The translations under genes were made by a program, and so were the position numbers. The notes under the pieces were generated by a model, which saw nothing but the letters and a program-made list of their open reading frames with translations, was not told the origin of the DNA and made no database searches. This document shows, in pieces, positions 1 to 64,000 of a stretch of DNA of 64,000 bases. The stretch is taken from IMG/VR virus record IMGVR_UViG_3300035183_000373, positions 5,658 to 69,657 of that record; one strand, 5' to 3'. The DNA is from a virus. The number at the start of each line of letters is the position of its first letter. Position 1 is the first letter of the stretch.

Positions 1-102
1 TATATTTAAAGGATACCATAAAGATAAATTTGAAAAAAGATTTGCAATAAATCTTTCTTTTGTATCTGGTTCAGTATTTTGCCATTTAAGATATATAGAC
101 AT
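1..102 (-). CDS. partial gene running off the window (MSIYLKWQNTEPDTKERFIANLFSNLSLWYPFKY...), probably a baseplate/tail protein
   Basis: ATG at 100-102 just after the stop of the baseplate J-like gene; frame open to the window edge; function inferred from position only. Confidence 0.55.
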   Translation of the reverse strand, partial: MSIYLKWQNTEPDTKERFIANLFSNLSLWYPLNI

Positions 103-105
103 ATA

Positions 106-1509
106 TTAAAATATGTTAACTGTTATTGTACCTGGAGAACCATATGAATTTTTAGGTATTGTTAAATTATTAAAACTATTTGGTAATATAGTATTATCTT
201 GAGATTTAAAAACAGTAAATGGTAATAATACATCATCAACACCAGCAACATTCAATACTTCTCTTGCTATATCTGCTTGTTGAATTTCTTGACCTATTTT
301 TAAATTTGATAAGAATGTATTTATAGCAGAAGATACAAGCGATATAACATCAGAACCAGAAAAACCTTGCATAACACGAATACTCACGGTAACATCAATT
401 GGTATCTCATTAGCCCATTTAATTAATGTATCAGAATTAATAACGTTTTGATTTTCTTTTTTAAGTAAGGACTGCAAATCTTCAATCAATCCATTATATT
501 GATAATTAACTATTATTGAGCCAGATGAAATTGGAATAGACGACAACCAATGTAATTTATCTTGAGCTAAAATAGAACCACCATATGCTCCAGAATCTTT
601 TTGAATAATCCATGAAGAATTTGATAAATTTCCACTTATACTAGATACAACTGTATTAATTGAAGATTTTATCACAGGTTGTTTACTGAACACAAAATCT
701 GGATACGGTTCAAATGGACTAAAAAATTCATCTTTAAAATCTCTGAATAATTTACCTTTGATATAAATATCAACGGCTCCTATGTCTGCTCTTCCAGTTT
801 GTCCTTTTCCAACTACAACAGCATCTTCTACAAAGTCTTTATCTAAAATAAAAGATAAAAATCCGCTAGCTGAACCTAACGCTGTACCTGCTAATGCAGC
901 ACTTAATCTTGACCTCATTTCGGCAGTAGTTTCTTTATCTAAACCACCAGTTGCTGCGAATGGATTATATACCCCATCTATTCCAGCTATTGCTCCATTG
1001 ATATTCGTTATAGTTCCTGCACCAACATTACCATCAGACCCACCGTTAACAGCCTCTACTTCTACAGCTATTTCATATTTTCCATTTTGTGTATTGAAAT
1101 AACTTAAAGCCAGTGAAGCAACCATGGTTGCTGATTGAATTGTTCTAAATCTTATTGCGGTATTAGTATTTGATAGTGGTGTGGATACTAATGTTCCTGA
1201 TGGTATAACAATGTCTGATTGTGGTGCTTGATTTCGGAAAAATCGTACAATAGTTCTTGCTCTCCTAGCACCTCTAATTACTTTTGAAAAATTTAAAAGT
1301 GTTTTTTCTAACCCAGCTTCACTAGCAGTATTAATACTTTGTTCATCTGAAACTTGGTCAATTCTTGTGTACAATAATTCAAATTCTTTAGCTGGAGCGT
1401 CTATTACAACATCTCTTGTAAAAGTTCCTTCACTTAATTCAACTTTTGAATTTCTACTTCTAATAAAATCTTTAAATGCTTGTACTATTGTTAAAAAATT
1501 TCTAGCCAT
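106..1509 (-). CDS. baseplate wedge protein, gpJ/gp6-like
   Basis: Baseplate_J-like motifs (VEAVNGGSDGNVGAGTI, GGLDKET...MRSRL, C-terminal LKIGQ...VAGVDDV); tail module context. Confidence 0.85.
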   Translation of the reverse strand: MARNFLTIVQAFKDFIRSRNSKVELSEGTFTRDVVIDAPAKEFELLYTRIDQVSDEQSINTASEAGLEKTLLNFSKVIRGARRARTIVRFFRNQAPQSDIVIPSGTLVSTPLSNTNTAIRFRTIQSATMVASLALSYFNTQNGKYEIAVEVEAVNGGSDGNVGAGTITNINGAIAGIDGVYNPFAATGGLDKETTAEMRSRLSAALAGTALGSASGFLSFILDKDFVEDAVVVGKGQTGRADIGAVDIYIKGKLFRDFKDEFFSPFEPYPDFVFSKQPVIKSSINTVVSSISGNLSNSSWIIQKDSGAYGGSILAQDKLHWLSSIPISSGSIIVNYQYNGLIEDLQSLLKKENQNVINSDTLIKWANEIPIDVTVSIRVMQGFSGSDVISLVSSAINTFLSNLKIGQEIQQADIAREVLNVAGVDDVLLPFTVFKSQDNTILPNSFNNLTIPKNSYGSPGTITVNIF

Positions 1510-1515
1510 ATTGAA

Positions 1516-2010
1516 TTACCTTCTAATTTGCGTTGATACTTCAGCAATTAAACCAGAAACAGTTAAAATCGACACATTTACGAATACTCCACGAGGGTCA
1601 CTAGGATTTATAAAAGCATCTATAGTTGTTATAGGAAATCCATTAGCTATTTCTTCAGTAGGTAAATATATAAATCCTTCTGATTTTTCTTTTTGTTGTA
1701 AAGATTTTAAATATTCTATACATCTGATTACTTCTGATTTTACAGCAGTTAAAGTACTTGGCGTAATTACTCCAGATAGAATATTTGTATCAAACCCATA
1801 ACCAGATGGTCTTTTCTTTTCTGTTAGAATTTTAACAATTTGTTGAGATAATTTATCAACACCAGTAACAGTTATAATTCTACCATCTGGTCCAAATTGT
1901 ACTCCATTGTAATAACCTTTACCTAAACATCTAGCACAAGATGTTAATGTAAATTGCTGTGGAGGTATACCTATTAAATGGTCACATTTTACTTTAAATA
2001 ATGCATCCAT
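1516..2010 (-). CDS. baseplate wedge / sheath-initiator protein, gp25-like
   Basis: GVDKLSQQIVKILT and DPRGVFVNVSI segments, size, adjacency to gpJ-like gene; N-terminal CxxC. Confidence 0.65.
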   Translation of the reverse strand: MDALFKVKCDHLIGIPPQQFTLTSCARCLGKGYYNGVQFGPDGRIITVTGVDKLSQQIVKILTEKKRPSGYGFDTNILSGVITPSTLTAVKSEVIRCIEYLKSLQQKEKSEGFIYLPTEEIANGFPITTIDAFINPSDPRGVFVNVSILTVSGLIAEVSTQIRR

Positions 2011-2011
2011 A

Positions 2012-2572
2012 TTATTGAGCTTTAGATAATATAGTTAAATACTTGTCTATTATAGATATAGACCTATCTATATCAGATGATAGTTTATTTGCTTTATCGG
2101 AAATACTTAATGACCTTTGTAATCTAAAAGATAATTCATCTATTTTATTTCTAAGACTTTTATAGTTAGTTACTCCAGAAAAAATATCAAATTCATCTAT
2201 ATTTAATGCTTGAGTAACTGTATTTGAAGGTATTGCAGCTGGACTATTATCAAATATAGTTTTTAGTTCTTCTAATACAGTAGGACACGATTTAACTATT
2301 TGTTCAATTGGAATAGTATTTATTATAGAATCTACTGGAGCAAGAGCGGCACGTGCAGCCGTTAATACATTTCCCACTTGTTCCGATACAATATCAGCTT
2401 GTTTAGCTTTCCCTATCATTTTTGATTTTTCAGCAATAAATTTAGCTTTATATGTATTTAAAAATGTTATTAATAATTGTCTTAATGGATATGATAAACC
2501 TACTATTGCAGATACAATACATTTATCATAACCAGTTTCTTCCACTATTTTGTCAACAATATTATTCGCCAT
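2012..2572 (-). CDS. hypothetical virion-module protein
   Basis: 186-aa ORF tightly packed in the baseplate operon. Confidence 0.6.
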   Translation of the reverse strand: MANNIVDKIVEETGYDKCIVSAIVGLSYPLRQLLITFLNTYKAKFIAEKSKMIGKAKQADIVSEQVGNVLTAARAALAPVDSIINTIPIEQIVKSCPTVLEELKTIFDNSPAAIPSNTVTQALNIDEFDIFSGVTNYKSLRNKIDELSFRLQRSLSISDKANKLSSDIDRSISIIDKYLTILSKAQ

Positions 2573-2581
2573 ATTGTTTTT

Positions 2582-3046
2582 TTAGGACCAATTTATTGTA
2601 GGTCCACCTCCAATTGGTGTAGCCGTACCAGTTTTAAACCAATTATGTATTATATTGCCCATTGAATTAGCAACATCATTACTACTTCCACCATTTTTAC
2701 CAATTAAAAATGCTTGAGTAAAATCTATTTGTACTGGAGGTGGTACACTAATATATCCAGTCATACCAGACGCTATTACAGAAGCATAATTATCAAATGC
2801 ATTTTTTATGATATTTTCACCATTAGTATTTAATGATAATGTAAGTAAAATATTTTTAAATGAATTTTTAGCTTGATTATAAGAATTACTAGAAGGTATT
2901 ATATTTATACCAGCATATGTATCTATGGCGGCAGCCCATCTAGTAGATGCATCTTCTATTGAAGATGGAAATCCTTCAAATCCAATATATTTTTTATCAA
3001 AAATTTTTTTTAATTCTGTAATTATTGTAGATAAATTAAGTGACAT
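2582..3046 (-). CDS. baseplate/spike-associated protein
   Basis: 154 aa ending IHNWFKTGTATPIGGGPTINWS, directly downstream of the spike gene. Confidence 0.5.
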   Translation of the reverse strand: MSLNLSTIITELKKIFDKKYIGFEGFPSSIEDASTRWAAAIDTYAGINIIPSSNSYNQAKNSFKNILLTLSLNTNGENIIKNAFDNYASVIASGMTGYISVPPPVQIDFTQAFLIGKNGGSSNDVANSMGNIIHNWFKTGTATPIGGGPTINWS

Positions 3047-3048
3047 TT

Positions 3049-4098
3049 TTATTTTAAAATAACTTTTTCGCTTAAAATTTGTGATAATTCGTTTTTTATA
3101 CTAATAAAAGATGCTGAATTAATTGGAGTTCCAGATGGTCCAAATGCAGTTGGTACAGTCAAATTTGTAATACTATCTATCAAATCTTCTAATTTTTCTT
3201 TAAGTTTATTGCCCAACACTGCCTTTTCAGTAGCATCATTACTTCCTAATACTATTTTTGGTGAAGTTATATAGAATTTACCAGATTTATCTATAACTAT
3301 AGATAGCGAACCATAATTTGAATTTATATCTAACTTTAAGGCTAGTGCAGAACTACTATTTGGATTTACAACATTACCATCTTTATCTTTAACTTTTCCT
3401 TCATTATCAACAACACTACCTATTATAATTTTGCATATTGGGCTATCTGATTGATATTTATCATTAATTATTAAATTATACTCTGTAAGAGGAGTGCCGT
3501 CTGGAAATTTACTAGTAGGAACGTTATCTGTTATTATTTTATTAGTCGCAGTATTTCCTTCTTGTATATATCTTTTTACTTGACCACTATATTCATTTCC
3601 AGCAGCATTTACAATTTTCCAATTAACAGTTTTTCCTTTTATTAAATTTATATTTGGGTCTATTTCAAAAGTATCATCGAAAGGAGATGATAAAAGTATT
3701 CTACCATCGCTTGTCATATATATAAATGCACCACCAGAACTTTCCCAAAATTTCTCTCCTGGTTTTAACTTTGGTAAATCTCCATAACCTCCTTCAGACG
3801 TAGGTTTTTGTCTTGCAGCCTGATTAAGATTAACATATCTAACTATTCGTGCTTGTTCATGTTTATCAAATTGAACTAAAACAATAGCACCTTGAACAGG
3901 CATATTATACTCGCCCCAACTACCCTGTGTAAGCAAAACATCTACTCTACCTCCTGGATTATCCAACCAATTTAAAGAACAAACTCCTCGTTCGGTATCA
4001 ACATTTGTTATAACAGCAGGTCTGTTATAAGAAAATAATTGTTCTTGAGGATTATATGCGTTATTGTAAAATATTTTTCTTCTTTTAATAATAGCCAT
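3049..4098 (-). CDS. baseplate central spike / gpV-like protein
   Basis: N-terminal OB-fold-like segment (MPVQGAIVLVQF); C-terminal LGS...AVLGNKL...TVPTAFGPSGTPIN typical of myophage spike proteins. Confidence 0.7.
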   Translation of the reverse strand: MAIIKRRKIFYNNAYNPQEQLFSYNRPAVITNVDTERGVCSLNWLDNPGGRVDVLLTQGSWGEYNMPVQGAIVLVQFDKHEQARIVRYVNLNQAARQKPTSEGGYGDLPKLKPGEKFWESSGGAFIYMTSDGRILLSSPFDDTFEIDPNINLIKGKTVNWKIVNAAGNEYSGQVKRYIQEGNTATNKIITDNVPTSKFPDGTPLTEYNLIINDKYQSDSPICKIIIGSVVDNEGKVKDKDGNVVNPNSSSALALKLDINSNYGSLSIVIDKSGKFYITSPKIVLGSNDATEKAVLGNKLKEKLEDLIDSITNLTVPTAFGPSGTPINSASFISIKNELSQILSEKVILK

Positions 4099-4100
4099 AA

Positions 4101-5990
4101 TTATATTAGACTTATATTACCACCTTGATTTTGTAATTCATTTGGATAACCAGTCATAGTAAGTCCTGATATTGGATTATCTCCAGTTGGAATATCCACA
4201 TCTGCAACTAAATTAGGTGATACTTTATTTGATATATCAAATACTAATAATCTTATTGCGTTAACGCTAGTAACTCTTGCTATTGTATATAGATAATTAT
4301 TCTTAACTACTATTTGTGATAAAGAACCAGCACCATCTCTACCACTAACGGCAGGAGTTTGACCAACAAATATGGGTGAAGCTGGGTTACTAACATCGTA
4401 TATTTTAACATGAATTTTTGTTGTTGCATCATTTATTAATACAAATAAATAATTATTGTTTAACCCAATATAGTTTATTCCACCACTACCGATACTGAAT
4501 GAACCTACAAATGATGGTGTTCCAGAAGAAATATTATAAATATTTATTGTACTTGGTCCTGGTTGTAACCCAATATACAAGTGGTTACCTACAATAGCTG
4601 ATGGGTTTTCAGCTAAATCAATATTATTAATCATAAATGAACCAGCACCCATTGTAGGAATAACTGGAGCTTTGTATAATCCATTTGATGCAAATCTAAA
4701 ACATCCTCCCCACCATATACCATTTGAATCTATACATCCGCTAAATTTACCTGGTCCACCCACAGTGGATGACACTCCTGCTATTATATTTGATGGGTCT
4801 GTAATATCAAATTCTCTTATACCTGAACTTGTACTTCCTAAATTAGCAATTAATCTATTTTGTGAAACTCTTATAAATTGACCTTTCAAATCATTTATAA
4901 AAGAGTCTCCAAAAAATGTACCTATTAGTGATAAAGATGTCGGATTTGATACCCAATTAAATACTCTAATATTTCTATTGTATATAGTATATATGTATGT
5001 ATCACTTTGAATCATTCTTACTGGCTCTAAACCAACCGATATTCCACCAGCATTATAAGCTATTCCCAAATATATAGGACTTGTTGGTGTAGAAATATCA
5101 AATACTACAATTTTTCCAGTATTTGTAAATACATATAAATATTTTAATGGAATTACTCCTGAAACAGTGGTGGTTACTGCATTTGATAATTGACTCTCAA
5201 TACCATTAGATAAAACAGCAGATACATAATACGTATATGTATTTCCAACAATAACATTAAAATCATCAAAAGTAAGTCCAGTTGAAGTTCCTATTTTTGT
5301 AATAGTACCATTACTTGTAACATCTATACGATAAATATTATAATAACTAACAGATACATTAGCTTGTGTTGCTACATCATTCCATCCAATATTTACGTCT
5401 GGAGATGTATTATCAATTAAATAAAGAACTGGAATAATACTTCCTTGAATTTTAAATTCATGAGTATCTTTTGTATCTGGTAATAATATTTTTCTTAATT
5501 TATCTTTACGTATTATATCATTTAGTCTTATACCTGGACAAGATATTGATACTATATCACTGTGATATAAAATATCTTTTATAGTTGGAACATTTTTTCT
5601 TATTAAATTGATTAATTTTTCTAATACATTTATTTGAATTATAGACGGCAAATCTTCATCAAAATTACCTATTAATAATATATGAATTGCTTGATAATTC
5701 ATTTGTTGTTGTGGACAAGCATCAGAAATATCATGTAATGTATAATTAAATATAGAATATAATGGAACATTTTCTTCATAGTGTAATGGATTTTCTGCTC
5801 TAATCCATCTTGGTCCTAAATCTACTTTACCGTCTACATTAATTATAATATCAAATGGAATTCCAAATTGACCTTCTTGAACAAATGATATATTAATATC
5901 TTTACCACGTATTTTATTATAATGTTCAGAATGATGAATCATAATAAATTTTAAATCTGAATTTTTTCTTATATTTTTATTAATAGGCAT
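4101..5990 (-). CDS. tail-associated N-acetylmuramoyl-L-alanine amidase with Fn3 and LVIVD-like propeller repeats
   Basis: Amidase_2-like motifs (IMIHHS, ILLIGNFD, YHSD...SCPG); Fn3 signature (YYNIYR...TYTYYVSAV...ESQLSN); repeated VFDISxPxxP. Confidence 0.7.
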   Translation of the reverse strand: MPINKNIRKNSDLKFIMIHHSEHYNKIRGKDINISFVQEGQFGIPFDIIINVDGKVDLGPRWIRAENPLHYEENVPLYSIFNYTLHDISDACPQQQMNYQAIHILLIGNFDEDLPSIIQINVLEKLINLIRKNVPTIKDILYHSDIVSISCPGIRLNDIIRKDKLRKILLPDTKDTHEFKIQGSIIPVLYLIDNTSPDVNIGWNDVATQANVSVSYYNIYRIDVTSNGTITKIGTSTGLTFDDFNVIVGNTYTYYVSAVLSNGIESQLSNAVTTTVSGVIPLKYLYVFTNTGKIVVFDISTPTSPIYLGIAYNAGGISVGLEPVRMIQSDTYIYTIYNRNIRVFNWVSNPTSLSLIGTFFGDSFINDLKGQFIRVSQNRLIANLGSTSSGIREFDITDPSNIIAGVSSTVGGPGKFSGCIDSNGIWWGGCFRFASNGLYKAPVIPTMGAGSFMINNIDLAENPSAIVGNHLYIGLQPGPSTINIYNISSGTPSFVGSFSIGSGGINYIGLNNNYLFVLINDATTKIHVKIYDVSNPASPIFVGQTPAVSGRDGAGSLSQIVVKNNYLYTIARVTSVNAIRLLVFDISNKVSPNLVADVDIPTGDNPISGLTMTGYPNELQNQGGNISLI

Positions 5991-5995
5991 AATTT

Positions 5996-8140
5996 TTATA
6001 CTTTTTTAATATCTGGATTTAATTTATCATCAGAAATAGGTTTAGATTTTCTTTTTCCTTCACCATCAATAGAAGGTTGATTTTTTTGTGGTTCTCTTAC
6101 AATACTTATGTGACCATCTGTAGAATGTATCATATCAAATGATTGAGTAATAACTTCTGCTATAGTTTCCCATGGCTTACGACCATAAGCTAAATGTAAT
6201 GTTGTAGTGAACTGTCCTCCAAAACTAAAGGAATGGTCAACTGTTTCAACCCAATAAATCATATTTCTAAATGGTATATAAATAGGAAATCCTGGGTCTA
6301 TTTCTGCTCTTCCAGTTATTGTAATTTGTCCTTGAGATTTATTAGCCAACAACTTCATTAACTTAGCTTTTGCATAAAATGTAGCTGACTCAGAAGCAAA
6401 TGGAACTGAACTTCCACCCATTTTAGCTACAAATGGATTTGACTCTGTTAATATCTTATTACCATATTTATATGTTAACAATTCATCTGTATATGAGCCT
6501 CTGTTAAACATTTCAGTTCCAGGTACTACATTTTTACGTAAATCTGGTTCTGATGATACTACACAAGTACTATATACGTTTGAATCATCTTCAACAAAAG
6601 CATAATTAATAATAGAATTTTCGTCTATTATTCTTAACTTATCATTTTCTTCTAATAATATCCAAGCATTTGAATATCTTGGAGGATGAAACCATATATG
6701 ACCATTTCTATCTGCATAAAAATTAAAATTGGAATCTTCAGCAGCTTTATAGCATATATCACGTCTATTTTGATATTCTGTTTGAAATTCTGATGGTAAT
6801 TGAAAATTCTCATTATAAGCTAAATAGGCGTCTAATTTACTTTTTGTTGGGTCAATTACATGAACAGAACTTTTTGTAAAAAGACTACCCATCATGTCAC
6901 GTATATTAACTGTTGATACAGTTTTTACATGTTTATTATTACGTTCTATTCTAAATGCATTGAGTTTCTGGTCGTAAACTATATTTTCAGGATTTGTTGT
7001 TGCATTTCTTGCTACAGAATATGTATCTACACCCCTTACTTTTTTAAAATTTCCAGAAATTTTTGATTTATCATCATCTTCTAGCCCCTCATAACCAACT
7101 GTTAATAATTTAATTAAATCTGGTGTTTTCATACCTTGAAATATATTTGTATAAAAATTTAAATCAGATGTATCTGAATAGGAAAATCTTAATGCATCTC
7201 CTGTTTGGTCTGTTAATAGTGCTGGATTTACTGGAACAACTGATAATTTTAACCACTTTGTTACATCTTCGCCAGATACAGTAATTATATTACCAGCATC
7301 TGGAGAATATTCAGCTTGAACTGTATTAACTAAACCAGTAAATGTTCTAATTAATTCTGTTTTTGGAGATTGTACTATTTGCCAAGAACCATCATTTGTT
7401 TTTTCATATCTTTTAGATAAAAATATAGCAACTCTATCCATTGGTTCTATTTTTAATCTTCCTAATTTTAATGGATTATTAACTTCATTTTGATATTTTA
7501 ACATGAAATCTGAATTTTTAGTTTTTAATAGTGTAAAATATCTAGTAGATATTCTTTTTTTATCATTTTCTACTTTTAATAAAAATGTTTTACCATTACT
7601 ATTAGGACTTCTAAATTCTTTTTCTGAGATAGAGTGCGGTACAACTCTTATAATATCACCTTTTTCATCAAATGCCCATCGTTCCACAATATCTCCAGCT
7701 GGATTTCTTCTATAAAAAACAATTGTTCTAAAACTATTATTGTCTACTGCAACTAATGTACCCCATTCAAAATCGAACCATTTATTAATATCTTCTGGTG
7801 CTCCTCTAAATCCATTAAATTCATAATAGGATAAACCTCCTTTTTTTTGTGATTTAAATCCACGTTGCGAGACATCTCTTTTTACTTGAAATTCAGAGTT
7901 AGCACGTAGATTACGTACTTCTAATTCTGGATTATCTGATTGAAAAAATTTATTAGCTGTATCGTTAATAGTTAATGAAAATGTGCTAGCACTATTAGCA
8001 ACCGTTAGTGTTATATTTGCAGACATAATTTCTTTAGTTTGTATCATTAATAGGTCTTCACGAGATACATTTTCTACTTCTCTAAAACCCTTAACAAATA
8101 CAACTAAAGCGTCTGGATAATAATGTATAACATTAGCCAT
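5996..8140 (-). CDS. baseplate hub protein (gp27/gpD-like)
   Basis: FYADRNGHIWF and ITITGRAEIDPGFPIYI...YWVETVDHSF...FTTTLHL motifs; position. Confidence 0.7.
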   Translation of the reverse strand: MANVIHYYPDALVVFVKGFREVENVSREDLLMIQTKEIMSANITLTVANSASTFSLTINDTANKFFQSDNPELEVRNLRANSEFQVKRDVSQRGFKSQKKGGLSYYEFNGFRGAPEDINKWFDFEWGTLVAVDNNSFRTIVFYRRNPAGDIVERWAFDEKGDIIRVVPHSISEKEFRSPNSNGKTFLLKVENDKKRISTRYFTLLKTKNSDFMLKYQNEVNNPLKLGRLKIEPMDRVAIFLSKRYEKTNDGSWQIVQSPKTELIRTFTGLVNTVQAEYSPDAGNIITVSGEDVTKWLKLSVVPVNPALLTDQTGDALRFSYSDTSDLNFYTNIFQGMKTPDLIKLLTVGYEGLEDDDKSKISGNFKKVRGVDTYSVARNATTNPENIVYDQKLNAFRIERNNKHVKTVSTVNIRDMMGSLFTKSSVHVIDPTKSKLDAYLAYNENFQLPSEFQTEYQNRRDICYKAAEDSNFNFYADRNGHIWFHPPRYSNAWILLEENDKLRIIDENSIINYAFVEDDSNVYSTCVVSSEPDLRKNVVPGTEMFNRGSYTDELLTYKYGNKILTESNPFVAKMGGSSVPFASESATFYAKAKLMKLLANKSQGQITITGRAEIDPGFPIYIPFRNMIYWVETVDHSFSFGGQFTTTLHLAYGRKPWETIAEVITQSFDMIHSTDGHISIVREPQKNQPSIDGEGKRKSKPISDDKLNPDIKKV

Positions 8141-8143
8141 AAA

Positions 8144-9001
8144 TTAAAGATTCAAATCTTTTATTTTTAAAAACGAAAATGTAGTTCCAGCAGTTACAGC
8201 AGCCTTAACTGATGGGTTAAACGTAGATACATTAGTTTCATATAAAACTTTAAATGTAAACCCATATGAAAATTGATATGGGTCGTTTGCGTCATGATTT
8301 GGTCCAGTAAAATTGGTAAAATATCCAACATAAAATGAATCATAAACAGCTATGCCTAACAAAGTTAATTCTTCTTGATTTCTAACAGCATGGTCTATAT
8401 CATATAATTTTTTTAATGCTAAAAGTCTTTGCCATGCTAATGAATGTGTAACATCCTCGTTAATTCTCAATCCATCACCACCATCACTTTGTTGTCTAGA
8501 GGATTCTTGTTCTAATGCACTTACTGTAACATCTCTATTAATATTTTTTAAAATACCTTTTCTATGTGCTCCTCCAGACTTACCTTCAACTCGTATTTCA
8601 GTTAATTCATCACCCCAATGTTGAATTTCCCATCCACCTCTAGTTCGTATTTCAGAAACTTTTTTTTGATAATTTAAAGTTAATCTTTGAGGATTTACAT
8701 AAAATTCAAAAACATCTATGGATTCTTGCTGTGGCTTTTCTGGATTTCTAATATAAAATTTATTAGCACCATCAAGAATTACAAATTTACCAAACTGGTC
8801 AGTATAAACACGTGTTGAAGTAGTTTCAGCTAATGGTTGGTTTGATGGTTTTTGACCTATGTTAATTACTTCAGAACCATCACTATTTATTATAATATCT
8901 TTAGTAGTAAATCCCTGTAAAAATCTTGTTGGAGATAAGTCAAAAACACCAGGTTTTATTTGTTGTAATTTAAATATTTTTATAGGAACACGAGATGGCA
9001 T
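8144..9001 (-). CDS. tail tube initiator / baseplate protein
   Basis: FYVNPQRL...RTRGGW..QHWG and DPYQFSYGFTFKV motifs; directly follows the tape measure gene. Confidence 0.6.
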   Translation of the reverse strand: MPSRVPIKIFKLQQIKPGVFDLSPTRFLQGFTTKDIIINSDGSEVINIGQKPSNQPLAETTSTRVYTDQFGKFVILDGANKFYIRNPEKPQQESIDVFEFYVNPQRLTLNYQKKVSEIRTRGGWEIQHWGDELTEIRVEGKSGGAHRKGILKNINRDVTVSALEQESSRQQSDGGDGLRINEDVTHSLAWQRLLALKKLYDIDHAVRNQEELTLLGIAVYDSFYVGYFTNFTGPNHDANDPYQFSYGFTFKVLYETNVSTFNPSVKAAVTAGTTFSFLKIKDLNL

Positions 9002-11094
9002 TACGGTTTAGATGAGGTTGTTGATTTTGATTGATTTATTTTTTGTTCTACACGACTAGCTATTTGTTCAGAATCAATAAATACTTTAGCTTCAATATTT
9101 ACATTATTTTGTATTTTTGATTTTTCTTCTTCTCTACCTTCAACTCTTCCACTTTTAAATATATTCCAAAATCCATACCTTTTTTCATAATCTTCTATTT
9201 GCTCTCTAGTCCACATAGACATATCTGGTTTTTTGAATTGTTGCATGATTGCTGGAATAAATCTCTGTACTGCTTCAGCAGCAGCGCTAACAGCAAATCC
9301 CCCTGGAACAAAGGATAGTGCTCCTTCGGCAGCAGATTTAACACCTAATAATGCAGAAGTGCCTGTATCTCCACGTTCTTCAGCTTGTGTTGCATCATAT
9401 GCACTTAAAATTGCTGGTGCGAACTTAACAGCTTGTTTTGCTAAACGTAATGTTGTTTTACCTATTCCTCCACCCACTGGAGGTTGAGGTGGTGTACCCC
9501 ATCCGCCGCTCCAACCGCCACCCCATTCGCCTGTAGTAGTAGTAGTCCAACCACCACCCCATGTAGGACCACCTGTAGGAGTAGTTTTTGTTCCAGATAA
9601 TAAATCTCTTATAAATTTTATCCAATTTTTTCCACCTTTTAATAATGACACTCCGCCTATAGTAAATGCAGCTATTTCTATAGCATCAGCTAATTTTCCT
9701 ACTTGAGGAACAAGTAATTGTATTTGTTTTAATAATGCTTCCATAGAATCTTGCCATGTTCCAGCAGCATTTACAATTTCTTTTAATAAATCATTAAAAG
9801 CATTCATTGGGTCTCTATTTATTTCATTTAGTTTTTTACTGAATTCTTCTATAGATTTTTCATCTTTTAGTTTTGATACATCTTCAGCTTCTGCTAATTT
9901 AATTGCTGTGTCTAATCCACCAGGTGGTAAGAAGAATTCTTTTTCTATTTGTCTTGCATTTTTAGCTAATGTTAAAGTATCTACTTTACCTTCTTTCATA
10001 GGTAAAATAGCTCTAAGATAAGCCTGCATAAAAGTAAGATAATCTTTAGTTCCACCTTCAGTATATTTCATTGCAAATAGGGCTTCTTCTGGTCTTAATC
10101 CTTTATATTTTTGTAATATATCTTTTATTTCTTTTGGATAACCACCTGGTATAGTTTGTAAACCACCAGTAATTTTAAGTCTAGCTTGAACACCAGATGC
10201 ACCAAATTCTTGAAGTACTGAAGCATTTCTAAATAAATCTAACATTGCGTTAGTTGTTAAATGAAGATGATTAGCTGCTTCATTTAATTCCAACATCTTA
10301 ATCGTTGCTTCTGGAAGACGCATCCCTTGTCTAATAAATTCGCTTATTAGTTCTGTTCCAGCTTCAATATTCTCATTTAAAGAACCAATTGCTGTTTTTT
10401 GATTTAACCAAGCCTCTTCAATCATTTTTAACGATGTAAGAACTTCTACTGAATTTGTATTAAATGCACCTAATTTATCTTGAATAAGTTCAATTGCTTT
10501 AGCAAAATCAGCTCCGCTTGCTTCAGATAATCCAGTAATTGCTTCAAACATTGCTTTTTGTTTATCTGGATGCATATTTTCTCTTCTTAATCTTTCTTGT
10601 AAAGTAGAAACAGTACGTATATAAGTTTCTACAAATTGTTTACCATACATCTCTTGCATTCTTGCTTGTTCTTTAGTAAATCCAAGTGCATTAGCCATAC
10701 CAGTGCCGAATGCACCACCAGGTTTTTCTCCACCTATTTTATATAAAGATAGTCTAGTTTTTTCTAATTCATCTTTAATATATTGTATTCTAAATCCTAC
10801 AGCTAAAGCAGCAGAACCAATTCCTGTCCAAGTTCTAGGGTCTTTAAAAATAGACATCTCTCTATTTATTTTTTGGAGTTCTTCACGTGTCTTTTTTAAA
10901 TTATTGATAAAATTTACTATTTGATGCTCTATTGATGATACAGCAAGTGGTGCAGCTATTGGATTACGAGCTATTTCGTAAACTAATCCCTTTATTTGGG
11001 ATAGTAATCCTACAGCAGTGGATAAAGTAGTAATACTAGTTGTTTCTAGTTTTAGTGCATCGTTTAAGTCTATATTTTCTTTTTCATTAGCCAT
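9001..11094 (-). CDS. tape measure protein (short, 697 aa)
   Basis: Helical A/L/K/E-rich sequence between tail chaperones and baseplate genes; C-terminal VNIEAKVFIDSEQIA. Confidence 0.65.
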   Translation of the reverse strand: MANEKENIDLNDALKLETTSITTLSTAVGLLSQIKGLVYEIARNPIAAPLAVSSIEHQIVNFINNLKKTREELQKINREMSIFKDPRTWTGIGSAALAVGFRIQYIKDELEKTRLSLYKIGGEKPGGAFGTGMANALGFTKEQARMQEMYGKQFVETYIRTVSTLQERLRRENMHPDKQKAMFEAITGLSEASGADFAKAIELIQDKLGAFNTNSVEVLTSLKMIEEAWLNQKTAIGSLNENIEAGTELISEFIRQGMRLPEATIKMLELNEAANHLHLTTNAMLDLFRNASVLQEFGASGVQARLKITGGLQTIPGGYPKEIKDILQKYKGLRPEEALFAMKYTEGGTKDYLTFMQAYLRAILPMKEGKVDTLTLAKNARQIEKEFFLPPGGLDTAIKLAEAEDVSKLKDEKSIEEFSKKLNEINRDPMNAFNDLLKEIVNAAGTWQDSMEALLKQIQLLVPQVGKLADAIEIAAFTIGGVSLLKGGKNWIKFIRDLLSGTKTTPTGGPTWGGGWTTTTTGEWGGGWSGGWGTPPQPPVGGGIGKTTLRLAKQAVKFAPAILSAYDATQAEERGDTGTSALLGVKSAAEGALSFVPGGFAVSAAAEAVQRFIPAIMQQFKKPDMSMWTREQIEDYEKRYGFWNIFKSGRVEGREEEKSKIQNNVNIEAKVFIDSEQIASRVEQKINQSKSTTSSKP

Positions 11095-11100
11095 ATTTTT

Positions 11101-11814
11101 TTATTTAATTATGTCTAAATCATTATCATCATAATTAGTTTGTCTTTCTAATTGTTTAATAATTTTTTCATCATTTTCAGAAAGTCCAAATGTACCACTA
11201 TACATCTTTTTTATGTGTTCTTCATATTTTACATTTGTTTTTTTGTTTTTTTCTATCTGTTTAACATGTTGAAATAGTTCATAATTTAACCATGGATGAA
11301 GAGAATTAACAAGTTCTATTATAAAATTTTTTTCATCTTGTCTAAAATAAGCACTTGCATATGCAACCCATAGTTGTTGTTCCATAGAAAGAGGAATATT
11401 CATTACTGAAGTTATTCCTATTGATTTAACTAATTCCCATTGAAATCTAGATATTGTTGATTTAGTATATTCTGGTATAGTTTTATAAAAATAATTTTTC
11501 CATTTTATAAATTCGTTAAATGTTTCAAAATAAATAGTGTTATTTAATGAAATTGAACTTTTTGATAAAAAATCAAGCAATATATCTTCTTTTATTGGTA
11601 TATTTTTTATTTTTTTTATTACCTTTGATAATTGTTTGTATTCATTCTCTTGAATTGCCCCTATTATTCTAGAATTTAATTCGATACTAAAATAAATATT
11701 TTTTATTTCTTCATTACAAGAACGCCAGAAGGGATAAATAATCACTTCTGGCGGTTTATTATAGAATAAACATTGTTCTATATCATAATCGTTATATTTT
11801 TTCATTTTCTTCAT
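11101..11814 (-). CDS. putative tail assembly chaperone 2
   Basis: Position between the first chaperone and the tape measure gene; overlaps the upstream ORF by 23 nt. Confidence 0.5.
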   Translation of the reverse strand: MKKMKKYNDYDIEQCLFYNKPPEVIIYPFWRSCNEEIKNIYFSIELNSRIIGAIQENEYKQLSKVIKKIKNIPIKEDILLDFLSKSSISLNNTIYFETFNEFIKWKNYFYKTIPEYTKSTISRFQWELVKSIGITSVMNIPLSMEQQLWVAYASAYFRQDEKNFIIELVNSLHPWLNYELFQHVKQIEKNKKTNVKYEEHIKKMYSGTFGLSENDEKIIKQLERQTNYDDNDLDIIK

Positions 11815-12559
11815 AATTAGAAGTAGCCTTTTCTATTAAATAATTTCTATAATCTTCTAATGATTCAAAATCAGCTACTGTTTTTATTTTATTAGATTTA
11901 GAATTATTATCTACATTAGTAGAATTATTATCTACATTAGTAGAGTTATTATCTACATTAGTAGAATTATTTTCAATATTTGTGAAATTATTGTTTTGTA
12001 CTTCAAAATCAAACATATCATTTTCTGTTATAGTGCTTTTACAACTATCACAAATATATTCAGCAGTATGGAATTTAATTTTATTTTCTTTTGGAGGAGG
12101 AGAGGAAACTGTATTTCTGCATACTGCACACATGTATATTCCAAATATCTTTCTAGTCTGTTTCTGTTGTAATTCAGAATACACGTTATATAAATAATCT
12201 ACAACATATTGTTCAAAATCACCTACAAATATCCGTTTGTATTCCAAATCTGATAATTCAGTTTTATGTTCTTTATTATATTGCTCTAGTTCTTCTTTTG
12301 GAACAACATAAGCTCCGTCTATAGACCATAAAGCTCTAGCGACAATCTCTCTTTTTAATGCTTGCTCCTTTGATGTATCAGAATACGTATTAATAACTTC
12401 TAATGCTTGTTCTATTTCTTTAGCATTAAGCAATCGTATTCCAACTAGTCTATTTCTCCATTCAGGAATTCCAAACCATGAACGGAATGGTTTTAAAACT
12501 ACTATCCCGTTTGGACTTAACGCAGTTAATTCTGTTAATACTTTTAATATCGATGCCAT
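11792..12559 (-). CDS. putative tail assembly chaperone with Zn-finger-like CxxC pairs
   Basis: Follows the tail tube gene; LKREIVARALWSIDG; CAVC and CDSC. Confidence 0.55.
   Translation of the reverse strand: MASILKVLTELTALSPNGIVVLKPFRSWFGIPEWRNRLVGIRLLNAKEIEQALEVINTYSDTSKEQALKREIVARALWSIDGAYVVPKEELEQYNKEHKTELSDLEYKRIFVGDFEQYVVDYLYNVYSELQQKQTRKIFGIYMCAVCRNTVSSPPPKENKIKFHTAEYICDSCKSTITENDMFDFEVQNNNFTNIENNSTNVDNNSTNVDNNSTNVDNNSKSNKIKTVADFESLEDYRNYLIEKATSNYEENEKI
11900..11971. repeat. 21-nt tandem repeat, about 3.4 copies, encoding NNSTNVD
   Basis: agaattattatctacattagt repeated in the 3' part of the chaperone gene. Confidence 0.85.
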
Positions 12560-12582
12560 AGTATCCTCAAGAAAGGTAATTT

Positions 12583-12605
12583 AGCGGCAAAATAATTTGC
12601 CGCTG
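12583..12605. terminator. stem-loop between tube and chaperone genes
   Basis: agcggcaaa-ataa-tttgccgct inverted repeat. Confidence 0.5.
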
Positions 12606-12641
12606 AAGTGATAAAACAGTGGTTTGGTAGAAAAGAAAATT

Positions 12642-13097
12642 TTATGTATTGCTCATAAATATACGTTCAACCTCTAATGTTACGTTTTCTTTCGTAGTAA
12701 TTTGACCTTCTTGAACAGTTTTAGACCACGATGTTATCCAGCAACGGTCATAAACTATCTGTCTAGATTCTCCATTAGGTCCAGTTATCTGTTCTACTAT
12801 AGTTATAGGGTCACGAATTTGAGCTATAGATTCTCCAAATATATTATACCCTAAAGCCTTAATAACGTTTTTATTATATGTTTCTATACGGTCAATTGTA
12901 ATACGAAATTCTGACCTGCCTGGAACTATTTCAAATGTATCTTCTATAGTATTAAGAATTTCTCTAACTCGTTCAACAGGTCTGTTTGCTGATGGATTGA
13001 AACCTTGTAATGTTCCGATTTCAACTCCATTAGCCTTTATTGTATAAGCGTAAGAAACAACAGATTGAGTATTTGGAATTACAGTATGATTAAGCAT
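12642..13097 (-). CDS. tail tube protein
   Basis: 151 aa directly after the sheath gene; IGTLQGFNP, YDRCWITSWS motifs. Confidence 0.8.
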   Translation of the reverse strand: MLNHTVIPNTQSVVSYAYTIKANGVEIGTLQGFNPSANRPVERVREILNTIEDTFEIVPGRSEFRITIDRIETYNKNVIKALGYNIFGESIAQIRDPITIVEQITGPNGESRQIVYDRCWITSWSKTVQEGQITTKENVTLEVERIFMSNT

Positions 13098-13109
13098 AAT
13101 TTTTAAACC

Positions 13110-14642
13110 TTATACAAATGTGGATACTGTTACACTAATGAATTTCATAGGATACAAGAATTTAACAGAGCATGTTACGTTAATTCTACGAGGTTCGTTT
13201 GAATCTTGAATAGCTGTTATTTTTGTTTCTCCAGTATTTGGGTCATCTTTGGTTCCATACCCGAAAATTTCTCCAGATTGTCTTAATGAATTAAGTATGG
13301 ACCTAGTCGTAGCCTCAACATCTCGTACTGTTTGTGGGTTAATTGTTTTACCCTTATTAGTATAAGTCTCAAATAATTTTTGTGATAGAGTACGTTGAAC
13401 AAGCCTACGCTGAGAAACAACGTTAATTTCCTGTGTATCCGCACTAGTACTGTCAGTAGTAATAGCATCTCTTATAGTTATAAGACCAGCAACGTTTTGT
13501 AGTACAAGTACACCACCAGCACCAAGTGTATTCATCTGGAACATATCCCATTTATCTTCCTCAATATTTATTCCAGTAACAGCAAATCCAGTAATAGGTG
13601 TAGACCTTAATGTTTGAGCAGCATGAACTCCAGCTACAGCGCAAGCAGCATAAGAACCATCAAGTTCAATTCTTTCGTTTTTATTGTTGGTTCTCCAAAC
13701 TACCGATGGAGCAACTAATATAACATCTGAATCGGAGTACGTACTTGCTTTACCTACATAAGAATTTGAAATGGTAGCATCGCCTATTAAGTCAAATCCA
13801 TTTGGATTATACTTTGGAGAAGGAACACCATAATACATACCTCTCCATCTACCAACGGAATTCATGAGTTGTACATGCTGAAATAAATACGTATGAACAT
13901 CATCTCTAAATGTTGACGTTGGCAAACTTCCACTTGGGAATATAGCAATTATTTCTTCTACTGCACTTTTTTTACGGAGTTTATCAATAGCATCACGATA
14001 AGATGAAACGGAGTAGTTTGATAATGAACCACTTACTTGGCAAACAATTACTGCTGGAGAACCATTTTCAAGTATAATTGATGCAGCAGTGGTCAAGCTA
14101 CCAGTGGTATTGTTTTCTTCTCCATATGTATTTATTAACGATTGTTTATCTGAAAACACTTTTGGTTCAAATTGTGTACTATCGACATCATAAATATAAG
14201 ATACATAATAAACTGAACCAGTTGCTGGAACATATCCGTTAGTAACAGCAGATGATTCTTGATTCCAAGAAATTATACCGTTATTATAAAATCCATTACT
14301 ACCAAAATATCCAGGTATAGGTACACCATTAACAATGGAACCAGATACAAGATATAAACTTCCATTTAATCCAGGAACAGCATCTGGGTCATTACTAGAA
14401 GAACCAGAAACATAATTTAAACCAGCTCTTTTAGATATTTTTGTAATAATTACATTTGAAGTAGGGTAAACAGATAAAGTATCTATATTTGTTAATCCTC
14501 TTTGAACTGCTTCGTCTGTTACATATTTTACTGTTGGACCTACACCAACTATCGCTGGCAACCTTGCTTCTCCAGCTATATTGATAATTCTGGGATTAGG
14601 TACAACATTAACGTCAACTTTAGGCGGAGAATACAAACTCAT
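13110..14642 (-). CDS. tail sheath protein
   Basis: N-terminal YSPPKVDV...PAIVGVG; C-terminal EINVV...EPRRINVTCSVKFLYPMKFI typical of sheath proteins. Confidence 0.88.
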   Translation of the reverse strand: MSLYSPPKVDVNVVPNPRIINIAGEARLPAIVGVGPTVKYVTDEAVQRGLTNIDTLSVYPTSNVIITKISKRAGLNYVSGSSSNDPDAVPGLNGSLYLVSGSIVNGVPIPGYFGSNGFYNNGIISWNQESSAVTNGYVPATGSVYYVSYIYDVDSTQFEPKVFSDKQSLINTYGEENNTTGSLTTAASIILENGSPAVIVCQVSGSLSNYSVSSYRDAIDKLRKKSAVEEIIAIFPSGSLPTSTFRDDVHTYLFQHVQLMNSVGRWRGMYYGVPSPKYNPNGFDLIGDATISNSYVGKASTYSDSDVILVAPSVVWRTNNKNERIELDGSYAACAVAGVHAAQTLRSTPITGFAVTGINIEEDKWDMFQMNTLGAGGVLVLQNVAGLITIRDAITTDSTSADTQEINVVSQRRLVQRTLSQKLFETYTNKGKTINPQTVRDVEATTRSILNSLRQSGEIFGYGTKDDPNTGETKITAIQDSNEPRRINVTCSVKFLYPMKFISVTVSTFV

Positions 14643-14789
14643 ATTGTTATTTTCCTTTTTAATTGTTTCAACTTATGTGACATTATTAAGTCAATAGTCG
14701 AATAAATATTCAATTAAATTAAAATAGTATATATATACGTTAACTACCATACTATATTTAACATAATTATATTAAAATTTATAGTATTA

Positions 14790-15869
14790 TTAACATACAT
14801 TTACAAAAATTTCTTTTATATATTTCTCATCAAAATCCATATACCATTCTGAACGAACCTCAATAGTTAACGAAATTGTGAATATAACATCGTTATCTCC
14901 ACGTTTTCTATTTTCTATCCCACCTTTATTTATATTTTTTATAAATAATCCACGTTTTGTCAGAAAAGATACATTATCATTTGATAACATAGATAAATCT
15001 ATTTTTGTATCACTGTTAAGTAATCTATTTAAATTACCATATTGACTAATCTTTGTATATATTTCTATTAAATCCGCTAAATTTTGTACTTTTTCTATAG
15101 AATTTTTTGCAGAACATTTAACTACAAGAGAAAATTCATGTGCTCCTCCCATTCTCATAAACGGAGAATACCTTAACCCACCATATATACTTCCACTATA
15201 TATAGTACCGTATGGTATACTCCCAGAATAATTAACTTTTGAATATAATCCATTATAATTAGGGTCAATTGCTATTTTATAAACAGAACCACTTAATGGA
15301 GTTAATTCAATCCAATAATCTATATTTTTATGTATATTTGTATGTGGATAAAAAGCGCCAAAATACGTTTTAAGTACATTAATATCATCAAAATTTTTTA
15401 TACTTCCAGACGAAAGTAAAGTAGAACCAGTAGGAGAAAAATAATTAGAGTACAATTTAATAGAAATATCATCTGTATTTGCTCCAATTTTCCAAATCAA
15501 ATCAGATTCAAATCCTCCTAAAGAACCAGAAAAATTATTTGGTATTTTAAATGCGAATGGTGAATTTGTTGAAAACTCTACTAGTGATAATGAACGATTA
15601 CCTAATGGAAATAAAAAATCATATATATTTTCTACTTGATTATTAAAACTCATTGAAACATGAGTTCCACCAGTAGTACCTACTGTTATAATAGGATATT
15701 TTTCTGGTTCTTCAAAAAATTGTTCAAATACCAATTCTTGTTCTGGTTTATCTACACTAATTATTTCAAGTTCTTTATTAGACCAGGGTCCACTATAAAG
15801 AAAAACTCGGCGTAAGTATTCTACGAATACTTCACGGCCAGTTTTTTCCATTCTATAATATAGATTCAT
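14790..15869 (-). CDS. neck / tail terminator-like protein
   Basis: Immediately upstream of sheath; KYPIITV motif. Confidence 0.5.
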   Translation of the reverse strand: MNLYYRMEKTGREVFVEYLRRVFLYSGPWSNKELEIISVDKPEQELVFEQFFEEPEKYPIITVGTTGGTHVSMSFNNQVENIYDFLFPLGNRSLSLVEFSTNSPFAFKIPNNFSGSLGGFESDLIWKIGANTDDISIKLYSNYFSPTGSTLLSSGSIKNFDDINVLKTYFGAFYPHTNIHKNIDYWIELTPLSGSVYKIAIDPNYNGLYSKVNYSGSIPYGTIYSGSIYGGLRYSPFMRMGGAHEFSLVVKCSAKNSIEKVQNLADLIEIYTKISQYGNLNRLLNSDTKIDLSMLSNDNVSFLTKRGLFIKNINKGGIENRKRGDNDVIFTISLTIEVRSEWYMDFDEKYIKEIFVNVC

Positions 15870-15870
15870 A

Positions 15871-16734
15871 TTATTTTATGTATGGTATGTTATATCTATC
15901 GTCTGAGAATTCTAATAAATTTAATTTAAATCGTTGTGAAACTAATTGTCTTTGTATAATTGAATCAGTTGAATTTACTATTTCATATCTATATTCTAAT
16001 CCATCTGGACTATCTTCTGCTGCTAATATTAATATATCAAAATCATTTACATATGGTGTCCATGCCATATGTGATTCTCTATTTTCAATTATAACTTTAC
16101 CTTCGTCACTTATAACAATATCTTGAATGTTAATAGGTAATCTAACAAGAACTTGATTTGGTTTTTGAACAAAATCATTGTAATTACTTATATATTGTTT
16201 CCATCCGAATATCGATTGATTATTTGAATCTCCACGTTTTACAGTTAAATCTTCTACACCTTCTTCCCATGTAGTATAATGGTATGTTATAGAATTTATA
16301 TTATTGAATCCTTTATTAAATACAACTTGAACTTTGTTTGGTTGTACATCTTTTTTTTCAATAACGGCTATTTCATTATCATTCGTAATATCATCTACAG
16401 TTAATACACGTGTTAATAAATTATTATTACTATATATAAATATGTTACCTTTTCCATCATTAACATATGGTCTAGTATCTGGATGATTACTACCACCAGA
16501 CCATAAAGTTAAATAATACCTATTGTCTATAAATTCAAATTGATTTGGTAGTGGAGAGATTTGTGCTCCAGAATAGCCTACTGGAACACCGCCAGTAGCT
16601 CTTTGTAAAAGATACATTGGCGTGTGAGATATTCTCTGCAATACAAGATACGTATCCTTAATATATTGAATATGTAAAGGGTCAATACCAAGATACGCAT
16701 CGTAACCAAATGAAAAATTTCTTGGTGTTATCAT
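15871..16734 (-). CDS. head closure / neck protein
   Basis: WTPYVNDFDIL...RYEIVN...LVSQRFKL motif; position in neck region. Confidence 0.5.
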   Translation of the reverse strand: MITPRNFSFGYDAYLGIDPLHIQYIKDTYLVLQRISHTPMYLLQRATGGVPVGYSGAQISPLPNQFEFIDNRYYLTLWSGGSNHPDTRPYVNDGKGNIFIYSNNNLLTRVLTVDDITNDNEIAVIEKKDVQPNKVQVVFNKGFNNINSITYHYTTWEEGVEDLTVKRGDSNNQSIFGWKQYISNYNDFVQKPNQVLVRLPINIQDIVISDEGKVIIENRESHMAWTPYVNDFDILILAAEDSPDGLEYRYEIVNSTDSIIQRQLVSQRFKLNLLEFSDDRYNIPYIK

Positions 16735-16737
16735 TTA

Positions 16738-17199
16738 TTATATATTATTATTTGTGGTATTATTTACATTATTAGAGGTAGTATTAGTATTAGTATTAGT
16801 ATTAGTATCTATAAAATTATTTATATTATTAGGAGTAATATTATTATTTGTATTAATAGAAGACCTTTTCTCAAAAATAGATTGAATAGAACGTATTAAT
16901 AATATACCTAAAAGTAATTGCTGCCAATTATTTGGTATATCTATTAACTGTAACGAAGATGTAGCTACTAATACTCTAACATATGCTATTATAAATAAAG
17001 ATACTACTGCTAAAGATAATAGATTTTTATGACTTGGTTTATTTGGCTGACCGTTATTTTCTTCAAAAAATCCTTTAAACCATTCAAATTGATTATTCAA
17101 CCATTGTTTACTTTTATCGGTTCCTCTTATTATTATATAAAAAATTATTAAAATAATTAATGAAAGAATAGATAAAAGTATTATACCTGTAGTATTCAT
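16738..17199 (-). CDS. membrane protein, holin-like
   Basis: Two to three hydrophobic segments, FFEENNGQPNKPS motif, Asn/Thr-rich tail. Confidence 0.5.
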   Translation of the reverse strand: MNTTGIILLSILSLIILIIFYIIIRGTDKSKQWLNNQFEWFKGFFEENNGQPNKPSHKNLLSLAVVSLFIIAYVRVLVATSSLQLIDIPNNWQQLLLGILLIRSIQSIFEKRSSINTNNNITPNNINNFIDTNTNTNTNTTSNNVNNTTNNNI

Positions 17200-17214
17200 G
17201 TTTTATATTCACCT

Positions 17215-17955
17215 TTAACCATTTCCAAGATATGTTATTGTAGCCCAAGTCCACCTTTGGTCAGGTGTAGCGTTTACTTGCGATGAATTATTTTCTATTC
17301 TTAATGTCATAGTTTCATCAGCACTTAATCTAACACTAAAATTAGTACTTAAATGCATATTTGCATTAGTTAAACCAAAGTTTCTATCTTCCCTACCTCT
17401 ACCATTTTTACTATTCGTAATTCTAAACAGTTGAGCAACACCCGTATTTAATACAAGTACATTATAGTGCACAAGGTATACACCTGTAAGAGGAGCAGTA
17501 AATACACCAGTTGTAGTATTATACTCACTTCCAGCAGTTGGGAATGTAGAGAAATCAATTACGTCATAAATAAATGTTTGTGGGTTATCTATTGTACTTG
17601 AATTCACTGCAAAACCAGAACTTCTTTTAAGCGATAATTGATATTTTGTAATACTTCCAGTTGACCAGTATGCATTCCCATTTGAATCCGAAGTAAATAC
17701 ATATCCACTTACAGCACCAGATTTCATCTGGAATTTATCTGTAATAACACTACCAGTTACAAGAACACTACCAGTAGTAATTAAACTTCCAGAGATAGTT
17801 TGAAATTGAGTAAAAAAGTTGGGAACATATGTTCTTGCAAATACTTGAATAGGTATTCTATAATTATCACCAGCATGAATTATTGGTATATAATCATTTT
17901 GTGCGTCAATAGAACCAGAAGGCAGTATATTTAATTCACTTATTTTTTTACTCAT
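17215..17955 (-). CDS. virion fibre-like protein with C-terminal C1q-like domain
   Basis: MSKKISEL start; GYVFTSDSNGNAYW; YNTTTGVFTAPLTGVYLVHYNV C1q signature. Confidence 0.7.
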   Translation of the reverse strand: MSKKISELNILPSGSIDAQNDYIPIIHAGDNYRIPIQVFARTYVPNFFTQFQTISGSLITTGSVLVTGSVITDKFQMKSGAVSGYVFTSDSNGNAYWSTGSITKYQLSLKRSSGFAVNSSTIDNPQTFIYDVIDFSTFPTAGSEYNTTTGVFTAPLTGVYLVHYNVLVLNTGVAQLFRITNSKNGRGREDRNFGLTNANMHLSTNFSVRLSADETMTLRIENNSSQVNATPDQRWTWATITYLGNG

Positions 17956-17958
17956 AAA

Positions 17959-18105
17959 TTAGTTCTCCATTAATATAAAACTACCATCTTCTAATAGTAA
18001 ATCACTACCGTCTTCTAAAAGAATACGATGTATAATAGTAGGTATTACAAAATTATTGCTGACACTTTTTTGTAGTAATAAATTATTTAATAAAATTAGT
18101 TTCAT
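17959..18105 (-). CDS. 48-aa virion-type peptide with LLEDG repeats (not in ORF track)
   Basis: Hand translation MKLILLNNLLLQKSVSNNFVIPTIIHRILLEDGSDLLLEDGSFILMEN; ATGA overlap with the upstream stop. Confidence 0.7.
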   Translation of the reverse strand: MKLILLNNLLLQKSVSNNFVIPTIIHRILLEDGSDLLLEDGSFILMEN

Positions 18106-18377
18106 GACGATACGAAAGGTTTAATATTATATGCTATAACACTTCCTGTAGATAGTTGAATAGCCGTAAATTCTCCAGCTAAAAGAATACCTGCTGGACA
18201 AGTTACGCTACTTATATTACCAGATATACTACCACTCAATACTTGAAATTTACAGTTTTCTATTACTTGTATCAATCCAAATTTACCTGCTACTTGTCCA
18301 GAAGATGATGATATTACAACTCCACCAAATCTACCAGAACTAAGATTTAATATTTCAGTATTGTTTAAAAAATTCAT
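18102..18377 (-). CDS. small virion protein
   Basis: AGGAG RBS; C-terminal GEFTAIQLSTGSVIAY. Confidence 0.6.
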   Translation of the reverse strand: MNFLNNTEILNLSSGRFGGVVISSSSGQVAGKFGLIQVIENCKFQVLSGSISGNISSVTCPAGILLAGEFTAIQLSTGSVIAYNIKPFVSS

Positions 18378-18389
18378 AATTTTCTCCTT

Positions 18390-18809
18390 TTATGATGGTC
18401 TTACCCAAACTTCACCTTCTAACCAACGTTGAGCTAATTCTATATTGCCACTTGGGTACATAAATAAATTATATATTCCTCTAATTCCGCCTTCAAATAA
18501 TTTTGTTTGATTTGCAGTTAAACTAATAGTTATACTTCCGCTACTATACAATGAACCCGTACTAGGATTAGGACCATTAAATATTAATGTAAAATAAGCC
18601 ATTATATTAGGATTACTATATGTTTCCTTGATATATGCTAATCCTGTATACCCTTCTAAATTTACTGGTACTAATGTTGGATTTATAGAAGAAGAAGGTT
18701 CTAAAAATGATATTGGTAATGAGAATGCAGCACCCTTATCAATAGTAATATCCCAATGTTCCGCATTATTTCTTTGAGTTAAAGTAATAATAGCTTTATT
18801 GGACATCAC
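18390..18809 (-). CDS. virion structural protein (BppU-like Ig fold)
   Basis: DITIDKGAAF...VNLEGYTG...ISLTANQT...RWLEGEVWV pattern. Confidence 0.55.
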   Translation of the reverse strand: MMSNKAIITLTQRNNAEHWDITIDKGAAFSLPISFLEPSSSINPTLVPVNLEGYTGLAYIKETYSNPNIMAYFTLIFNGPNPSTGSLYSSGSITISLTANQTKLFEGGIRGIYNLFMYPSGNIELAQRWLEGEVWVRPS

Positions 18810-19302
18810 TTTTATCCCTTTTTTTTTGTACAGAAAAAATTCTTAATTTATCTAATATACCATTAGGAAATGGTAAATTTAAAATTATACAACAATTTTC
18901 GACAATTGAAATAACTTCTGTTAAAGCTAACCATGTAAGTGCGGCTGTATCTAATCCTAGAAAATTAAACAATGGATTAACATAAGATAATAAATGAAAT
19001 ACAGATACTATTATTAAATATAATAATAATTTAATAAGACCATTTCTAAATGAACTTGAAGTAAAAGTTTTATTTTTAAGTGCTACACATACACCTATTA
19101 TTTGGTCAATAATCACTAAACCAACAAGTACTCCTACGCCTAATACATTAGAGTGTATAAAAAATGATATAAATGATGTTATACAAGTTATTATGGTTTT
19201 AAACCATTTAAATTCTAATATTGAATTAATAGAATTATATATTGGTGATAAAAATGTTTTTAAGTAATTCATAGTAGTTATTTCATATTCATATACACAC
19301 AT
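18796..19302 (-). CDS. phage holin family protein
   Basis: Hydrophobic helices with IIDQIIGV, TSSSFRNGLIK, EVISIVEN...LPFP motifs; real start may be the internal Met at 19272. Confidence 0.75.
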   Translation of the reverse strand: MCVYEYEITTMNYLKTFLSPIYNSINSILEFKWFKTIITCITSFISFFIHSNVLGVGVLVGLVIIDQIIGVCVALKNKTFTSSSFRNGLIKLLLYLIIVSVFHLLSYVNPLFNFLGLDTAALTWLALTEVISIVENCCIILNLPFPNGILDKLRIFSVQKKRDKSDVQ

Positions 19303-19471
19303 AATTATTCTTATCCATTAAAGTTCTACACACACTTACCCCTCATTAACTAATTATATTTTTCATAAAACAAATTTTATTGTAATGTTAATAATGTAGT
19401 ATAACAACAAGTACTATCTTTACTGATGCTATCACTGTTAATCAATATAATATTTTATTTTAATAAATTCA

Positions 19472-20026
19472 TTAACTACCCATACCAAGTCGTGTACCAC
19501 GAAGACCTCTCGTAAGACTTCTAGGAAATGATACCATTCCAGAGAATTGACCCTTCGGTTCAATTCTCTGAAATGCTATAGTTTTACGTAATACTGGTAG
19601 TGTATTTGTAATAAATGATAAAATTGCTCCAGCACCTATATTAGCATAATCTTGCTGTTTTTTACGCATTAATGATATGCCATTATCACTGTATTCAAAA
19701 TGCACACCTGCTTCAAACCATTGTAAACGTATACCAACAAAAAATTCGGCACACATCATTACTGCCGTTGTAAGTATAGATGTATTATCTTCTAATGTTG
19801 GATTTGCAGCACCTTGATATAAGTCAGCAGATGTAAATGTAGTAGTAATCGGAGGAAATGTATTAAACCAATTCAATCCTAATCTAAAATCTTCCCAAAG
19901 CTCGTCATCACTCAATTGCCCTGGAAGTCTATAATTTGAACCAGATGCTAATTGAGTTCTCATGGATAATCTAGACCTAAGCATATCAACAAAAAATTTT
20001 TGTTCTGTAGTTAATTGGTATGCCAT
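19472..20026 (-). CDS. head-tail adaptor / neck protein
   Basis: Directly downstream of MCP; LSDDEL and FEYSDNGISL motifs. Confidence 0.6.
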   Translation of the reverse strand: MAYQLTTEQKFFVDMLRSRLSMRTQLASGSNYRLPGQLSDDELWEDFRLGLNWFNTFPPITTTFTSADLYQGAANPTLEDNTSILTTAVMMCAEFFVGIRLQWFEAGVHFEYSDNGISLMRKKQQDYANIGAGAILSFITNTLPVLRKTIAFQRIEPKGQFSGMVSFPRSLTRGLRGTRLGMGS

Positions 20027-20047
20027 AACGAAATTCCTTTTTTAATA

Positions 20048-20090
20048 AAAAAAGGGAACAAACCTAATGAAAATTGGTCTGTTCCCTTTT
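20048..20090 (-). terminator. intrinsic terminator after the major capsid gene
   Basis: aaaagggaaca...tgttccctttt inverted repeat followed by a T-run on the minus strand. Confidence 0.6.
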
Positions 20091-20155
20091 AACAGGTTTG
20101 TTCATTGGTTTACATACTATAACATATATTATGTTATATTGTATGAAAACTTATT

Positions 20156-21103
20156 TTACTGAATTATTGTACCACTATGCAATCCACGAGCAACACCATT
20201 AGCAACTAATGCAGCCATACCAATTTCTTCGTAAGCCACATAGCCGATTGATGCTTGCTTAGGATTATCGTCAGGCATTAAAATAAGTTCAGTACGAACT
20301 GGCATAACCCCAAAGAAGCGAGGTTCAGCAAGAGCATAAACAGAACCCTTCTGAACGAGACGGCTAACAATTAAGTCAATACCCCATATACTTCCATAGA
20401 GACCAGTTTCCAGAACTTCACGGAGAGACACAGGGTCTAAATCTTTATTAGACCACACACGAATATCGGCAAATGAACGGAATCGCATTAAGAATGCATA
20501 CTGCGGTAAATCAAAATCCATAATAGATGCCGATAAATCGTTCAAAAAGACCTTACTTGCACCAGCTGTTCCAGTAGTATAAGGAACATTGCTTAAATTA
20601 CCAGCAGTAGTACTGTTAAGTAACGCAAGGAACTGTAAGTCTTCCTGTTCCTGAACAGCAATCTTCAATGCTTCTTGAGTACGGTCAAGAATATTGAACC
20701 TACGCTGTTGAATTTCAGACAATCGAATATTTGCATCAGCAAATATTTCCCAAGTAGTGGGTTCAACATATTCAGCATTGATATTAACAGAATCAACACT
20801 TCCTTGCTTTGAAACAACGAAAGCATTGACCTGCTTTTTAATATCTCGGTCGTACCTAACAATCTGACCTTGAGCAAGAACGTCTATCTCAAGAAATTTT
20901 CTAGCAACTCCAACATAGTCTAACTGTTCACGAATAGGAACAGCCATTTGAGCACCTACTGCCTGACGCCCAGCTTCAGTCTGTAATGCATCAAACACCT
21001 GGTCAACGCTTATAGAATTCTGAAAGGTGTCAAATGCATCCTGAGCACCAGTTACTGTACCTGCCTGAGTAGCAAACCCAGATTGAGGTCTATTTGTATT
21101 CAT
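20156..21103 (-). CDS. major capsid protein (HK97-like fold)
   Basis: 315 aa; PIREQLDYVGVARK, YDRD, QEQED, GLYGSIWG, YEEIGM motifs; follows scaffold and decoration genes; AGGAG RBS; higher GC than flanks. Confidence 0.85.
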   Translation of the reverse strand: MNTNRPQSGFATQAGTVTGAQDAFDTFQNSISVDQVFDALQTEAGRQAVGAQMAVPIREQLDYVGVARKFLEIDVLAQGQIVRYDRDIKKQVNAFVVSKQGSVDSVNINAEYVEPTTWEIFADANIRLSEIQQRRFNILDRTQEALKIAVQEQEDLQFLALLNSTTAGNLSNVPYTTGTAGASKVFLNDLSASIMDFDLPQYAFLMRFRSFADIRVWSNKDLDPVSLREVLETGLYGSIWGIDLIVSRLVQKGSVYALAEPRFFGVMPVRTELILMPDDNPKQASIGYVAYEEIGMAALVANGVARGLHSGTIIQ

Positions 21104-21139
21104 ATTATTACTCCTTAATATAAAATGTTTTACATATTG

Positions 21140-21198
21140 ACTGTGATTTTAAAATCACAGTTATAATTGGTGGTGTTTTATTTTAGGTACACCACCAA
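21140..21198. promoter_or_regulatory. perfect palindrome plus hairpin in the MCP leader
   Basis: actgtgattttaaaatcacagt palindrome and ttggtggtgt...acaccaccaa stem. Confidence 0.5.
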
Positions 21199-21231
21199 AA
21201 CCTATTTAGCTATAATAATTACCGTATTTTA

Positions 21232-21687
21232 TTATATACGGAATAAAACACCAAGTGTATAATCATTATCAGCAGACGGAACTTGAATCAACTTAGCTAT
21301 AACAGAACTTGTTGCAACAGTAGCAGTCAGCTTACCGCTAGCATTAACCCACAAATTAGCACCAACAGCAGCACTCTCAACACTGGAATCATAAGCACGG
21401 CTTGAACTACCAGCTTTAACCTCTGCACTATGGTTAATATATACCTTAGAACCAGCACCATAGATACCTGTTAACAGCGAACCAGTAGGCGGAGTAGAAA
21501 GACCAAGCTGAGTAGTATTAGCAGGGTCAACGCCCATGAACAGAGCATTATCGCCAGAAGCTAATGATGCTTCTCCTAACGAATTTAGCGTGAAAAACTG
21601 ACCAGGAAGCCACCCAGTATTAACAGTTGCTGACGTAACTTTAAATGTGTCCTTTGCAAACACACGATTCATCAATACTTTACTCAT
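21232..21687 (-). CDS. capsid decoration/cement protein
   Basis: 151 aa, small-residue rich, between scaffold and MCP; VGANLWVNASGKLT. Confidence 0.65.
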   Translation of the reverse strand: MSKVLMNRVFAKDTFKVTSATVNTGWLPGQFFTLNSLGEASLASGDNALFMGVDPANTTQLGLSTPPTGSLLTGIYGAGSKVYINHSAEVKAGSSSRAYDSSVESAAVGANLWVNASGKLTATVATSSVIAKLIQVPSADNDYTLGVLFRI

Positions 21688-21747
21688 AATTTACCTCTTT
21701 AAAATATATTTAGATAATATTTACGATTTAACGAGTTATTTAACATT

Positions 21748-23574
21748 TTACCGTTTTCGATAATGCGGCCTTACTTTTCTGAACGATTCCGCCTCAGGGT
21801 TCAGACCCATTTTGCGAAGTCTATTGGTATATGTATCTAAGTAATTAATAAATGATTCTTTTTGTAAAGAAGAATTAACCTGAAGCTGAGGAACAATAGA
21901 AGCAGTTCGTGCAATTTTTGCATCATCTCTAACTTCTTGAGATACACCTTCTGTAGATACATTTTGATTCTGAGGATTACGAACAGCTTCTTGAGTATTA
22001 GCTATAATTCCAGATTCAGTTTCTTCATTTTCAGGAATCCTGGCTTCTTTAAGAGCCGCTTCATTCACTATCGGCATAGACTCAATTAACTCTTTTTGTG
22101 CTTGGAACTTAGCATCATCATAAGAAACAACTTTCTGAGCGTAACTGGCTATAGCCGATTTAGTAAATGGTATTAATCCACGACTTGCTGCAAGACGAGA
22201 AAAATCAACAGCCATACGAGCTTTAGCTTTTCTAACTTCTAACGAAGCAGTAGTATCAGGACTTCCAGAACCAACCGAATTTTCATCATTACCGCCTTCA
22301 AGGCCACCTTCAACCTCATCTGCCTCTAATTCGGGTTCATAATTAACATTCATTTCATCACCACTTTTTACGCCCATTTCAGCATAATCTTCATTAATAC
22401 CAGCACCTAAATCAGACTTTTTCTTATTTGATGTAAGTTCTCGTGCAAATTCTGCATCACCAAATGCATCCTTATAATATTGACGTAACTTTTCTTTATC
22501 CTTAACGTGAGGTTCACGTTCAGACGTAGCACTTAAACCAATTACATCGACATCCGCGTTAAGGTAAGCAGCAACTGCATCTATACCATTACGTCGAACC
22601 TGATATTCAACATTTTTAGCAAAGAGAGGACTTAAAAATATTTCATAATTTTCAGCAGTTTTTTCTCCAACAACAGGAGATAATTTGTCCCATGTAACAA
22701 CTGCATATTTACCTTTACGGTCTTTATTCAATGCTCGAACAACAATTGCAGAACTAAATACATTGTTCTTTTTAACAGCTTTTGCATTAACATAAGCACT
22801 AAGCTCATGAGGATTTCCTTCATCGACTAAACGAGGTTCAGAAGCTGCATTCGGAAGTTTGTCTTCCTTTTCCTTATTCTTCTTGTACTCTTCATAGCCA
22901 GACTGGAAATGCTTTAATTCTTTTTTAGCTGAGTAATATACGTCTCCATCTATACCCTTGTCTCCAGTAAACTGTGCACCAGTAGGAGGAACTGCGGTAG
23001 AAAACACCTTACCCAGCTCTTGCCAAACAGTTTTAGCTTCCTTTACACTATTAACAACTTCCTGTAACGGAGACTTCTTTGTGGAAGAAGAAGACGATTT
23101 ACGAAGCAAGAATGACCAGTGTCGAATTGCGTTATTTGCATCGTCTATAGCAGCTATTGCTTGACGAGTTAGAATACCAATTTCATCTTGAACCTTAGAA
23201 CTTAACCTGAAGGTTTTGCTGGAAGTTTTTTCTTCCATTTCTTTGCCCTGTTCGGTAATATTATCTATACCTTCAACAACAGATTTTAAATCAGTAATAG
23301 CTTCATTCAATGTCTTTTTGGCTTCCTCTGGAGTCTTAATTTCTTGAGTTTCCTCGCCCTTCATTTCACCTGGTTTTTCATCCATTTCCGTTACACTGTC
23401 GGTCATATCAAGATTCTTAGCGTCTTCTGGAAGTTCACCCCTTCCAGCACCAACAAAAGTTTCAGGTTCTGCTGTAGACAACTTATTTAATAAATAAGTT
23501 GCATTATTACGAACAGAAGCTAATTCATTAAGCATTTCTTTTAAACTTTGATTAACTTTAGAAGTAGTAATCAT
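21748..23574 (-). CDS. prohead scaffold/core protein
   Basis: 608 aa, acidic and coiled-coil-like, upstream of decoration and MCP genes. Confidence 0.6.
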   Translation of the reverse strand: MITTSKVNQSLKEMLNELASVRNNATYLLNKLSTAEPETFVGAGRGELPEDAKNLDMTDSVTEMDEKPGEMKGEETQEIKTPEEAKKTLNEAITDLKSVVEGIDNITEQGKEMEEKTSSKTFRLSSKVQDEIGILTRQAIAAIDDANNAIRHWSFLLRKSSSSSTKKSPLQEVVNSVKEAKTVWQELGKVFSTAVPPTGAQFTGDKGIDGDVYYSAKKELKHFQSGYEEYKKNKEKEDKLPNAASEPRLVDEGNPHELSAYVNAKAVKKNNVFSSAIVVRALNKDRKGKYAVVTWDKLSPVVGEKTAENYEIFLSPLFAKNVEYQVRRNGIDAVAAYLNADVDVIGLSATSEREPHVKDKEKLRQYYKDAFGDAEFARELTSNKKKSDLGAGINEDYAEMGVKSGDEMNVNYEPELEADEVEGGLEGGNDENSVGSGSPDTTASLEVRKAKARMAVDFSRLAASRGLIPFTKSAIASYAQKVVSYDDAKFQAQKELIESMPIVNEAALKEARIPENEETESGIIANTQEAVRNPQNQNVSTEGVSQEVRDDAKIARTASIVPQLQVNSSLQKESFINYLDTYTNRLRKMGLNPEAESFRKVRPHYRKR

Positions 23575-23610
23575 ACTTGCCTCGTTTAAAAATTATTTAT
23601 AATGTAATGT

Positions 23611-23765
23611 TTGACATTCTCCCGTATAAATTACGGAAGATTCTCAGGCAAACTCCAACGTGGAGCTTAACGCCTGTTGCGGAGTGCCCCTCCGCATGAT
23701 ATTCAATACTGAATTATACATACATTTGAAAAGAATGTATTGACTTTTGCATCAATACATTCTTC
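23611..23765 (-). mobile_element. IS200/IS605-family right-end remnant (tnpB 3' tail / omega-RNA-like)
   Basis: Minus strand reads ...VLNIMRRGTPQQALSSTLEFA-stop, then AGAATCTTCCGTAATTTATACGGGAGAATGTCAA (subterminal hairpin ending TCAA); GC-rich island; 13-bp perfect hairpin at 23731-23764. Confidence 0.55.
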
Positions 23766-23875
23766 TAACACCCATAAGAAATATAATGTTAATAGGTTAA
23801 ATTTTATAGTATAATATTAAAAATATATGTGGTATTTTAGGAGGGAATATAAAGATTGGATTTTTATTAAAAAAA

Positions 23876-24667
23876 TTAAGATTTAGATGTTATTTCTGTT
23901 AATATTCTTGTTTTTGCTAATTCACAATATTTTTTATCTATATCTACACCTATACCATTACGCCCTGTTTCTAAACATGCAAGTAAAGTAGACCCACTTC
24001 CAACAAATGGGTCAAGTACAACATCCCCAACAAAACTAAAAAGTTTTATACATCTTTTAGGAAGTTCAACAGGAAACGGAGCTGGATGTCCAGCTCTTTT
24101 TTTACTTTCACCAGTAATATCCCATATTCCATTTGTCCATTTTATAAACTCATCTTTACTTATATCTGATACACGACTGCCACTAATTTTTTTCCATTGT
24201 TGTTTATACATAATCAAAACAACTTCAACTGGTGGTATAACATATGGTGCTGATGCCGAAAGCCACGAACCCCATGCAGTTCTTTTTGATACATTGTGCT
24301 TATTCCATATAACTGTAGAATGATACTTAAAACCTATATTTTTTGCTATAGTTGTTATATCTGCACAAATACTGTATTGTCCGTTTTTATTTCCATTCAA
24401 TGGTATATTAACACATAATCTACCATCGTCTTTAAGAAATTTATAAATTTTATTAAGCCAATTTTTTGTAAAAATAAGATAATTATCATAATCCATAGTA
24501 TCATTATGAGAATTATATTCTATACCTACGTTATACGGAGGCGAAGTAACTACTAAATCTATAGAATTAGATTCAATACTTTGTATATTTAATATATCGG
24601 CGTTATAAATTTTTATTGAATTTTCGTTGTTACTAAAAAATAATTCATTTATCATATTATTGTTCAT
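23876..24667 (-). CDS. DNA methyltransferase, beta class (N4-C/N6-A)
   Basis: TSPPY motif IV near the N-terminus, HPAPFP, and DPFVGSGST motif I near the C-terminus. Confidence 0.92.
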   Translation of the reverse strand: MNNNMINELFFSNNENSIKIYNADILNIQSIESNSIDLVVTSPPYNVGIEYNSHNDTMDYDNYLIFTKNWLNKIYKFLKDDGRLCVNIPLNGNKNGQYSICADITTIAKNIGFKYHSTVIWNKHNVSKRTAWGSWLSASAPYVIPPVEVVLIMYKQQWKKISGSRVSDISKDEFIKWTNGIWDITGESKKRAGHPAPFPVELPKRCIKLFSFVGDVVLDPFVGSGSTLLACLETGRNGIGVDIDKKYCELAKTRILTEITSKS

Positions 24668-24732
24668 AATGTTTATGATAGCATCGATTACAATATAATT
24701 AAATCAATTATTTATTTCAACACAATAATAAA

Positions 24733-24782
24733 AATAAAACTCGCACTGTAATTTTAACAAGTCTAACAATGCGAGTTTATTT
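24733..24782 (-). terminator. terminator-like hairpin
   Basis: aaactcgca...tgcgagttt inverted repeat with a T-rich tail on the minus strand. Confidence 0.5.
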
Positions 24783-24790
24783 ACTCCAAT

Positions 24791-24876
24791 GTGTTGGACG
24801 TATTTAGAGTGGATACGGCAATCACTGCGGAGCTTTCGCCAAGCAGTTCAAACACCAGCTCCGCCAGCACCAACAC
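24791..24876. ncRNA. putative structured RNA (three-way junction)
   Basis: GC-rich intergenic segment: gtgttgg/ccaacac outer stem, gcggagct/agctccgc and cgtat/atacg inner stems. Confidence 0.4.
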
Positions 24877-24912
24877 TTGCTGAAATAAACAGGATTTGAA
24901 CTACTATAATTG

Positions 24913-25245
24913 TTAATCTCGAACCCTCTGAATTGCCTTTTCAAATGGGTCGTATTGACGTTTTTGAATGACCTTATAAAATCCCTTTTCCAAAGGTATT
25001 GGTTTGTGTTCCGCAGGCATACCAGTTGTAACATATACGTGCTCAACAATTGCATCTAGTTGAGCGTCAATGTACATATCACCATTTTCATCTTCAAGTA
25101 AAAGACCATTCTTTAAAACATGGCCATGACCGCTCACTTCTCCTAAAGCGATAATGCCATTGTCTTTTACTTTAAGATTGGATGACTTCTTTCGCCTTGT
25201 CCGAACAAAGAGAAGGTCACCTTGCCTAAATTGTTTTGCTTTCAT
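24913..25245 (-). CDS. conserved phage protein with RQGD / GExxGHxH motifs
   Basis: FRQGDL, LGEVSGHGH, EH.PI.L..G.Y.V..KRQY motifs; AGGAG RBS. Confidence 0.75.
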   Translation of the reverse strand: MKAKQFRQGDLLFVRTRRKKSSNLKVKDNGIIALGEVSGHGHVLKNGLLLEDENGDMYIDAQLDAIVEHVYVTTGMPAEHKPIPLEKGFYKVIQKRQYDPFEKAIQRVRD

Positions 25246-25288
25246 ATTTAGCTCCTTTTTTTTAATTAATATATTAGTTAATAGTTAA

Positions 25289-25831
25289 TTATGTTTCAAC
25301 GTATGGTTCATACTCTTCTTTAGTTAAACCCCACTGCCAAGCCCTCGCCTCATCGACATCACTGATTTCGGGCGGCACACACTCAAAGTATGTCCGACCA
25401 GTAGGACATTGCATTTTTAATACTTGAATTTTTTCTCCAGTAATATCATCCTTTTTTCTAGTTCTGTATAGTTCATATTGCAAACCACCACGCATTTTTT
25501 TGTCAACTACCACGAAGTCTAGTACTTCTAAATATTTCATCCCAAGAACTTCAAACCACGCTCTACGTACTTCAACATTTTTAATACTCAAAATTTCTTC
25601 CTTGGTTGCCTCCTTTTTAGTTATCACCTTTTCTGGCATTTCAATTCCATGCCAGAAATATACTTTCACGCCTTCCTCAAACTCTATTGCTGGACCATTT
25701 TCATTGTGAAGCCTACCATCCTCATCAAACGAAATATGGATAGGTTTCTTTAATTTGAAATATCCTGCTCTGAAAAATTCATCTGGTCTTCCTCTAATTA
25801 GCCATTGATGTGTTACTGATGCCCAATCCAT
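25289..25831 (-). CDS. DUF6745-like protein
   Basis: GRLHNENGPAI, YFWHGI, NVEVRR, CPTGRTY..CVPP, ARAWQWGL motifs. Confidence 0.75.
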   Translation of the reverse strand: MDWASVTHQWLIRGRPDEFFRAGYFKLKKPIHISFDEDGRLHNENGPAIEFEEGVKVYFWHGIEMPEKVITKKEATKEEILSIKNVEVRRAWFEVLGMKYLEVLDFVVVDKKMRGGLQYELYRTRKKDDITGEKIQVLKMQCPTGRTYFECVPPEISDVDEARAWQWGLTKEEYEPYVET

Positions 25832-25851
25832 TTTTAATCCTCTATAATTTT

Positions 25852-26130
25852 TTAAAATCCCTTTGTGATATTCTTAAAATCCTCTTCGCTTACCTCATAA
25901 AAATGGATTAGTGAATGGCATGGTACTTTAAGGTCACTGAATTTATCCAAAATGATATTTTTGTTGTTTCTTAACATGCCGTACCCGCATCCAGTATTGT
26001 ACGAACGTAAATTATAACATTCCTCAATAAGATAATGGTCGTCGAACGATGATAGTTTACCAATCATAATAAATCCTCTGTCAAGTGTTATCACAGCAGG
26101 TACTTTGTTTAACCCATTAATCATCATCAT
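25852..26130 (-). CDS. DUF6948-like small beta protein (possible Sm-like fold)
   Basis: VITLDRGFIMIG...LRSYNTGCGYG...LD pattern recalled from small phage proteins; not verified by search. Confidence 0.45.
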   Translation of the reverse strand: MMMINGLNKVPAVITLDRGFIMIGKLSSFDDHYLIEECYNLRSYNTGCGYGMLRNNKNIILDKFSDLKVPCHSLIHFYEVSEEDFKNITKGF

Positions 26131-26188
26131 TATAATTCTCCTTATATTTGGTTAATTAATTAGTTAATTAGTTATTATCTACACTATA

Positions 26189-26217
26189 AATATAGCATAA
26201 TAAAATTCATTTGTCAA
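26189..26217 (-). promoter_or_regulatory. sigma70-like promoter
   Basis: TTGACA-17 nt-TATATT with extended TG on the minus strand. Confidence 0.75.
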
Positions 26218-26228
26218 GTACTTTTTCA

Positions 26229-26627
26229 TTAATTTTTATTAATACAAACTTCTGTATTTGGTGAAATTGTTGTTATTTGACCATCCATTAATACTGTAAC
26301 TGAACCATCGTTTATTGATAAAACTTTCAGTTTTTTATTAATAAATGGTATTAAATATTCATTATTTTCTTTACATTCTTTAAGAATTAAAATATTATTA
26401 TTTTTAATATGTTCTATATGTTTATTTTCTATTTTTTCTTCATTTATTGAATTGTTTAAATGTTTACTGTATTCATCAAAAGTAACTTCTTTGTAAGAAG
26501 TTACTTTTTTTAACTTATTATCTATTTCATGAATATGAAACGGAATTAATATTTCATTAGAAGATTTTACATATGTATTTTTAATTTTTTCATCTTCATC
26601 AATATAAGTAACCATCCAATATTTCAT
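26229..26627 (-). CDS. hypothetical protein
   Basis: 132-aa ORF coupled to the DUF932 gene. Confidence 0.6.
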   Translation of the reverse strand: MKYWMVTYIDEDEKIKNTYVKSSNEILIPFHIHEIDNKLKKVTSYKEVTFDEYSKHLNNSINEEKIENKHIEHIKNNNILILKECKENNEYLIPFINKKLKVLSINDGSVTVLMDGQITTISPNTEVCINKN

Positions 26628-26628
26628 T

Positions 26629-27594
26629 TTATATCAACTCCAATGCTAATGAAAAAGATTCCTTTTTTAAATTAGAAGCATTTCCGATTAATAAAGAAAT
26701 TGCCCGTGATTCTTCATTTTTATACTTAAAATGATGGTCTATCATTTCTATCGTTGCATTGTACAAACCCCAAACCGTTTTTCCCTCATAAAGCTCAGAC
26801 CCAAACCCATTTTCCATTAAATCGATTATTAAATCATGCTTTTCTTTTTTTCTTTCCTTTACCAAAAGGGAATCATTGTCTTCTATGGGAATTAATTTAT
26901 TAACATAATCAATAATATCATTATCTGTAATATTAGTTAATGCCATTCTGTTTAGTATTTTTGAAATTTCCTGATTATATTGATTAACTAATCCCATTAA
27001 CCTTTGAGCTTCGGATAATTTTTCTTTAGCCGATTTTGTATGTCGAATTGAAACCACAGATTCAGCAGAATTAATCGCTGCTGTTAAAGTATTATTACAG
27101 ACAACTCTAACATTAGTAAACATAGCTCTAAGTGCAGTTGTGCCATCGTGGGAATTAACCAAGAGTACATAACTTTTAACTTTATCTTCTTCACGAAGTA
27201 CCTTAATATAGTCTGGAAGAACAGCAGTTAAAAAACAAATCCTTCCATTTTTCAAAATACCAGCAGTTTCGTAAATTGCTTCTCCCTTACCGACAATATT
27301 ATCAAAGAAATCAAATGCTTCAACATTTTGAATGACAGTGTAGTTTTTTCCAACTGTACTACACAGTACAGACTCACTACCATCTTTATTCACTCTTATT
27401 AGTGAAAATGAATCATCATGAATTACGTTTTTTCCATTAACAATTGTTGAATTTGGTCTTTTTTGAACTTCAAAATCAAAGTTTACATATTTAATAATAT
27501 CTTCAGCAGTAATTAAATTTTCTTTAAGTACTGTACCAATACCATGCCATGGAACAATACCTTTTGTGCTAACCATGTCTTCAACATAATGCAT
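26629..27594 (-). CDS. DUF932 family protein
   Basis: PWHGIG, YTVIQN.EAFDFFD, YETAG.L..G, NSHDG, RVVCNNTL, IRHT motifs. Confidence 0.9.
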   Translation of the reverse strand: MHYVEDMVSTKGIVPWHGIGTVLKENLITAEDIIKYVNFDFEVQKRPNSTIVNGKNVIHDDSFSLIRVNKDGSESVLCSTVGKNYTVIQNVEAFDFFDNIVGKGEAIYETAGILKNGRICFLTAVLPDYIKVLREEDKVKSYVLLVNSHDGTTALRAMFTNVRVVCNNTLTAAINSAESVVSIRHTKSAKEKLSEAQRLMGLVNQYNQEISKILNRMALTNITDNDIIDYVNKLIPIEDNDSLLVKERKKEKHDLIIDLMENGFGSELYEGKTVWGLYNATIEMIDHHFKYKNEESRAISLLIGNASNLKKESFSLALELI

Positions 27595-27636
27595 AATGTA
27601 TCTCCTATAAATATTAAATCAGTTAATTACACTAAT

Positions 27637-27665
27637 AATATAATATAATATATTTGATTTGTCAA
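27637..27665 (-). promoter_or_regulatory. sigma70-like promoter
   Basis: TTGACA-17 nt-TATATT upstream of DUF932. Confidence 0.7.
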
Positions 27666-27683
27666 TAGTTAAAATATTAATTT

Positions 27684-28574
27684 TTATTCATTAAACCCTA
27701 ACGGTTTTTTGACAGATTCATTTTTGCACATCATTTTTAATTTTTTAACAGTTTCATCAAAATTTTGTTCTAATATTTTTACTGAAATAACCATTTCTGC
27801 TAATGCTGCAAAAGAAAATCCTTCAGTAGCATTTAACCATCTGCTTTTTTCTTCTTCATCATTAAATTTTATTTTCTTTTCAAAATATAATTCTCTTTCT
27901 TTTCTAGATAAAGTAGGAACTTTAATAATACTATCAAATCTTCTTGGTCTATTAATTATTCTGTTATCTAATTTTTCTACGTAATTTGAAGTAGCAACAT
28001 TTAATACATAATTAATTTGATATTCACCATCTAGTATCGATAATATTTTATCATCACCATAATTATTTATTATAGCGTCTATATCTTCATAAATACACAT
28101 TACTGGTCTTTCTGGTTCTATTTTTCTAATACTATCTAAAAGTGTTTCTAGAAGCAGTGGGTCGCAATCACAATCTATTACTATACCATTTTGTTCAAAA
28201 ATTACATATTTCATTATACATTGTACTATGGATGTTTTACCATTGCCTTGATGTCCGTATAATAATAATCCTCTTCTATGTAATAAATTATGTTTTAAAT
28301 ATTTCTCTTTATTATTATAAAAATCTTTAACTTCTAATAATACTTTTTCCATAGTACTATTAGGAAATACATATAATTCATCTAACGTAATATCACGCCA
28401 TTCGATAGTAGGTAACCCTCTATACCAATTACACACGTATTTACCAGGTTTTAATTTATCTATTGTTTTAGATGAAGGATAAAATGTATTATTTTTTATT
28501 TCACTCCATTGACATATTTTTTCTTTATTTAATAATTCATCAAGTGAATCTCTTGGAGAAAGATTAATTTCCAT
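27684..28574 (-). CDS. AAA+ ATPase
   Basis: RGLLLYGHQGNGKT Walker A, IYEDID Walker B, NRPRRFD SRH. Confidence 0.9.
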   Translation of the reverse strand: MEINLSPRDSLDELLNKEKICQWSEIKNNTFYPSSKTIDKLKPGKYVCNWYRGLPTIEWRDITLDELYVFPNSTMEKVLLEVKDFYNNKEKYLKHNLLHRRGLLLYGHQGNGKTSIVQCIMKYVIFEQNGIVIDCDCDPLLLETLLDSIRKIEPERPVMCIYEDIDAIINNYGDDKILSILDGEYQINYVLNVATSNYVEKLDNRIINRPRRFDSIIKVPTLSRKERELYFEKKIKFNDEEEKSRWLNATEGFSFAALAEMVISVKILEQNFDETVKKLKMMCKNESVKKPLGFNE

Positions 28575-28822
28575 TAGTTTATTACCCTTAAATATTTAAA
28601 TTGTTCTATGTTTGACCTTAAATAACCAATTCTAATACCATTTATAATCATATCGCCATAACCTATACCATTACCATTATTTGGATATAAAATACCTATA
28701 TCAATACCACATCCATAACCACATCCAAAAATATCTGTATAAAATGAATTATAAGTATAATATTTATACCCATAATAATAATTTAACATAAAATCATTAA
28801 ATTCTACTATATTTAAATGCAT
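28574..28822 (-). CDS. Gly-X repeat peptide (outlying family member)
   Basis: NIVEF leader; GCGYGCG and GNGIGYG core. Confidence 0.65.
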   Translation of the reverse strand: MHLNIVEFNDFMLNYYYGYKYYTYNSFYTDIFGCGYGCGIDIGILYPNNGNGIGYGDMIINGIRIGYLRSNIEQFKYLRVIN

Positions 28823-28826
28823 ACTA

Positions 28827-29072
28827 TTATATAATATTATATTTTAATTTTTCTAAAAAAATAGAGTGAGTATATACATTATCATTTGCATATTCATACC
28901 CCATACCTATTCCATTACCATTTCTAAATCCATTATATAATCCATCTCCAAATGAAAAGTCTCCATAACCTGTTCCATTACCATGTTTACAATATTTATT
29001 TCCTGTTCCAGATAATATAGGACTAAATTCAATAATATTATTTTTCATATTCATTAATATAATTATTATCAT
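28827..29072 (-). CDS. Gly-X repeat peptide (outlying family member)
   Basis: NIIEF leader (likely start 29048); GNGTGYG and GNGIGMG core. Confidence 0.65.
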   Translation of the reverse strand: MIIIILMNMKNNIIEFSPILSGTGNKYCKHGNGTGYGDFSFGDGLYNGFRNGNGIGMGYEYANDNVYTHSIFLEKLKYNII

Positions 29073-29265
29073 TATTATTTTCTATAGAATTTAATGGATA
29101 ATAAACATTCTTACAATGTAATGTAACACCAACTTCTAATTTTTCAAATAAAGCACATAATTCACCACAATTATTTCTTGAAAATGGACACATTAAATAT
29201 CTACCATTTCGCATTAAAAATCCATCTATTGATAGTGAATATTTATTCATGAAATGATTCTCCAT
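29038..29265 (-). CDS. small Cys-rich hypothetical protein
   Basis: CPF...CGELCALF motif. Confidence 0.6.
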   Translation of the reverse strand: MENHFMNKYSLSIDGFLMRNGRYLMCPFSRNNCGELCALFEKLEVGVTLHCKNVYYPLNSIENNNDNNYINEYEK

Positions 29266-29283
29266 AATAAAGTTATAAAAAAA

Positions 29284-29931
29284 TTAAAAATTCAAACATT
29301 TAGAAATAAAAGGAAAATTCTGTTTAAATATAGATTTTATATTTTCAGCTATCTGTCTATGTTCTAATTGAGTATGTTCATCAGAACGTAATTGTATATA
29401 ATGAATCCATGACCTAACAGAACCAGTCATATAAATTACAGTTTTAGAAGTTAAAGGCAATATAAATCGTGCACATTCTTTTGCTACATTCATATCTATT
29501 AATTTTTTATATGCATCTTGAATTGTTTTTAAAACATTATTAACTATTTCATATGCTATTATTTTATCATCATTTTTTAATTCTTCTGAAGAAGATTGTC
29601 TATTTTTATCAGCTTTATATCTAAGTTGAATCGGTTCAAATTCATTAACAATAGAATATCTTTGAGAAAATTCTTGAAATGAAAATGAACGATGTCTAAT
29701 AATTTGCTGTGCTATAGCCCTACTTGTAGTAATCTCTACAGTCATTGTTACATGTTCAAATGGAGACCAATGTTTATTATCTATAAGATATTTTAATAAA
29801 ACATTAGCAGTTTCAGTATTTAATTGATTTGAAGGATTACTCACACGAGCTATATAGACTATAAATTCTTCTGGAGTTAATTTTTTTTCAGATAAACATG
29901 GACTTGTTATAGCTATAAGTCTTACATTCAT
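29284..29931 (-). CDS. thyX: FAD-dependent thymidylate synthase
   Basis: HWSPFE, RHRSFSFQEFSQRY, ECARFILP, TQLEHR motifs. Confidence 0.95.
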   Translation of the reverse strand: MNVRLIAITSPCLSEKKLTPEEFIVYIARVSNPSNQLNTETANVLLKYLIDNKHWSPFEHVTMTVEITTSRAIAQQIIRHRSFSFQEFSQRYSIVNEFEPIQLRYKADKNRQSSSEELKNDDKIIAYEIVNNVLKTIQDAYKKLIDMNVAKECARFILPLTSKTVIYMTGSVRSWIHYIQLRSDEHTQLEHRQIAENIKSIFKQNFPFISKCLNF

Positions 29932-30131
29932 ATCTTTTTTTTCTCCTGTTTTAACTCCATTTCTAATACTTGCATATTATCTTCAATATATTCTTTAAGT
30001 TCTTTTTGATTATCATCTAGTTGTGTAGTTTCAGTCCATTGACTGTATAACCACAGTAGATAACTAGCTGGTACATTTATTAATTTAGTACCCTTATACT
30101 TGCCAAAAGGCATAATAGAATTATCGTTCAT
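29928..30131 (-). CDS. DUF3820-like small protein
   Basis: MPFGKYKG...VPASYLLW motif. Confidence 0.75.
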   Translation of the reverse strand: MNDNSIMPFGKYKGTKLINVPASYLLWLYSQWTETTQLDDNQKELKEYIEDNMQVLEMELKQEKKKI

Positions 30132-30133
30132 AA

Positions 30134-33100
30134 TTATACTCCAGACTTTATTTCACAAACATCGTTTGAACAGAATTTATCAACGTCAGCTTCAGAACCT
30201 CTAACACGTCCAAAATTAACTTTATTAATATTTTTTATTTTTTCTTTATATTGTTCCTCTGTTATTGCTTCATATGGCATTTGTCTATATGGTTTAGTTG
30301 TATAACGTGGTAAAAATGATATACCTTTTAATTGATATTGGAAATAATTTAATGCATTGGATAATTGATGTCCTTCTTTTTCTGGGTCAAATGTTATAGT
30401 TGCTGACACTTGATTGTCACTCCAATATCTTTGCATAAATGCTGCTAGACATAACTGTTCCCACATAGATACTTCAGATACAGAACGAAGTCCTTCACCA
30501 ACATCTACTGGTATTTCTACAACTACAGTAGATTCTTCTAAACCATAACATGGTTCTATTGTGTATCCTGCTTTTTTTAGAGGTTCTAATAATTTAGAAA
30601 ATTTATTTAATCTTATTCGTCTAATATAAAATCTTGATTCAGGATAATGTATTCCTGGTGTAGCACCAGCAAGTAACGACACTGTATTATGACTTTTTAC
30701 TGCACCAGCATAATACCAATGTGAATTCTCTACTTCTATATCATAGGTATTCATTTCTCCAATTAACGATACACTTTTTACTTTTCCAAGTATTCTATGA
30801 GAAGTTTTTAATTCACAATTCCAAGGTAAATCTGGACGTTTCATATTATAATTTTGCATCTTTACTGAGTGCTTCTTTAATAACATAAAACGTTCAACAT
30901 TAGATTCTGGCATCGAAGTAAGTAACCACATAGATTTTCGTTTTTGCAGATTATATCCTTGTGTATTATGCGACCTACTAAAGACTATACCTACAGCTAA
31001 ACTAATATCTTGTACATGTCTTGCAAATTCTTCATCAGCAGTAGATAATATTACAACATTACTTCTTTCACGAGCACTAACACATCCATCTGCATCTATT
31101 AAACCAGCAATAAATGCTATAATTACCTCAGCACTTCCTTGTCGAATTACTTTAGGAATGAATGATAATTTGTCATTATAATACTTGAACACATCATTAC
31201 GAATAAGCCAATGCCACAAAAATTTAGAACTAATATCTAATGTCCAAGCCTTTCTATGTTGACTTGCTTTATATATTACAGAATCTAATCCAAAATATTC
31301 TTTTACAATATTTTGTGCTTTTTTTAGATTATCCAACCTGCCATCTATAAATCTTATTCTAAATTTACCTGGAGACATAGCACCGTCTCCCCATAAATAA
31401 CCGAAGAACCATGCTAAATCTGGTGTGAGTATTATCGGTTGAAGAATATCTTTAGCGTCTGTTCTCATTTTAAATGAAATAGAATTTAATTCTTTTAAAT
31501 ATACTGGAGAATCTTTATCATAAATACCTGGTACTATTTCTAATATATCTTCTGAAGTTAGTTCGTCTGTTTTTTTCCATGTATTTACGTCATTATATTT
31601 TTTATTTTTGTAATTCTTTTTTACCCACCATAAATGATTACCAGTTGACCTTAATTCTATATTATAACTACATAATATTTTATATACTGGAGTTTTTCCA
31701 TTAACATACGTTTTAACTATTCTCTCTTCAGTATTATTTTCCTGAATAACAGTATATCCTTCACAATTAGACCATATTTCTTTTTCATTATGCTGTTCAA
31801 ATAATTCTTCAAGAGTTAATATACCTTGTTTTGTAGAGGTTAAAGCATCCGATGGCCGACATCCACTTGGTTTTACGCTAGTGGTTTTAATACTTCTTGG
31901 TACAGCTAACCATTCAGAATATATTCCATCCCATTTTTGTATTTCATTATATCCAGCTTCTAACCATTGTCTTAAAGTTTCTATACCATATTTTGTAATA
32001 AATTGAGCTATACCACTTACAGAACATCCTATTCTTCTATTTCTTAAAATAATTCTATTTGTTTCTACCCAATGAGTTTTACCTAAAGTAACTGTTTTAG
32101 CATATAAATATGCATATTTTAAAGTTGTAAGAAAATCTTCTAATGATGAATGTCTATAAGGAAAAGTTTCTACAAGATTGCATAATTCATAGGATTCAAG
32201 TGTTTGCTCTAAACAAGGATTTCCTCCATCTGCACGTCTATCTTTATAATCTGGTCCATTATTCATTCTAGAAAAGTTACGCATGTTTTCTAACCATGCA
32301 AATCCAGGTTCACCATTTATTAAAATTCTTTCACAAACATTTTCGTAATTATCCCCAATTTTTGCAAAAACAGAATTATTACTAGCCCATCCATAACTTT
32401 CTCTATGTGGATTCTTACTATAATTTTTTAAATCTAAATATTCAGTATTATTAATATCACCAAATACTATTTCAGCACTACGCCTAATGTTTCCAGATAC
32501 AACTGCCTTACCAATTAAATTCATTATATCCACAATTGCAGTTACAGATATAGGCTGATTTTTTTCTTTATCTAAAACTTTTTTTATATCATTATGCATA
32601 TCTTCCAATGCTTTATATCCAGAACTTACACCTCCGAATCCACGAATTATTGAACCTGCTGGTCTAATCAATGAATAATCAAATTCTATTGGAGCAGTAC
32701 CTAAAAAATAAGATTCTAATAATAATCTTAATGATTCTACCCATCCCTCTCTTGAATCTGGTATTTGATATACTTCTTTATTTCTTTTTGTATTAGGTCC
32801 TTTAATTATTATTTGTCCAGCTCCAAGAGTATCAAAACCTACTCCAACACCTAACATCGACATATCCATCAAAAATAAAAACGGTTTGGATAAATCTTCT
32901 TTTAAGTTTTTTGTACTAACAAATCCGCAATTATTCAAAGATGCATATAAATTTTTTTCCTCAGTAATTTCACTTCCCATTGCCCATAATCCTCTTCCAG
33001 GTGGGAGAAATTTCATATTAAAGATTCTATCATACATTTGTTGTGCTGACCTTTGAGCTTGCCATGCATTCCAACCACATCCATGAGTTTCTATATGCTT

Positions 33101-33325
33101 TTTCTGCATATTATAAGTACCTTCAACAACTCTTCTACATGTTTCCCACCATTGTTCGTTTTGACAATTGCAATTTTTATAATTATTTTCTTTGCATGAA
33201 GTAGTATGAATTATACGTGAATATGTTTGAAAAAATACTAATTCTCCTAATCCATTAAATCCAAATGGTGGTTTTTTATTTTTATAAGATTCTACAAAAG
33301 AGTCTGAAAGACGAAACTTATCCAT
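30134..33325 (-). CDS. nrdJ: adenosylcobalamin-dependent (class II, monomeric RTPR-type) ribonucleotide reductase with intein
   Basis: PPGRGLW, NNCGF, GNIRRSAE, NPCLEQ...ELCNLVE, KPSG/TVS, C-terminal FCSNDVC. Confidence 0.92.
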   Translation of the reverse strand: MDKFRLSDSFVESYKNKKPPFGFNGLGELVFFQTYSRIIHTTSCKENNYKNCNCQNEQWWETCRRVVEGTYNMQKKHIETHGCGWNAWQAQRSAQQMYDRIFNMKFLPPGRGLWAMGSEITEEKNLYASLNNCGFVSTKNLKEDLSKPFLFLMDMSMLGVGVGFDTLGAGQIIIKGPNTKRNKEVYQIPDSREGWVESLRLLLESYFLGTAPIEFDYSLIRPAGSIIRGFGGVSSGYKALEDMHNDIKKVLDKEKNQPISVTAIVDIMNLIGKAVVSGNIRRSAEIVFGDINNTEYLDLKNYSKNPHRESYGWASNNSVFAKIGDNYENVCERILINGEPGFAWLENMRNFSRMNNGPDYKDRRADGGNPCLEQTLESYELCNLVETFPYRHSSLEDFLTTLKYAYLYAKTVTLGKTHWVETNRIILRNRRIGCSVSGIAQFITKYGIETLRQWLEAGYNEIQKWDGIYSEWLAVPRSIKTTSVKPSGCRPSDALTSTKQGILTLEELFEQHNEKEIWSNCEGYTVIQENNTEERIVKTYVNGKTPVYKILCSYNIELRSTGNHLWWVKKNYKNKKYNDVNTWKKTDELTSEDILEIVPGIYDKDSPVYLKELNSISFKMRTDAKDILQPIILTPDLAWFFGYLWGDGAMSPGKFRIRFIDGRLDNLKKAQNIVKEYFGLDSVIYKASQHRKAWTLDISSKFLWHWLIRNDVFKYYNDKLSFIPKVIRQGSAEVIIAFIAGLIDADGCVSARERSNVVILSTADEEFARHVQDISLAVGIVFSRSHNTQGYNLQKRKSMWLLTSMPESNVERFMLLKKHSVKMQNYNMKRPDLPWNCELKTSHRILGKVKSVSLIGEMNTYDIEVENSHWYYAGAVKSHNTVSLLAGATPGIHYPESRFYIRRIRLNKFSKLLEPLKKAGYTIEPCYGLEESTVVVEIPVDVGEGLRSVSEVSMWEQLCLAAFMQRYWSDNQVSATITFDPEKEGHQLSNALNYFQYQLKGISFLPRYTTKPYRQMPYEAITEEQYKEKIKNINKVNFGRVRGSEADVDKFCSNDVCEIKSGV
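30686..31861 (-). mobile_element. intein with LAGLIDADG homing endonuclease (392 aa)
   Basis: Inserted in KPSG|T: begins CRPSDAL, ends YYAGAVKSHN before Thr; GYLWGDG and IAGLIDADG motifs. Confidence 0.92.
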
Positions 33326-33504
33326 AACAGAAATAACTCCTGAAATTGAATAATTGAGGTGTAAATATATGTAGACGTAATCTAACGAAATTTTAGTTTT
33401 AATTCAAGAATACTCGTAGGAACAATAATTTTACGTATCCATTTTTGTGGAAGTAGTATAATATGTTCGTGCAATCTGGTGATATGTCTGTAAGCATTCT
33501 GCTA

Positions 33505-33951
33505 TTATAGGCCAATAAGTAAAGATATGAGTATGCAAACAATACTTTGAATAATTAAAACTATTCCTTTTATTGGAACATCTTTTTTTCCAGGAATTAA
33601 TCGTGTGAATATACCAACAAATGTCCACCATGCCCAAACAACAGAATCGGAAAGAACTTCGGATTTAATGGCTCCTTTACCAGGCAACCAGTTTGTACCG
33701 AAACCATCTGTTAATTCACATATAAAATAATAAATCCAATCAGCTAACCATCCAAAATATAAAATTAAAAATTGAAAAGCATATATTGGTTTTATAATAA
33801 ACAAATTATAAGAAATCAGTATCCAACTGATATTTTGAATTACACGATAAAAATGTAATGCTAATGTATTTCTATATACAATATTATATGCGAAATAATC
33901 TATAATTCCAAATACTAAAATAATTAACAAAGATAAAATAAAAGTTTCCAT
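33505..33951 (-). CDS. membrane protein
   Basis: Several hydrophobic segments; AGGAG RBS. Confidence 0.7.
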   Translation of the reverse strand: METFILSLLIILVFGIIDYFAYNIVYRNTLALHFYRVIQNISWILISYNLFIIKPIYAFQFLILYFGWLADWIYYFICELTDGFGTNWLPGKGAIKSEVLSDSVVWAWWTFVGIFTRLIPGKKDVPIKGIVLIIQSIVCILISLLIGL

Positions 33952-33974
33952 AAATACTCCTTATTATTAATAAT

Positions 33975-34553
33975 TTATTTTTCCCATCGTTCGTAAATTT
34001 TTCTAACAACACCAAGATTTTCAAAACGTTGCATAACTTCAGCTTGGTCTCCAGAATGAAATGTCTCAGGAGACCATTCGTTAAGTATTTTTTGACATAT
34101 TGGTTTATTTATAGTCATTGCTTGACAAAAATACCAAGTTAATTCAGAACAAATAGGATGTTTTGGTGTACCAAACCAATTTTTTCTTTTACGTACATCT
34201 TTATGAAAAAATACTTCCATAAACCATCTATATACAAACCAAACTACTTGTAGAAAATCATACGTTTTTCCAGCAAAAGTAGTGTAAACATATTGTAACA
34301 CTTCTTCTATATGTTCTTGTGGAATAACCCATTCCCATACTTGATAATCGATTGTTAAATCATTTTCAAATACAGATACTGGTTGTTTATTTACTGTCAT
34401 ATCCGCCCCAAAAAATGACGGTATCCCTAATTCATCTGGAAATATAATAGCTGAATGCGTATATGGTTTTCTAGTAAAAAACCTTTGTGCTGTTGAAAAC
34501 CATCCACCTTTTTTAGAATTAAATAATATTATACTTCCTATTGGGTATTTCAT
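33975..34553 (-). CDS. permuted papain-like amidase (YiiX/YaeF-like)
   Basis: YTHSAII His before GKTYD and ICSEL Cys (permuted order), then WSP. Confidence 0.75.
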   Translation of the reverse strand: MKYPIGSIILFNSKKGGWFSTAQRFFTRKPYTHSAIIFPDELGIPSFFGADMTVNKQPVSVFENDLTIDYQVWEWVIPQEHIEEVLQYVYTTFAGKTYDFLQVVWFVYRWFMEVFFHKDVRKRKNWFGTPKHPICSELTWYFCQAMTINKPICQKILNEWSPETFHSGDQAEVMQRFENLGVVRKIYERWEK

Positions 34554-34571
34554 TTTTTTCTCCTTTATTTG

Positions 34572-35153
34572 TTAGTTTATATACGGTTCCCAAAATTCTG
34601 TTGATTCTAAATTATCAATAAATCCTGATACTAATTCTTTAACTCTTATTTCTATATTTTTTAACATATCTAAAATTTCTTTTGACTTAAAACCTATTTG
34701 TATAAGAGCATTTAATTTTTCTTTAGTATATTCTTCATCATTATCGTCTTCTACTTGTACTATATCATCTAAAACATATTTTATATCTTTATCTTTAGTT
34801 ATACCGTACCATATTCTACGTTTATAAATATCATCAAATGAAAATTGTATATGTAACCATCCACCAGACCTTCCAGCTTGAAATACTGATGATATATCTT
34901 TAAATTCTGATTTTAAATAATCAATAAGATAATCTAATTCAATTGATGCATATTCCCGTATAATATTATCAATGATTTCTGGACTTAATTCTTCTTCTAC
35001 TTCTTCTGGCATATTAAATCTATATATTTTAATATTATATGCTAAATCTCCATTATGGAGATTATCATAATAATAGTTTTTTAATTCATCATACCATTTT
35101 TCATAATTAAGATATTCTAATATATTAGAAAATTTTAAATTTATAGAATTCAT
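34572..35153 (-). CDS. SNIL-module protein (GRSGGW domain)
   Basis: Starts MNSINLKFSNIL; close paralog of the C-terminal half of 36146-37066. Confidence 0.75.
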   Translation of the reverse strand: MNSINLKFSNILEYLNYEKWYDELKNYYYDNLHNGDLAYNIKIYRFNMPEEVEEELSPEIIDNIIREYASIELDYLIDYLKSEFKDISSVFQAGRSGGWLHIQFSFDDIYKRRIWYGITKDKDIKYVLDDIVQVEDDNDEEYTKEKLNALIQIGFKSKEILDMLKNIEIRVKELVSGFIDNLESTEFWEPYIN

Positions 35154-35486
35154 ATTTGACTCTTTTCTAAAATCTGATTTTACTAAATAAACTAAATTTT
35201 TACTTCTATACCAATGTTCTGGTATATAAACTCCACGAGTTTAAGAATTAAGTCTAGTATTCCTTAATACTCTTTCAGGATTTTCATACATTACATCAGA
35301 AAGCATTGCTGAATTAATAAAATATCCTTTTATTTTAGGATTTTCTCCAAGATATAAATAAGGTGATTTATATACTCGTGTATATAAATCTGTAAATTTC
35401 CATACTTGATATGGTGATACAATTTTATCAAAATTTTTTATAAAATCTTTAATATAAAACTTACCTATACTTTCAATAATATTCAT
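35154..35486 (-). pseudogene. N-terminal half of a 36146-37066 paralog interrupted by one in-frame TAA (35241-35243)
   Basis: After the TAA, 29 codons (TRGVYIPEHWYRSKNLVYLVKSDFRKESN) continue in frame into 34572-35153. Confidence 0.65.
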
Positions 35487-35500
35487 ACATTTTATATTTA

Positions 35501-36121
35501 TTATTCATTGCTATATATATCTATATACGGTTCCCAGAATTCCATTGATTCTAAATTATCATGTAAAAGATTAAATCTTTCTTTTATATATTTTTCTATT
35601 TCTTTTGACATATATAACATTTCTTTTGATTCAATCCCTAAATCCATAGGTATATTAAGTCTTTCTTTTTTTTCTTTACTTTCATTAAAAGTATAATCAT
35701 AATTATATTTATATTCTATTATTTTATCAACAATATCGTTAATATCTTCATCGTTAAAAATAGATTCCAAAATTACATCTTTATATCCATATAAGAAAAT
35801 AAATTCTATTTCTAACCAATATCCATTAATTGATATTTTATTTATATCTTTAAATTTTGATTTTAATTCGTAATTCATATTTACTACTTCTTCATAAATA
35901 TTATCGTTTATTATATCATTAATTGCATAACTATTTAATTTATTATTTACTTCTTCAGGTACATTAACATCATATAAATTTTCAATGTAAAATGCTAAAT
36001 TGTTATTATGATAATTATTTTTATTACGTATATAATGATATAATGCATAATACCATCTCTCATAATCAAGATGTTCTAATATATTAGAAAATTTTAAATT
36101 TATAGTGTTAATACTATTCAT
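35501..36121 (-). CDS. SNIL-module protein, diverged paralog
   Basis: MNSINTINLKFSNILEHLDYERW...LESMEFWEPYID. Confidence 0.75.
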   Translation of the reverse strand: MNSINTINLKFSNILEHLDYERWYYALYHYIRNKNNYHNNNLAFYIENLYDVNVPEEVNNKLNSYAINDIINDNIYEEVVNMNYELKSKFKDINKISINGYWLEIEFIFLYGYKDVILESIFNDEDINDIVDKIIEYKYNYDYTFNESKEKKERLNIPMDLGIESKEMLYMSKEIEKYIKERFNLLHDNLESMEFWEPYIDIYSNE

Positions 36122-36145
36122 ATATTTTATATTTACTATTTATTG

Positions 36146-37066
36146 TTATGTGTCTATATACTGTTGCCAGAATTCCATTGATTCTAAATCGTCAATAAAT
36201 CCTGATACTAATTCTTTAACTCTTATTTCTATATTTTTTAACATATCTAAAATTTCTTTTGACTTAAAACCTATTTGAGTAAGAACGTTTAATTTTTCTT
36301 TAACATATTCTTCATCACTATCATCATCTTCTTCTTGTATTATATTATATAAAGCATGTTCTATATCTTCATCTTCAGTTACAGCATCCCATATGTAATA
36401 TTTATAAGTATCATCAAATGAAAATTGTATATGTAACCATCCACCAGATCTTCCAGCTTGAAATACTGATGATATATCTTTAAATTCTGATTTTAAATAA
36501 TCAATAAAATCTTCTAATGCCCATCCTGCTGTACTCCATATAATATTATCAATGGCTTGTGGACTTAATTTTTCTTCTACTTCTTCTGGTATATTAAGTC
36601 TATGTATTTTAATATTATATGCTAAATCTCCATCATGAAGATTATCATAATAATAATCTTTTAATTCATTATACCATCTCTCATAATTAAGATGTTCTAA
36701 TATATTAGAAAATTTTAAATTTATAGAATTCGTATTTGATTCTTTTCTAAAATCTGATTTTACTAAATAAACTAAATTTTTACTTCTTAGCCAAGAATCT
36801 GGTATAGATACTTGAGAATTTAATTTAGTATATGTTAATACTTTTTCTGGATTTTCATTTTCTGAATTAGAAGCTATTACTGAGTTCATAAAACTATCTA
36901 CTCTTTTAGGATTTTCACCAATATAAATATATATGTAATGATTAATTCCATGCTTTTGTAACCCTGGATTTATAAATTTCCATACTTGATATGGTGATAC
37001 AATTTTATCAAAATTTTTTATAAAATCTTTTAAAGAAATCTGACCTATGAAGTTAATAATATTCAT
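36146..37066 (-). CDS. two-module protein (YQVWKF domain plus GRSGGW domain) joined at LKFSNIL
   Basis: Both halves have paralogs elsewhere in the window. Confidence 0.8.
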   Translation of the reverse strand: MNIINFIGQISLKDFIKNFDKIVSPYQVWKFINPGLQKHGINHYIYIYIGENPKRVDSFMNSVIASNSENENPEKVLTYTKLNSQVSIPDSWLRSKNLVYLVKSDFRKESNTNSINLKFSNILEHLNYERWYNELKDYYYDNLHDGDLAYNIKIHRLNIPEEVEEKLSPQAIDNIIWSTAGWALEDFIDYLKSEFKDISSVFQAGRSGGWLHIQFSFDDTYKYYIWDAVTEDEDIEHALYNIIQEEDDDSDEEYVKEKLNVLTQIGFKSKEILDMLKNIEIRVKELVSGFIDDLESMEFWQQYIDT

Positions 37067-38916
37067 AAACTTTTATATAATTGCTCAAATTTTATATTTC
37101 TCCAGTTATCTTTTCTAGGAGTACCTACAGAAATAGAATCTTCTACAACTACATCTTCAAGATTATATCCAAACACACCGTAGACAAAACCATTATATTC
37201 GTCTAATTCTGTAATTCTAACAAATCTTCTAACATCTTGACCTTGAAATTTTCCTTCTCCGTTTCTAATGTATGACCAAATTTGATTTTTTTTAGCATAT
37301 CTAAAAAATTCATCAATATCAAAATAATTATTAGATAAATTACTAAAATCAAAATCAAAACTACTAACCTTTAATTTACCTTCCCACGGTATTCTATTCA
37401 AAACTATACCTTCATACGTAGCTTCCATAGGTTCATCATCCATTTTGTAATATTTTCCATCTGAAGATTCAACATATAAAGCTGAATAAAGTTTATTATA
37501 TTCTTTATGTAATTTCATTTTATTTTCGTATGATATTCCTGTATTAAAAGGAGACCTTTCGTATCTACGATACCTATGTATAACTTTTAATGGAATTCCA
37601 GCAAAATTTAAAAATCTATTCATCATTTCTTTAGTATACTTTGTATACCAACCACCAGTATTAAGTTCTAATTTATTAGGATAAAATTTAATTATAGGAG
37701 TTTCATGATATATTATATTTATAGAATTTAATATTGGGTCAAATTTTATTTTTATACCAGTTACTCCAGCATTTATTTTTTGTCTAATCTTGTATTTAGA
37801 TGGTTCATTAGGTAAATCTCCTAATGGTTCATAAGAAAAGAAACTATTAAATATTTGTGAATATGTAATATGACTATTATTTAATATACTATCTAATTTA
37901 AAAAGTTCTAATATATTAGAAAATTTAAGTAATTGTAAATCATATGTATTATAATTTTGTTTTCTAAAATTAGGATAATCTAATTGTTCTCTTATAGGTT
38001 GTGCAACTGGAGAAATATAACCAACATCATATGAATCTACTTTTATTAAATCTTTTATTTCATCAAATGATAATCTTAATTCCATTAATTGATTTTTATG
38101 TATTGGATTATACACACCAAAAATAAGAATACTATTTCTACGGTCTATACTATTTAAGAATAAATAACAATTTAATAAGTAATTATCTAAATTATTATAT
38201 TTATATATAATATATTGTTTAGTATCTGGTAATAAATGTGAATCAATAAATTCAAGCATCTTATTATATAATTTAGAATCTGGTACTATTACGAAGCTAT
38301 CGCCAATTGTAATTATAGATGATTCTTGAACTCCATTGCTAATAATAGTTTTTGATTTATTGCCACGCATTACTTCAGATGGTTGTTCCAATTGCCCGTA
38401 TATTTTATTTTTCATAAAACAAAACTCGTTTATATTAGATAATTTATTCATATATAATAAATCATCTTTTGCTTTATTTCTCAATTCTGATTCATTAAAA
38501 GAATATAACTTATTACAATTAGCAAGTTCTTCTGAATAACTAATAGATAAAGATACTCTAGCACCTATCTCATAATCAAGTGATGTTTTAAGTTTAACAC
38601 TAGCTAGTCCAGCTGCTTCTACAGCATATGAAACTGCTTCAGCAGGGTTATTAATTTCCATTAAATCAGAATCTGCTAATCTACGTATTAGAGTTGCAGT
38701 ATTCATAAGTTGTCCATATTTTACAGATTCTGGATTTTTAAGCCATCGTTTAACTAAATTAATAGCCGACCGTAGTGATTTATCATTCGGTCTTTCCTTT
38801 TCATATGCAGGAATTATTTTTTCAGCACAATAAATTGCTGTTAATATATCTACCAATATATCACTTGGTACTTCTTTAGGTATTACGTTTAATATATTTG
38901 AAAAACTTAAATTCAT
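37063..38916 (-). CDS. multi-module protein (Imm5-like, MCP-motif module, TGGW domain)
   Basis: FSNIL twice; CAEKIIPAYEKERPNDKSLRSAI (Imm5-like); PIREQLDY; YHETPII...LNTGGWYTKYTKEMMN. Confidence 0.75.
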   Translation of the reverse strand: MNLSFSNILNVIPKEVPSDILVDILTAIYCAEKIIPAYEKERPNDKSLRSAINLVKRWLKNPESVKYGQLMNTATLIRRLADSDLMEINNPAEAVSYAVEAAGLASVKLKTSLDYEIGARVSLSISYSEELANCNKLYSFNESELRNKAKDDLLYMNKLSNINEFCFMKNKIYGQLEQPSEVMRGNKSKTIISNGVQESSIITIGDSFVIVPDSKLYNKMLEFIDSHLLPDTKQYIIYKYNNLDNYLLNCYLFLNSIDRRNSILIFGVYNPIHKNQLMELRLSFDEIKDLIKVDSYDVGYISPVAQPIREQLDYPNFRKQNYNTYDLQLLKFSNILELFKLDSILNNSHITYSQIFNSFFSYEPLGDLPNEPSKYKIRQKINAGVTGIKIKFDPILNSINIIYHETPIIKFYPNKLELNTGGWYTKYTKEMMNRFLNFAGIPLKVIHRYRRYERSPFNTGISYENKMKLHKEYNKLYSALYVESSDGKYYKMDDEPMEATYEGIVLNRIPWEGKLKVSSFDFDFSNLSNNYFDIDEFFRYAKKNQIWSYIRNGEGKFQGQDVRRFVRITELDEYNGFVYGVFGYNLEDVVVEDSISVGTPRKDNWRNIKFEQLYKSL

Positions 38917-41900
38917 TTTTTTAATTGATTATTTAATATATACCATGCGTCTGATTCTGCTTTTAATTTTAATGACTCTACATCAATGGATATGTTGAAT
39001 TGTTGCCTAAGAAAATTTATAGAAGTAAGTGCATCAATTTTATCTTCATAATCACCATTTATTATATATAAAATACTATTTGATATTGCATGAATACAAT
39101 ATTTAAGCATATCATACTTTCCACCAAAATGTAACGCATCAGAATTTACACGATTTTTTAAAATTATTAAATCATTATATGTGTTTTTTAATAATTCTAA
39201 ATTTGAACTTGTTCTTTCAAATATATATTTTTTTGCAATTTTTAATACTTTTCTAATATTAAAATCTTTTTTAACAAAAGATTTATTTTCACAAATAGGT
39301 ATTAATTCTTCTAAACAATATAATAACCAAAGAGAATCTACAATTATCTCTGTAGGAACTTCTGACGGAAATACGTTTAATATATTAGCAAATTTTCCAA
39401 TGTCATTATATATTTTTAATAATTTTGGTGTTAAATATTGAAATGCATTACGTTTAGCTTTTAATTTTAATCCATCGTAATCTAAGTTCTCATTAGCTAT
39501 CAATGCATATTTACGAGATTGGTCTACACGAGCCGTATCTCCATAATTTGAAACTGAAATACCTAAATATCCTGCTGCGTTTGCTATAGCATAACATGTA
39601 TTAGAATTACGTATTTTATGCGACCTATCTAATGCTAATTCACCCTGTAATATAGCATCATTATAATTATCTGTTGTAGGATTATTTAACCACTTATATA
39701 CACTTCTAATTACATTTTTTACTGTTTCATCATTAGGAAATACACTTTCGTACAAAGGTAATAATGATTCTACACAATATAATGCATGTAATAAATTAAC
39801 TAAAGGTTCAGGTAAAAGTTTAGGTAATGAATTAAGTATATTAGAAAATTTAATTGAAGAAACACTATTTAATTTGTTTATTAATTGTTTATTCGATGAA
39901 AATACTAATAAATCTTCATTAATATTTAATAATTTATCAATGTTAGATTTCCCTTTTAGTGGTAAAAATGCTGGTTGAATTTGGTCTATTGAAAATGGTA
40001 TATATGTCCAATCTATTTTTCCTCTAGTACCACGTTCATATTTATTTTTATATGCTATTCCATCATAACCAAATCTTTTAAGTAATAGTTTTAATTCCCT
40101 ATTATTCTTTGGATAAGGAACAATATTTCCATATCTATCAACATATTTACTATTAATTTCATATCCATATTCATCTTCCTCTCCTGGTATATATTTTAAT
40201 ATTTTACGTTTTACTAATGCATCCATAATTTCTTGAATTTCCCAAGTACCTACATCTGGAAGATATAATGGATTTTTAATATTTAAAAATACTGGATGAA
40301 TATTAGGTGCATATTTAATTTCTTTATTATAATTATCATTATAATAAACAGGAACATTTTCTATAAATTTGATAGCTTTTGGTCTATCTGACCATTGTTC
40401 TCTCTTCTTTAATATTATATTTGATTGTTCTACAGGACCAAAATGAAATCCTATTTCTTTGGTTTTCCTTGGATTAAATTCTTCAAAAATAAACGGAGTA
40501 CCATGAAATACTGGTTTTAAACTACCATCTTCATATCGAACTACACTATCTTTAAATGCTTCTTCTACAGAAGGATGTGGTTTTATATCTCTAACATCTG
40601 AAAATTTAGGTGAAGACACTTTTGTTATATTTGTAAATAATAGTCTTGACTCTTTTTTTCTAGGTAGTTCTTTAATCAATTCATTTGCTTCATCGATATA
40701 GTTAGTAGGTACAGTAATATAACCGCCAGTATCATCAACTGGAATACCATGTTCTTTCAAATATTTCACTACAAATTTTATATCATAATCTTCATCCAAA
40801 TCAACAGCTTCTTCAATACCTGACCAATCTATTTTATTTTTCTCAGGATTAAACATTAAACGGCTTCTTTCTCTTGCTATAGCATATCCTTCAGGCGAAA
40901 TTACCTCAGTAAAAACACTGTAATTACCAATACCAAATTTACCATTTAAATAAGAAATAAGAGCTTCTTGCATAAATTTACCAAGACCTTGGTTACGATA
41001 CGCAGCTTTAACAGTTGTCTCAAGTATATAAACTTTATTCCTAATTATTTCAAAATAAAGACTACCTATTACTTTCCCATCGTATATTGCTTCTATATGA
41101 TTTAAAACATGGTTCGTTTTGAAAATAAGTCGTAACTTCGACCAATCAATAATTTTCTTTCTTACTGAGGTTTTTAGAGATGCATCAATTTCCATATCCG
41201 AATCAAACACTCTAATAATATTCGAGAATTTTAATGATGTTATTACTTTATTAAGGTCTTCCTCTTTATCCATAACATGATGCTCTAATGCTATCTCTGG
41301 GTCAATTCCTGGTTCATCGACAATTAATTTCTCTGGGTCAAACATCAAAGACCTACGATAATCAAGCATTTTCTGTCCTTTTGGAGTTAAAGCTCCACTT
41401 ACAATATAGTAATTGTCTACGCCAAATAATCCATTTAGATAACTAATAAATGCTTCTTGTAATTTTTTTCCTATTCCTTTATTTGCATATCTAGGATTAA
41501 CTAATACAACAGTATGACCTATAACTGGTAAACCTTTATATTTTACATCAAGAATCTGAAATCCCATTACACCAATAATTTTTTCTTTATATTTCGCTAC
41601 AATACCTTCTGTATCTGAAGGATAGTCTAAATGTATATTTGAACGATTTACCCATGGTAAATTCGATAATTCATTAAATTCACTTGCTGGAACTACTTCA
41701 TAACGAATTTCATTTATAATATTTGAAAATTTAAGTGAAGAAAAAATTGTATTTCTATAGTCTTCAATAATATTTTTTATAATTAACAATTTATTTAATA
41801 CTTTATTAGAAGATATATTAATAATATTCCAAACATTTATTTGTTTATCTTCTTTTTCTTTTTTAAAGTCTTGTTCTATAACATGATATAAATGACCAAT

Positions 41901-42542
41901 ATCCCATCCAGAATATGCACAGTTCCATGTTATGTTTTGAAATAAATCAGAAAATTTTGGTTCTATTATTAAGTAATCATTACCTCTTACATAATCATCA
42001 CTCCAATTTATATTAATTTTATCATTTGGTAATGCTTCATTAACTTTATTTCTTATATTATTTATGAAATTTTTTTTATCTTCTTCGTTTGTAAAATCAA
42101 TTTTAAATGAATACTTTCCTTTATAAATAGAATGTAAATCTAAAAAGTTGATTAATTTTTCATATTCTTTATTTGCTAACCATTCATAATTAACATCAAT
42201 TGTATTCAATACATTCGATATGTTTTTTAAATAAGAGTGGCTTTTTATTCTTAATTTAAGATTGGGAGGTAAATATCTATTAAAAAAAGAAACATAATAT
42301 GGTATATTTTGAAGTATACCAGATACATATTCTTCTATTACATATCCTTGTAATAAATAAAGGTCATCTCCTGTATGTCTGTATTTGGACATATTTTGTT
42401 CAATAAAATCTTTAGTAGATTTATTAAAATACGGTAACCGTTCTCTTCCAATGTAAGAAACAAATTCTTGCATAAGAGGAACTGGCATAGCTACTTTTTG
42501 TAAATCATTATATTTAGTAATATTTTTAAATGTTAAAAACAT
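38913..42542 (-). CDS. polyvalent multi-domain protein (2 GNAT, ADP-ribosyltransferase-like, 2 Imm5-like)
   Basis: VNPRYANKGIGKKL and VKAAYRNQGLGKFM GNAT motif A; SVVRYEDGSLKPVFHGT...GFHFG...VFLNIKNPL...GYDGI; modules start at KFSNII/KFSNIL/KFANIL/LFTNIT. Confidence 0.8.
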   Translation of the reverse strand: MFLTFKNITKYNDLQKVAMPVPLMQEFVSYIGRERLPYFNKSTKDFIEQNMSKYRHTGDDLYLLQGYVIEEYVSGILQNIPYYVSFFNRYLPPNLKLRIKSHSYLKNISNVLNTIDVNYEWLANKEYEKLINFLDLHSIYKGKYSFKIDFTNEEDKKNFINNIRNKVNEALPNDKININWSDDYVRGNDYLIIEPKFSDLFQNITWNCAYSGWDIGHLYHVIEQDFKKEKEDKQINVWNIINISSNKVLNKLLIIKNIIEDYRNTIFSSLKFSNIINEIRYEVVPASEFNELSNLPWVNRSNIHLDYPSDTEGIVAKYKEKIIGVMGFQILDVKYKGLPVIGHTVVLVNPRYANKGIGKKLQEAFISYLNGLFGVDNYYIVSGALTPKGQKMLDYRRSLMFDPEKLIVDEPGIDPEIALEHHVMDKEEDLNKVITSLKFSNIIRVFDSDMEIDASLKTSVRKKIIDWSKLRLIFKTNHVLNHIEAIYDGKVIGSLYFEIIRNKVYILETTVKAAYRNQGLGKFMQEALISYLNGKFGIGNYSVFTEVISPEGYAIARERSRLMFNPEKNKIDWSGIEEAVDLDEDYDIKFVVKYLKEHGIPVDDTGGYITVPTNYIDEANELIKELPRKKESRLLFTNITKVSSPKFSDVRDIKPHPSVEEAFKDSVVRYEDGSLKPVFHGTPFIFEEFNPRKTKEIGFHFGPVEQSNIILKKREQWSDRPKAIKFIENVPVYYNDNYNKEIKYAPNIHPVFLNIKNPLYLPDVGTWEIQEIMDALVKRKILKYIPGEEDEYGYEINSKYVDRYGNIVPYPKNNRELKLLLKRFGYDGIAYKNKYERGTRGKIDWTYIPFSIDQIQPAFLPLKGKSNIDKLLNINEDLLVFSSNKQLINKLNSVSSIKFSNILNSLPKLLPEPLVNLLHALYCVESLLPLYESVFPNDETVKNVIRSVYKWLNNPTTDNYNDAILQGELALDRSHKIRNSNTCYAIANAAGYLGISVSNYGDTARVDQSRKYALIANENLDYDGLKLKAKRNAFQYLTPKLLKIYNDIGKFANILNVFPSEVPTEIIVDSLWLLYCLEELIPICENKSFVKKDFNIRKVLKIAKKYIFERTSSNLELLKNTYNDLIILKNRVNSDALHFGGKYDMLKYCIHAISNSILYIINGDYEDKIDALTSINFLRQQFNISIDVESLKLKAESDAWYILNNQLKK

Positions 42543-42549
42543 AAACTTA

Positions 42550-45500
42550 TTAATAGTAAATATTTAAGTAATCTAATACTTTTCTAGGATTAGAAAATGT
42601 CCTATATTCACCATCAATGTCTAAAGAAACAATTTTATTAGATGATAAAAGTGATAAATAATATATTAATGCATCTTTAGCTTTAGTATAATTTACAACT
42701 TCAATAGTAGAACCAACAACTCTAATCCAACCTAATCTCAGTAACAATTTTAAAGATTCACTATCATATTCATCAACATTTTCAGTTTTTGATAAAAATT
42801 GTTTTAAACGAGGATTATTTAATACTATTTTATTTGCCAATTGAATATGAGTTTCATTATCTCCAACTTGATATAATTCACCACTTGGACTTATCAAACC
42901 ATAAAAATTTTCTACATAAGATAATCTTACATTTTCTATATATTCTAATGCTTCATTTGGAGATTTAAATAATAAAGGTTTATTTTCTATATCAATAAAG
43001 ACACTTTTATTTGGTGGCAATAAAGATAAATATTCAATTAGTGAATCTTTAGCTTTTTTATAATTACCAATTTCTATATTTTCTCCATCTATTCTTAGCC
43101 AACCCATATTTAAAAGAATATAATTCGCTTTATATAGTTCAGATATTTTTTCTTTATATTTTAATTTATTTTTTAATATATCTACAGCAAGTTGGGCATG
43201 TGTCATTAAAATATCATTGATAGCATAATATTCACCTTCTGGACTCATCCATCCATAAAATGAAGAAAAAGTTTTAATACTACTATTTACTATTTTATTA
43301 TTTTTACTATTTTCTAAAAAGTAATCTATGTTAGTATAATAATAATCAAGTGATGCTTTTTGTTTTTTAAAATTGTATTTACAAAATAAAACTATATAAT
43401 CATCATTAGTAATAAGTCTATCTCCAATAAATTTATATTTAGAATTCAATGCATATTTTTTAACAGCTTGTTTATATGGAAGTGCATTTATTATGTGTAC
43501 ATAAATATAATCTCCTATATCTTTAAAATAAAAAAACCATCTATCGGAATTTTTAATCAATGTTTTATTAAATAAATCTATAATGTTACTACCATTTTTA
43601 GTAAATGGTTTAAAAAGATGATTCAAGAAATAGTCTAATGAAGACCAAGAGTAATATCTATCATCGCATATATAATAAATTACAATATATTCATTATTTT
43701 TTCTTATGGAATTAAATTTTTCTTTTTTATCAAATTCATCACAATGTAAATTTAATATATCTAAATTATAATTTTTATTCTTTGCATCTTGATATTTCAT
43801 AATATCATCTATAGTAACATCTACATTAAAACTGCCATGTTTTGTATCAAAACGTAAATACCAATATTTTGTATTGATAAGTAAATCTTTATTAAAATAA
43901 TCTACTATACTAGATTGTTTATTAAATCTTTTATCAACCACAGCATGCTGTAAAAAATAATCTAATGATGTCCAAGAAAGTAAAGAACCTAAATAAAGAA
44001 TTACTACATTCTTATCTTTTTCTTGAATATCTTTTATTATTTCATCTATATTGTTATAGGTAGTAATAAAATTTGTTTTGTTTAATTTATATATTTTTAT
44101 AGCTTTTGAATATGGAAGTACATTTAAACCACGAAATTCAAGTTCAACGTTTTTATCAGTAAACGGTAATACTAATTTCCAAAATTCATTTTGTAAAAAA
44201 TGTTCTTTAGTAAAATGATTTAATATATTAGAATACTTTTTTTTATTATAAATAAATTCATTCTCTGGATATAACCATGAAATATGTTGTTGTTGTGCTG
44301 CACTTATCTTTTGAACATGAATCTTAATATATCTTGGATATTGTTCATATGTCCCATAAACAATTGGAGGATAATGTTCTCCCTCCAATTCTGAATTAAA
44401 TTGATTAGCAGTTATATCAACAATATTACCATCAACTTCCACCCAGTAATGCAGTGGGGTATACATTTCGGACTCCATTTCCTCATCCGAATTAAAATCC
44501 TCACTATTCCAAGTTTCATATTTAGAATAATCGGGTTTATCAATAATAAATTTACCAATTACAAGATATACATTCTTATAACCTTCTTGTTTAAGTGCCA
44601 ACGCTAATTTTCTAGAACATTCAAGACACATTGCAGTGAAATCAGCATAGTAATCATTAGCACGGATAATATCATTTTGTACTTCCTCTGCTATTTCTTC
44701 TACTGATTTACGAATATTTGAAGTCTTTGATGTATGTTTTGTGAACTTATTATAATTATCAAAATTTTCTATAAATTTATCTAATGCTATTATCATATAA
44801 TTAAGTTTTTTATTTCTTCTATATCTTCCAAATACAACTATTGCTTCTTCATCTTCAAATAAATATTTTTTAGAAAAATCAATATATAATAATGTATTAT
44901 TTTTATTAACATAATAAATACCATCAGAAATATAATAATTGTGTATTTCATCATTAATAATATTTTTTAAACTACTTACTTTTATTACTTCAAAATCAGA
45001 ATTTCTACCCAATAATTTTTTAAATTCAGGTGTTTTAGGTACATAAATATTGTTAAATTGCTCTAAAATATTTGATTCTTTGATTGAAGAATAAGTACGA
45101 AAATCATCTATGTGTTCTATAGCTTCATTAGCATCTATAAATGCTCTAGCATCACCAGAAACTTCCATATATATTGATACATTTTTTGGTAAAAACGAAA
45201 GATACATAATAAGAGAATCTTTAGCTTTTCTCAAATTATGAATTTCTATATTTATCATCTGATAATTTAATTTAGCTACACGTATCCATCCAATTTTTAG
45301 TAAAAATGAAACTGGGTCTATTCTATGATAATACTTTTCTAAGTATTCTTGTAACGCTTTATTATTTTTTATTATCTCTTGCGCAGTTATAAAATGAGAT
45401 TGTGTAACTGAATAAGCATCCCCATTTGGAGAAATCCACAAATCTCCTGTAGGATAAGAACTTTGTTTTTCTTGTTTTTTTAAAGGAATAAAATTTTTAT

Positions 45501-48500
45501 AAAAATCATTTAATGATAACATTAAGTAATATTGTATAGTAGGTTTAATTCCATAAAGTCCAATAACAAATATTTCATTATCTGGAAAACAATTTTTAAT
45601 ATCGGAAATACGATATAAATTAAATGTATTACCACCTTCATAATAATACACAGTCATTGATTGTGGATTAGTTTTTAATAATTCATCTATTATATTATCC
45701 TTTTTTCCAACACTAACTGTAACAAAGGTTAATTGTTTATTTGTTTTTATGAACTTTTTAAATACATTATATTTAGGCACAAATTCAGAATAATTAAAAT
45801 CTAAATAATTAACAATACTTGAACTTTTTTTATTTACAACAGGAACAAAATATTTTTTAAATTCATCAATAGGAATTACTATATATTTTTGTCTATAAAA
45901 TATTAACGCTAATTTTTCATTGTCATCTATTGACAAATCTTTAATGTAATCAACAACTAGTATACCAGATAATAAATTATCAAAAACATGTACATATAAA
46001 TCTGGAAATGCAGATTCAAGATATTTTTTTGTTCCTATATCAAGTAAATCTACTATAGTATTATCTTGTATAAAGAATAATTGTATTGCTCCTTTTTTAG
46101 GTCCTATATATTTAAAAGTGCTAGGTATATGGTCTAATATATTACTGTAATTACTTACAGAAGAATTTTTATAAGATTTTTTTATTTTCACTGGAACGAA
46201 ATATTTATTAAATTCATCTAAAGTAGCTACAATAAAAAAATAACGCTTAAATATTAATAAAACAATTTTTTCATTTTCGTTAAAAGGTAATAAATCAATA
46301 TTATGATATGCTTGTAATTTATTATTTTCTATAATATCTTTTAAATAATAAACTGGAAACCATGTAGGTAATATAAATTTAAGGTCTTTTTTACTATTAA
46401 TAAAATTGTGTAATATTATTTTTGTACGATTATTTAAATAATCTGTTTTAGGTCCTACATATTTATAGTATTTAGTTAATAAATAATTTAATATATTTGA
46501 ATATCTATAAGATTTTCTTCTTTTTACTGGAACGAAATATTTGTTAAATTCATCGATAGAAAGTACTACAGATTTTTGTCGATAAAATATTAATACCAAA
46601 TTTTCATTATCATCTATTGGTAAATCTTTAATATAATTAAGAGAGAATTTATTAGATAATAAATCATCAAAAAAATATACATATAAATTTGGAAATTTTG
46701 ATTCAAGATATTTTTTTGTTCCTATATCTTCTATATTAGAAAAGTATATTATAATATTCTTTTGATTAAAGAAGAATTGTATTATTCCTTTTTTAGGTCC
46801 TATATATTTAAAAGAATTAGGTATATTGTCTAGTATATTACTGTGGTGGGAGATGTCTTGTTCTATTTCTATATTTGATTTTTTAATATCTACATTACTT
46901 ACAGAAGAATTTTTATAATATTTTCTTCTTTTCACTGGAACAAAATATTTATTAAAATCATTTAAAGTAGCTACAATAAAAAAATAATGCTTAAAATGAT
47001 GTTTAAATATTACTAATTTTTCATTATTATCTATTGGTAAGTCTTTAATATAATTAAAATACATTTCACCAGATGACCAATCATCAAGAATACTTATATA
47101 TAAATTTGGAAATTTTGATTCAAGATATTTTTTTGTTCCTATATCAAGTAAATCTACTATAGTATTATCTTCTTTAAACAATAATTGCATTGCTCCATTT
47201 TTAGGTCCTATATATTTAAAAGAATTAGGTATATAGTCTAATATGTTACTATGATGGGATATATTTTGTGATACATTACTTACAGAAGATTGGGACGTAT
47301 TATTATTAATTATATAATTATTAAATTCTTCTTCAGTAGCAATTAAATAATGACTAAAAGTGCCTTCAATTTGTCTATATATTAATAATAATATTAATTG
47401 TTGTTCTTCATCTGGATATGGAGCATATTCTATTTCATGTAATAATTGAGTATCTTTTAATATATAACTTATTGGTAATACTTTAATACCATGATGTCTT
47501 TCAGATAATTCTCTTTTAGTACCTTTATCAATTACTTTACAGTATTCAAATTTATATATTGTATTATCAAAAATTTTATTAGTTAATTGAATAGTATCTG
47601 CAATAGTAAAATATCTATAAAAATCTTCCACACTAGCGATAATATGAAAATCTCTATTTCTACAAGACAAAACAACTATGACATCAGTATCATCATATTT
47701 ATTTAAATTTAATAGTACATTTCCACTATAATCAATTAAATTGTGTATATCTATAAATTTTAATAAGTTCAATCGGTGAATTATATTATTTATTGAATTT
47801 TTGTTTCCTATAAACTGTATATAAAAATGTTGCTTCGCTGGTATTGAAAAGCGTATTAAAGTATTCTTAAAATGCGTAATATATTCAGACTTTATTTGAT
47901 ATTTATTAGTTTCTAATCCTAATTGATGTTCTAATATATTTGAATATTTATAAGATTTTTTTATTTTTACTGGAACGAAATATTTATTAAATTCATTAAT
48001 AGGAATTACTATGTATCTTTGTCGAAGTATTAACGCTAATTTTTCATTGTCATCTATTGACAAATCTTTAATGTAATCAATAGAGAATATACCAGATAAT
48101 AAATCATCAAAAACACTTACATATAAATTTGGAAATGCAGATTCAAGATATTTTTTTGTTCCTATATCAATTAAGTCTACTATAGTATTCTTTTGATTAA
48201 AGAAGAATTGTATGAATTCTTTTTTAGGTCCTATATATTTAAAAGTGTTAGGTATATAGTCTAATATGTTACTATGATGAGATATGTTTTGTGATACATT
48301 ACTTACAGAAGAATTTTTATAAGATTTTTTTATTTTCACTGGAACGAAATATTTATTAAATTCATCTAAAGTAGCTACAACATAAAAATGACGTTTAAAT
48401 ATTACTAATTTTTCATTATCATCTACTGGTAAATCTTTAATATAACTAAGATACATTTCATTAGATGGCCAACTATCAAAAACCTCTACATATAAATTTG

Positions 48501-48735
48501 GAAATTTTGATTCAAGATATTTCTTTGTTCCTATATCAATTAAATCTACTATTAAATCTAATTTTGTAAACAATACTTGCAATATTCCCTTTCTAGGTCC
48601 TATATATTTAAAAGTGCTAGGTATATGGTCTAATATATTACTGTAATGGTGTACATTTCGTACTATTTCTAAATCAATAGTATCATTATCTACTTTTGTA
48701 GAATGTGAATATGGATTATCCTTTAGGTCTTGCAT
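42550..48735 (-). CDS. 2061-aa modular polyprotein-like protein
   Basis: 10 SNI[LI] motifs; about 6 copies of an FKYIGP...FVPVK domain; 3 copies of a (W/L)[IM]SPxG...H...GW[IL]R domain; a Cys...HYWVEVDGNIVDIT transglutaminase-like domain. Confidence 0.8.
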   Translation of the reverse strand: MQDLKDNPYSHSTKVDNDTIDLEIVRNVHHYSNILDHIPSTFKYIGPRKGILQVLFTKLDLIVDLIDIGTKKYLESKFPNLYVEVFDSWPSNEMYLSYIKDLPVDDNEKLVIFKRHFYVVATLDEFNKYFVPVKIKKSYKNSSVSNVSQNISHHSNILDYIPNTFKYIGPKKEFIQFFFNQKNTIVDLIDIGTKKYLESAFPNLYVSVFDDLLSGIFSIDYIKDLSIDDNEKLALILRQRYIVIPINEFNKYFVPVKIKKSYKYSNILEHQLGLETNKYQIKSEYITHFKNTLIRFSIPAKQHFYIQFIGNKNSINNIIHRLNLLKFIDIHNLIDYSGNVLLNLNKYDDTDVIVVLSCRNRDFHIIASVEDFYRYFTIADTIQLTNKIFDNTIYKFEYCKVIDKGTKRELSERHHGIKVLPISYILKDTQLLHEIEYAPYPDEEQQLILLLIYRQIEGTFSHYLIATEEEFNNYIINNNTSQSSVSNVSQNISHHSNILDYIPNSFKYIGPKNGAMQLLFKEDNTIVDLLDIGTKKYLESKFPNLYISILDDWSSGEMYFNYIKDLPIDNNEKLVIFKHHFKHYFFIVATLNDFNKYFVPVKRRKYYKNSSVSNVDIKKSNIEIEQDISHHSNILDNIPNSFKYIGPKKGIIQFFFNQKNIIIYFSNIEDIGTKKYLESKFPNLYVYFFDDLLSNKFSLNYIKDLPIDDNENLVLIFYRQKSVVLSIDEFNKYFVPVKRRKSYRYSNILNYLLTKYYKYVGPKTDYLNNRTKIILHNFINSKKDLKFILPTWFPVYYLKDIIENNKLQAYHNIDLLPFNENEKIVLLIFKRYFFIVATLDEFNKYFVPVKIKKSYKNSSVSNYSNILDHIPSTFKYIGPKKGAIQLFFIQDNTIVDLLDIGTKKYLESAFPDLYVHVFDNLLSGILVVDYIKDLSIDDNEKLALIFYRQKYIVIPIDEFKKYFVPVVNKKSSSIVNYLDFNYSEFVPKYNVFKKFIKTNKQLTFVTVSVGKKDNIIDELLKTNPQSMTVYYYEGGNTFNLYRISDIKNCFPDNEIFVIGLYGIKPTIQYYLMLSLNDFYKNFIPLKKQEKQSSYPTGDLWISPNGDAYSVTQSHFITAQEIIKNNKALQEYLEKYYHRIDPVSFLLKIGWIRVAKLNYQMINIEIHNLRKAKDSLIMYLSFLPKNVSIYMEVSGDARAFIDANEAIEHIDDFRTYSSIKESNILEQFNNIYVPKTPEFKKLLGRNSDFEVIKVSSLKNIINDEIHNYYISDGIYYVNKNNTLLYIDFSKKYLFEDEEAIVVFGRYRRNKKLNYMIIALDKFIENFDNYNKFTKHTSKTSNIRKSVEEIAEEVQNDIIRANDYYADFTAMCLECSRKLALALKQEGYKNVYLVIGKFIIDKPDYSKYETWNSEDFNSDEEMESEMYTPLHYWVEVDGNIVDITANQFNSELEGEHYPPIVYGTYEQYPRYIKIHVQKISAAQQQHISWLYPENEFIYNKKKYSNILNHFTKEHFLQNEFWKLVLPFTDKNVELEFRGLNVLPYSKAIKIYKLNKTNFITTYNNIDEIIKDIQEKDKNVVILYLGSLLSWTSLDYFLQHAVVDKRFNKQSSIVDYFNKDLLINTKYWYLRFDTKHGSFNVDVTIDDIMKYQDAKNKNYNLDILNLHCDEFDKKEKFNSIRKNNEYIVIYYICDDRYYSWSSLDYFLNHLFKPFTKNGSNIIDLFNKTLIKNSDRWFFYFKDIGDYIYVHIINALPYKQAVKKYALNSKYKFIGDRLITNDDYIVLFCKYNFKKQKASLDYYYTNIDYFLENSKNNKIVNSSIKTFSSFYGWMSPEGEYYAINDILMTHAQLAVDILKNKLKYKEKISELYKANYILLNMGWLRIDGENIEIGNYKKAKDSLIEYLSLLPPNKSVFIDIENKPLLFKSPNEALEYIENVRLSYVENFYGLISPSGELYQVGDNETHIQLANKIVLNNPRLKQFLSKTENVDEYDSESLKLLLRLGWIRVVGSTIEVVNYTKAKDALIYYLSLLSSNKIVSLDIDGEYRTFSNPRKVLDYLNIYY

Positions 48736-48968
48736 ATTAATTATTTTTATTTAATATATGAAAATTCCTCCTATACACAATAAATATAGAGGTTAATAAT
48801 TAAAATTTTTCCACTTAAAAGAAAAAATTTAGGAGAAAAAAGGGGTGAAAATTATAGGTAAGAAAAAATTAAACTATATTGTCAGTATGTTTTGTTGGGA
48901 TAGATTATACATTTATAACCTTTAAATATCAAAAAAAAATACATCGTTTATTATTACATTATTTATAA

Positions 48969-49241
48969 TTATACAATCCATATTAAACTTCCTTTACCAT
49001 TACCATTACCATTTGAATTACCATAACCATTACCCATACCACAACCTTTAGTGGAACTAAACCCTATTGTTGCTCCATATCCTCTACCATTTCCAGAAGC
49101 ATAATAATATCCAATAAAATTACTACATCCATTACCATGTCCGTTACCATATTCATTTCCATAATTTTGAATATAACCATTACCTAAGCCATCAGTATCA
49201 AAAAAATAATATCCAATTAAATATTTTAAATCAATTTTCAT
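48969..49241 (-). CDS. Gly-X repeat peptide
   Basis: GNGYG-type core. Confidence 0.65.
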   Translation of the reverse strand: MKIDLKYLIGYYFFDTDGLGNGYIQNYGNEYGNGHGNGCSNFIGYYYASGNGRGYGATIGFSSTKGCGMGNGYGNSNGNGNGKGSLIWIV

Positions 49242-49265
49242 AATTTATTATATAATAATTCACTG

Positions 49266-49586
49266 TTATGATTTCATTGTAATATATAAAATTTTATTAT
49301 AACTTTGAATATCATAATATATAATATTATTAATGTGTATATTTCCTAATCCATTACCACTTTCTTTATAATTGACACTACATCCATCTTCATTAAAATA
49401 TTCATTAAGTTTTTTAATTTTATTTCCGCTACTATTTCCATATCCATTAAGAAATATATTTCCATTTCCGTATCCATTTCCATTATTGTATCCAACAATA
49501 CCACAACCACATCCATTAGGATATAAGGAATAAATTATATTAATAATATTATCAAATGAAAATATTGTTATATTTTTATCAATCAT
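49266..49586 (-). CDS. Gly-X repeat peptide
   Basis: NITIFSFD leader; close paralog of the adjacent gene. Confidence 0.65.
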   Translation of the reverse strand: MIDKNITIFSFDNIINIIYSLYPNGCGCGIVGYNNGNGYGNGNIFLNGYGNSSGNKIKKLNEYFNEDGCSVNYKESGNGLGNIHINNIIYYDIQSYNKILYITMKS

Positions 49587-49599
49587 TGTATTTAAAATT

Positions 49600-49866
49600 T
49601 CAAATAATTTTACTTATTTTATTATATCCATAAATATTAAAATATATGCATCCAGTATCATTAAAATATTCATTTAATCTATTTGCATTATTTCCATCAC
49701 CATTTCCATATCCATTACAAAACATATTTCCATTACCAAAACCATTGCCTTCCCAATTATTGCAATCTTTATCTCCATATCCATTACCATTAGGATAGTA
49801 AAAATAAATTTTATCAATAAAATTGTCAAAAGATATTATTTCTATATTTTTATTCATGGCATTCAC
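49600..49866 (-). CDS. Gly-X repeat peptide
   Basis: NIEIISFD leader, GNGYG core. Confidence 0.65.
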   Translation of the reverse strand: MNAMNKNIEIISFDNFIDKIYFYYPNGNGYGDKDCNNWEGNGFGNGNMFCNGYGNGDGNNANRLNEYFNDTGCIYFNIYGYNKISKII

Positions 49867-49880
49867 TATATAAAGTAATT

Positions 49881-50123
49881 TTAATAGCCATTACCATAAC
49901 CATCACCATATTCATATCCATCACCATATCCATCTCCATAACAATCACCATATACATAACCATCACCATATCCACAACCATCACCATAACCATATCCGTT
50001 ACCATATCCATAACCATATCCGTAATCATCTCCATATGCATTTCCGAAACCATTACTTTTATTATAATTTTGATACCAGTTACTATCAGGATAGTATGGC
50101 TCTTCAAATAAAATTATATTCAT
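49881..50123 (-). CDS. Gly-X repeat peptide
   Basis: MNIILFEE leader, long GYG/GDG core. Confidence 0.7.
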   Translation of the reverse strand: MNIILFEEPYYPDSNWYQNYNKSNGFGNAYGDDYGYGYGYGNGYGYGDGCGYGDGYVYGDCYGDGYGDGYEYGDGYGNGY

Positions 50124-50332
50124 AATAATTCTTCTAATTGATTGATATTCCTATATCTAATTATTATACCTCTACCTGAACCATCTCTCCATGTATATCC
50201 ACTACCTAAACCATTACCATCGTAATTTGATTGATAATACTCTAATTGTATTCCCGTACCATTTTTATAAGGTTTAATTTTTAAATCAGAAATCTGATAA
50301 ACTATGTTCGATTTCTGAATAGTAGTATCCAT
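50120..50332 (-). CDS. Gly-X repeat peptide (start reassigned to MDTTIQ)
   Basis: GNGLGSG/GSGRG core; the upstream part of the track ORF is a shadow frame of the neighbour. Confidence 0.5.
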   Translation of the reverse strand: MDTTIQKSNIVYQISDLKIKPYKNGTGIQLEYYQSNYDGNGLGSGYTWRDGSGRGIIIRYRNINQLEELL

Positions 50333-50543
50333 ATCCATTTCCTTTATTATATTTATTATTGATATTATAATTACCATCATAATTACTATAATCATCAAGA
50401 AATCCATATCCATTACCATAGCCAGTTCCAAATCCATTACCATAAAAATCTCCATCTCCGAATCCAGAAAAATATGATTGTATTGTATAATTAATCAATA
50501 CTGGAGAATAATATGGTAAGTATTCAAAAAGTAATATATTCAT
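50286..50543 (-). CDS. Gly-X repeat peptide
   Basis: MNILLFEY leader at 50543. Confidence 0.7.
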   Translation of the reverse strand: MNILLFEYLPYYSPVLINYTIQSYFSGFGDGDFYGNGFGTGYGNGYGFLDDYSNYDGNYNINNKYNKGNGYGYYYSEIEHSLSDF

Positions 50544-50553
50544 AAACATATAA

Positions 50554-50805
50554 TTATTTATTTCCGTAATTATCACCGTATTCTAATGAACAAGAAAATT
50601 CAAATCCATTTCCTCTTCCGTAACCGTCATTAAATGTATATATTAAACCTCCACCTGTACCATTACCATTATGATAACCAATGTTATCACCACAACCCCA
50701 TCCGTTAATAAGTTTTCTATCATTAACTATAAATGTATTATATTTTATAATTGGTGTTAAAATACCAACTATATCTTCAAATAATATAATATTACCTATT
50801 TTCAT
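50554..50805 (-). CDS. Gly-X repeat peptide
   Basis: NIILFED leader. Confidence 0.7.
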   Translation of the reverse strand: MKIGNIILFEDIVGILTPIIKYNTFIVNDRKLINGWGCGDNIGYHNGNGTGGGLIYTFNDGYGRGNGFEFSCSLEYGDNYGNK

Positions 50806-50807
50806 AA

Positions 50808-51038
50808 TTAAAAATTAGCAAACTTAGTAATATAAACATTGCTTCCATTGCCAAACGTATTACTATATATTCCATATCCATTTCCATATCCATTTCCATT
50901 ACCGTTACCGACATATAATCCGTCGCCGTATTCTTCGCATCCTTCAATGTAATTATTAAATTCACCATTTCCAAATCCATCAGTATAATTAGATGGTATT
51001 GAATATCTATTAGTATATTCAAATAAAATAATATTCAT
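50808..51038 (-). CDS. Gly-X repeat peptide
   Basis: MNIILFEYTNRY leader. Confidence 0.7.
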   Translation of the reverse strand: MNIILFEYTNRYSIPSNYTDGFGNGEFNNYIEGCEEYGDGLYVGNGNGNGYGNGYGIYSNTFGNGSNVYITKFANF

Positions 51039-51048
51039 AATTTTTATA

Positions 51049-51291
51049 TTAAATATTTATGTCTTCACTATCATATACGAATACGTATCCATATCCATCC
51101 CCATCTCCATATCCATTACCATTATGCATATACCCATTTCCATATCCGTTACCAAATTTAGTATTATACATATACCCATACCCATACCCATTACCAGTTC
51201 TATATCCATATTGATACTCATAACCACATCCATATCCACGTATGGAATTAACTGTGTGTTCTTTATTATATTCAAATAAAATAATATTCAT
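51049..51291 (-). CDS. Gly-X repeat peptide
   Basis: MNIILFEY leader. Confidence 0.7.
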   Translation of the reverse strand: MNIILFEYNKEHTVNSIRGYGCGYEYQYGYRTGNGYGYGYMYNTKFGNGYGNGYMHNGNGYGDGDGYGYVFVYDSEDINI

Positions 51292-51354
51292 AATTTTTTA
51301 TACAAATAATTATTATATTCTTATTTATTATTGTGTTATATTATAATTTATAAA

Positions 51355-51576
51355 TTAATAATAGTGTGATAATTCATATCCGTACCCATATCCATTTCCA
51401 TTATTGTTGTGACTATACCCATCACCATACAAATTACCAAACTTATTTTTATATCCATTTCCACATCCATTACCATATTTATTGGTATAACCATTTAAAT
51501 TACCATTACCACTACCACTAATATAATTAGATGAAATTGAATATCTATTAGTATATTCAAATAAAATAATATTCAT
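51355..51576 (-). CDS. Gly-X repeat peptide
   Basis: MNIILFEYTNRY leader at 51576, ATGA-coupled to the upstream gene. Confidence 0.7.
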   Translation of the reverse strand: MNIILFEYTNRYSISSNYISGSGNGNLNGYTNKYGNGCGNGYKNKFGNLYGDGYSHNNNGNGYGYGYELSHYY

Positions 51577-51785
51577 AACATTATACATTCTCTGTTACCA
51601 TAATTATTAACATATAAAATATTCATTATACCATATCCGTATCCATTACCATTATAACCGCCATTAAAATCACCATCTCCGTATCCATTTCCTTTATTAT
51701 TTTCCATAGAACTACATCCATTTCCATTTATAACAGTAATATAAGTATTTATGTATTCAATATAATCAAATAAAATTGTATTCAT
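51573..51785 (-). CDS. Gly-X repeat peptide
   Basis: MNTILFDY leader; ATGA coupling. Confidence 0.7.
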   Translation of the reverse strand: MNTILFDYIEYINTYITVINGNGCSSMENNKGNGYGDGDFNGGYNGNGYGYGIMNILYVNNYGNRECIML

Positions 51786-52015
51786 TGTTTATTGCCATTA
51801 AAATCACCATATTGTAAATAAACTGAATAAGAAAATCCATTTCCTCTACCATTGCCATCATTTTGAGAGTAAGTATCTCCACCACCACATCCACATCCAT
51901 TATACCATCCTGTTAAACATCCAAATCCTTCTCCATTCATAAGGCTATATTCCCAATAAATACCATATCCATTTGGATACGTACTTATATCAAATAAACA
52001 TATGTCTATTACCAT
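51782..52015 (-). CDS. Gly-X repeat peptide
   Basis: DICLFD leader. Confidence 0.7.
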   Translation of the reverse strand: MVIDICLFDISTYPNGYGIYWEYSLMNGEGFGCLTGWYNGCGCGGGDTYSQNDGNGRGNGFSYSVYLQYGDFNGNKQ

Positions 52016-52065
52016 ATTACATAACTATTTATAAATTTATAAAAATATAATGCATCATATTCATA

Positions 52066-52125
52066 CTAACATATATTAGACAGAATTAAATGTATATTGG
52101 TATATTTAAATAAAATAATATTCAC
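52066..52125 (-). pseudogene. leader-only relic of the Gly-X family
   Basis: GTG-NIILFKYTNIHLILSNIC-stop with the same upstream AAAAATT context but no Gly core. Confidence 0.5.
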
Positions 52126-52161
52126 AATTTTTATAATAATTATTTATATTATTATTCGTTT

Positions 52162-52374
52162 TTATATACCAAATCTATATCTATATTCATTACTATGTCC
52201 ATATCCATACACATGTCCATCTCCATATCCATGTCCAAGTCCATATCCATAACCATGTCCATACCCATGTCCATATCCATGTCCGTATCCATATCCATGT
52301 CCATGTCCATACCCATTAAGACGTGTGAATGTAAATAAATGTCTATTAGTATATTCAAATAAAAGGATATTCAT
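52162..52374 (-). CDS. Gly-X repeat peptide (His-rich, GHGYG)
   Basis: MNILLFEYTN leader. Confidence 0.7.
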   Translation of the reverse strand: MNILLFEYTNRHLFTFTRLNGYGHGHGYGYGHGYGHGYGHGYGYGLGHGYGDGHVYGYGHSNEYRYRFGI

Positions 52375-52414
52375 AATTTTTCATATCAATAATTATTTAT
52401 ATTATTATTCATTT

Positions 52415-52657
52415 TTATATATTAAATCCATATCCATTACCATAACCATCACCATATACATATCCATATCCAAGTCCATATCCATAACCATCACCATAAC
52501 CATATCCATTACCATAACTATCACCATATCCATATCCATTACCATAACCATAACCATCACCATCACCATCTCCATCTCCATTTCCATATCCATCTCCATA
52601 CCATTCAATGTGATTAATTTGGTATTTATTAGTATATTCAAATAAAAGTATATTCAT
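52415..52657 (-). CDS. Gly-X repeat peptide
   Basis: MNILLFEYTN leader; nearly pure (GGW NAT)n core. Confidence 0.7.
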   Translation of the reverse strand: MNILLFEYTNKYQINHIEWYGDGYGNGDGDGDGDGYGYGNGYGYGDSYGNGYGYGDGYGYGLGYGYVYGDGYGNGYGFNI

Positions 52658-52693
52658 AATTTTTACAATAAATATTTATATTATTATTCATTT

Positions 52694-52936
52694 TTATATA
52701 TCAAATCCGTATCCATATCCGTTGCCATCTCCATATCCATTACCATATCCATATCCATTACCATTTCCAAATCCATTACCATATCCATCTCCATATCCAT
52801 TACCACGTTCATCTCTATATCCATTACTACGTCCATCTCCATATCCATACCCATGTCCATATCCATACCCATCTCCATACCATTTAATGTAATTAATTTG
52901 GTATCTATTAGTATATTCAAATAAAAGTATATTCAT
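52694..52936 (-). CDS. Gly-X repeat peptide
   Basis: MNILLFEYTN leader. Confidence 0.7.
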   Translation of the reverse strand: MNILLFEYTNRYQINYIKWYGDGYGYGHGYGYGDGRSNGYRDERGNGYGDGYGNGFGNGNGYGYGNGYGDGNGYGYGFDI

Positions 52937-52966
52937 AATTTTTTATATAAAAAAATATGTTTATTA

Positions 52967-53203
52967 TCATATTGTATAATGACTTATAGGTTTAGGATAA
53001 TAAAGTTGTCCATATCCATATCCACTTCCGTTGCCATCAATTCCATTATCTCCATACCCATTACCTTTACCATCCCCACTGTACCATACAATAGTAGAAC
53101 CGCATCCAATACCATTTCCTTCACAAATATAATATAAATAACTAATACCTCTACCATTTAAATGCTGGAAATCGTTTTTTAAAAAAATAGAATAATTTTT
53201 CAT
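52967..53203 (-). CDS. Gly-X repeat peptide
   Basis: GNGIGCG/GNGYG core. Confidence 0.65.
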   Translation of the reverse strand: MKNYSIFLKNDFQHLNGRGISYLYYICEGNGIGCGSTIVWYSGDGKGNGYGDNGIDGNGSGYGYGQLYYPKPISHYTI

Positions 53204-53228
53204 ATTTATATATTTTATGAATTAATGT

Positions 53229-53432
53229 TTAATACGTAAAATTTACATTTCCACGCCCATATCCTTTACCATCTCTAAATCCATATAAATTTATACCATT
53301 GCCAAACCCATGTCCACTAAAAAGACCGTAACCACATCCAGTACCACATCCATTTACCATACCGTAATCAGATGGAATACCATAATAATTTTTATATAAG
53401 TCTATAAAGTATTCAAATAAAATGATATTCAT
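53229..53432 (-). CDS. Gly-X repeat peptide
   Basis: MNIILFEY leader. Confidence 0.7.
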   Translation of the reverse strand: MNIILFEYFIDLYKNYYGIPSDYGMVNGCGTGCGYGLFSGHGFGNGINLYGFRDGKGYGRGNVNFTY

Positions 53433-53662
53433 TCTATTATATGAAATTTGTTATTATTATAATTAAGTATATTTCCGTATTCTATACCAAATCCAAATCC
53501 ATTACCATTATAAAATCCGTAACTAAATTTATCATTACATCCATTACCGAGTACATAATAATTATCTTGAATACCTATACCAGATTTATAATTATTTAAA
53601 ATATCACAAAAATTTGTAATCTTTTTTATATAAGTATTATTTTTTATTGTTTTTTTATTCAT
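53429..53662 (-). CDS. Gly-X repeat peptide
   Basis: Likely start MNKK at 53662; GNGFGFG core. Confidence 0.6.
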   Translation of the reverse strand: MNKKTIKNNTYIKKITNFCDILNNYKSGIGIQDNYYVLGNGCNDKFSYGFYNGNGFGFGIEYGNILNYNNNKFHIIE

Positions 53663-53912
53663 AATATTTTCTATACTGTAATTCAATACCAAAATTATAT
53701 TCAGATTCTATTCTTTTACCATAATGTAATCCATAAACACCAAACCCATTACCATAACCATTTCCATTGATAAATCCAAATTCGTAATCGTACATTCCAT
53801 TACCATTTCCTGATTGATAGTTATTAGAAATTACTTCTAATGTATAATCATTAGTATTAATTCTTCTTCCTAAAACTATTCTGATATGTTCAAATAATAT
53901 ATATGATTTCAT
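53655..53912 (-). CDS. Gly-X repeat peptide
   Basis: MKSYILFEH leader. Confidence 0.65.
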   Translation of the reverse strand: MKSYILFEHIRIVLGRRINTNDYTLEVISNNYQSGNGNGMYDYEFGFINGNGYGNGFGVYGLHYGKRIESEYNFGIELQYRKYYE

Positions 53913-54103
53913 ATAGAATTATTATTTATCATTTCTATTCGTTTATTTTCTATAGTAGTTATCATATTCTCCAGTAAGTCATTCAATAATTTTTCATCAA
54001 CTTTACATGAGATACGAATATCTACTGTTGTATTTTGTTGACTAGATACAAAAACTATTTTATATACTCTATTATTAAATTTTTTATGTATAATATTTAA
54101 CAT
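53909..54103 (-). CDS. hypothetical protein (non-Gly member embedded in the array)
   Basis: 64 aa, overlaps neighbours on both sides. Confidence 0.55.
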   Translation of the reverse strand: MLNIIHKKFNNRVYKIVFVSSQQNTTVDIRISCKVDEKLLNDLLENMITTIENKRIEMINNNSI

Positions 54104-54327
54104 TTTTTATTTCCTTTCTTATCTACATAGATATAATAATTATAGTCATAATTATTATATTTAAATTGATTTGCAAATCCATCTCCATGCCCATTACCAT
54201 CATAACATCCATTGTATCCATTACCTCCCAACAATGGAAAAAGATTACCTCTACCAAAACGATAATTATCAGTAACTATTTCATTTGCAATTATACTAAT
54301 ATGTTCAAATAACAAATACGATTTCAT
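54097..54327 (-). CDS. Gly-X repeat peptide
   Basis: MKSYLLFEH leader. Confidence 0.65.
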   Translation of the reverse strand: MKSYLLFEHISIIANEIVTDNYRFGRGNLFPLLGGNGYNGCYDGNGHGDGFANQFKYNNYDYNYYIYVDKKGNKKC

Positions 54328-54536
54328 CTTTTTATCTCTTTTTTGTAATCAATACTAATACCGCAGCCATTATTAGACATATTTTTCATTAATCTTATTC
54401 CAGAGTCTATCCCATAGACACCGTATCCGTTACCATAACCAGTACCACTATAATTTCCATAGTAATACCTATTCCCACATCCATATCCACTATCTAAGAA
54501 AACGGTATCTATTGTATTTATCGTCTCAATTTTCAT
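54324..54536 (-). CDS. Gly-X repeat peptide
   Basis: AGGAG RBS; GYGCG/GTGYGNGYG core. Confidence 0.7.
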   Translation of the reverse strand: MKIETINTIDTVFLDSGYGCGNRYYYGNYSGTGYGNGYGVYGIDSGIRLMKNMSNNGCGISIDYKKEIKR

Positions 54537-54700
54537 TAGTATACTCCTAGTAAAAGATACAAAATAAAATATCTGCTGTCAATAGTTTTTTAAATTAATT
54601 ATTTTTAATATTGTATAGAGAATAGAGATAAATAACTCTTAGACATAGGTTTAAATAGGATTAAATTCTATCAGGATTTACTCTACAAGGAAGATTTTTA

Positions 54701-54970
54701 TTAAAAGTAGAATGTGGAAGAAAGTGAGAGGTTTATTTTATTTCCTTCTTTATTGCTATATTGAGTTTCTATAGATAATGTATCTCCATTACCTCTACCA
54801 TCTCCATCGGGGAATCCGTACATATATCCGCATCCAAATCCGTTAATATTTGCGCAGAAAGAATTTTCATCAAAAAAGTATATAGTATTATCTTTTATGT
54901 ACATAACGGATTTTGATTCAACATTATCAAATAATGTTATATTACATTTATTTTTTCTTAGTATTTCCAT
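54701..54970 (-). CDS. Gly-X repeat peptide
   Basis: NITLFD leader. Confidence 0.65.
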   Translation of the reverse strand: MEILRKNKCNITLFDNVESKSVMYIKDNTIYFFDENSFCANINGFGCGYMYGFPDGDGRGNGDTLSIETQYSNKEGNKINLSLSSTFYF

Positions 54971-55194
54971 ATGGTATAGATACTATCACCATTTCCACGT
55001 ATCGGTGTATTAACTTGTTTATTACCATCTATATCACCATAATCTAAGCTACCATTACCACTACCATGCCCATTCATAAATCCATAAACATCTCCGTCTC
55101 CAAATCCATTCATATAGTTATCAAATACATTTAATAATTTAGGGTTAAATTCATCAAATATTTCTATATTTTTATATTCATTATTTGTTTCCAT
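54958..55194 (-). CDS. Gly-X repeat peptide
   Basis: NIEIFD leader. Confidence 0.65.
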   Translation of the reverse strand: METNNEYKNIEIFDEFNPKLLNVFDNYMNGFGDGDVYGFMNGHGSGNGSLDYGDIDGNKQVNTPIRGNGDSIYTIWKY

Positions 55195-55381
55195 TCATAA
55201 ATCCATATAAATTTATACCGTTACCATATCCGTTACCATATTTAATTTTATGGTTACAACCGCAGCCGCATCCATTACCAAGTCCATTTCCGTATTTATA
55301 TTCATATCCATTTCCAAATCCATTCGTATATTTATGATAAAATAAATGTTCTAATTGTTTGAATATTTTTATATTTTTCAT
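55181..55381 (-). CDS. Gly-X repeat peptide
   Basis: MKNIKIFKQLE leader. Confidence 0.7.
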   Translation of the reverse strand: MKNIKIFKQLEHLFYHKYTNGFGNGYEYKYGNGLGNGCGCGCNHKIKYGNGYGNGINLYGFMNGNK

Positions 55382-55387
55382 AGTATT

Positions 55388-55588
55388 TTATATAGTATAG
55401 ACATTATCTTCATGTGTTAATTGTTTATTGCCATTCATAAACCCATATAAATTTATACCATTACCGTATCCGTTACCGTCTATAAATCCATAACCACATC
55501 CAGTACCAGCTCCACTTCTATAAATGTTAATTATAGTTAATATATTAAATGTACGTTCTAATTGTTCAAATAACGCTATATTTTTCAT
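55388..55588 (-). CDS. Gly-X repeat peptide
   Basis: MKNIALFEQLE leader. Confidence 0.7.
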   Translation of the reverse strand: MKNIALFEQLERTFNILTIINIYRSGAGTGCGYGFIDGNGYGNGINLYGFMNGNKQLTHEDNVYTI

Positions 55589-55591
55589 ATT

Positions 55592-55831
55592 TTATATAAA
55601 AGATACACTTAAATTATTTCCATTACCCTTACCATCTCCATTTATATCTCCATCACCATATCCATTTCCATACATATTTACACAACTATTTCCATACCCA
55701 TTATTATATAAATTGATGTATTTATCTACATGTCCATATCCATTTCCATTTCCAAATCCAGATAGTCTATTATTTGGAAGTGCTTTACCATTGAAATGCT
55801 GCAATTGCTCAAATAATACTATTTTAATCAT
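55592..55831 (-). CDS. Gly-X repeat peptide
   Basis: MIKIVLFEQL leader. Confidence 0.7.
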   Translation of the reverse strand: MIKIVLFEQLQHFNGKALPNNRLSGFGNGNGYGHVDKYINLYNNGYGNSCVNMYGNGYGDGDINGDGKGNGNNLSVSFI

Positions 55832-56042
55832 ATATATACAATATGTTTACAGTTCCATTACCTAGTCCATTAACATACAAACTATTCGCATTGGAATATC
55901 CGCAACCATATCCAAATCCATTACCATTACCTATGCCAATATTCCTACCATCTCCGTATCCATTTACATTTATAGTATTATAAATATTTAAAAAGAATGG
56001 AAAATTATCAAAAATATTTATATTTATGTTATGTAAATTCAT
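55824..56042 (-). CDS. Gly-X repeat peptide
   Basis: NINIFD leader. Confidence 0.65.
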   Translation of the reverse strand: MNLHNININIFDNFPFFLNIYNTINVNGYGDGRNIGIGNGNGFGYGCGYSNANSLYVNGLGNGTVNILYIYD

Positions 56043-56044
56043 AT

Positions 56045-56265
<221 letters not shown>

Positions 56266-56269
<4 letters not shown>

Positions 56270-56472
56270 TTATTACCATTTTCATCAATATATATTATAT
56301 TGGTTTTTCCATTACCTATTGAATTAATATATATTAACACTGGTGAAAAACAATATCCATTGCCATAGCCATCGCCACTACTAAAGCCATAACCCTTACC
56401 ACAACCATGACCATTGGCATAATCATCAATATTATCAATAATTGGAAAAATTTTAATATTTTTGTTTTTCAT
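56266..56472 (-). CDS. Gly-X repeat peptide
   Basis: NIKIF leader. Confidence 0.65.
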
Positions 56473-56705
56473 TATTCTTCAGCAAAAAGTTTAAATTGTG
56501 TAGATTTTGGTAATGACCCACTATTTGATATATACCAACACCCACACCCAAACCCATTACCATAAAATGTCCCGTATGCTAATACAAAACCATTACCACA
56601 ACCATCTCCACGTCTACTACCAAAACCATCTTTGTATCCATTACCATTGCCATTAAATGGATTCAATATAAATAAATTATAAAATTCTGTAATATTATTG
56701 AACAT
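56472..56705 (-). CDS. Gly-X repeat peptide
   Basis: NITEF leader; first gene of the array. Confidence 0.65.
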   Translation of the reverse strand: MFNNITEFYNLFILNPFNGNGNGYKDGFGSRRGDGCGNGFVLAYGTFYGNGFGCGCWYISNSGSLPKSTQFKLFAEE

Positions 56706-56751
56706 AATATAGCTTTAATTCATATATTTGTTCTTTACTTAAATGTATCAG

Positions 56752-56997
56752 TTAAACAAGATGTTTACGTATTTGTCTTAATACTTTAAGGAATTCATTA
56801 CAGTACAATGCTCCACGCTGATATTCAAGTGCCTCAACAAACCTTAATTCCTTCTGTAATTTACCACACTCCTGTTTGATTATAGAAAACTCTGAAGACC
56901 AACGATTTATTTCATTATTAAGCATTATTTTTACAATGTTTATGTCAGTATTTAGTTTAACAGTATGCTTAGTAATATTATCTTTTTTGGTATTCAT
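56752..56997 (-). CDS. hypothetical protein
   Basis: 81-aa ORF on the coding strand. Confidence 0.55.
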   Translation of the reverse strand: MNTKKDNITKHTVKLNTDINIVKIMLNNEINRWSSEFSIIKQECGKLQKELRFVEALEYQRGALYCNEFLKVLRQIRKHLV

Positions 56998-57044
56998 TTT
57001 ATCATTCCCTCATGTTTAATTACATAAGTATACTTTAAATAAAC

Positions 57045-57071
57045 AAAAAAGCCCATAGCTAACAGGGCTTT
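57045..57071 (-). terminator. intrinsic terminator
   Basis: aaagccc...gggcttt stem with a T-run on the minus strand. Confidence 0.55.
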
Positions 57072-57117
57072 ATTCAGCTTTATTAAATATTCATAAATAT
57101 ATGTATTCTATATTGAT

Positions 57118-57402
57118 TTAGTGTTTTTCAACTGTATTTGGCTTTTCTGGCTCTAAACTTCTATAAACTCTGCTTCTACCTCCAAGTGAAGCAGTCTTAT
57201 AAAAGATTCTATATCCTTTTTTAGCATATTCTTCAATCTCTGTTTCATAAATTTCAGTGTAACCAGCAGACTCTGGTTTTTGTAAAGGCCTATTTGGGGT
57301 ACGCTCACTAATCGTTGCGTACCTGACACCCATAGATTTTAATATATTAATTGTAATAACTGGATTACACCGTACACAATTAGTAATTACATATTCTTCC
57401 AT
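57118..57402 (-). CDS. hypothetical protein
   Basis: 94-aa ORF. Confidence 0.6.
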   Translation of the reverse strand: MEEYVITNCVRCNPVITINILKSMGVRYATISERTPNRPLQKPESAGYTEIYETEIEEYAKKGYRIFYKTASLGGRSRVYRSLEPEKPNTVEKH

Positions 57403-57413
57403 TGTTATATATT

Positions 57414-57872
57414 CTATTTTAAATATGATTTATAAATTTCATCTACTACATTTTGATATACAGCTAATGCAGCATTTCTAATATTATCATACTTAACCCA
57501 CTCCAAAGCCTTCATTTTTCGATATTGTTCAAATGCAGCATCTTCTATTTTCTTATATTCTTCCCATTTTTGTTCAGTAATTTTAATATATTCAATCAGT
57601 GTATCTTCAGATTCATTTTTTTTAAATTCCCTATACGCTGCATCTACAAATGATTGATAGTTTAAAAATGCATAGTTGACTGTATTTTTATAATCAGATA
57701 AGAGGTTAGACGATACTTGTTCGTATTCGGAAAGTGCTGGAACTTCTACCTTTCTAAATTCATTCCACGCCTGCATTCTTGCTTTATTAAATTCATCCCT
57801 CTTTGTATCTGATAGCAGTTCCAAAAGTGATTCATCATCAATCTTTCCGTTATAAGGATTTACTTGTATCAT
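57414..57872 (-). CDS. hypothetical alpha-helical repeat protein
   Basis: Roughly 11-residue A-[WFL]-x-x-[YF] periodicity. Confidence 0.6.
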   Translation of the reverse strand: MIQVNPYNGKIDDESLLELLSDTKRDEFNKARMQAWNEFRKVEVPALSEYEQVSSNLLSDYKNTVNYAFLNYQSFVDAAYREFKKNESEDTLIEYIKITEQKWEEYKKIEDAAFEQYRKMKALEWVKYDNIRNAALAVYQNVVDEIYKSYLK

Positions 57873-57926
57873 TTTAATATCCTGTTCAATAACTATCTAA
57901 TAAAATTATGGAAATTAAGTATTGCT

Positions 57927-58121
57927 CTAAACTTTATTGATACGATTTTCAATATCGTTAGCAATTTGCCTAAGAGCATTTACAATTGCTTGTTCCGCAT
58001 TCATAGTTTCTAAATTTGCTCTTGTCAATTTATTAAGTCGGTCAATTACGCCTTCATATGCGTTAATAAGTTCATCTGCTCTCCACAATTTTTCTCTCAT
58101 ATCGTTATCCAATCTTGTCAT
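57927..58121 (-). CDS. hypothetical protein (early type)
   Basis: AGGAGG RBS, upstream promoter. Confidence 0.7.
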   Translation of the reverse strand: MTRLDNDMREKLWRADELINAYEGVIDRLNKLTRANLETMNAEQAIVNALRQIANDIENRINKV

Positions 58122-58221
58122 ATCTGTATCCTCCTATTGGTTTTCGCCACCACTCTTGCGCGGGTGGCTTAGTGCTTGTGAATTTTTTTATTTGACTTTT
58201 GCTCTTAAATTTTATATATAT

Positions 58222-58250
58222 AATATAATATGATATACCAGCAAAGTCAA
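58222..58250 (-). promoter_or_regulatory. sigma70-like promoter
   Basis: TTGACT-17 nt-TATATT; GC-rich leader hairpin gccacc...ggtggc at 58146-58168. Confidence 0.7.
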
Positions 58251-58299
58251 GTATAAAATTATTAATTTTAAATAATCTTTCTCTGTAAGTAGTATAATT

Positions 58300-58530
58300 T
58301 TAAATCAAATATTTTCTTCGTTCTATACTATTTACACCACTACCATTTCCATCTCCATTCGAGAATTTACACCCTTCACCACACCCATTATTATACCATA
58401 TCCCATGTCCATATCCCCTCCCACTTGGGACGTGGACAATTTGATAAACGCCAGCACCAGAATTTGTTATTTGAATGGCGTCAAAATCAGTAAAAATAAC
58501 ATCTTCAAATATATTTACATTATTTAACAT
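58300..58530 (-). CDS. Gly-X repeat peptide (outlying member)
   Basis: NVNIFED leader; GRGYGHG and GDGNGSG core. Confidence 0.65.
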   Translation of the reverse strand: MLNNVNIFEDVIFTDFDAIQITNSGAGVYQIVHVPSGRGYGHGIWYNNGCGEGCKFSNGDGNGSGVNSIERRKYLI

Positions 58531-58641
58531 AGTACTTTAATCATAAAGAATATAATTACTGTCAGTGTATATATCAATATCAATACACATGAAGTAATAA
58601 TAATAAGACTAATCCATGTTAGTATCTTATTTATAAACATA

Positions 58642-58827
58642 TTATACTAATTCAAATAATTTTAATACAAAGTATAATATAAATATCAATACCCAAAACG
58701 CTCCATAGAAAAGACATGACATAAGAAAGGTTACAAATAGCTTCTGACTAAGAGTATTTCCATATATACTATGTTGTAGATTATAGTTATTATCATTACT
58801 ATTATATGTATATTTTACGTTCGTCAT
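58642..58827 (-). CDS. small membrane protein
   Basis: C-terminal hydrophobic helix. Confidence 0.55.
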   Translation of the reverse strand: MTNVKYTYNSNDNNYNLQHSIYGNTLSQKLFVTFLMSCLFYGAFWVLIFILYFVLKLFELV

Positions 58828-58854
58828 TTATATACCTTACGATTTAAAAACATA

Positions 58855-58986
58855 TTATTCAAATCCAAAAATTATTCTAATAAAATATATTAAAAGAAGA
58901 ACTGCATAAAGTCCTATATAAGCAATTAGTATCCAAATTCCACTCCCAAGTATCGTTTCAAAAAGACTAGGTTCTTGATTAGACAT
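58855..58986 (-). CDS. 43-aa membrane peptide (not in ORF track)
   Basis: Hand translation MSNQEPSLFETILGSGIWILIAYIGLYAVLLLIYFIRIIFGFE. Confidence 0.55.
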   Translation of the reverse strand: MSNQEPSLFETILGSGIWILIAYIGLYAVLLLIYFIRIIFGFE

Positions 58987-59017
58987 ATACATTCTTTACA
59001 ATTATGCTTTATTTATA

Positions 59018-59395
59018 TTAAGTTCTTTTCTTTTGATTTTTCTTTACTATTTTTACAGTATCACATTTTAAACTATCCTTTATATCGTTAATGTATGATA
59101 ATACATCAGTAATTCTCTTATAAATAATAATATTCATTTCATTATTATTTATATATTCGGATAATACATTATTTACTTCTTCAATGTAGTCCTGCAAAGT
59201 AATATTGATAAAATTCAAATAATATTCTGATTTACTTGGTGAATCAGAAAGAATATTATTAAGAAATGACTCTGCACATTGTAATACAGAAAATTCTTCA
59301 TTATTATTTACAGCGTGTTGAATATCTTTTAATACGTGTTCTCTAAAAGACTTAAATATTTTCTTTTTTTCATTTTTGATATTTAATACTTTCAT
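59018..59395 (-). CDS. hypothetical protein
   Basis: 125-aa ORF in operon. Confidence 0.6.
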   Translation of the reverse strand: MKVLNIKNEKKKIFKSFREHVLKDIQHAVNNNEEFSVLQCAESFLNNILSDSPSKSEYYLNFINITLQDYIEEVNNVLSEYINNNEMNIIIYKRITDVLSYINDIKDSLKCDTVKIVKKNQKKRT

Positions 59396-59398
59396 ATG

Positions 59399-59608
59399 TT
59401 AAATCCACGTATTAGTTGCATTTTCTATTGCTTTTTTTAACTCATCTGCACTGACTGAGATAGACACATCATCGTTTACACGAATAACCACTAATGATGA
59501 CCTATTCCAATGAGATTCTATAATTAACGTATTAGCAGTAAAATCTACTTCTTTATTGTTATTATTATTATTTATTTCTCTAATAGGTACATGATTTACA
59601 ACTTTCAT
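59399..59608 (-). CDS. hypothetical phage protein
   Basis: IESHWN...SADELKKAIENATN. Confidence 0.65.
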   Translation of the reverse strand: MKVVNHVPIREINNNNNNKEVDFTANTLIIESHWNRSSLVVIRVNDDVSISVSADELKKAIENATNTWI

Positions 59609-59619
59609 AATATATATCC

Positions 59620-60114
59620 TTATGAATTTGGAAATACTGGAACTTTTAAATTAAGAGTATTAATAACATCATCTGCTTCTAGCTTCCACCTTACCATGTT
59701 ATTACGAACATAATTTACAAAATCATTTTTTGTTTGAATAGTTTCATGAAGACGGTCAGCTTCTTCTGGTGTAATGCGTAAATGCTTAGCGAGCGCATCT
59801 CTATTGTAAAGACTGTACGGAGTTTTACCCAAAAAATACCATCCGTTTTCAATAGCATGCATGGGCATACCATCTACATCGGAAAGATGTAATTTATAAA
59901 ACTGTTCAAGTTCAGGGAAATGTTCAAGAATAAGAGATGGAATTTGACCATACATATCACCGCCTTTCTTATCTAAGAAATTTACTTTACCTGAAATAGC
60001 AAAGTAGGGTTTACTATTTCCACGAATATAATATAGACCATACTCTACAGTTAACTTTGCTAGCCTGTCTTCGTATTCAATTATCTTTTCTTTCTTTTTT
60101 ATTTCCTCTTTCAT
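59620..60114 (-). CDS. hypothetical phage protein
   Basis: PYFAISG...HFPEL...LHLSD..GMPMHA..NGWY; own promoter and RBS. Confidence 0.7.
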   Translation of the reverse strand: MKEEIKKKEKIIEYEDRLAKLTVEYGLYYIRGNSKPYFAISGKVNFLDKKGGDMYGQIPSLILEHFPELEQFYKLHLSDVDGMPMHAIENGWYFLGKTPYSLYNRDALAKHLRITPEEADRLHETIQTKNDFVNYVRNNMVRWKLEADDVINTLNLKVPVFPNS

Positions 60115-60154
60115 ATAGTTTCCTTTGTTATATAATTATGTTTACTGTATATAT

Positions 60155-60183
60155 AATATAATAAAAGAAATTATAAAAGTCAA
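60155..60183 (-). promoter_or_regulatory. sigma70-like promoter
   Basis: TTGACT-17 nt-TATATT. Confidence 0.7.
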
Positions 60184-60205
60184 TATTTATTTATATTATT
60201 TTTAT

Positions 60206-60478
60206 TTAATCTACAACACGCTCAATAATATAACACACACCAGAATCGCTTCCAGATGTACGTATATCCCATAACAAAGCATTATATCTTGCATCAATAT
60301 ACGCTTTTTGCAATCCTACAACGAAATTTTCATATACTTCTCTTGAACGAAATAGAGAATAAATCGATACAGCTACACGATAAGTATTCTGATTATCTGT
60401 GGTGGGCATATCATCCCTATAATTAGGGACTAATCCCATCTTATCGGCCACAAACAATACAAGTCGCTTAAACATCAT
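60206..60478 (-). CDS. hypothetical protein
   Basis: AGGAG RBS. Confidence 0.65.
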   Translation of the reverse strand: MMFKRLVLFVADKMGLVPNYRDDMPTTDNQNTYRVAVSIYSLFRSREVYENFVVGLQKAYIDARYNALLWDIRTSGSDSGVCYIIERVVD

Positions 60479-60846
60479 CGTACTCCTTTAGAAGTTGTTC
60501 AATATAGTATTCAATATAGTTTTCAATATCTTTTTTAACTTCATTGCATTTAAATTCAATAAATGCTAAAGTAAAAATAAAATAAAAGATTATCAAAATG
60601 AATAGACGCTGAAATTCTGTATTATCAAACATAATATGCCTCTTATTTGGGAATATATCGAATTACATATTCTAAATAGTCACCGTTTTCTAAACGGTGC
60701 GTAACCTTTATAATATTTTCGTTGAATGTATACGATATAACTTTTTGAACGATATTAACTGAATTATACGCCTTCCGTAGGTTCAAATAGTCAGAAATAT
60801 TCTGAAGAATATCATTTCCCATAATTTAATTCCTTGTTATAGTTGT

Positions 60847-60921
60847 AGTGACCATCAGTCGCTCATGCGACCGATACGATGTCAATTCATCCTTGCGGTC
60901 GCTCATGCGACCGCAGTCACT
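60847..60921. repeat. twin palindromic 16-nt direct repeat within an enclosing stem
   Basis: gtcgctcatgcgaccg at 60858-60873 and 60898-60913; outer agtgac/gtcact. Confidence 0.75.
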
Positions 60922-60942
60922 GTATTTTAGTAAGGGTTTTAA

Positions 60943-61131
60943 TTACTCATCTTCGCTGTCATTTTCGTCATTGCGAACTGTGACTGGAGCAATGACGAAT
61001 CTTCGAGAAACACCATCTACATCAAATACTCGCCTAGAGAACCGTTCAACAGCGTCCAGCTCTCTGCCGAGTTCGGGATGAAGCTCTCGAACTTTATCGA
61101 TTACACGATTTCCTACCTTTACTCGTGCCAT
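60943..61131 (-). CDS. hypothetical protein
   Basis: AAGGAG RBS; 62 aa with acidic tail. Confidence 0.7.
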   Translation of the reverse strand: MARVKVGNRVIDKVRELHPELGRELDAVERFSRRVFDVDGVSRRFVIAPVTVRNDENDSEDE

Positions 61132-61296
61132 AGTATTATCTCCTTATATATTGTTTAACATTAGTGAATTAATAGTTTGGTTAAATCAAAACACCTTAAC
61201 ATAAAAAATCTATTGCTCTATTTCATTGAATTACTGATACATTACTGTGTTTAAAACTGAATTTGAACCAGCAACGTACAAAACTCTACCCAAAAT

Positions 61297-61485
61297 ATTG
61301 TGAACTGTGGCAGCCTTTATACTTATAAATAAATAGCCGACTGCAAGCCATAATTTAATTATTCTAACGTCGTCTTTTTTGGCTTCAACTCCCGTTATCC
61401 CTATAGGAACTAACGGTTTACACCAGACCCGTCTCGTACTATTCCGAGATTGTCAGCGTCTATATTCCGCCACACAGTTCACAAT
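61297..61485 (-). ncRNA. tRNA-like RNA with extra arms
   Basis: Acceptor-like AACTGTG/CACAGTT (extendable to 13 bp), TG linker, D-arm GCG-GAATATAGA-CGC, three internal hairpins, T-stem-like GCAGTC/GGCTGC with enlarged loop. Confidence 0.55.
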
Positions 61486-61516
61486 TAAATATAATAAACA
61501 ATAAAAAATCAAGTGA

Positions 61517-61699
61517 TTACTTACGTCTTTTTGGCTTCAACTCAATAGTAATTGTAACAGGTACATCGTTTTCAAAATGTTTATGAAAACTTGCCATTAG
61601 CGATATTTCCTGTGAATCACTACGTTGCTTAACCCACGAATCTATTCTACTATCACTTAGGCGTGTACTTTCTGTATAGGCATCAAACCTTATTTTCAT
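61517..61699 (-). CDS. hypothetical protein
   Basis: GGAG RBS; 60 aa with basic C-terminus. Confidence 0.65.
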   Translation of the reverse strand: MKIRFDAYTESTRLSDSRIDSWVKQRSDSQEISLMASFHKHFENDVPVTITIELKPKRRK

Positions 61700-61727
61700 A
61701 GTATCTCCATTTTTGTTGTTATTTTAA

Positions 61728-62111
61728 TTACTTATATAACCTATTATACACCTCTTTTACAGCCATACTAACAAGAGACTCAACGCTGTAAACACGCTTT
61801 CCAACAGTTCCATATGTAGAGCCACTGTCGAAATCGTCTTTATCAACCTTATAGAAGAACATACTTCCATCCTTAGAGGTAATCGAAATGGAGAATGTTT
61901 TAAAGGACAACGTGTACCCAAATTCGTTTTTAAGCCTGAAATCTTCGATGTAATACGTTTTCTTTATCCAATCTCCATATTTATCATCCAGCTCATTCAC
62001 AATTGCAAGTAATGCAACAGTAACCTTTGAATTCCCATCCAAAAAGAAGAACCTATTTCGGGCAATGCGACCAAGCTCAATTCTATTATAAACATCAACG
62101 ATTTTGTTCAT
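61728..62111 (-). CDS. hypothetical protein (early type)
   Basis: AAGGAG RBS; first gene after the leftward promoter. Confidence 0.7.
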   Translation of the reverse strand: MNKIVDVYNRIELGRIARNRFFFLDGNSKVTVALLAIVNELDDKYGDWIKKTYYIEDFRLKNEFGYTLSFKTFSISITSKDGSMFFYKVDKDDFDSGSTYGTVGKRVYSVESLVSMAVKEVYNRLYK

Positions 62112-62289
62112 AGTATCTCCTTTGTTTAAGTTACTTTTTCATATTTTTAATTATTTCATTAACTTTAATTACACCGAATACTACAATAAATGCTATAATA
62201 GCAGAGCTTACCATGACACATAATTTTTGGAATAACATGTTTTACGTCTTTCCTTTGTGTTTAGTGGTTACTTTGTTAATTGCGTATAT

Positions 62290-62383
62290 AATATAATATA
62301 TAAAATTCCGTTTGTCAAGACTTTTAAAATTAATTCTTTTTAATTAAAAATATATTGACAAATAAAGAATATTATATTATATT
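62290..62383. promoter_or_regulatory. divergent sigma70-like promoter pair at the strand switch
   Basis: Minus: TTGACA(62313-62318)-17-TATATT(62290-62295); plus: TTGACA(62355-62360)-17-TATATT(62378-62383). Confidence 0.8.
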
Positions 62384-62406
62384 TATATGTACAAAGTATT
62401 ATAATA

Positions 62407-62601
62407 ATGACTACAACTCTACTTGAAAATATTGATACACATGTAATTTTCCATGTTAATGGAAATGGAAATGGATATTGGCATGGGTACGGGTTTGTAA
62501 ATGGCAATGGTTATGGTAATGGGTATGGATATGGATATAAATCATCTATTAAATGTGGTAGTGGGAATGGTTCTGGAAATGGATACAACAATAATGTGTA
62601 G
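62407..62601 (+). CDS. Gly-X repeat peptide (plus-strand member)
   Basis: GNGNGYWHGYG...GNGYGNGYGYG core directly behind a promoter. Confidence 0.65.
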   Translation: MTTTLLENIDTHVIFHVNGNGNGYWHGYGFVNGNGYGNGYGYGYKSSIKCGSGNGSGNGYNNNV

Positions 62602-62731
62602 GGATACAGATTATAATAAACATATTTTTATTTAATATGAACATTGTTAATTATACAGAGTAAAATTTTTTAAAATATTTCATTGAAAATTTTAATAATA
62701 TTGTATTATCATATCTGTGAGAGGAGCTTTT

Positions 62732-63271
62732 ATGAAAAAAACCATTCTAATCTTGCTACTTCCAGCAACACTTCTCATAGTAGGCTGTAAAAGAGAATCA
62801 GAATATGAACTTTCAACCCACGGTGGTACACTATATCGCTTAGACAAACGTTCAGGCCAAATAAGTGTCGTTGAAGGCTCTAAAATAATTACACTTGAAG
62901 AACAGACGATAAACATCACCGTTCTTAGTAAAACCAAGATGTGGCATAATATTAGTCTGTCACAAGTAGATACTGTCAAACTTAGTCTGAAAACTCGTTG
63001 GAGGGATGGAAACTTATATTTCATCTTTACTGTAAGATTTAGAAGGCAAACCATGTTACAGTGGTATCCAGGAGTAAAACACTTTTCACTTAAATTACAC
63101 GATTCAGACGGCTTTATTATTATTGAAAAATACATCACCTCAGATGAAATGTATAGACTTGTCGATGAATATGGTACTTACACAGGCATGGAAATTAATT
63201 CCAGGATTCCTTGCACCGCTGAAACCTATATGTTAATTAAAGATTGGTCGTGTGGTTGGCAATTATTATAG
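62732..63271 (+). CDS. lipoprotein
   Basis: GAGGAG RBS; signal peptide MKKTILILLLPATLLIVG-C with lipobox. Confidence 0.75.
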   Translation: MKKTILILLLPATLLIVGCKRESEYELSTHGGTLYRLDKRSGQISVVEGSKIITLEEQTINITVLSKTKMWHNISLSQVDTVKLSLKTRWRDGNLYFIFTVRFRRQTMLQWYPGVKHFSLKLHDSDGFIIIEKYITSDEMYRLVDEYGTYTGMEINSRIPCTAETYMLIKDWSCGWQLL

Positions 63272-63332
63272 GTGTTTGCTATGTCTAATAAACAAAATAA
63301 CAAACAAAATATCAACATTCCATTTATTTAAT

Positions 63333-63713
63333 ATGAACATTACTAACTACATAGGTCAAATTTCTTTAAAAGATTTCATTGAGAATTTTAATAATATTGT
63401 ATTATCGTATCAGTTGTGGAAGTTTGTAAACCCAGATACGCAAAAATATACATATTTATATCTTGGAGAGAACCCTAAAAGAAAAGGTCGTTATATTAAA
63501 TCAGCAACATTTACTGATTTAGTAAATAGAGATGTAGAAGAAATATTAAGAATTATCGATTATACTAGAACATATATCCCAGATTCTTGGTTAAATAGTG
63601 ATAATTTAGTATACTTAGTAGAACCAGATTTCAGAAAAAGTTCAAATGAAAACTTTATTTTAAGATTTTTGAACATAAAAAAATGGCGTGATGAATCAGA
63701 TGAAGATTTATAA
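63333..63713 (+). CDS. stand-alone paralog of the YQVWKF module of 36146-37066
   Basis: MNITNYIGQISLKDFIENF...YQLWKF...LGENPK...IPDSW...LVYLV..DFRK. Confidence 0.75.
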   Translation: MNITNYIGQISLKDFIENFNNIVLSYQLWKFVNPDTQKYTYLYLGENPKRKGRYIKSATFTDLVNRDVEEILRIIDYTRTYIPDSWLNSDNLVYLVEPDFRKSSNENFILRFLNIKKWRDESDEDL

Positions 63714-63757
63714 TATTAATAGATTCTCTAATTAAAAATAATTAATTTTTAAAAATA

Positions 63758-63786
63758 TTGACAAATGTAATTTTGTATATTATATT
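63758..63786 (+). promoter_or_regulatory. sigma70-like promoter
   Basis: TTGACA-17 nt-TATATT. Confidence 0.7.
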
Positions 63787-63839
63787 ATATATGCAATTAA
63801 CATGATTTGCGATACCAATAAATATATAAGGAGGAGCAA

Positions 63840-64000
63840 ATGAAGCGAGCAACTGAATATCATCCGACACGGTTGAGTCACCCAGTTGAAACACTTGTAG
63901 AATTTCTCGCGGGGTATCCTGGCGTTCCAATCAACGAAGAGTTCTGGCGGAAGCGCATAGACGATTATGTTGCGAGCGTCGTTGTGCCGCCTGTTAGCCG
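63840..64000 (+). CDS. partial gene (MKRATEYHPTRLSHPVETLVEFLAGYPGVPINEEFWRKRIDDY...)
   Basis: AAGGAGG RBS, ATG at 63840, frame open to the window end. Confidence 0.75.
   Translation, partial: MKRATEYHPTRLSHPVETLVEFLAGYPGVPINEEFWRKRIDDYVASVVVPPVS

Follow-up and report, generated by a model that had tools for sequence, protein, structure and literature searches.

A junction peptide with genome-specific dialects in the polyvalent proteins of an uncultured myophage

A locus of giant modular genes

The window, by which we mean the whole 64,000-nucleotide stretch of DNA analysed here, derives from an uncultured myophage whose genome measures about 170 kb; its contig is 41% complete, and sheath, capsid and baseplate genes within the window provide the phage context. 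Seven open reading frames on the minus strand between positions 34572 and 48735, confirmed as initially annotated, together encode 4,673 residues (Table 1). The locus adjoins genes of nucleotide metabolism and lies outside the head module; its genes lack the Shine-Dalgarno-like stretches found ahead of the structural genes, and no promoter motif shared by the two sets is apparent in their upstream regions. A tblastn search of 50,697 records of cultured phages with p2061, P0012 and P0021 gave no matches, and a search for related loci with p193 and P0012 found none.

Table 1. Positions in the window of the locus genes, selected features within them, and two features of the head module.
Feature	Position	Strand	Description
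p2061	42550..48735	-	2061-aa polyprotein; 10 S-N-I-[LI], with SSIV (twice) and SNIR as variants; contains seven A-type repeats, D/G-type modules and a K module
K module	44239..44727	-	p2061 residues 1337-1499; invariant Cys34, His93, Asp99/104
p1209	38913..42542	-	In order: N-terminal domain I, GNAT, GNAT, ART-PolyVal-like, two Imm5-like modules; junctions KFSNII (2), tandem LFTNIT+KFSDV, KFSNIL, KFANIL
GNAT and ART-PolyVal-like modules of p1209	39852..41732	-	GNAT 271-437, GNAT 438-634, ART-PolyVal-like 645-897
Tandem junction L-F-T-N-I-T-K-V-S-S-P-K-F-S-D-V	40593..40640	-	p1209 residues 635-650; no module between the copies
p617	37063..38916	-	Imm5-like, M (ends in capsid N-arm copy), H, SH3-like C-terminal module (Ct)
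Capsid N-arm copy A-Q-P-I-R-E-Q-L-D-Y-P-N-F	37966..38004	-	p617 residues 305-317; the next junction follows after 13 residues
Example junction K-F-S-N-I-L	37909..37926	-	p617 residues 331-336; N-terminal edge of folded module H
p306	36146..37066	-	Module E joined to module B via a KFSNIL junction
p206	35501..36121	-	Module B on its own, after a 9-residue leader and KFSNIL
p81 and p193	34572..35486	-	p306-type E-B gene divided by a single in-frame stop
Original capsid N-arm peptide A-V-P-I-R-E-Q-L-D-Y	20915..20944	-	Major capsid protein residues 54-63
608-aa protein	21748..23574	-	Charged, conserved; head module, upstream of the genes for the decoration and capsid proteins

The locus comprises about 25 modules, most of which belong to no recognised family, and its segments fall into 13 clusters that are unrelated by blastp. 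Polyvalent proteins, as presented in the main text of Iyer et al. 2017 (PMC5512222), are phage or plasmid polypeptides that each join two to 15 unrelated domains. With 13 unrelated clusters in seven genes, the locus encodes polyvalent (multi-effector) proteins in this sense, and it shares with them chains of unrelated conflict-type domains in a phage, GNATs next to a putative ART of the 'PolyVal' type, and rapid shuffling of domains between relatives. The picture drawn in the initial annotation, of effector-like modules strung together with a short motif at their boundaries, is borne out. Its further suggestion that the same modules occur both fused and free-standing applies to module B, which stands alone in p206 and forms the C-terminus of p306, but not to p81 and p193, which are a stop-interrupted p306-type gene; p193 starts six residues ahead of its KFSNIL.

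Two GNAT matches in p1209 exceed their Pfam cut-offs (PF00583, 50 bits; PF13508, 36 bits). The ART-PolyVal match (PF18760, 26.1 bits, E 1.7e-5) falls below its 31.2-bit cut-off, and PF18760 is precomputed on the p1209 homologues P0001 and P0002. The AlphaFold model of the K module resembles papain/transglutaminase-like Cys-His-Asp enzymes, and although it has only weak matches in fold searches (best E 0.064) the model makes this module a candidate peptidase. It is not kept in every locus; the corresponding site in the related genome G001 lacks the catalytic half, and we have therefore rejected the K module as the processing peptidase of all loci. Its Pfam match to BAF (26.4 bits) is probably spurious. 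Modules H and Ct of p617 are conserved across all three phage loci. A fold search using the model of p617 had no hit at E <= 0.001, the C-terminal module returning only SH3/Tudor-like barrels.

A peptide at module boundaries

The initial annotation counted 18 S-N-I-[LI] motifs in these genes. The enrichment is confirmed but the number is 19, because p1209 contains four copies rather than three; p2061 has 10, p617 two, and p306, p206 and p193 one each. Composition alone predicts 0.63 copies in the seven genes, and in 2,000 shuffles of the locus the count averaged 0.63 and never exceeded 5. The remaining minus-strand ORFs of the window (14,250 residues) contain two copies and its plus-strand ORFs (4,332 residues) none. 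Repeats supply part of the enrichment, with seven A-type and three B-type copies. All five variants named earlier (KFANIL, LFTNIT, KQSSIV, KSSSIV and KTSNIR) are present, and there are two further ones, F-S-D-V in p1209 (residue 647) and D-F-S-N-L-S in p617 (about residue 517). Within p2061 the motifs are spaced 106-249 residues apart.

The full peptide spans about ten residues and reads [S/N]-[L/S]-K-[F/Y/H]-S-N-I-[L/I]-[E/D/N]-x-hydrophobic-(P). Its flanks are conserved at the protein level at positions -3 (L/S), -2 (K), +6 (hydrophobic) and +7 (P); proline occupies +7 more often than any other residue (8 of 25 window sites) and in relatives is often found within a few residues after the motif. 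The motif serine is encoded by TCN 16 times and by AGY six times, and the use of both codon classes indicates that selection acts on the peptide. The products of p81 and p306 begin M-N-I-I-E, a form of the motif in which the start codon stands in for Ser; P0011 has K-Y-T-D-I-L at this place. The tandem junction of p1209 recurs in P0001 and P0002, and its two motifs, which enclose no module, show the peptide to be autonomous.

That the motifs sit at boundaries or N-termini, as had been proposed, holds for 18 of the 19 copies. The exception is EQSNII at p1209 residue 707, within the ART-PolyVal match (residues 671-856); the two homologues read ANV or ANI at this site, and it is therefore probably a chance copy. 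Nine of the 13 clusters open with the motif, and these include GNAT, ART-PolyVal-like and Imm5-like modules and the Cys-His-Asp papain/transglutaminase-like module. The motif lies 17-45 residues upstream of every Pfam match, which in p1209 are the GNATs at 314-367 and 475-540, the ART and an Imm5 at 919-995, and in p617 an Imm5_like domain at 27-83. In the AlphaFold model of p617 the motifs are at the margins of confident cores, with pLDDT values of 50-64 (residues 4-9), 61 (331-340) and 48-50 (511-530), against 83-97 in the cores at 341-360 and 531-617; module H accounts for 83-87 at residues 341-360. The proposed comparison of motifs with domain boundaries thus places the motif outside the Pfam matches and the confident AlphaFold cores, bar the copy at residue 707. 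Among distant and free-standing homologues of the modules, 24 of 26 have no motif at the N-terminus, the two exceptions being the K-module homologues P0062 and P0063, whose N-termini are motif-like. A motif separate from the domain folds is supported by these observations. Some module boundaries lack it, namely those of the D-type repeats at the C-terminus of p2061.

One could nonetheless suppose that the peptide is a generic structural cap with no specific reader, serving to cap a helix or as a linker and so assisting each module in folding independently. In the p617 model the motif forms helix running into the next module (H5-11, H317-347), and in the K module the first helix begins three residues after the motif. 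The p617 helices are of low confidence (pLDDT 36-64), proline is common at or near the motif as noted above, and homologous domains elsewhere fold without the peptide; a form that is uniform within a genome and different between genomes, as described below, points instead to a common reader. We regard a structural cap as very unlikely.

Dialects in related phages

Two syntenic relatives keep the junction peptide, each in its own dialect. G001 is a complete, syntenic genome of 172 kb whose capsid protein is 93% identical to that of the window; four of its syntenic genes contain 22 copies of K-T-A-D-I-[IL] or L-K-F-[ASG]-D-I-[IL], compared with one in a fifth giant gene and five elsewhere in the 172 kb. 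At position +4 it has S, G, N or Q. G002, with a capsid protein 83% identical and a GC content of 0.55, has S-L-F-T-F-[AS]-E-G-L and K-T-A-E-G-L at its junctions, and the contig of the window, with the S-N-I-L dialect, has a GC content of about 0.27. By BLAST, G001 and G002 have about 60 core proteins in common. In P0002 the module order is shuffled and the motifs read KFSDI, TFSDI, KFSDV and LFTDI. At least two copies of a generalised motif are present in nine of 15 large homologues, at 2.04 per 1,000 residues versus 0.20 after shuffling. The motif is thus retained as a junction mark in related phages, in keeping with its proposed role at module boundaries, and because each related phage has one uniform dialect its reader is probably phage-encoded and co-evolving with it.

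Comparison of p1209 with its homologues shows where the chains have been rearranged. Both indels that distinguish it from the 87%-identical P0001 abut a motif, one of them being a 42-residue mini-module with a motif at each end, and all breakpoints of the reshuffling in P0002 are at motifs. Such a pattern could arise if the peptide and its coding DNA persist as crossover points for the swapping of modules, with the peptide itself a neutral linker. The junctions would then resemble the short demarcation motifs ahead of the variable toxin domains in CdiA/Rhs-type polymorphic toxins; here a 21-nt coding string, AAA TTT TCT AAT ATA TTA GAA, is identical in four motif copies, and G001 encodes a UvsX-like recombinase. 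Most copies nevertheless differ in their codons (Ser TCA/TCT/TCG/AGT, Ile ATA/ATT, Leu TTA/CTT/CTA), leaving about 18 nt of imperfect homology, which is short for recombination. The peptide is also kept across genomes ranging from 0.27 to 0.55 in GC content, where the DNA cannot be, and its flanks are conserved as protein, while breakpoints at junctions are to be expected wherever only in-frame swaps that respect boundaries survive. Cassette exchange as the reason for the peptide therefore seems to us quite unlikely.

Processing and delivery of the chains

Module M of p617 ends in a copy, unnoticed in the initial annotation, of a peptide from the N-arm of the major capsid protein. When the 74 other ORFs were compared with the locus, A-x-P-I-R-E-Q-L-D-Y was the sole 10-mer with at least eight of ten identities, and five shuffles gave 1, 0, 0, 0 and 0. 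The original is conserved in the capsid proteins of G001, G002 and Bacillus phage G (gp27), the capsid protein being of the Bacillus phage G/mycobacteriophage cluster-C lineage. At the DNA level the copy and the original share only 24 of 39 nucleotides, so the copy is not recent. The peptide also occurs in P0012, P0014, P0002 and P0021, whereas no copy was found in the G002 locus.

The capsid N-arm of phage 80alpha is bound by scaffold C-termini, and SaPI1 CpmB mimics the 80alpha scaffold C-terminus to bind the capsid protein, according to the account in PMC5644958. CpmB sets a precedent, in that sequence mimicry there hijacks the contact between scaffold and capsid N-arm; unlike that case, it would here be the capsid N-arm itself that is copied onto a putative cargo protein. 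Because scaffolds grasp the capsid N-arm in other phages, p617 could ride into the procapsid. The 608-aa head-module protein may be a scaffold and was put forward as the partner of the copy; a complex prediction pairing it with p617 residues 185-345, run without controls, scored 0.02 against a mark of 0.32, which speaks neither for nor against their association. An N-arm copy, which falls outside the polyvalent-protein concept, appears to link the locus with the capsid and suggests a simple loading route for a cargo chain; we found no earlier description of such loading in the literature. Delivery of the chains in the virion is plausible, and for their transfer into the host together with the DNA the N-arm copy is the one indirect hint.

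The initial annotation had likened the locus to the processing of T4 and phiKZ head proteins, an analogy that does not hold in its details. T4 Alt is an ADP-ribosyltransferase, and T4 gp21 cuts after the consensus L/I-x-E. Only six of the 25 window motifs match this site, the would-be P1 Glu at position +4 being E in just those six, D in seven and N in seven; the junction motif is absent from the capsid, decoration and 608-aa head proteins, and the position of the locus outside the head module lends no support either. As described in PMC3012670, the T4 internal proteins IPI-III and Alt have an N-terminal capsid targeting sequence that gp21 removes, and their cargo is anti-defence. The locus resembles them in its diverse putative cargo, an ART-PolyVal-like module included, that shares only a short conserved peptide, and in its short N-terminal leaders, but the T4 cargo consists of separate small proteins with one N-terminal tag apiece. 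For phiKZ and SPN3US, PMC10052503 gives 14 sites in nine substrates, with Glu at P1 and mostly removal of N-terminal propeptides. In those phages a short motif directs the processing of numerous internal head proteins, and propeptides are cut at several sites, which parallels the processing proposed for the locus; the phages are, however, of a different lineage, their sites do not part unrelated enzyme modules, and the locus motif lacks the invariant Glu of a small residue-x-Glu site.

No protease could be assigned to the junctions. S77 (PF03420) had no match in the contig of the window (G000) or in the complete G001, and the control genomes were equally silent; S78 (PF04586) had none in either, with matches in four control genomes. 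With no S78 match and a motif not shared with head proteins, the locus products do not resemble HK97-type (S78) substrates. PHROG scans of 30 G001 proteins, and then of five each from G001 and G002, found terminase, GroEL, polymerase and helicases among others but no protease in G001; in G002 they turned up a second portal-like gene and a protease resembling gp19. Of the three genomes only G002 has a homologue of phage G gp19, and profile comparison of this protease with two head-module proteins, of 608 and 302 aa, revealed no similarity (probability 0.1). A PDB sequence search with the 302-aa protein was empty, and an ESM Atlas look-up had nothing usable for the 608-aa protein or p193. Two other ideas were set aside: a Prp/L27-type cleavage-site mimic, whose positions fail to align, and a neighbouring 192-aa gene as the junction protease, which has no Pfam support and is missing from G001. 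By eye, the 192-aa product looks like a permuted papain-type peptidase.

Iyer et al. 2017 propose that polyvalent proteins are delivered with the DNA and their domains released by proteolysis into separate effectors, with processing mainly by built-in zincin-like metallopeptidases or by C-terminal assemblin-like peptidases (PMC5512222). Unlike those proteins, no locus protein or module has a Pfam match to a zincin-like MPTase or an assemblin-like peptidase, and a conserved junction peptide such as that of the locus is not described in the main text of that paper (PMC5512222). We nonetheless consider the best reading of the junction peptide, to which we give a probability of about 0.45, to be that of a cleavage site. 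Unrelated modules are joined by flexible S/N/K-rich linkers and opened by the peptide, and a sequence-specific endopeptidase recognising it would cut the chains into single modules. The cut would fall at or adjoining the small residue, separating either F/T from S/A or S/A from N/D, and the short leaders (3-29 residues) that precede a chain's first motif would be lost in the manner of propeptides. Whatever reads the code would probably be encoded by the phage and co-evolve with the dialect, and p617, through its N-arm copy, could enter the procapsid.

The F-S and S-N dipeptides are similar to certain autoproteolytic sites, and with no protease found the junctions might be supposed to cleave themselves, either through an N-to-O acyl shift at Ser or through cyclisation of Asn. 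There is no invariant nucleophile, S/A/G and N/D/E interchanging across dialects, and no conserved surrounding fold able to catalyse the reaction; we disfavour self-cleavage as highly improbable.

Alternatively, the opening peptides could be docking tags that bind one common partner, leaving the chains intact to be handled module by module. The partner might be the scaffold or core, the portal, the ejection channel, or a chaperone such as a phage GroEL, and the chains would be loaded, unfolded or ejected. The T4 capsid targeting sequence is a short conserved tag on diverse cargo in the account of PMC3012670, PMC10052503 reports chaperonin recruitment for T4 propeptides, and G001 encodes GroEL. 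Short leaders precede the first motif in many chains, p81 and p306 keep N-I-I-E as their extreme N-terminus, and the free-standing p206 retains an N-terminal motif; because p206 has only a 9-residue leader to lose, a tag fits it as well as cleavage does. A single tag per chain would be enough for loading, though, and tags at every joint, together with tandem tags that enclose no module, are more easily explained as cut sites; no partner has been found. We therefore judge docking without cleavage to be unlikely.

In its fullest form the cleavage reading would describe a clade-wide arsenal processed in the manner of a eukaryotic-virus polyprotein, with dialects S-N-I-L, A-D-I-I and A-E-G-L, a protease of no recognised family, and an N-arm mimic that captures the scaffold and draws the chains into the procapsid. 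As a whole we hold this to be doubtful.

We know of no general cut-site rule for polyvalent proteins. The junction peptide looks like a cutting or sorting code, and what appears to be new here is its S-N-I-L dialect and that of G002, the codon and boundary evidence, and the capsid N-arm copy on p617. The peptide would split giant phage ORFs into discrete, testable domains and lead to precise predictions for N-terminomics and mutagenesis, and the co-variation of dialect and core genes across the clade would offer a handle on the reader. If the cleavage reading is true, the code yields exact, predictable cut sites for dozens of effectors, and the N-arm route could serve for loading foreign proteins into capsids.

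Distribution of the motif and its position relative to modules

The seven ORFs of the polyvalent locus (p193, p81, p206, p306, p617, p1209 and p2061, named by residue length) contain 19 copies of S-N-I-[LI] in 4,673 residues, against a composition expectation of 0.63 and a maximum of 5 in 2,000 shuffles; the remaining 14,250 minus-strand ORF residues hold two and the plus strand none, and a looser pattern, [FYH][ST][ND][IV][LIVT], has 17 matches in the locus and two elsewhere. The enrichment is real and far above chance, with the 18 copies of the initial annotation becoming 19 on recounting. In a logo of 25 aligned instances, variants included, the core is S (22), N (22), I (24) and L/I/V (23), preceded by S/N at -4, L/S at -3, K at -2 (14/25) and F/Y/H at -1 (18/25), and followed by N/D/E at +4 (20/25), Y/H at +5, I/F/L at +6 (21/25) and P/N at +7. 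Because the serine is encoded by both TCN (16) and AGY (6) codons, it is a peptide that is conserved and not a DNA word.

Cutting at the motifs yields 28 segments in 13 clusters unrelated by blastp, nine of which open with the motif (the A repeats, B, an Imm5-like module, D, GNAT, G, H, ART and K); a tenth, the p617 C-terminal module, is preceded by the variant D-F-S-N-L-S, and by K-T-A-D-W in homologues. Pfam matches begin 17-45 residues downstream of a motif. In the AlphaFold model of p617 (32 alignment rows, mean pLDDT 60.5) the confident cores span residues ~20-80, 341-500 and 531-617, with motifs at their edges (residues 4-9, pLDDT 50-64; 331-336, block mean 61; 516-525, pLDDT 48-50), and in the model of K, the Cys-His-Asp module of p2061 (pLDDT 76.5), the first helix begins three residues past the motif. 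By Pfam and these models the motifs do not fall inside folded cores, and their proposed location at domain boundaries or N-termini holds for nearly all; the one Pfam match containing a motif is that of the ART-PolyVal-like domain, with a probable chance copy at p1209 residue 707, which is not kept in homologues. The suggestion that modules also occur free-standing is right for module B (p206 against the p306 C-terminus). The pair p81+p193, however, is an E-B fusion gene of the p306 type that a single in-frame stop (TAA at a Gln codon of p306) interrupts, and its linker can still be read in frame.

Among 26 free-standing module homologues of other origin (Imm5-like, H-like, C-terminal-like and K-like), 24 lack an N-terminal motif, so the domains themselves do not include the peptide, which is an added element; the exceptions are two K-like proteins with motif-like N-termini. 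Against this background, a plain structural cap seems to us quite improbable.

Junction peptides in related phages

The p1209 homologue P0001 is 87% identical, and each of the two indels between them abuts a motif, one being a 42-residue insert flanked by K-F-S-N-I-I and K-F-S-D-Y. A second homologue, P0002 (54% identity across 36% of p1209), has its GNAT and ART modules reordered and interspersed with new ones, with junctions K-F-S-D-I, T-F-S-D-I, K-F-S-D-V and L-F-T-D-I. These arrangements could be taken to mean that the motif is simply a junction for cassette exchange, a reading that we regard as unlikely and that must be set beside the mixed serine codons. An exhaustive HMMER search with p617 returned 40 proteins, 15 of them at least 600 aa; nine of these 15 carry at least two generalised motifs, and the density is 2.04 per 1,000 residues vs 0.20 when shuffled. 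Examples are S-L-K-F-S-D-I-L (P0012), K-T-S-S-I-L (P0014) and S-L-K-F-A-D-I-I (P0008).

Two syntenic relatives are complete contigs. G001 (171.8 kb, terminal repeats, GC 0.38) has structural proteins 44-93% identical to those of the window (MCP, the major capsid protein, 93%) and, at the matching position, upstream of the genes for RNR and ThyX, a set of four giant genes that together contain 22 K-T-A-D-I-[IL] or L-K-F-[ASG]-D-I-[IL] junctions; one further match lies in a nearby 1,643-aa gene and another five are scattered elsewhere. G002 (194 kb, GC 0.55; MCP 83% identical) uses S-L-F-T-F-[AS]-E-G-L and K-T-A-E-G-L. The polyvalent genes of these loci are just 23-44% identical, over short stretches, and only B, H and the C-terminal module are common to all three. 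The dialects (S/A, then N/D/E, then I/G) appear to track base composition. The three contigs, whose MCPs are 83-93% identical, have GC of ~0.27, 0.38 and 0.55, an unusually wide spread within a single capsid lineage.

Self-cleavage requires an invariant Ser/Thr/Cys or Asn, whereas S/A/G and N/D/E interchange across dialects; this disfavors such chemistry, and we consider a self-cleavage site extremely improbable. T4-type sites have the consensus L/I-x-E. The SPN3US/phiKZ-type site is given as small-x-E in PMC10052503. Both need Glu, but only 6 of 25 window sites have Glu at +4, so neither type fits.

A conserved 302-aa protein following the putative portal contains F-K-T-A-D-G in G001, resembling that phage's junction dialect, and F-S-T-A-D-G in G002. 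The G001 capsid gene is split exactly before Q-M-A-V-P-I-R-E-Q-L-D-Y, in its most conserved part, by an insert with a 276-aa LAGLIDADG-like ORF; the insert resembles a homing-endonuclease intron.

Genome setting and a putative capsid N-arm peptide

The window derives from a 69.7-kb IMG/VR virus contig (bases 5658-69657; estimated completeness 41%), has a GC of 0.21-0.37 per 2 kb, and carries nearly all its genes on the minus strand. Genes were annotated by PHROG and Pfam scans.

Coordinates and annotation of features in the window and in the two relatives
Feature	Position	Strand	Basis
Baseplate wedge	106-1509		PHROG/Pfam
Tape measure	window		PHROG/Pfam
Sheath	13110-14642		PHROG/Pfam
Holin	window		PHROG/Pfam
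MCP	20156-21103		phrog_2522
DNA methylase	window		PHROG/Pfam
DUF932	window		PHROG/Pfam
AAA ATPase	window		PHROG/Pfam
ThyX	window		PHROG/Pfam
Class II ribonucleotide reductase with intein	30134-33325	-	Pfam Intein_splicing, LAGLIDADG_3, Hom_end
192-aa protein	33975-34553	-	PHROG 1128, E 1.6e-12
Polyvalent locus	34572-48735	-	
p81+p193	34572-35486	-	
90- and 106-aa ORFs	48969-49586	-	
302-aa protein	G001 16619-17527 (L002)		
Split capsid gene	G001 108184-110152 (L007)		
Second portal-like gene	G002 709-5305 (L014)		phrog_16240, E 5e-50
gp19-like head maturation protease	G002 709-5305 (L014)		phrog_18299, E 3e-8
Exonuclease, inside polyvalent super-locus	G002 709-5305 (L014)		

The reductase intein carries a LAGLIDADG homing endonuclease; the G001 homologue (671 aa) is intein-free. 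G-N-G-Y-G-N-G repeats abound in the two small ORFs immediately upstream of the locus, and Gly/Asn repeats of a similar kind can be read upstream of the AAA gene at 28574. Shine-Dalgarno-like stretches are absent before the ATG of polyvalent genes (48736-48968, 36122-36145, 35154-35240), and AAGGAG/AGAGG-type sites precede the capsid, decoration, 608-aa, p148 and p192 genes.

Among cultured phages, the MCP is closest to gp27 of Bacillus phage G (38.7% identity) and to cluster-C-type mycobacteriophages (~25%). The 151-aa gene preceding it is placed like the decoration gene gp26 of phage G, just ahead of the capsid gene; no similarity was detected between the sequences of their products.

Residues 305-314 of p617 (A-Q-P-I-R-E-Q-L-D-Y) match MCP residues 54-63 (A-V-P-I-R-E-Q-L-D-Y). 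When the locus is compared with the 74 remaining minus-strand ORFs (13,988 aa), this is the sole 10-mer with at least 8/10 identities, and such windows numbered 1, 0, 0, 0 and 0 in five shuffled controls. The coding DNAs are identical at 24 of 39 positions and use different synonymous codons, so the copy is not recent. The same peptide, in the form [AP]-x-P-[IV]-R-x-x-L-D-Y-P-x-F, closes a homologous module in P0012, P0014, P0002 and the G001 protein P0021, at the C-terminus or 10-20 residues ahead of a junction; no copy was found in the G002 locus. Conservation of the MCP segment extends to phage G (M-A-N-P-I-R-V-S-L-D-Y), and in our alignment to the HK97 pattern the segment would lie in the N-arm. 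Since the C-terminal helix-and-hook of the phage 80alpha scaffold is described as binding mainly the capsid N-arm (PMC5644958), a cargo chain imitating that arm could be captured by scaffold.

Candidate proteases and the role of the motif

No S77 or S78 protease was found by Pfam in the window's contig or G001, in a search whose S77 controls were also silent. The annotated head-maturation protease of phage G is gp19 (bioRxiv 10.1101/2024.12.16.628780), and among the three contigs only G002 has a homologue, beside a second portal-like gene inside its polyvalent super-locus. This portal-like/exonuclease/gp19-like set has no counterpart in G001, and in G002 it comes in addition to the 617-aa putative portal that is terminase-linked in this clade. 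No resemblance to gp19 was seen in the 302-aa protein or in the conserved 608-aa protein encoded upstream of the capsid gene, a candidate scaffold. In the K module, Cys, His and Asp are invariant, and its modelled fold matches mostly papain/transglutaminase-like proteins (SseI, vasohibin, LapG, NTAQ1, NlpC/P60, CPR-C4; all E >= 0.064); its catalytic half is absent at the homologous position in G001. In the 192-aa protein encoded immediately downstream of the locus, a His...Cys pattern resembles, by eye, that of permuted papain/NlpC-type peptidases; the protein's single match is labelled enoyl-CoA hydratase-like, with none in Pfam, and a homologue is present in G002 and absent from G001. An uncut docking tag is somewhat unlikely. 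We tentatively favor, at a probability of roughly 45%, a code for recognition by a protease, which would cut the modules apart, with delivery in the virion aided by the N-arm copy.

The products of the locus are polyvalent proteins as defined by Iyer et al. 2017 (PMC5512222), who proposed processing by built-in zincin-like peptidases. In the main text of that paper the word 'linker' has 0 occurrences, and no junction peptide is described at 12 of the 18 places that deal with cleavage, autoproteolysis or processing; a full-text search found no other literature on the subject. The junction peptide turns this older processing proposal for polyvalent proteins into exact, testable predicted cut sites.

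Follow-up and report, generated by a model that had tools for sequence, protein, structure and literature searches.

For very few phage systems is it known how injected enzymes, anti-defence proteins and other non-structural cargo are directed to the capsid. In phage T4, the internal proteins IPI–III and Alt carry a capsid targeting sequence, a short N-terminal peptide of about 10 residues that attaches to the scaffolding core; it ends in an [LI]-x-E site, at which it is cleaved away. Encapsulins recruit their cargo through short cargo-loading peptides, which lie in the flexible C-terminal tail of the cargo protein and dock on the inner face of the HK97-fold shell near the N-terminal segment. 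Encapsulin cargo peptides are not known to reproduce sequence from the shell protein itself. [quoted passage not shown] Long proteins of phages and conjugative elements that string together unrelated small modules, among them domains of the conflict repertoire such as ART-PolyVal, GNAT, peptidases and nucleases, are known as polyvalent proteins, and Iyer et al. (2017, PMC5512222) predict that the capsid carries them.

Here we describe an eight-residue peptide, PIREQLDY, that is shared letter for letter by the major capsid protein of an uncultured, phage-G-like giant phage and a 617-residue modular protein of the same phage. Like the T4 tag, it is short and would serve to take non-structural cargo into the prohead. 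In T4 the tag stands at the N terminus, whereas here the peptide lies at the C-terminal end of a module (residues 307–314 of 617) and resembles the shell protein itself. With its position not N-terminal and its Glu replaced by Asp in the module's ortholog, it does not conform to a T4-type targeting sequence. Like the encapsulin peptides, it may lie in a flexible C-terminal tail, but those peptides are not known to copy the shell sequence, as the present candidate does. In P22, phi29, SPP1 and T7 the coat N-arm is the binding surface that a mimic would imitate; there, scaffold binds the real coat protein, and the available parts of that study describe no copy of the N-arm in another protein. 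The polyvalent proteins offer a likeness in build, as long proteins stringing unrelated small modules, but the available portion of their description mentions no capsid-like peptide (PMC5512222), and the peptide-bearing middle module has so far been seen in just two phage lineages.

The window, a stretch of 64,000 nucleotides, belongs to a 69.7-kb IMG/VR virus record with an estimated completeness of 41% and a G+C content of 28%. Nearly all of its genes are on the minus strand, as are all features to which we give coordinates below. A row of modular proteins occupies 34572–48735 and comprises proteins of 2061, 1209, 617, 306, 206, 81 and 193 residues. The 617-residue protein (37063–38916) combines several unrelated domains in one polypeptide, arranged as four separable modules, each with its own relatives and partners; the neighbouring ORFs of 2061, 1209, 306, 206 and 193 residues are of the same modular build. 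Module 1 (residues 1–156) is Imm5-like, scoring 24.9 bits against a cut-off of 25, and has two paralogous modules in the 1209-residue ORF upstream. That ORF contains two GNAT domains (50 bits, above the cut-off) together with Imm5-like modules, and gives a sub-threshold match to ART-PolyVal (26.1 bits against a cut-off of 31.2). Module 2, the middle module (residues 185–318; 37963–38364), is a rare unit of ~135 residues whose tail carries the motif. Module 3 (residues about 396–472) is Kyano_Gp96-like and matches small phage proteins carrying Kyano_Gp96, and module 4, at the C terminus (residues 525–615), ends many giant proteins.

The junction peptide LKFSNIL (residues 330–336; 37909–37929) starts the module that follows the middle one. 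The corresponding pattern [KH][FYH]SNI[LI] occurs 17 times in six of the nine ORFs examined, always at the start of a module and including the N termini of small ORFs. Other giant proteins, up to 3069 residues long, contain these modules too, and between phages the modules are reshuffled, appearing in other proteins and in other orders. No full-length relative of the 617-residue protein emerged from a word-index search of 5.8 billion clustered proteins, in which the protein itself was the only one recovered from 7,999 scored candidates, and tblastn against a phage collection gave no match. Judged by its domain layout, the architecture of this protein and its neighbours is that of the polyvalent proteins of Iyer et al. 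By analogy with that group, the 617-residue protein is probably carried in the virion. The modular-protein genes share their strand with the virion genes; inspection by eye found no promoter motif common to the two sets, and Rfam gave no match in the window or in the related IMG/VR locus L007. Two relatives were used for comparison: G001, a complete 194-kb relative whose capsid protein is 83% identical to that of the window, and G002, a 172-kb relative with terminal repeats whose capsid protein is 93% identical.

The major capsid protein gene (20156–21103) encodes 315 residues and belongs to the phage G gp27 family. The ORF matches phrog_2522 (E = 1e-50) and is 39% identical to Bacillus phage G gp27. 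A profile of 48 relatives of the capsid protein matches the solved phage G capsid chain 6wkk_A (E = 2.6e-83), aligning profile positions 36–305 with chain residues 12–278 of 280. On this full-length homology to a protein of a solved capsid, we assign the ORF as an HK97-fold major capsid protein; tail sheath, tube, baseplate and tape-measure-like genes lie downstream of it. In phage G, gp19 is named as the head maturation protease in the available portion of a published account (PMC12484599). A homolog of gp19 was found in neither the window's record nor G002, and G001 gave a weak match only (E = 5.8e-6). The genes beside the capsid gene showed no similarity to phage G head genes, which leaves no scaffold candidate.

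Within the capsid protein, the peptide (residues 56–63; 20915–20938) falls on strongly conserved positions. Across 48 capsid proteins of 56–98% identity, P56, I57, R58, L61 and D62 never vary and a single sequence lacks Y63 (47 of 48 have it), while position 59 is occupied by T (29 sequences), E (11) or Q (8) and position 60 by Q or E. The counterpart in phage G reads PIRVSLDY, and distant members have PIQLQLRY or SLRRRRDY. The motif stands 7 residues ahead of ARKFLEIDVLAQG, inside the stretch aligned to the phage G chain, and ARKFLEIDVLAQG resembles what we take to be the HK97 strand following the N-arm. An AF2 model of the capsid protein built from 48 sequences is unreliable at the motif (mean pLDDT 57.8, with residues 54–126 below 50), so for its placement we infer, from the usual order of HK97-fold elements and the likeness of ARKFLEIDVLAQG, that it lies at the end of the N-arm.

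The copy in the 617-residue protein is encoded at 37975–37998 by CCT ATA AGA GAA CAA TTA GAT TAT, and the capsid copy by CCT ATT CGT GAA CAG TTA GAC TAT. An earlier note on this DNA had reported the peptide in both proteins, had counted 5 differences between the 24-nucleotide copies, all of them synonymous, and had placed the peptide just ahead of LKFSNIL. These observations were reproduced: both reverse-complement stretches translate as PIREQLDY, 5 of 24 bases differ with all 5 differences synonymous, and LKFSNIL begins 16 residues further on. As to the accompanying claim that the peptide and not the DNA is conserved, synonymous differences are what selection on the peptide would leave, and two independent origins would explain them just as well. 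Four of the eight codons differ between the copies, and the two genes are strongly unlike in G+C content (40.5% versus 25.0%); together these give no pointer to a recent DNA copy.

How often such a match would arise by chance was estimated from 92 non-overlapping ORFs of the window, totalling 19,589 residues. For an exact 8-mer shared by any two unrelated proteins in this set, the expectation under independent, identically distributed residues is 0.044, and at least one such match appeared in 5.3% of 300 residue shuffles. The expectation for the capsid protein against all other ORFs of the window is 0.0014. Matches between paralogous modules aside, the only other long match between unrelated proteins of the window is a single 7-mer, in line with a shuffle expectation of 0.8. 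An exact 8-mer match is uncommon for one window, and several are expected across many thousands of phage windows.

The middle module has a single homolog, residues 1364–1497 of protein P0020 from G002, in an exhaustive phmmer search of 1.84 billion representatives (one of 40 hits covers residues 185–318). Scans for the module pattern in IMG/VR and in a metagenome collection recovered only the 171,836-base contig of G002, the one relative among 292 pattern matches in the metagenomes. The module is absent from the complete G001 genome, though the C-terminal modules are present there, and in G001 PIREQLDY occurs only in the capsid gene. Overall, the two module orthologs are 31–35% identical. In G002 the module is the last of a 1509-residue protein that ends in ...STMPQPVRDCLDYPRFNLIKKDEEQEVQV followed by the stop codon, which places the motif 13 residues from the stop; the next gene begins with the module that follows the middle module in the window. 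Since the module is fused to its neighbour in the window phage and ends freely in G002, the peptide lies in the C-terminal tail of the unit.

An AF2 model of the module, built from the two-sequence alignment, has a small alpha/beta core with pLDDT values of 71–87 that ends at the strand DLIKV (residues 291–293). After this last core strand, the motif-bearing tail falls below 50, and as modelled it is probably flexible. A low-confidence tail near a stop codon, as in G002, is the usual place of docking peptides. The modelled core found no match in the PDB at E <= 0.001 with Foldseek (best 0.2), and no look-alikes of residues 180–330 were found in the ESM Atlas.

We compared the tails of the two orthologs with each other and with the capsid proteins of their own phages. 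The conserved block, QPIREQLDYPNF in the window (residues 306–317; 37966–38001) and QPVRDCLDYPRF in G002, has the common pattern Q-P-[IV]-R-[ED]-x-L-D-Y-P-x-F. The G002 tail reads PVRDCLDYPRF, which is identical to PIREQLDY at 5 of 8 positions and different at 3, with 2 of the changes conservative. Absence of the motif from orthologs had been named in the earlier note as the observation that would speak against its reading. The sole ortholog (n = 1) retains the motif but has it altered at three of eight positions, and this retention argues against a one-off capture. That note had also proposed looking for peptides that co-vary with their own capsid protein. Here the form P-[IV]-R-x-x-L-D-Y is kept, yet the motif does not follow the capsid protein, for G002's own capsid protein has the exact PIREQLDY, which is also found in the capsid proteins of G001 and of four IMG/VR loci (L004–L007). 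Departure of the G002 tail from an unchanged capsid motif indicates that exact mimicry is not required, and with the capsid motif constant among the module-bearing phages co-variation cannot be demonstrated.

Conservation within the module gives a more graded picture. The tail block, with 8 of 12 identities, does not stand out in conservation from the module's other blocks (permutation P = 0.39); LLPD.KQ, IGDSF, IFGVY and DLIKV are conserved equally. Among close variants, VAQPIREQLDYPNF is intact in three near-identical versions (91–99% identity), giving 0 of 14 variable columns across four variants, while 8 of 21 columns vary in its flanking linker in the same four. The P value for this invariance ranges from 0.009 to 0.06 depending on the bounds chosen and is 0.27 against the whole C-terminal half. 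These comparisons provide modest evidence, at the level of sequence, for selection on the module tail itself.

We favour, at roughly even credence, a conserved and selected motif of the module tail whose identity with the capsid N-arm is coincidental. PIREQLDY would be part of a tail that closes an accessory module, right before the junction peptide of the next module, and this tail would be kept by selection for the module's own role. That role may be to cap the small alpha/beta core or to dock to a partner. The conserved core residues of the tail would already be capsid-like, and in this lineage the two free positions would also match by chance. Letter-for-letter identity with the capsid motif is, from the sequences compared, most likely coincidence: in G002 the module reads PVRDCLDY beside a PIREQLDY capsid, so that the module motif drifts independently of the invariant capsid motif. 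As far as the sequences go, nothing beyond the letters links the peptide to the capsid. A predicted complex of the capsid protein with the module and its tail scored 0.20 against a mark of 0.32, a value that speaks neither for nor against contact. One exact 8-mer, even with synonymous differences in the DNA, is insufficient to infer mimicry, and what the finding mainly documents is that a very rare module has a tail motif that seems to be under selection. Counting against coincidence are the same conserved positions in both families, the weak likeness of the flanks and the low-confidence tail.

A functional copy of the capsid motif is the first alternative. The earlier note had read the match as capsid mimicry, either a hook for co-assembly into the prohead or a decoy for capsid-sensing host defences, and we weigh both as less likely than coincidence. 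The module tail may imitate the N-arm segment of the capsid protein and so enter the procapsid, which we consider doubtful. The tail, perhaps together with the acidic helix that precedes it, would bind a partner of the N-arm, either the scaffolding protein or a neighbouring capsid subunit, and we hold this binding step to be doubtful to the same degree; so too the proposal that the module or the whole polyprotein is then carried into the head for later injection. The identity extends over 8 of 8 residues at the most conserved N-terminal motif of the capsid family. Moreover, the six residues that the two module tails retain (P, I/V, R, L, D, Y) coincide with those kept across the 48 capsid proteins, and two of the three ortholog differences fall on the capsid-variable positions 59 and 60, a placement with a chance of roughly 0.1 by our own count. 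The location is tag-like, in a low-confidence tail with 16 residues to the junction and 13 to the G002 stop, and the block is invariant amid a variable linker. Weak similarity of the flanks, set out below, includes a shared S-x-D-x-x-x-D. The bearer belongs to a row of polyvalent-type proteins, a class predicted to be packaged in the capsid according to the available portion of its description (PMC5512222), and because the coat N-arm is the scaffold-binding site in P22, phi29, SPP1 and T7, in the available parts of that study (bioRxiv 10.1101/2022.12.13.520362), such loading is mechanistically possible.

Several results weigh against a loading role. At three of eight positions the G002 tail departs from the capsid motif, which G002's own capsid protein retains unaltered, and G001 does without the module altogether. 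The motif is found in only one of many modules, with no such peptide in the other large proteins of the row, and searches of IMG/VR with two motif variants produced no second case. On the capsid side, the motif sits where the AF2 model is poor (pLDDT below 50, residues 54–126), and on the cargo side, the packaging of polyvalent-type proteins is itself a prediction. As a general principle, copying of the capsid N-arm could be a route by which giant phages load cargo modules into the head, with a flexible C-terminal tail (an acidic helix plus P-I-R-x-x-L-D-Y) replacing the N-arm on the scaffold or on a neighbouring subunit; we find this rather unlikely. If true, injected effectors would be addressed to the procapsid by mimicking the phage's own shell, a loading principle other than that of the T4 targeting sequence. 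A working N-arm copy would provide the many polyvalent proteins that large phages encode with a simple loading signal, and would offer a means of packing foreign proteins into capsids. In the literature searched, no account of a capsid N-arm copy in a cargo protein was found.

Similarity beyond the eight residues bears on a third explanation: the modular array would long ago have taken up a 5' segment of the capsid gene (about residues 31–63), which would now be decaying or repurposed with no present mimicry. The 25 residues upstream of the motif (residues 282–306; 37999–38073), LSFDEIKDLIKVD, are weakly similar to capsid residues 31–55 (20939–21013), ISVDQVFDALQTE. Aligned without gaps, the two flanks reach a BLOSUM62 score of 15 against a null mean of -23 (sd 10.7), a score attained by 8e-4 of 172,563 pairs and at 12 of 17,090 and 22 of 16,788 positions of other window proteins. 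For the pair, BLASTP gives E = 4e-4 with 12 of 33 identities, and hhalign gives a probability of 31% and E = 5e-4 over 41 columns. Eight flank lengths were tried, which makes these flank statistics generous and moves an uncorrected p of about 0.001 nearer to 0.01. A similarity spanning 33–41 residues, as the two pairwise methods suggest, would suit a captured segment, and the array modules are visibly reshuffled between phages. In G002, however, the flank similarity is missing, its score of -23 against the capsid protein being no better than average. There is also no DNA trace beyond the codons that the peptide requires, and an unselected 8-mer would not survive in a module that is 31–35% identical between its orthologs. 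We consider an ancient capture improbable.

A decoy or competitor in host defence is more improbable still. Some defence systems sense capsid proteins, and an injected protein displaying a capsid epitope early might blunt or mistime such a response. The neighbourhood would suit this role with its conflict-type domains (GNAT, ART-PolyVal-like and Imm5-like). However, a duplicated trigger epitope should provoke an abortive response, not block it, and the G002 version differs from the capsid motif of G002.

Least probable of all is a shared head-maturation protease site, I-R-E|Q: T4-type head proteases cut at [LI]-x-E and both proteins contain an I-x-E pattern, but this reading fails because the Glu is not conserved, only 11 of 48 capsid proteins having E at position 59 (against T in 29 and Q in 8), with Val there in phage G and Asp in the G002 module, while the motif aligns within 6wkk_A and is thus part of the deposited capsid protein sequence, and the recurrent junction signal of the array is KFSNIL, not PIREQLDY. 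A clamp-binding or PIP-type motif for QLDY..F was also considered and was dropped because the Gln is Cys in the ortholog.

We searched for further cases of the motif outside capsid genes. A DNA-pattern search of IMG/VR for PIREQLDY found no other non-capsid gene, the five stretches recovered being four capsid genes of relatives and one PISEQLDY. PIRTQLDY, the commonest variant in the capsid family, gave 18 stretches in IMG/VR: 17 belong to capsid genes, and the other falls within a frame of 14 codons. In three related records, the broader pattern P[IV]R[DE]xLDY matched the capsid genes and the two module tails only, and the reversed control gave 0 matches.

Junction peptides in the modular array differ between the window's phage and G002, its 172-kb relative. 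We found 17 module starts headed by [KH][FYH]SNI[LI] in the array (34572-48735), while the corresponding places in G002 carry KTADII or SLKF[AGS]DII. The junction dialect therefore varies between related phages. The [KH][FYH]SNI[LI] peptide may be where the proteins are cut, may dock onto a partner, or may mark a joint left by recombination.

The window's dialect resurfaces within the capsid locus of G002 (L007). There, codons 51 and 52 of the capsid gene (L007:8827-10795) are separated by an insert of ~1 kb that codes for a 276-aa LAGLIDADG_2 endonuclease (PF03161, E 4.8e-25). The break falls four codons ahead of PIREQLDY, the octapeptide common to the window's major capsid protein and its 617-aa modular protein, and Rfam identified no intron in L007. 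Located in the N-terminus of this endonuclease is YKYSNIL, which matches the junction motif of the window rather than that of G002 itself. A further record, IMGVR_UViG_3300035698_013511, has a capsid gene that belongs to this family too, but with an open frame of only 91 codons around the capsid motif (~4276-4299); this may be another interrupted capsid gene.

Several array proteins and their neighbours display additional features. The first ~1000 residues of the 2061-aa protein (42550-48735) consist of tandem copies of a ~130-residue module, with long identical stretches among them that include DIGTKKYLESKFPNLY and EFNKYFVPVK. Directly after the array, a 192-aa ORF (33975-34553) matches phrog_1128, annotated as enoyl-CoA hydratase-like (E 1.6e-12), and has no Pfam match. 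ClpP-type peptidases have the enoyl-CoA hydratase-like fold as well. Far from the array, a plus-strand ORF (63252-63713) contains the 9-mers IGQISLKDF and YLYLGENPK, which also occur in the N-terminal parts of two small minus-strand array proteins (36146-37066 and 35241-35486). This ORF has the appearance of a dispersed paralog.

Elsewhere in the window, a class II ribonucleotide reductase gene (30134-33325) is interrupted by an intein carrying a LAGLIDADG_3 homing endonuclease domain. Upstream of a 608-aa ORF lies a hairpin-prone 301-base spacer (23575-23875), unusually G+C-rich for a genome of 28% G+C and without an Rfam match. Lastly, several small ORFs at 52162-52936, 56045-56269 and 62407-62601 have N-termini in common and contain repeats of Gly-Tyr-His or Gly-Asn-Tyr, such as GYGHGYG and GNGYGNGYG.
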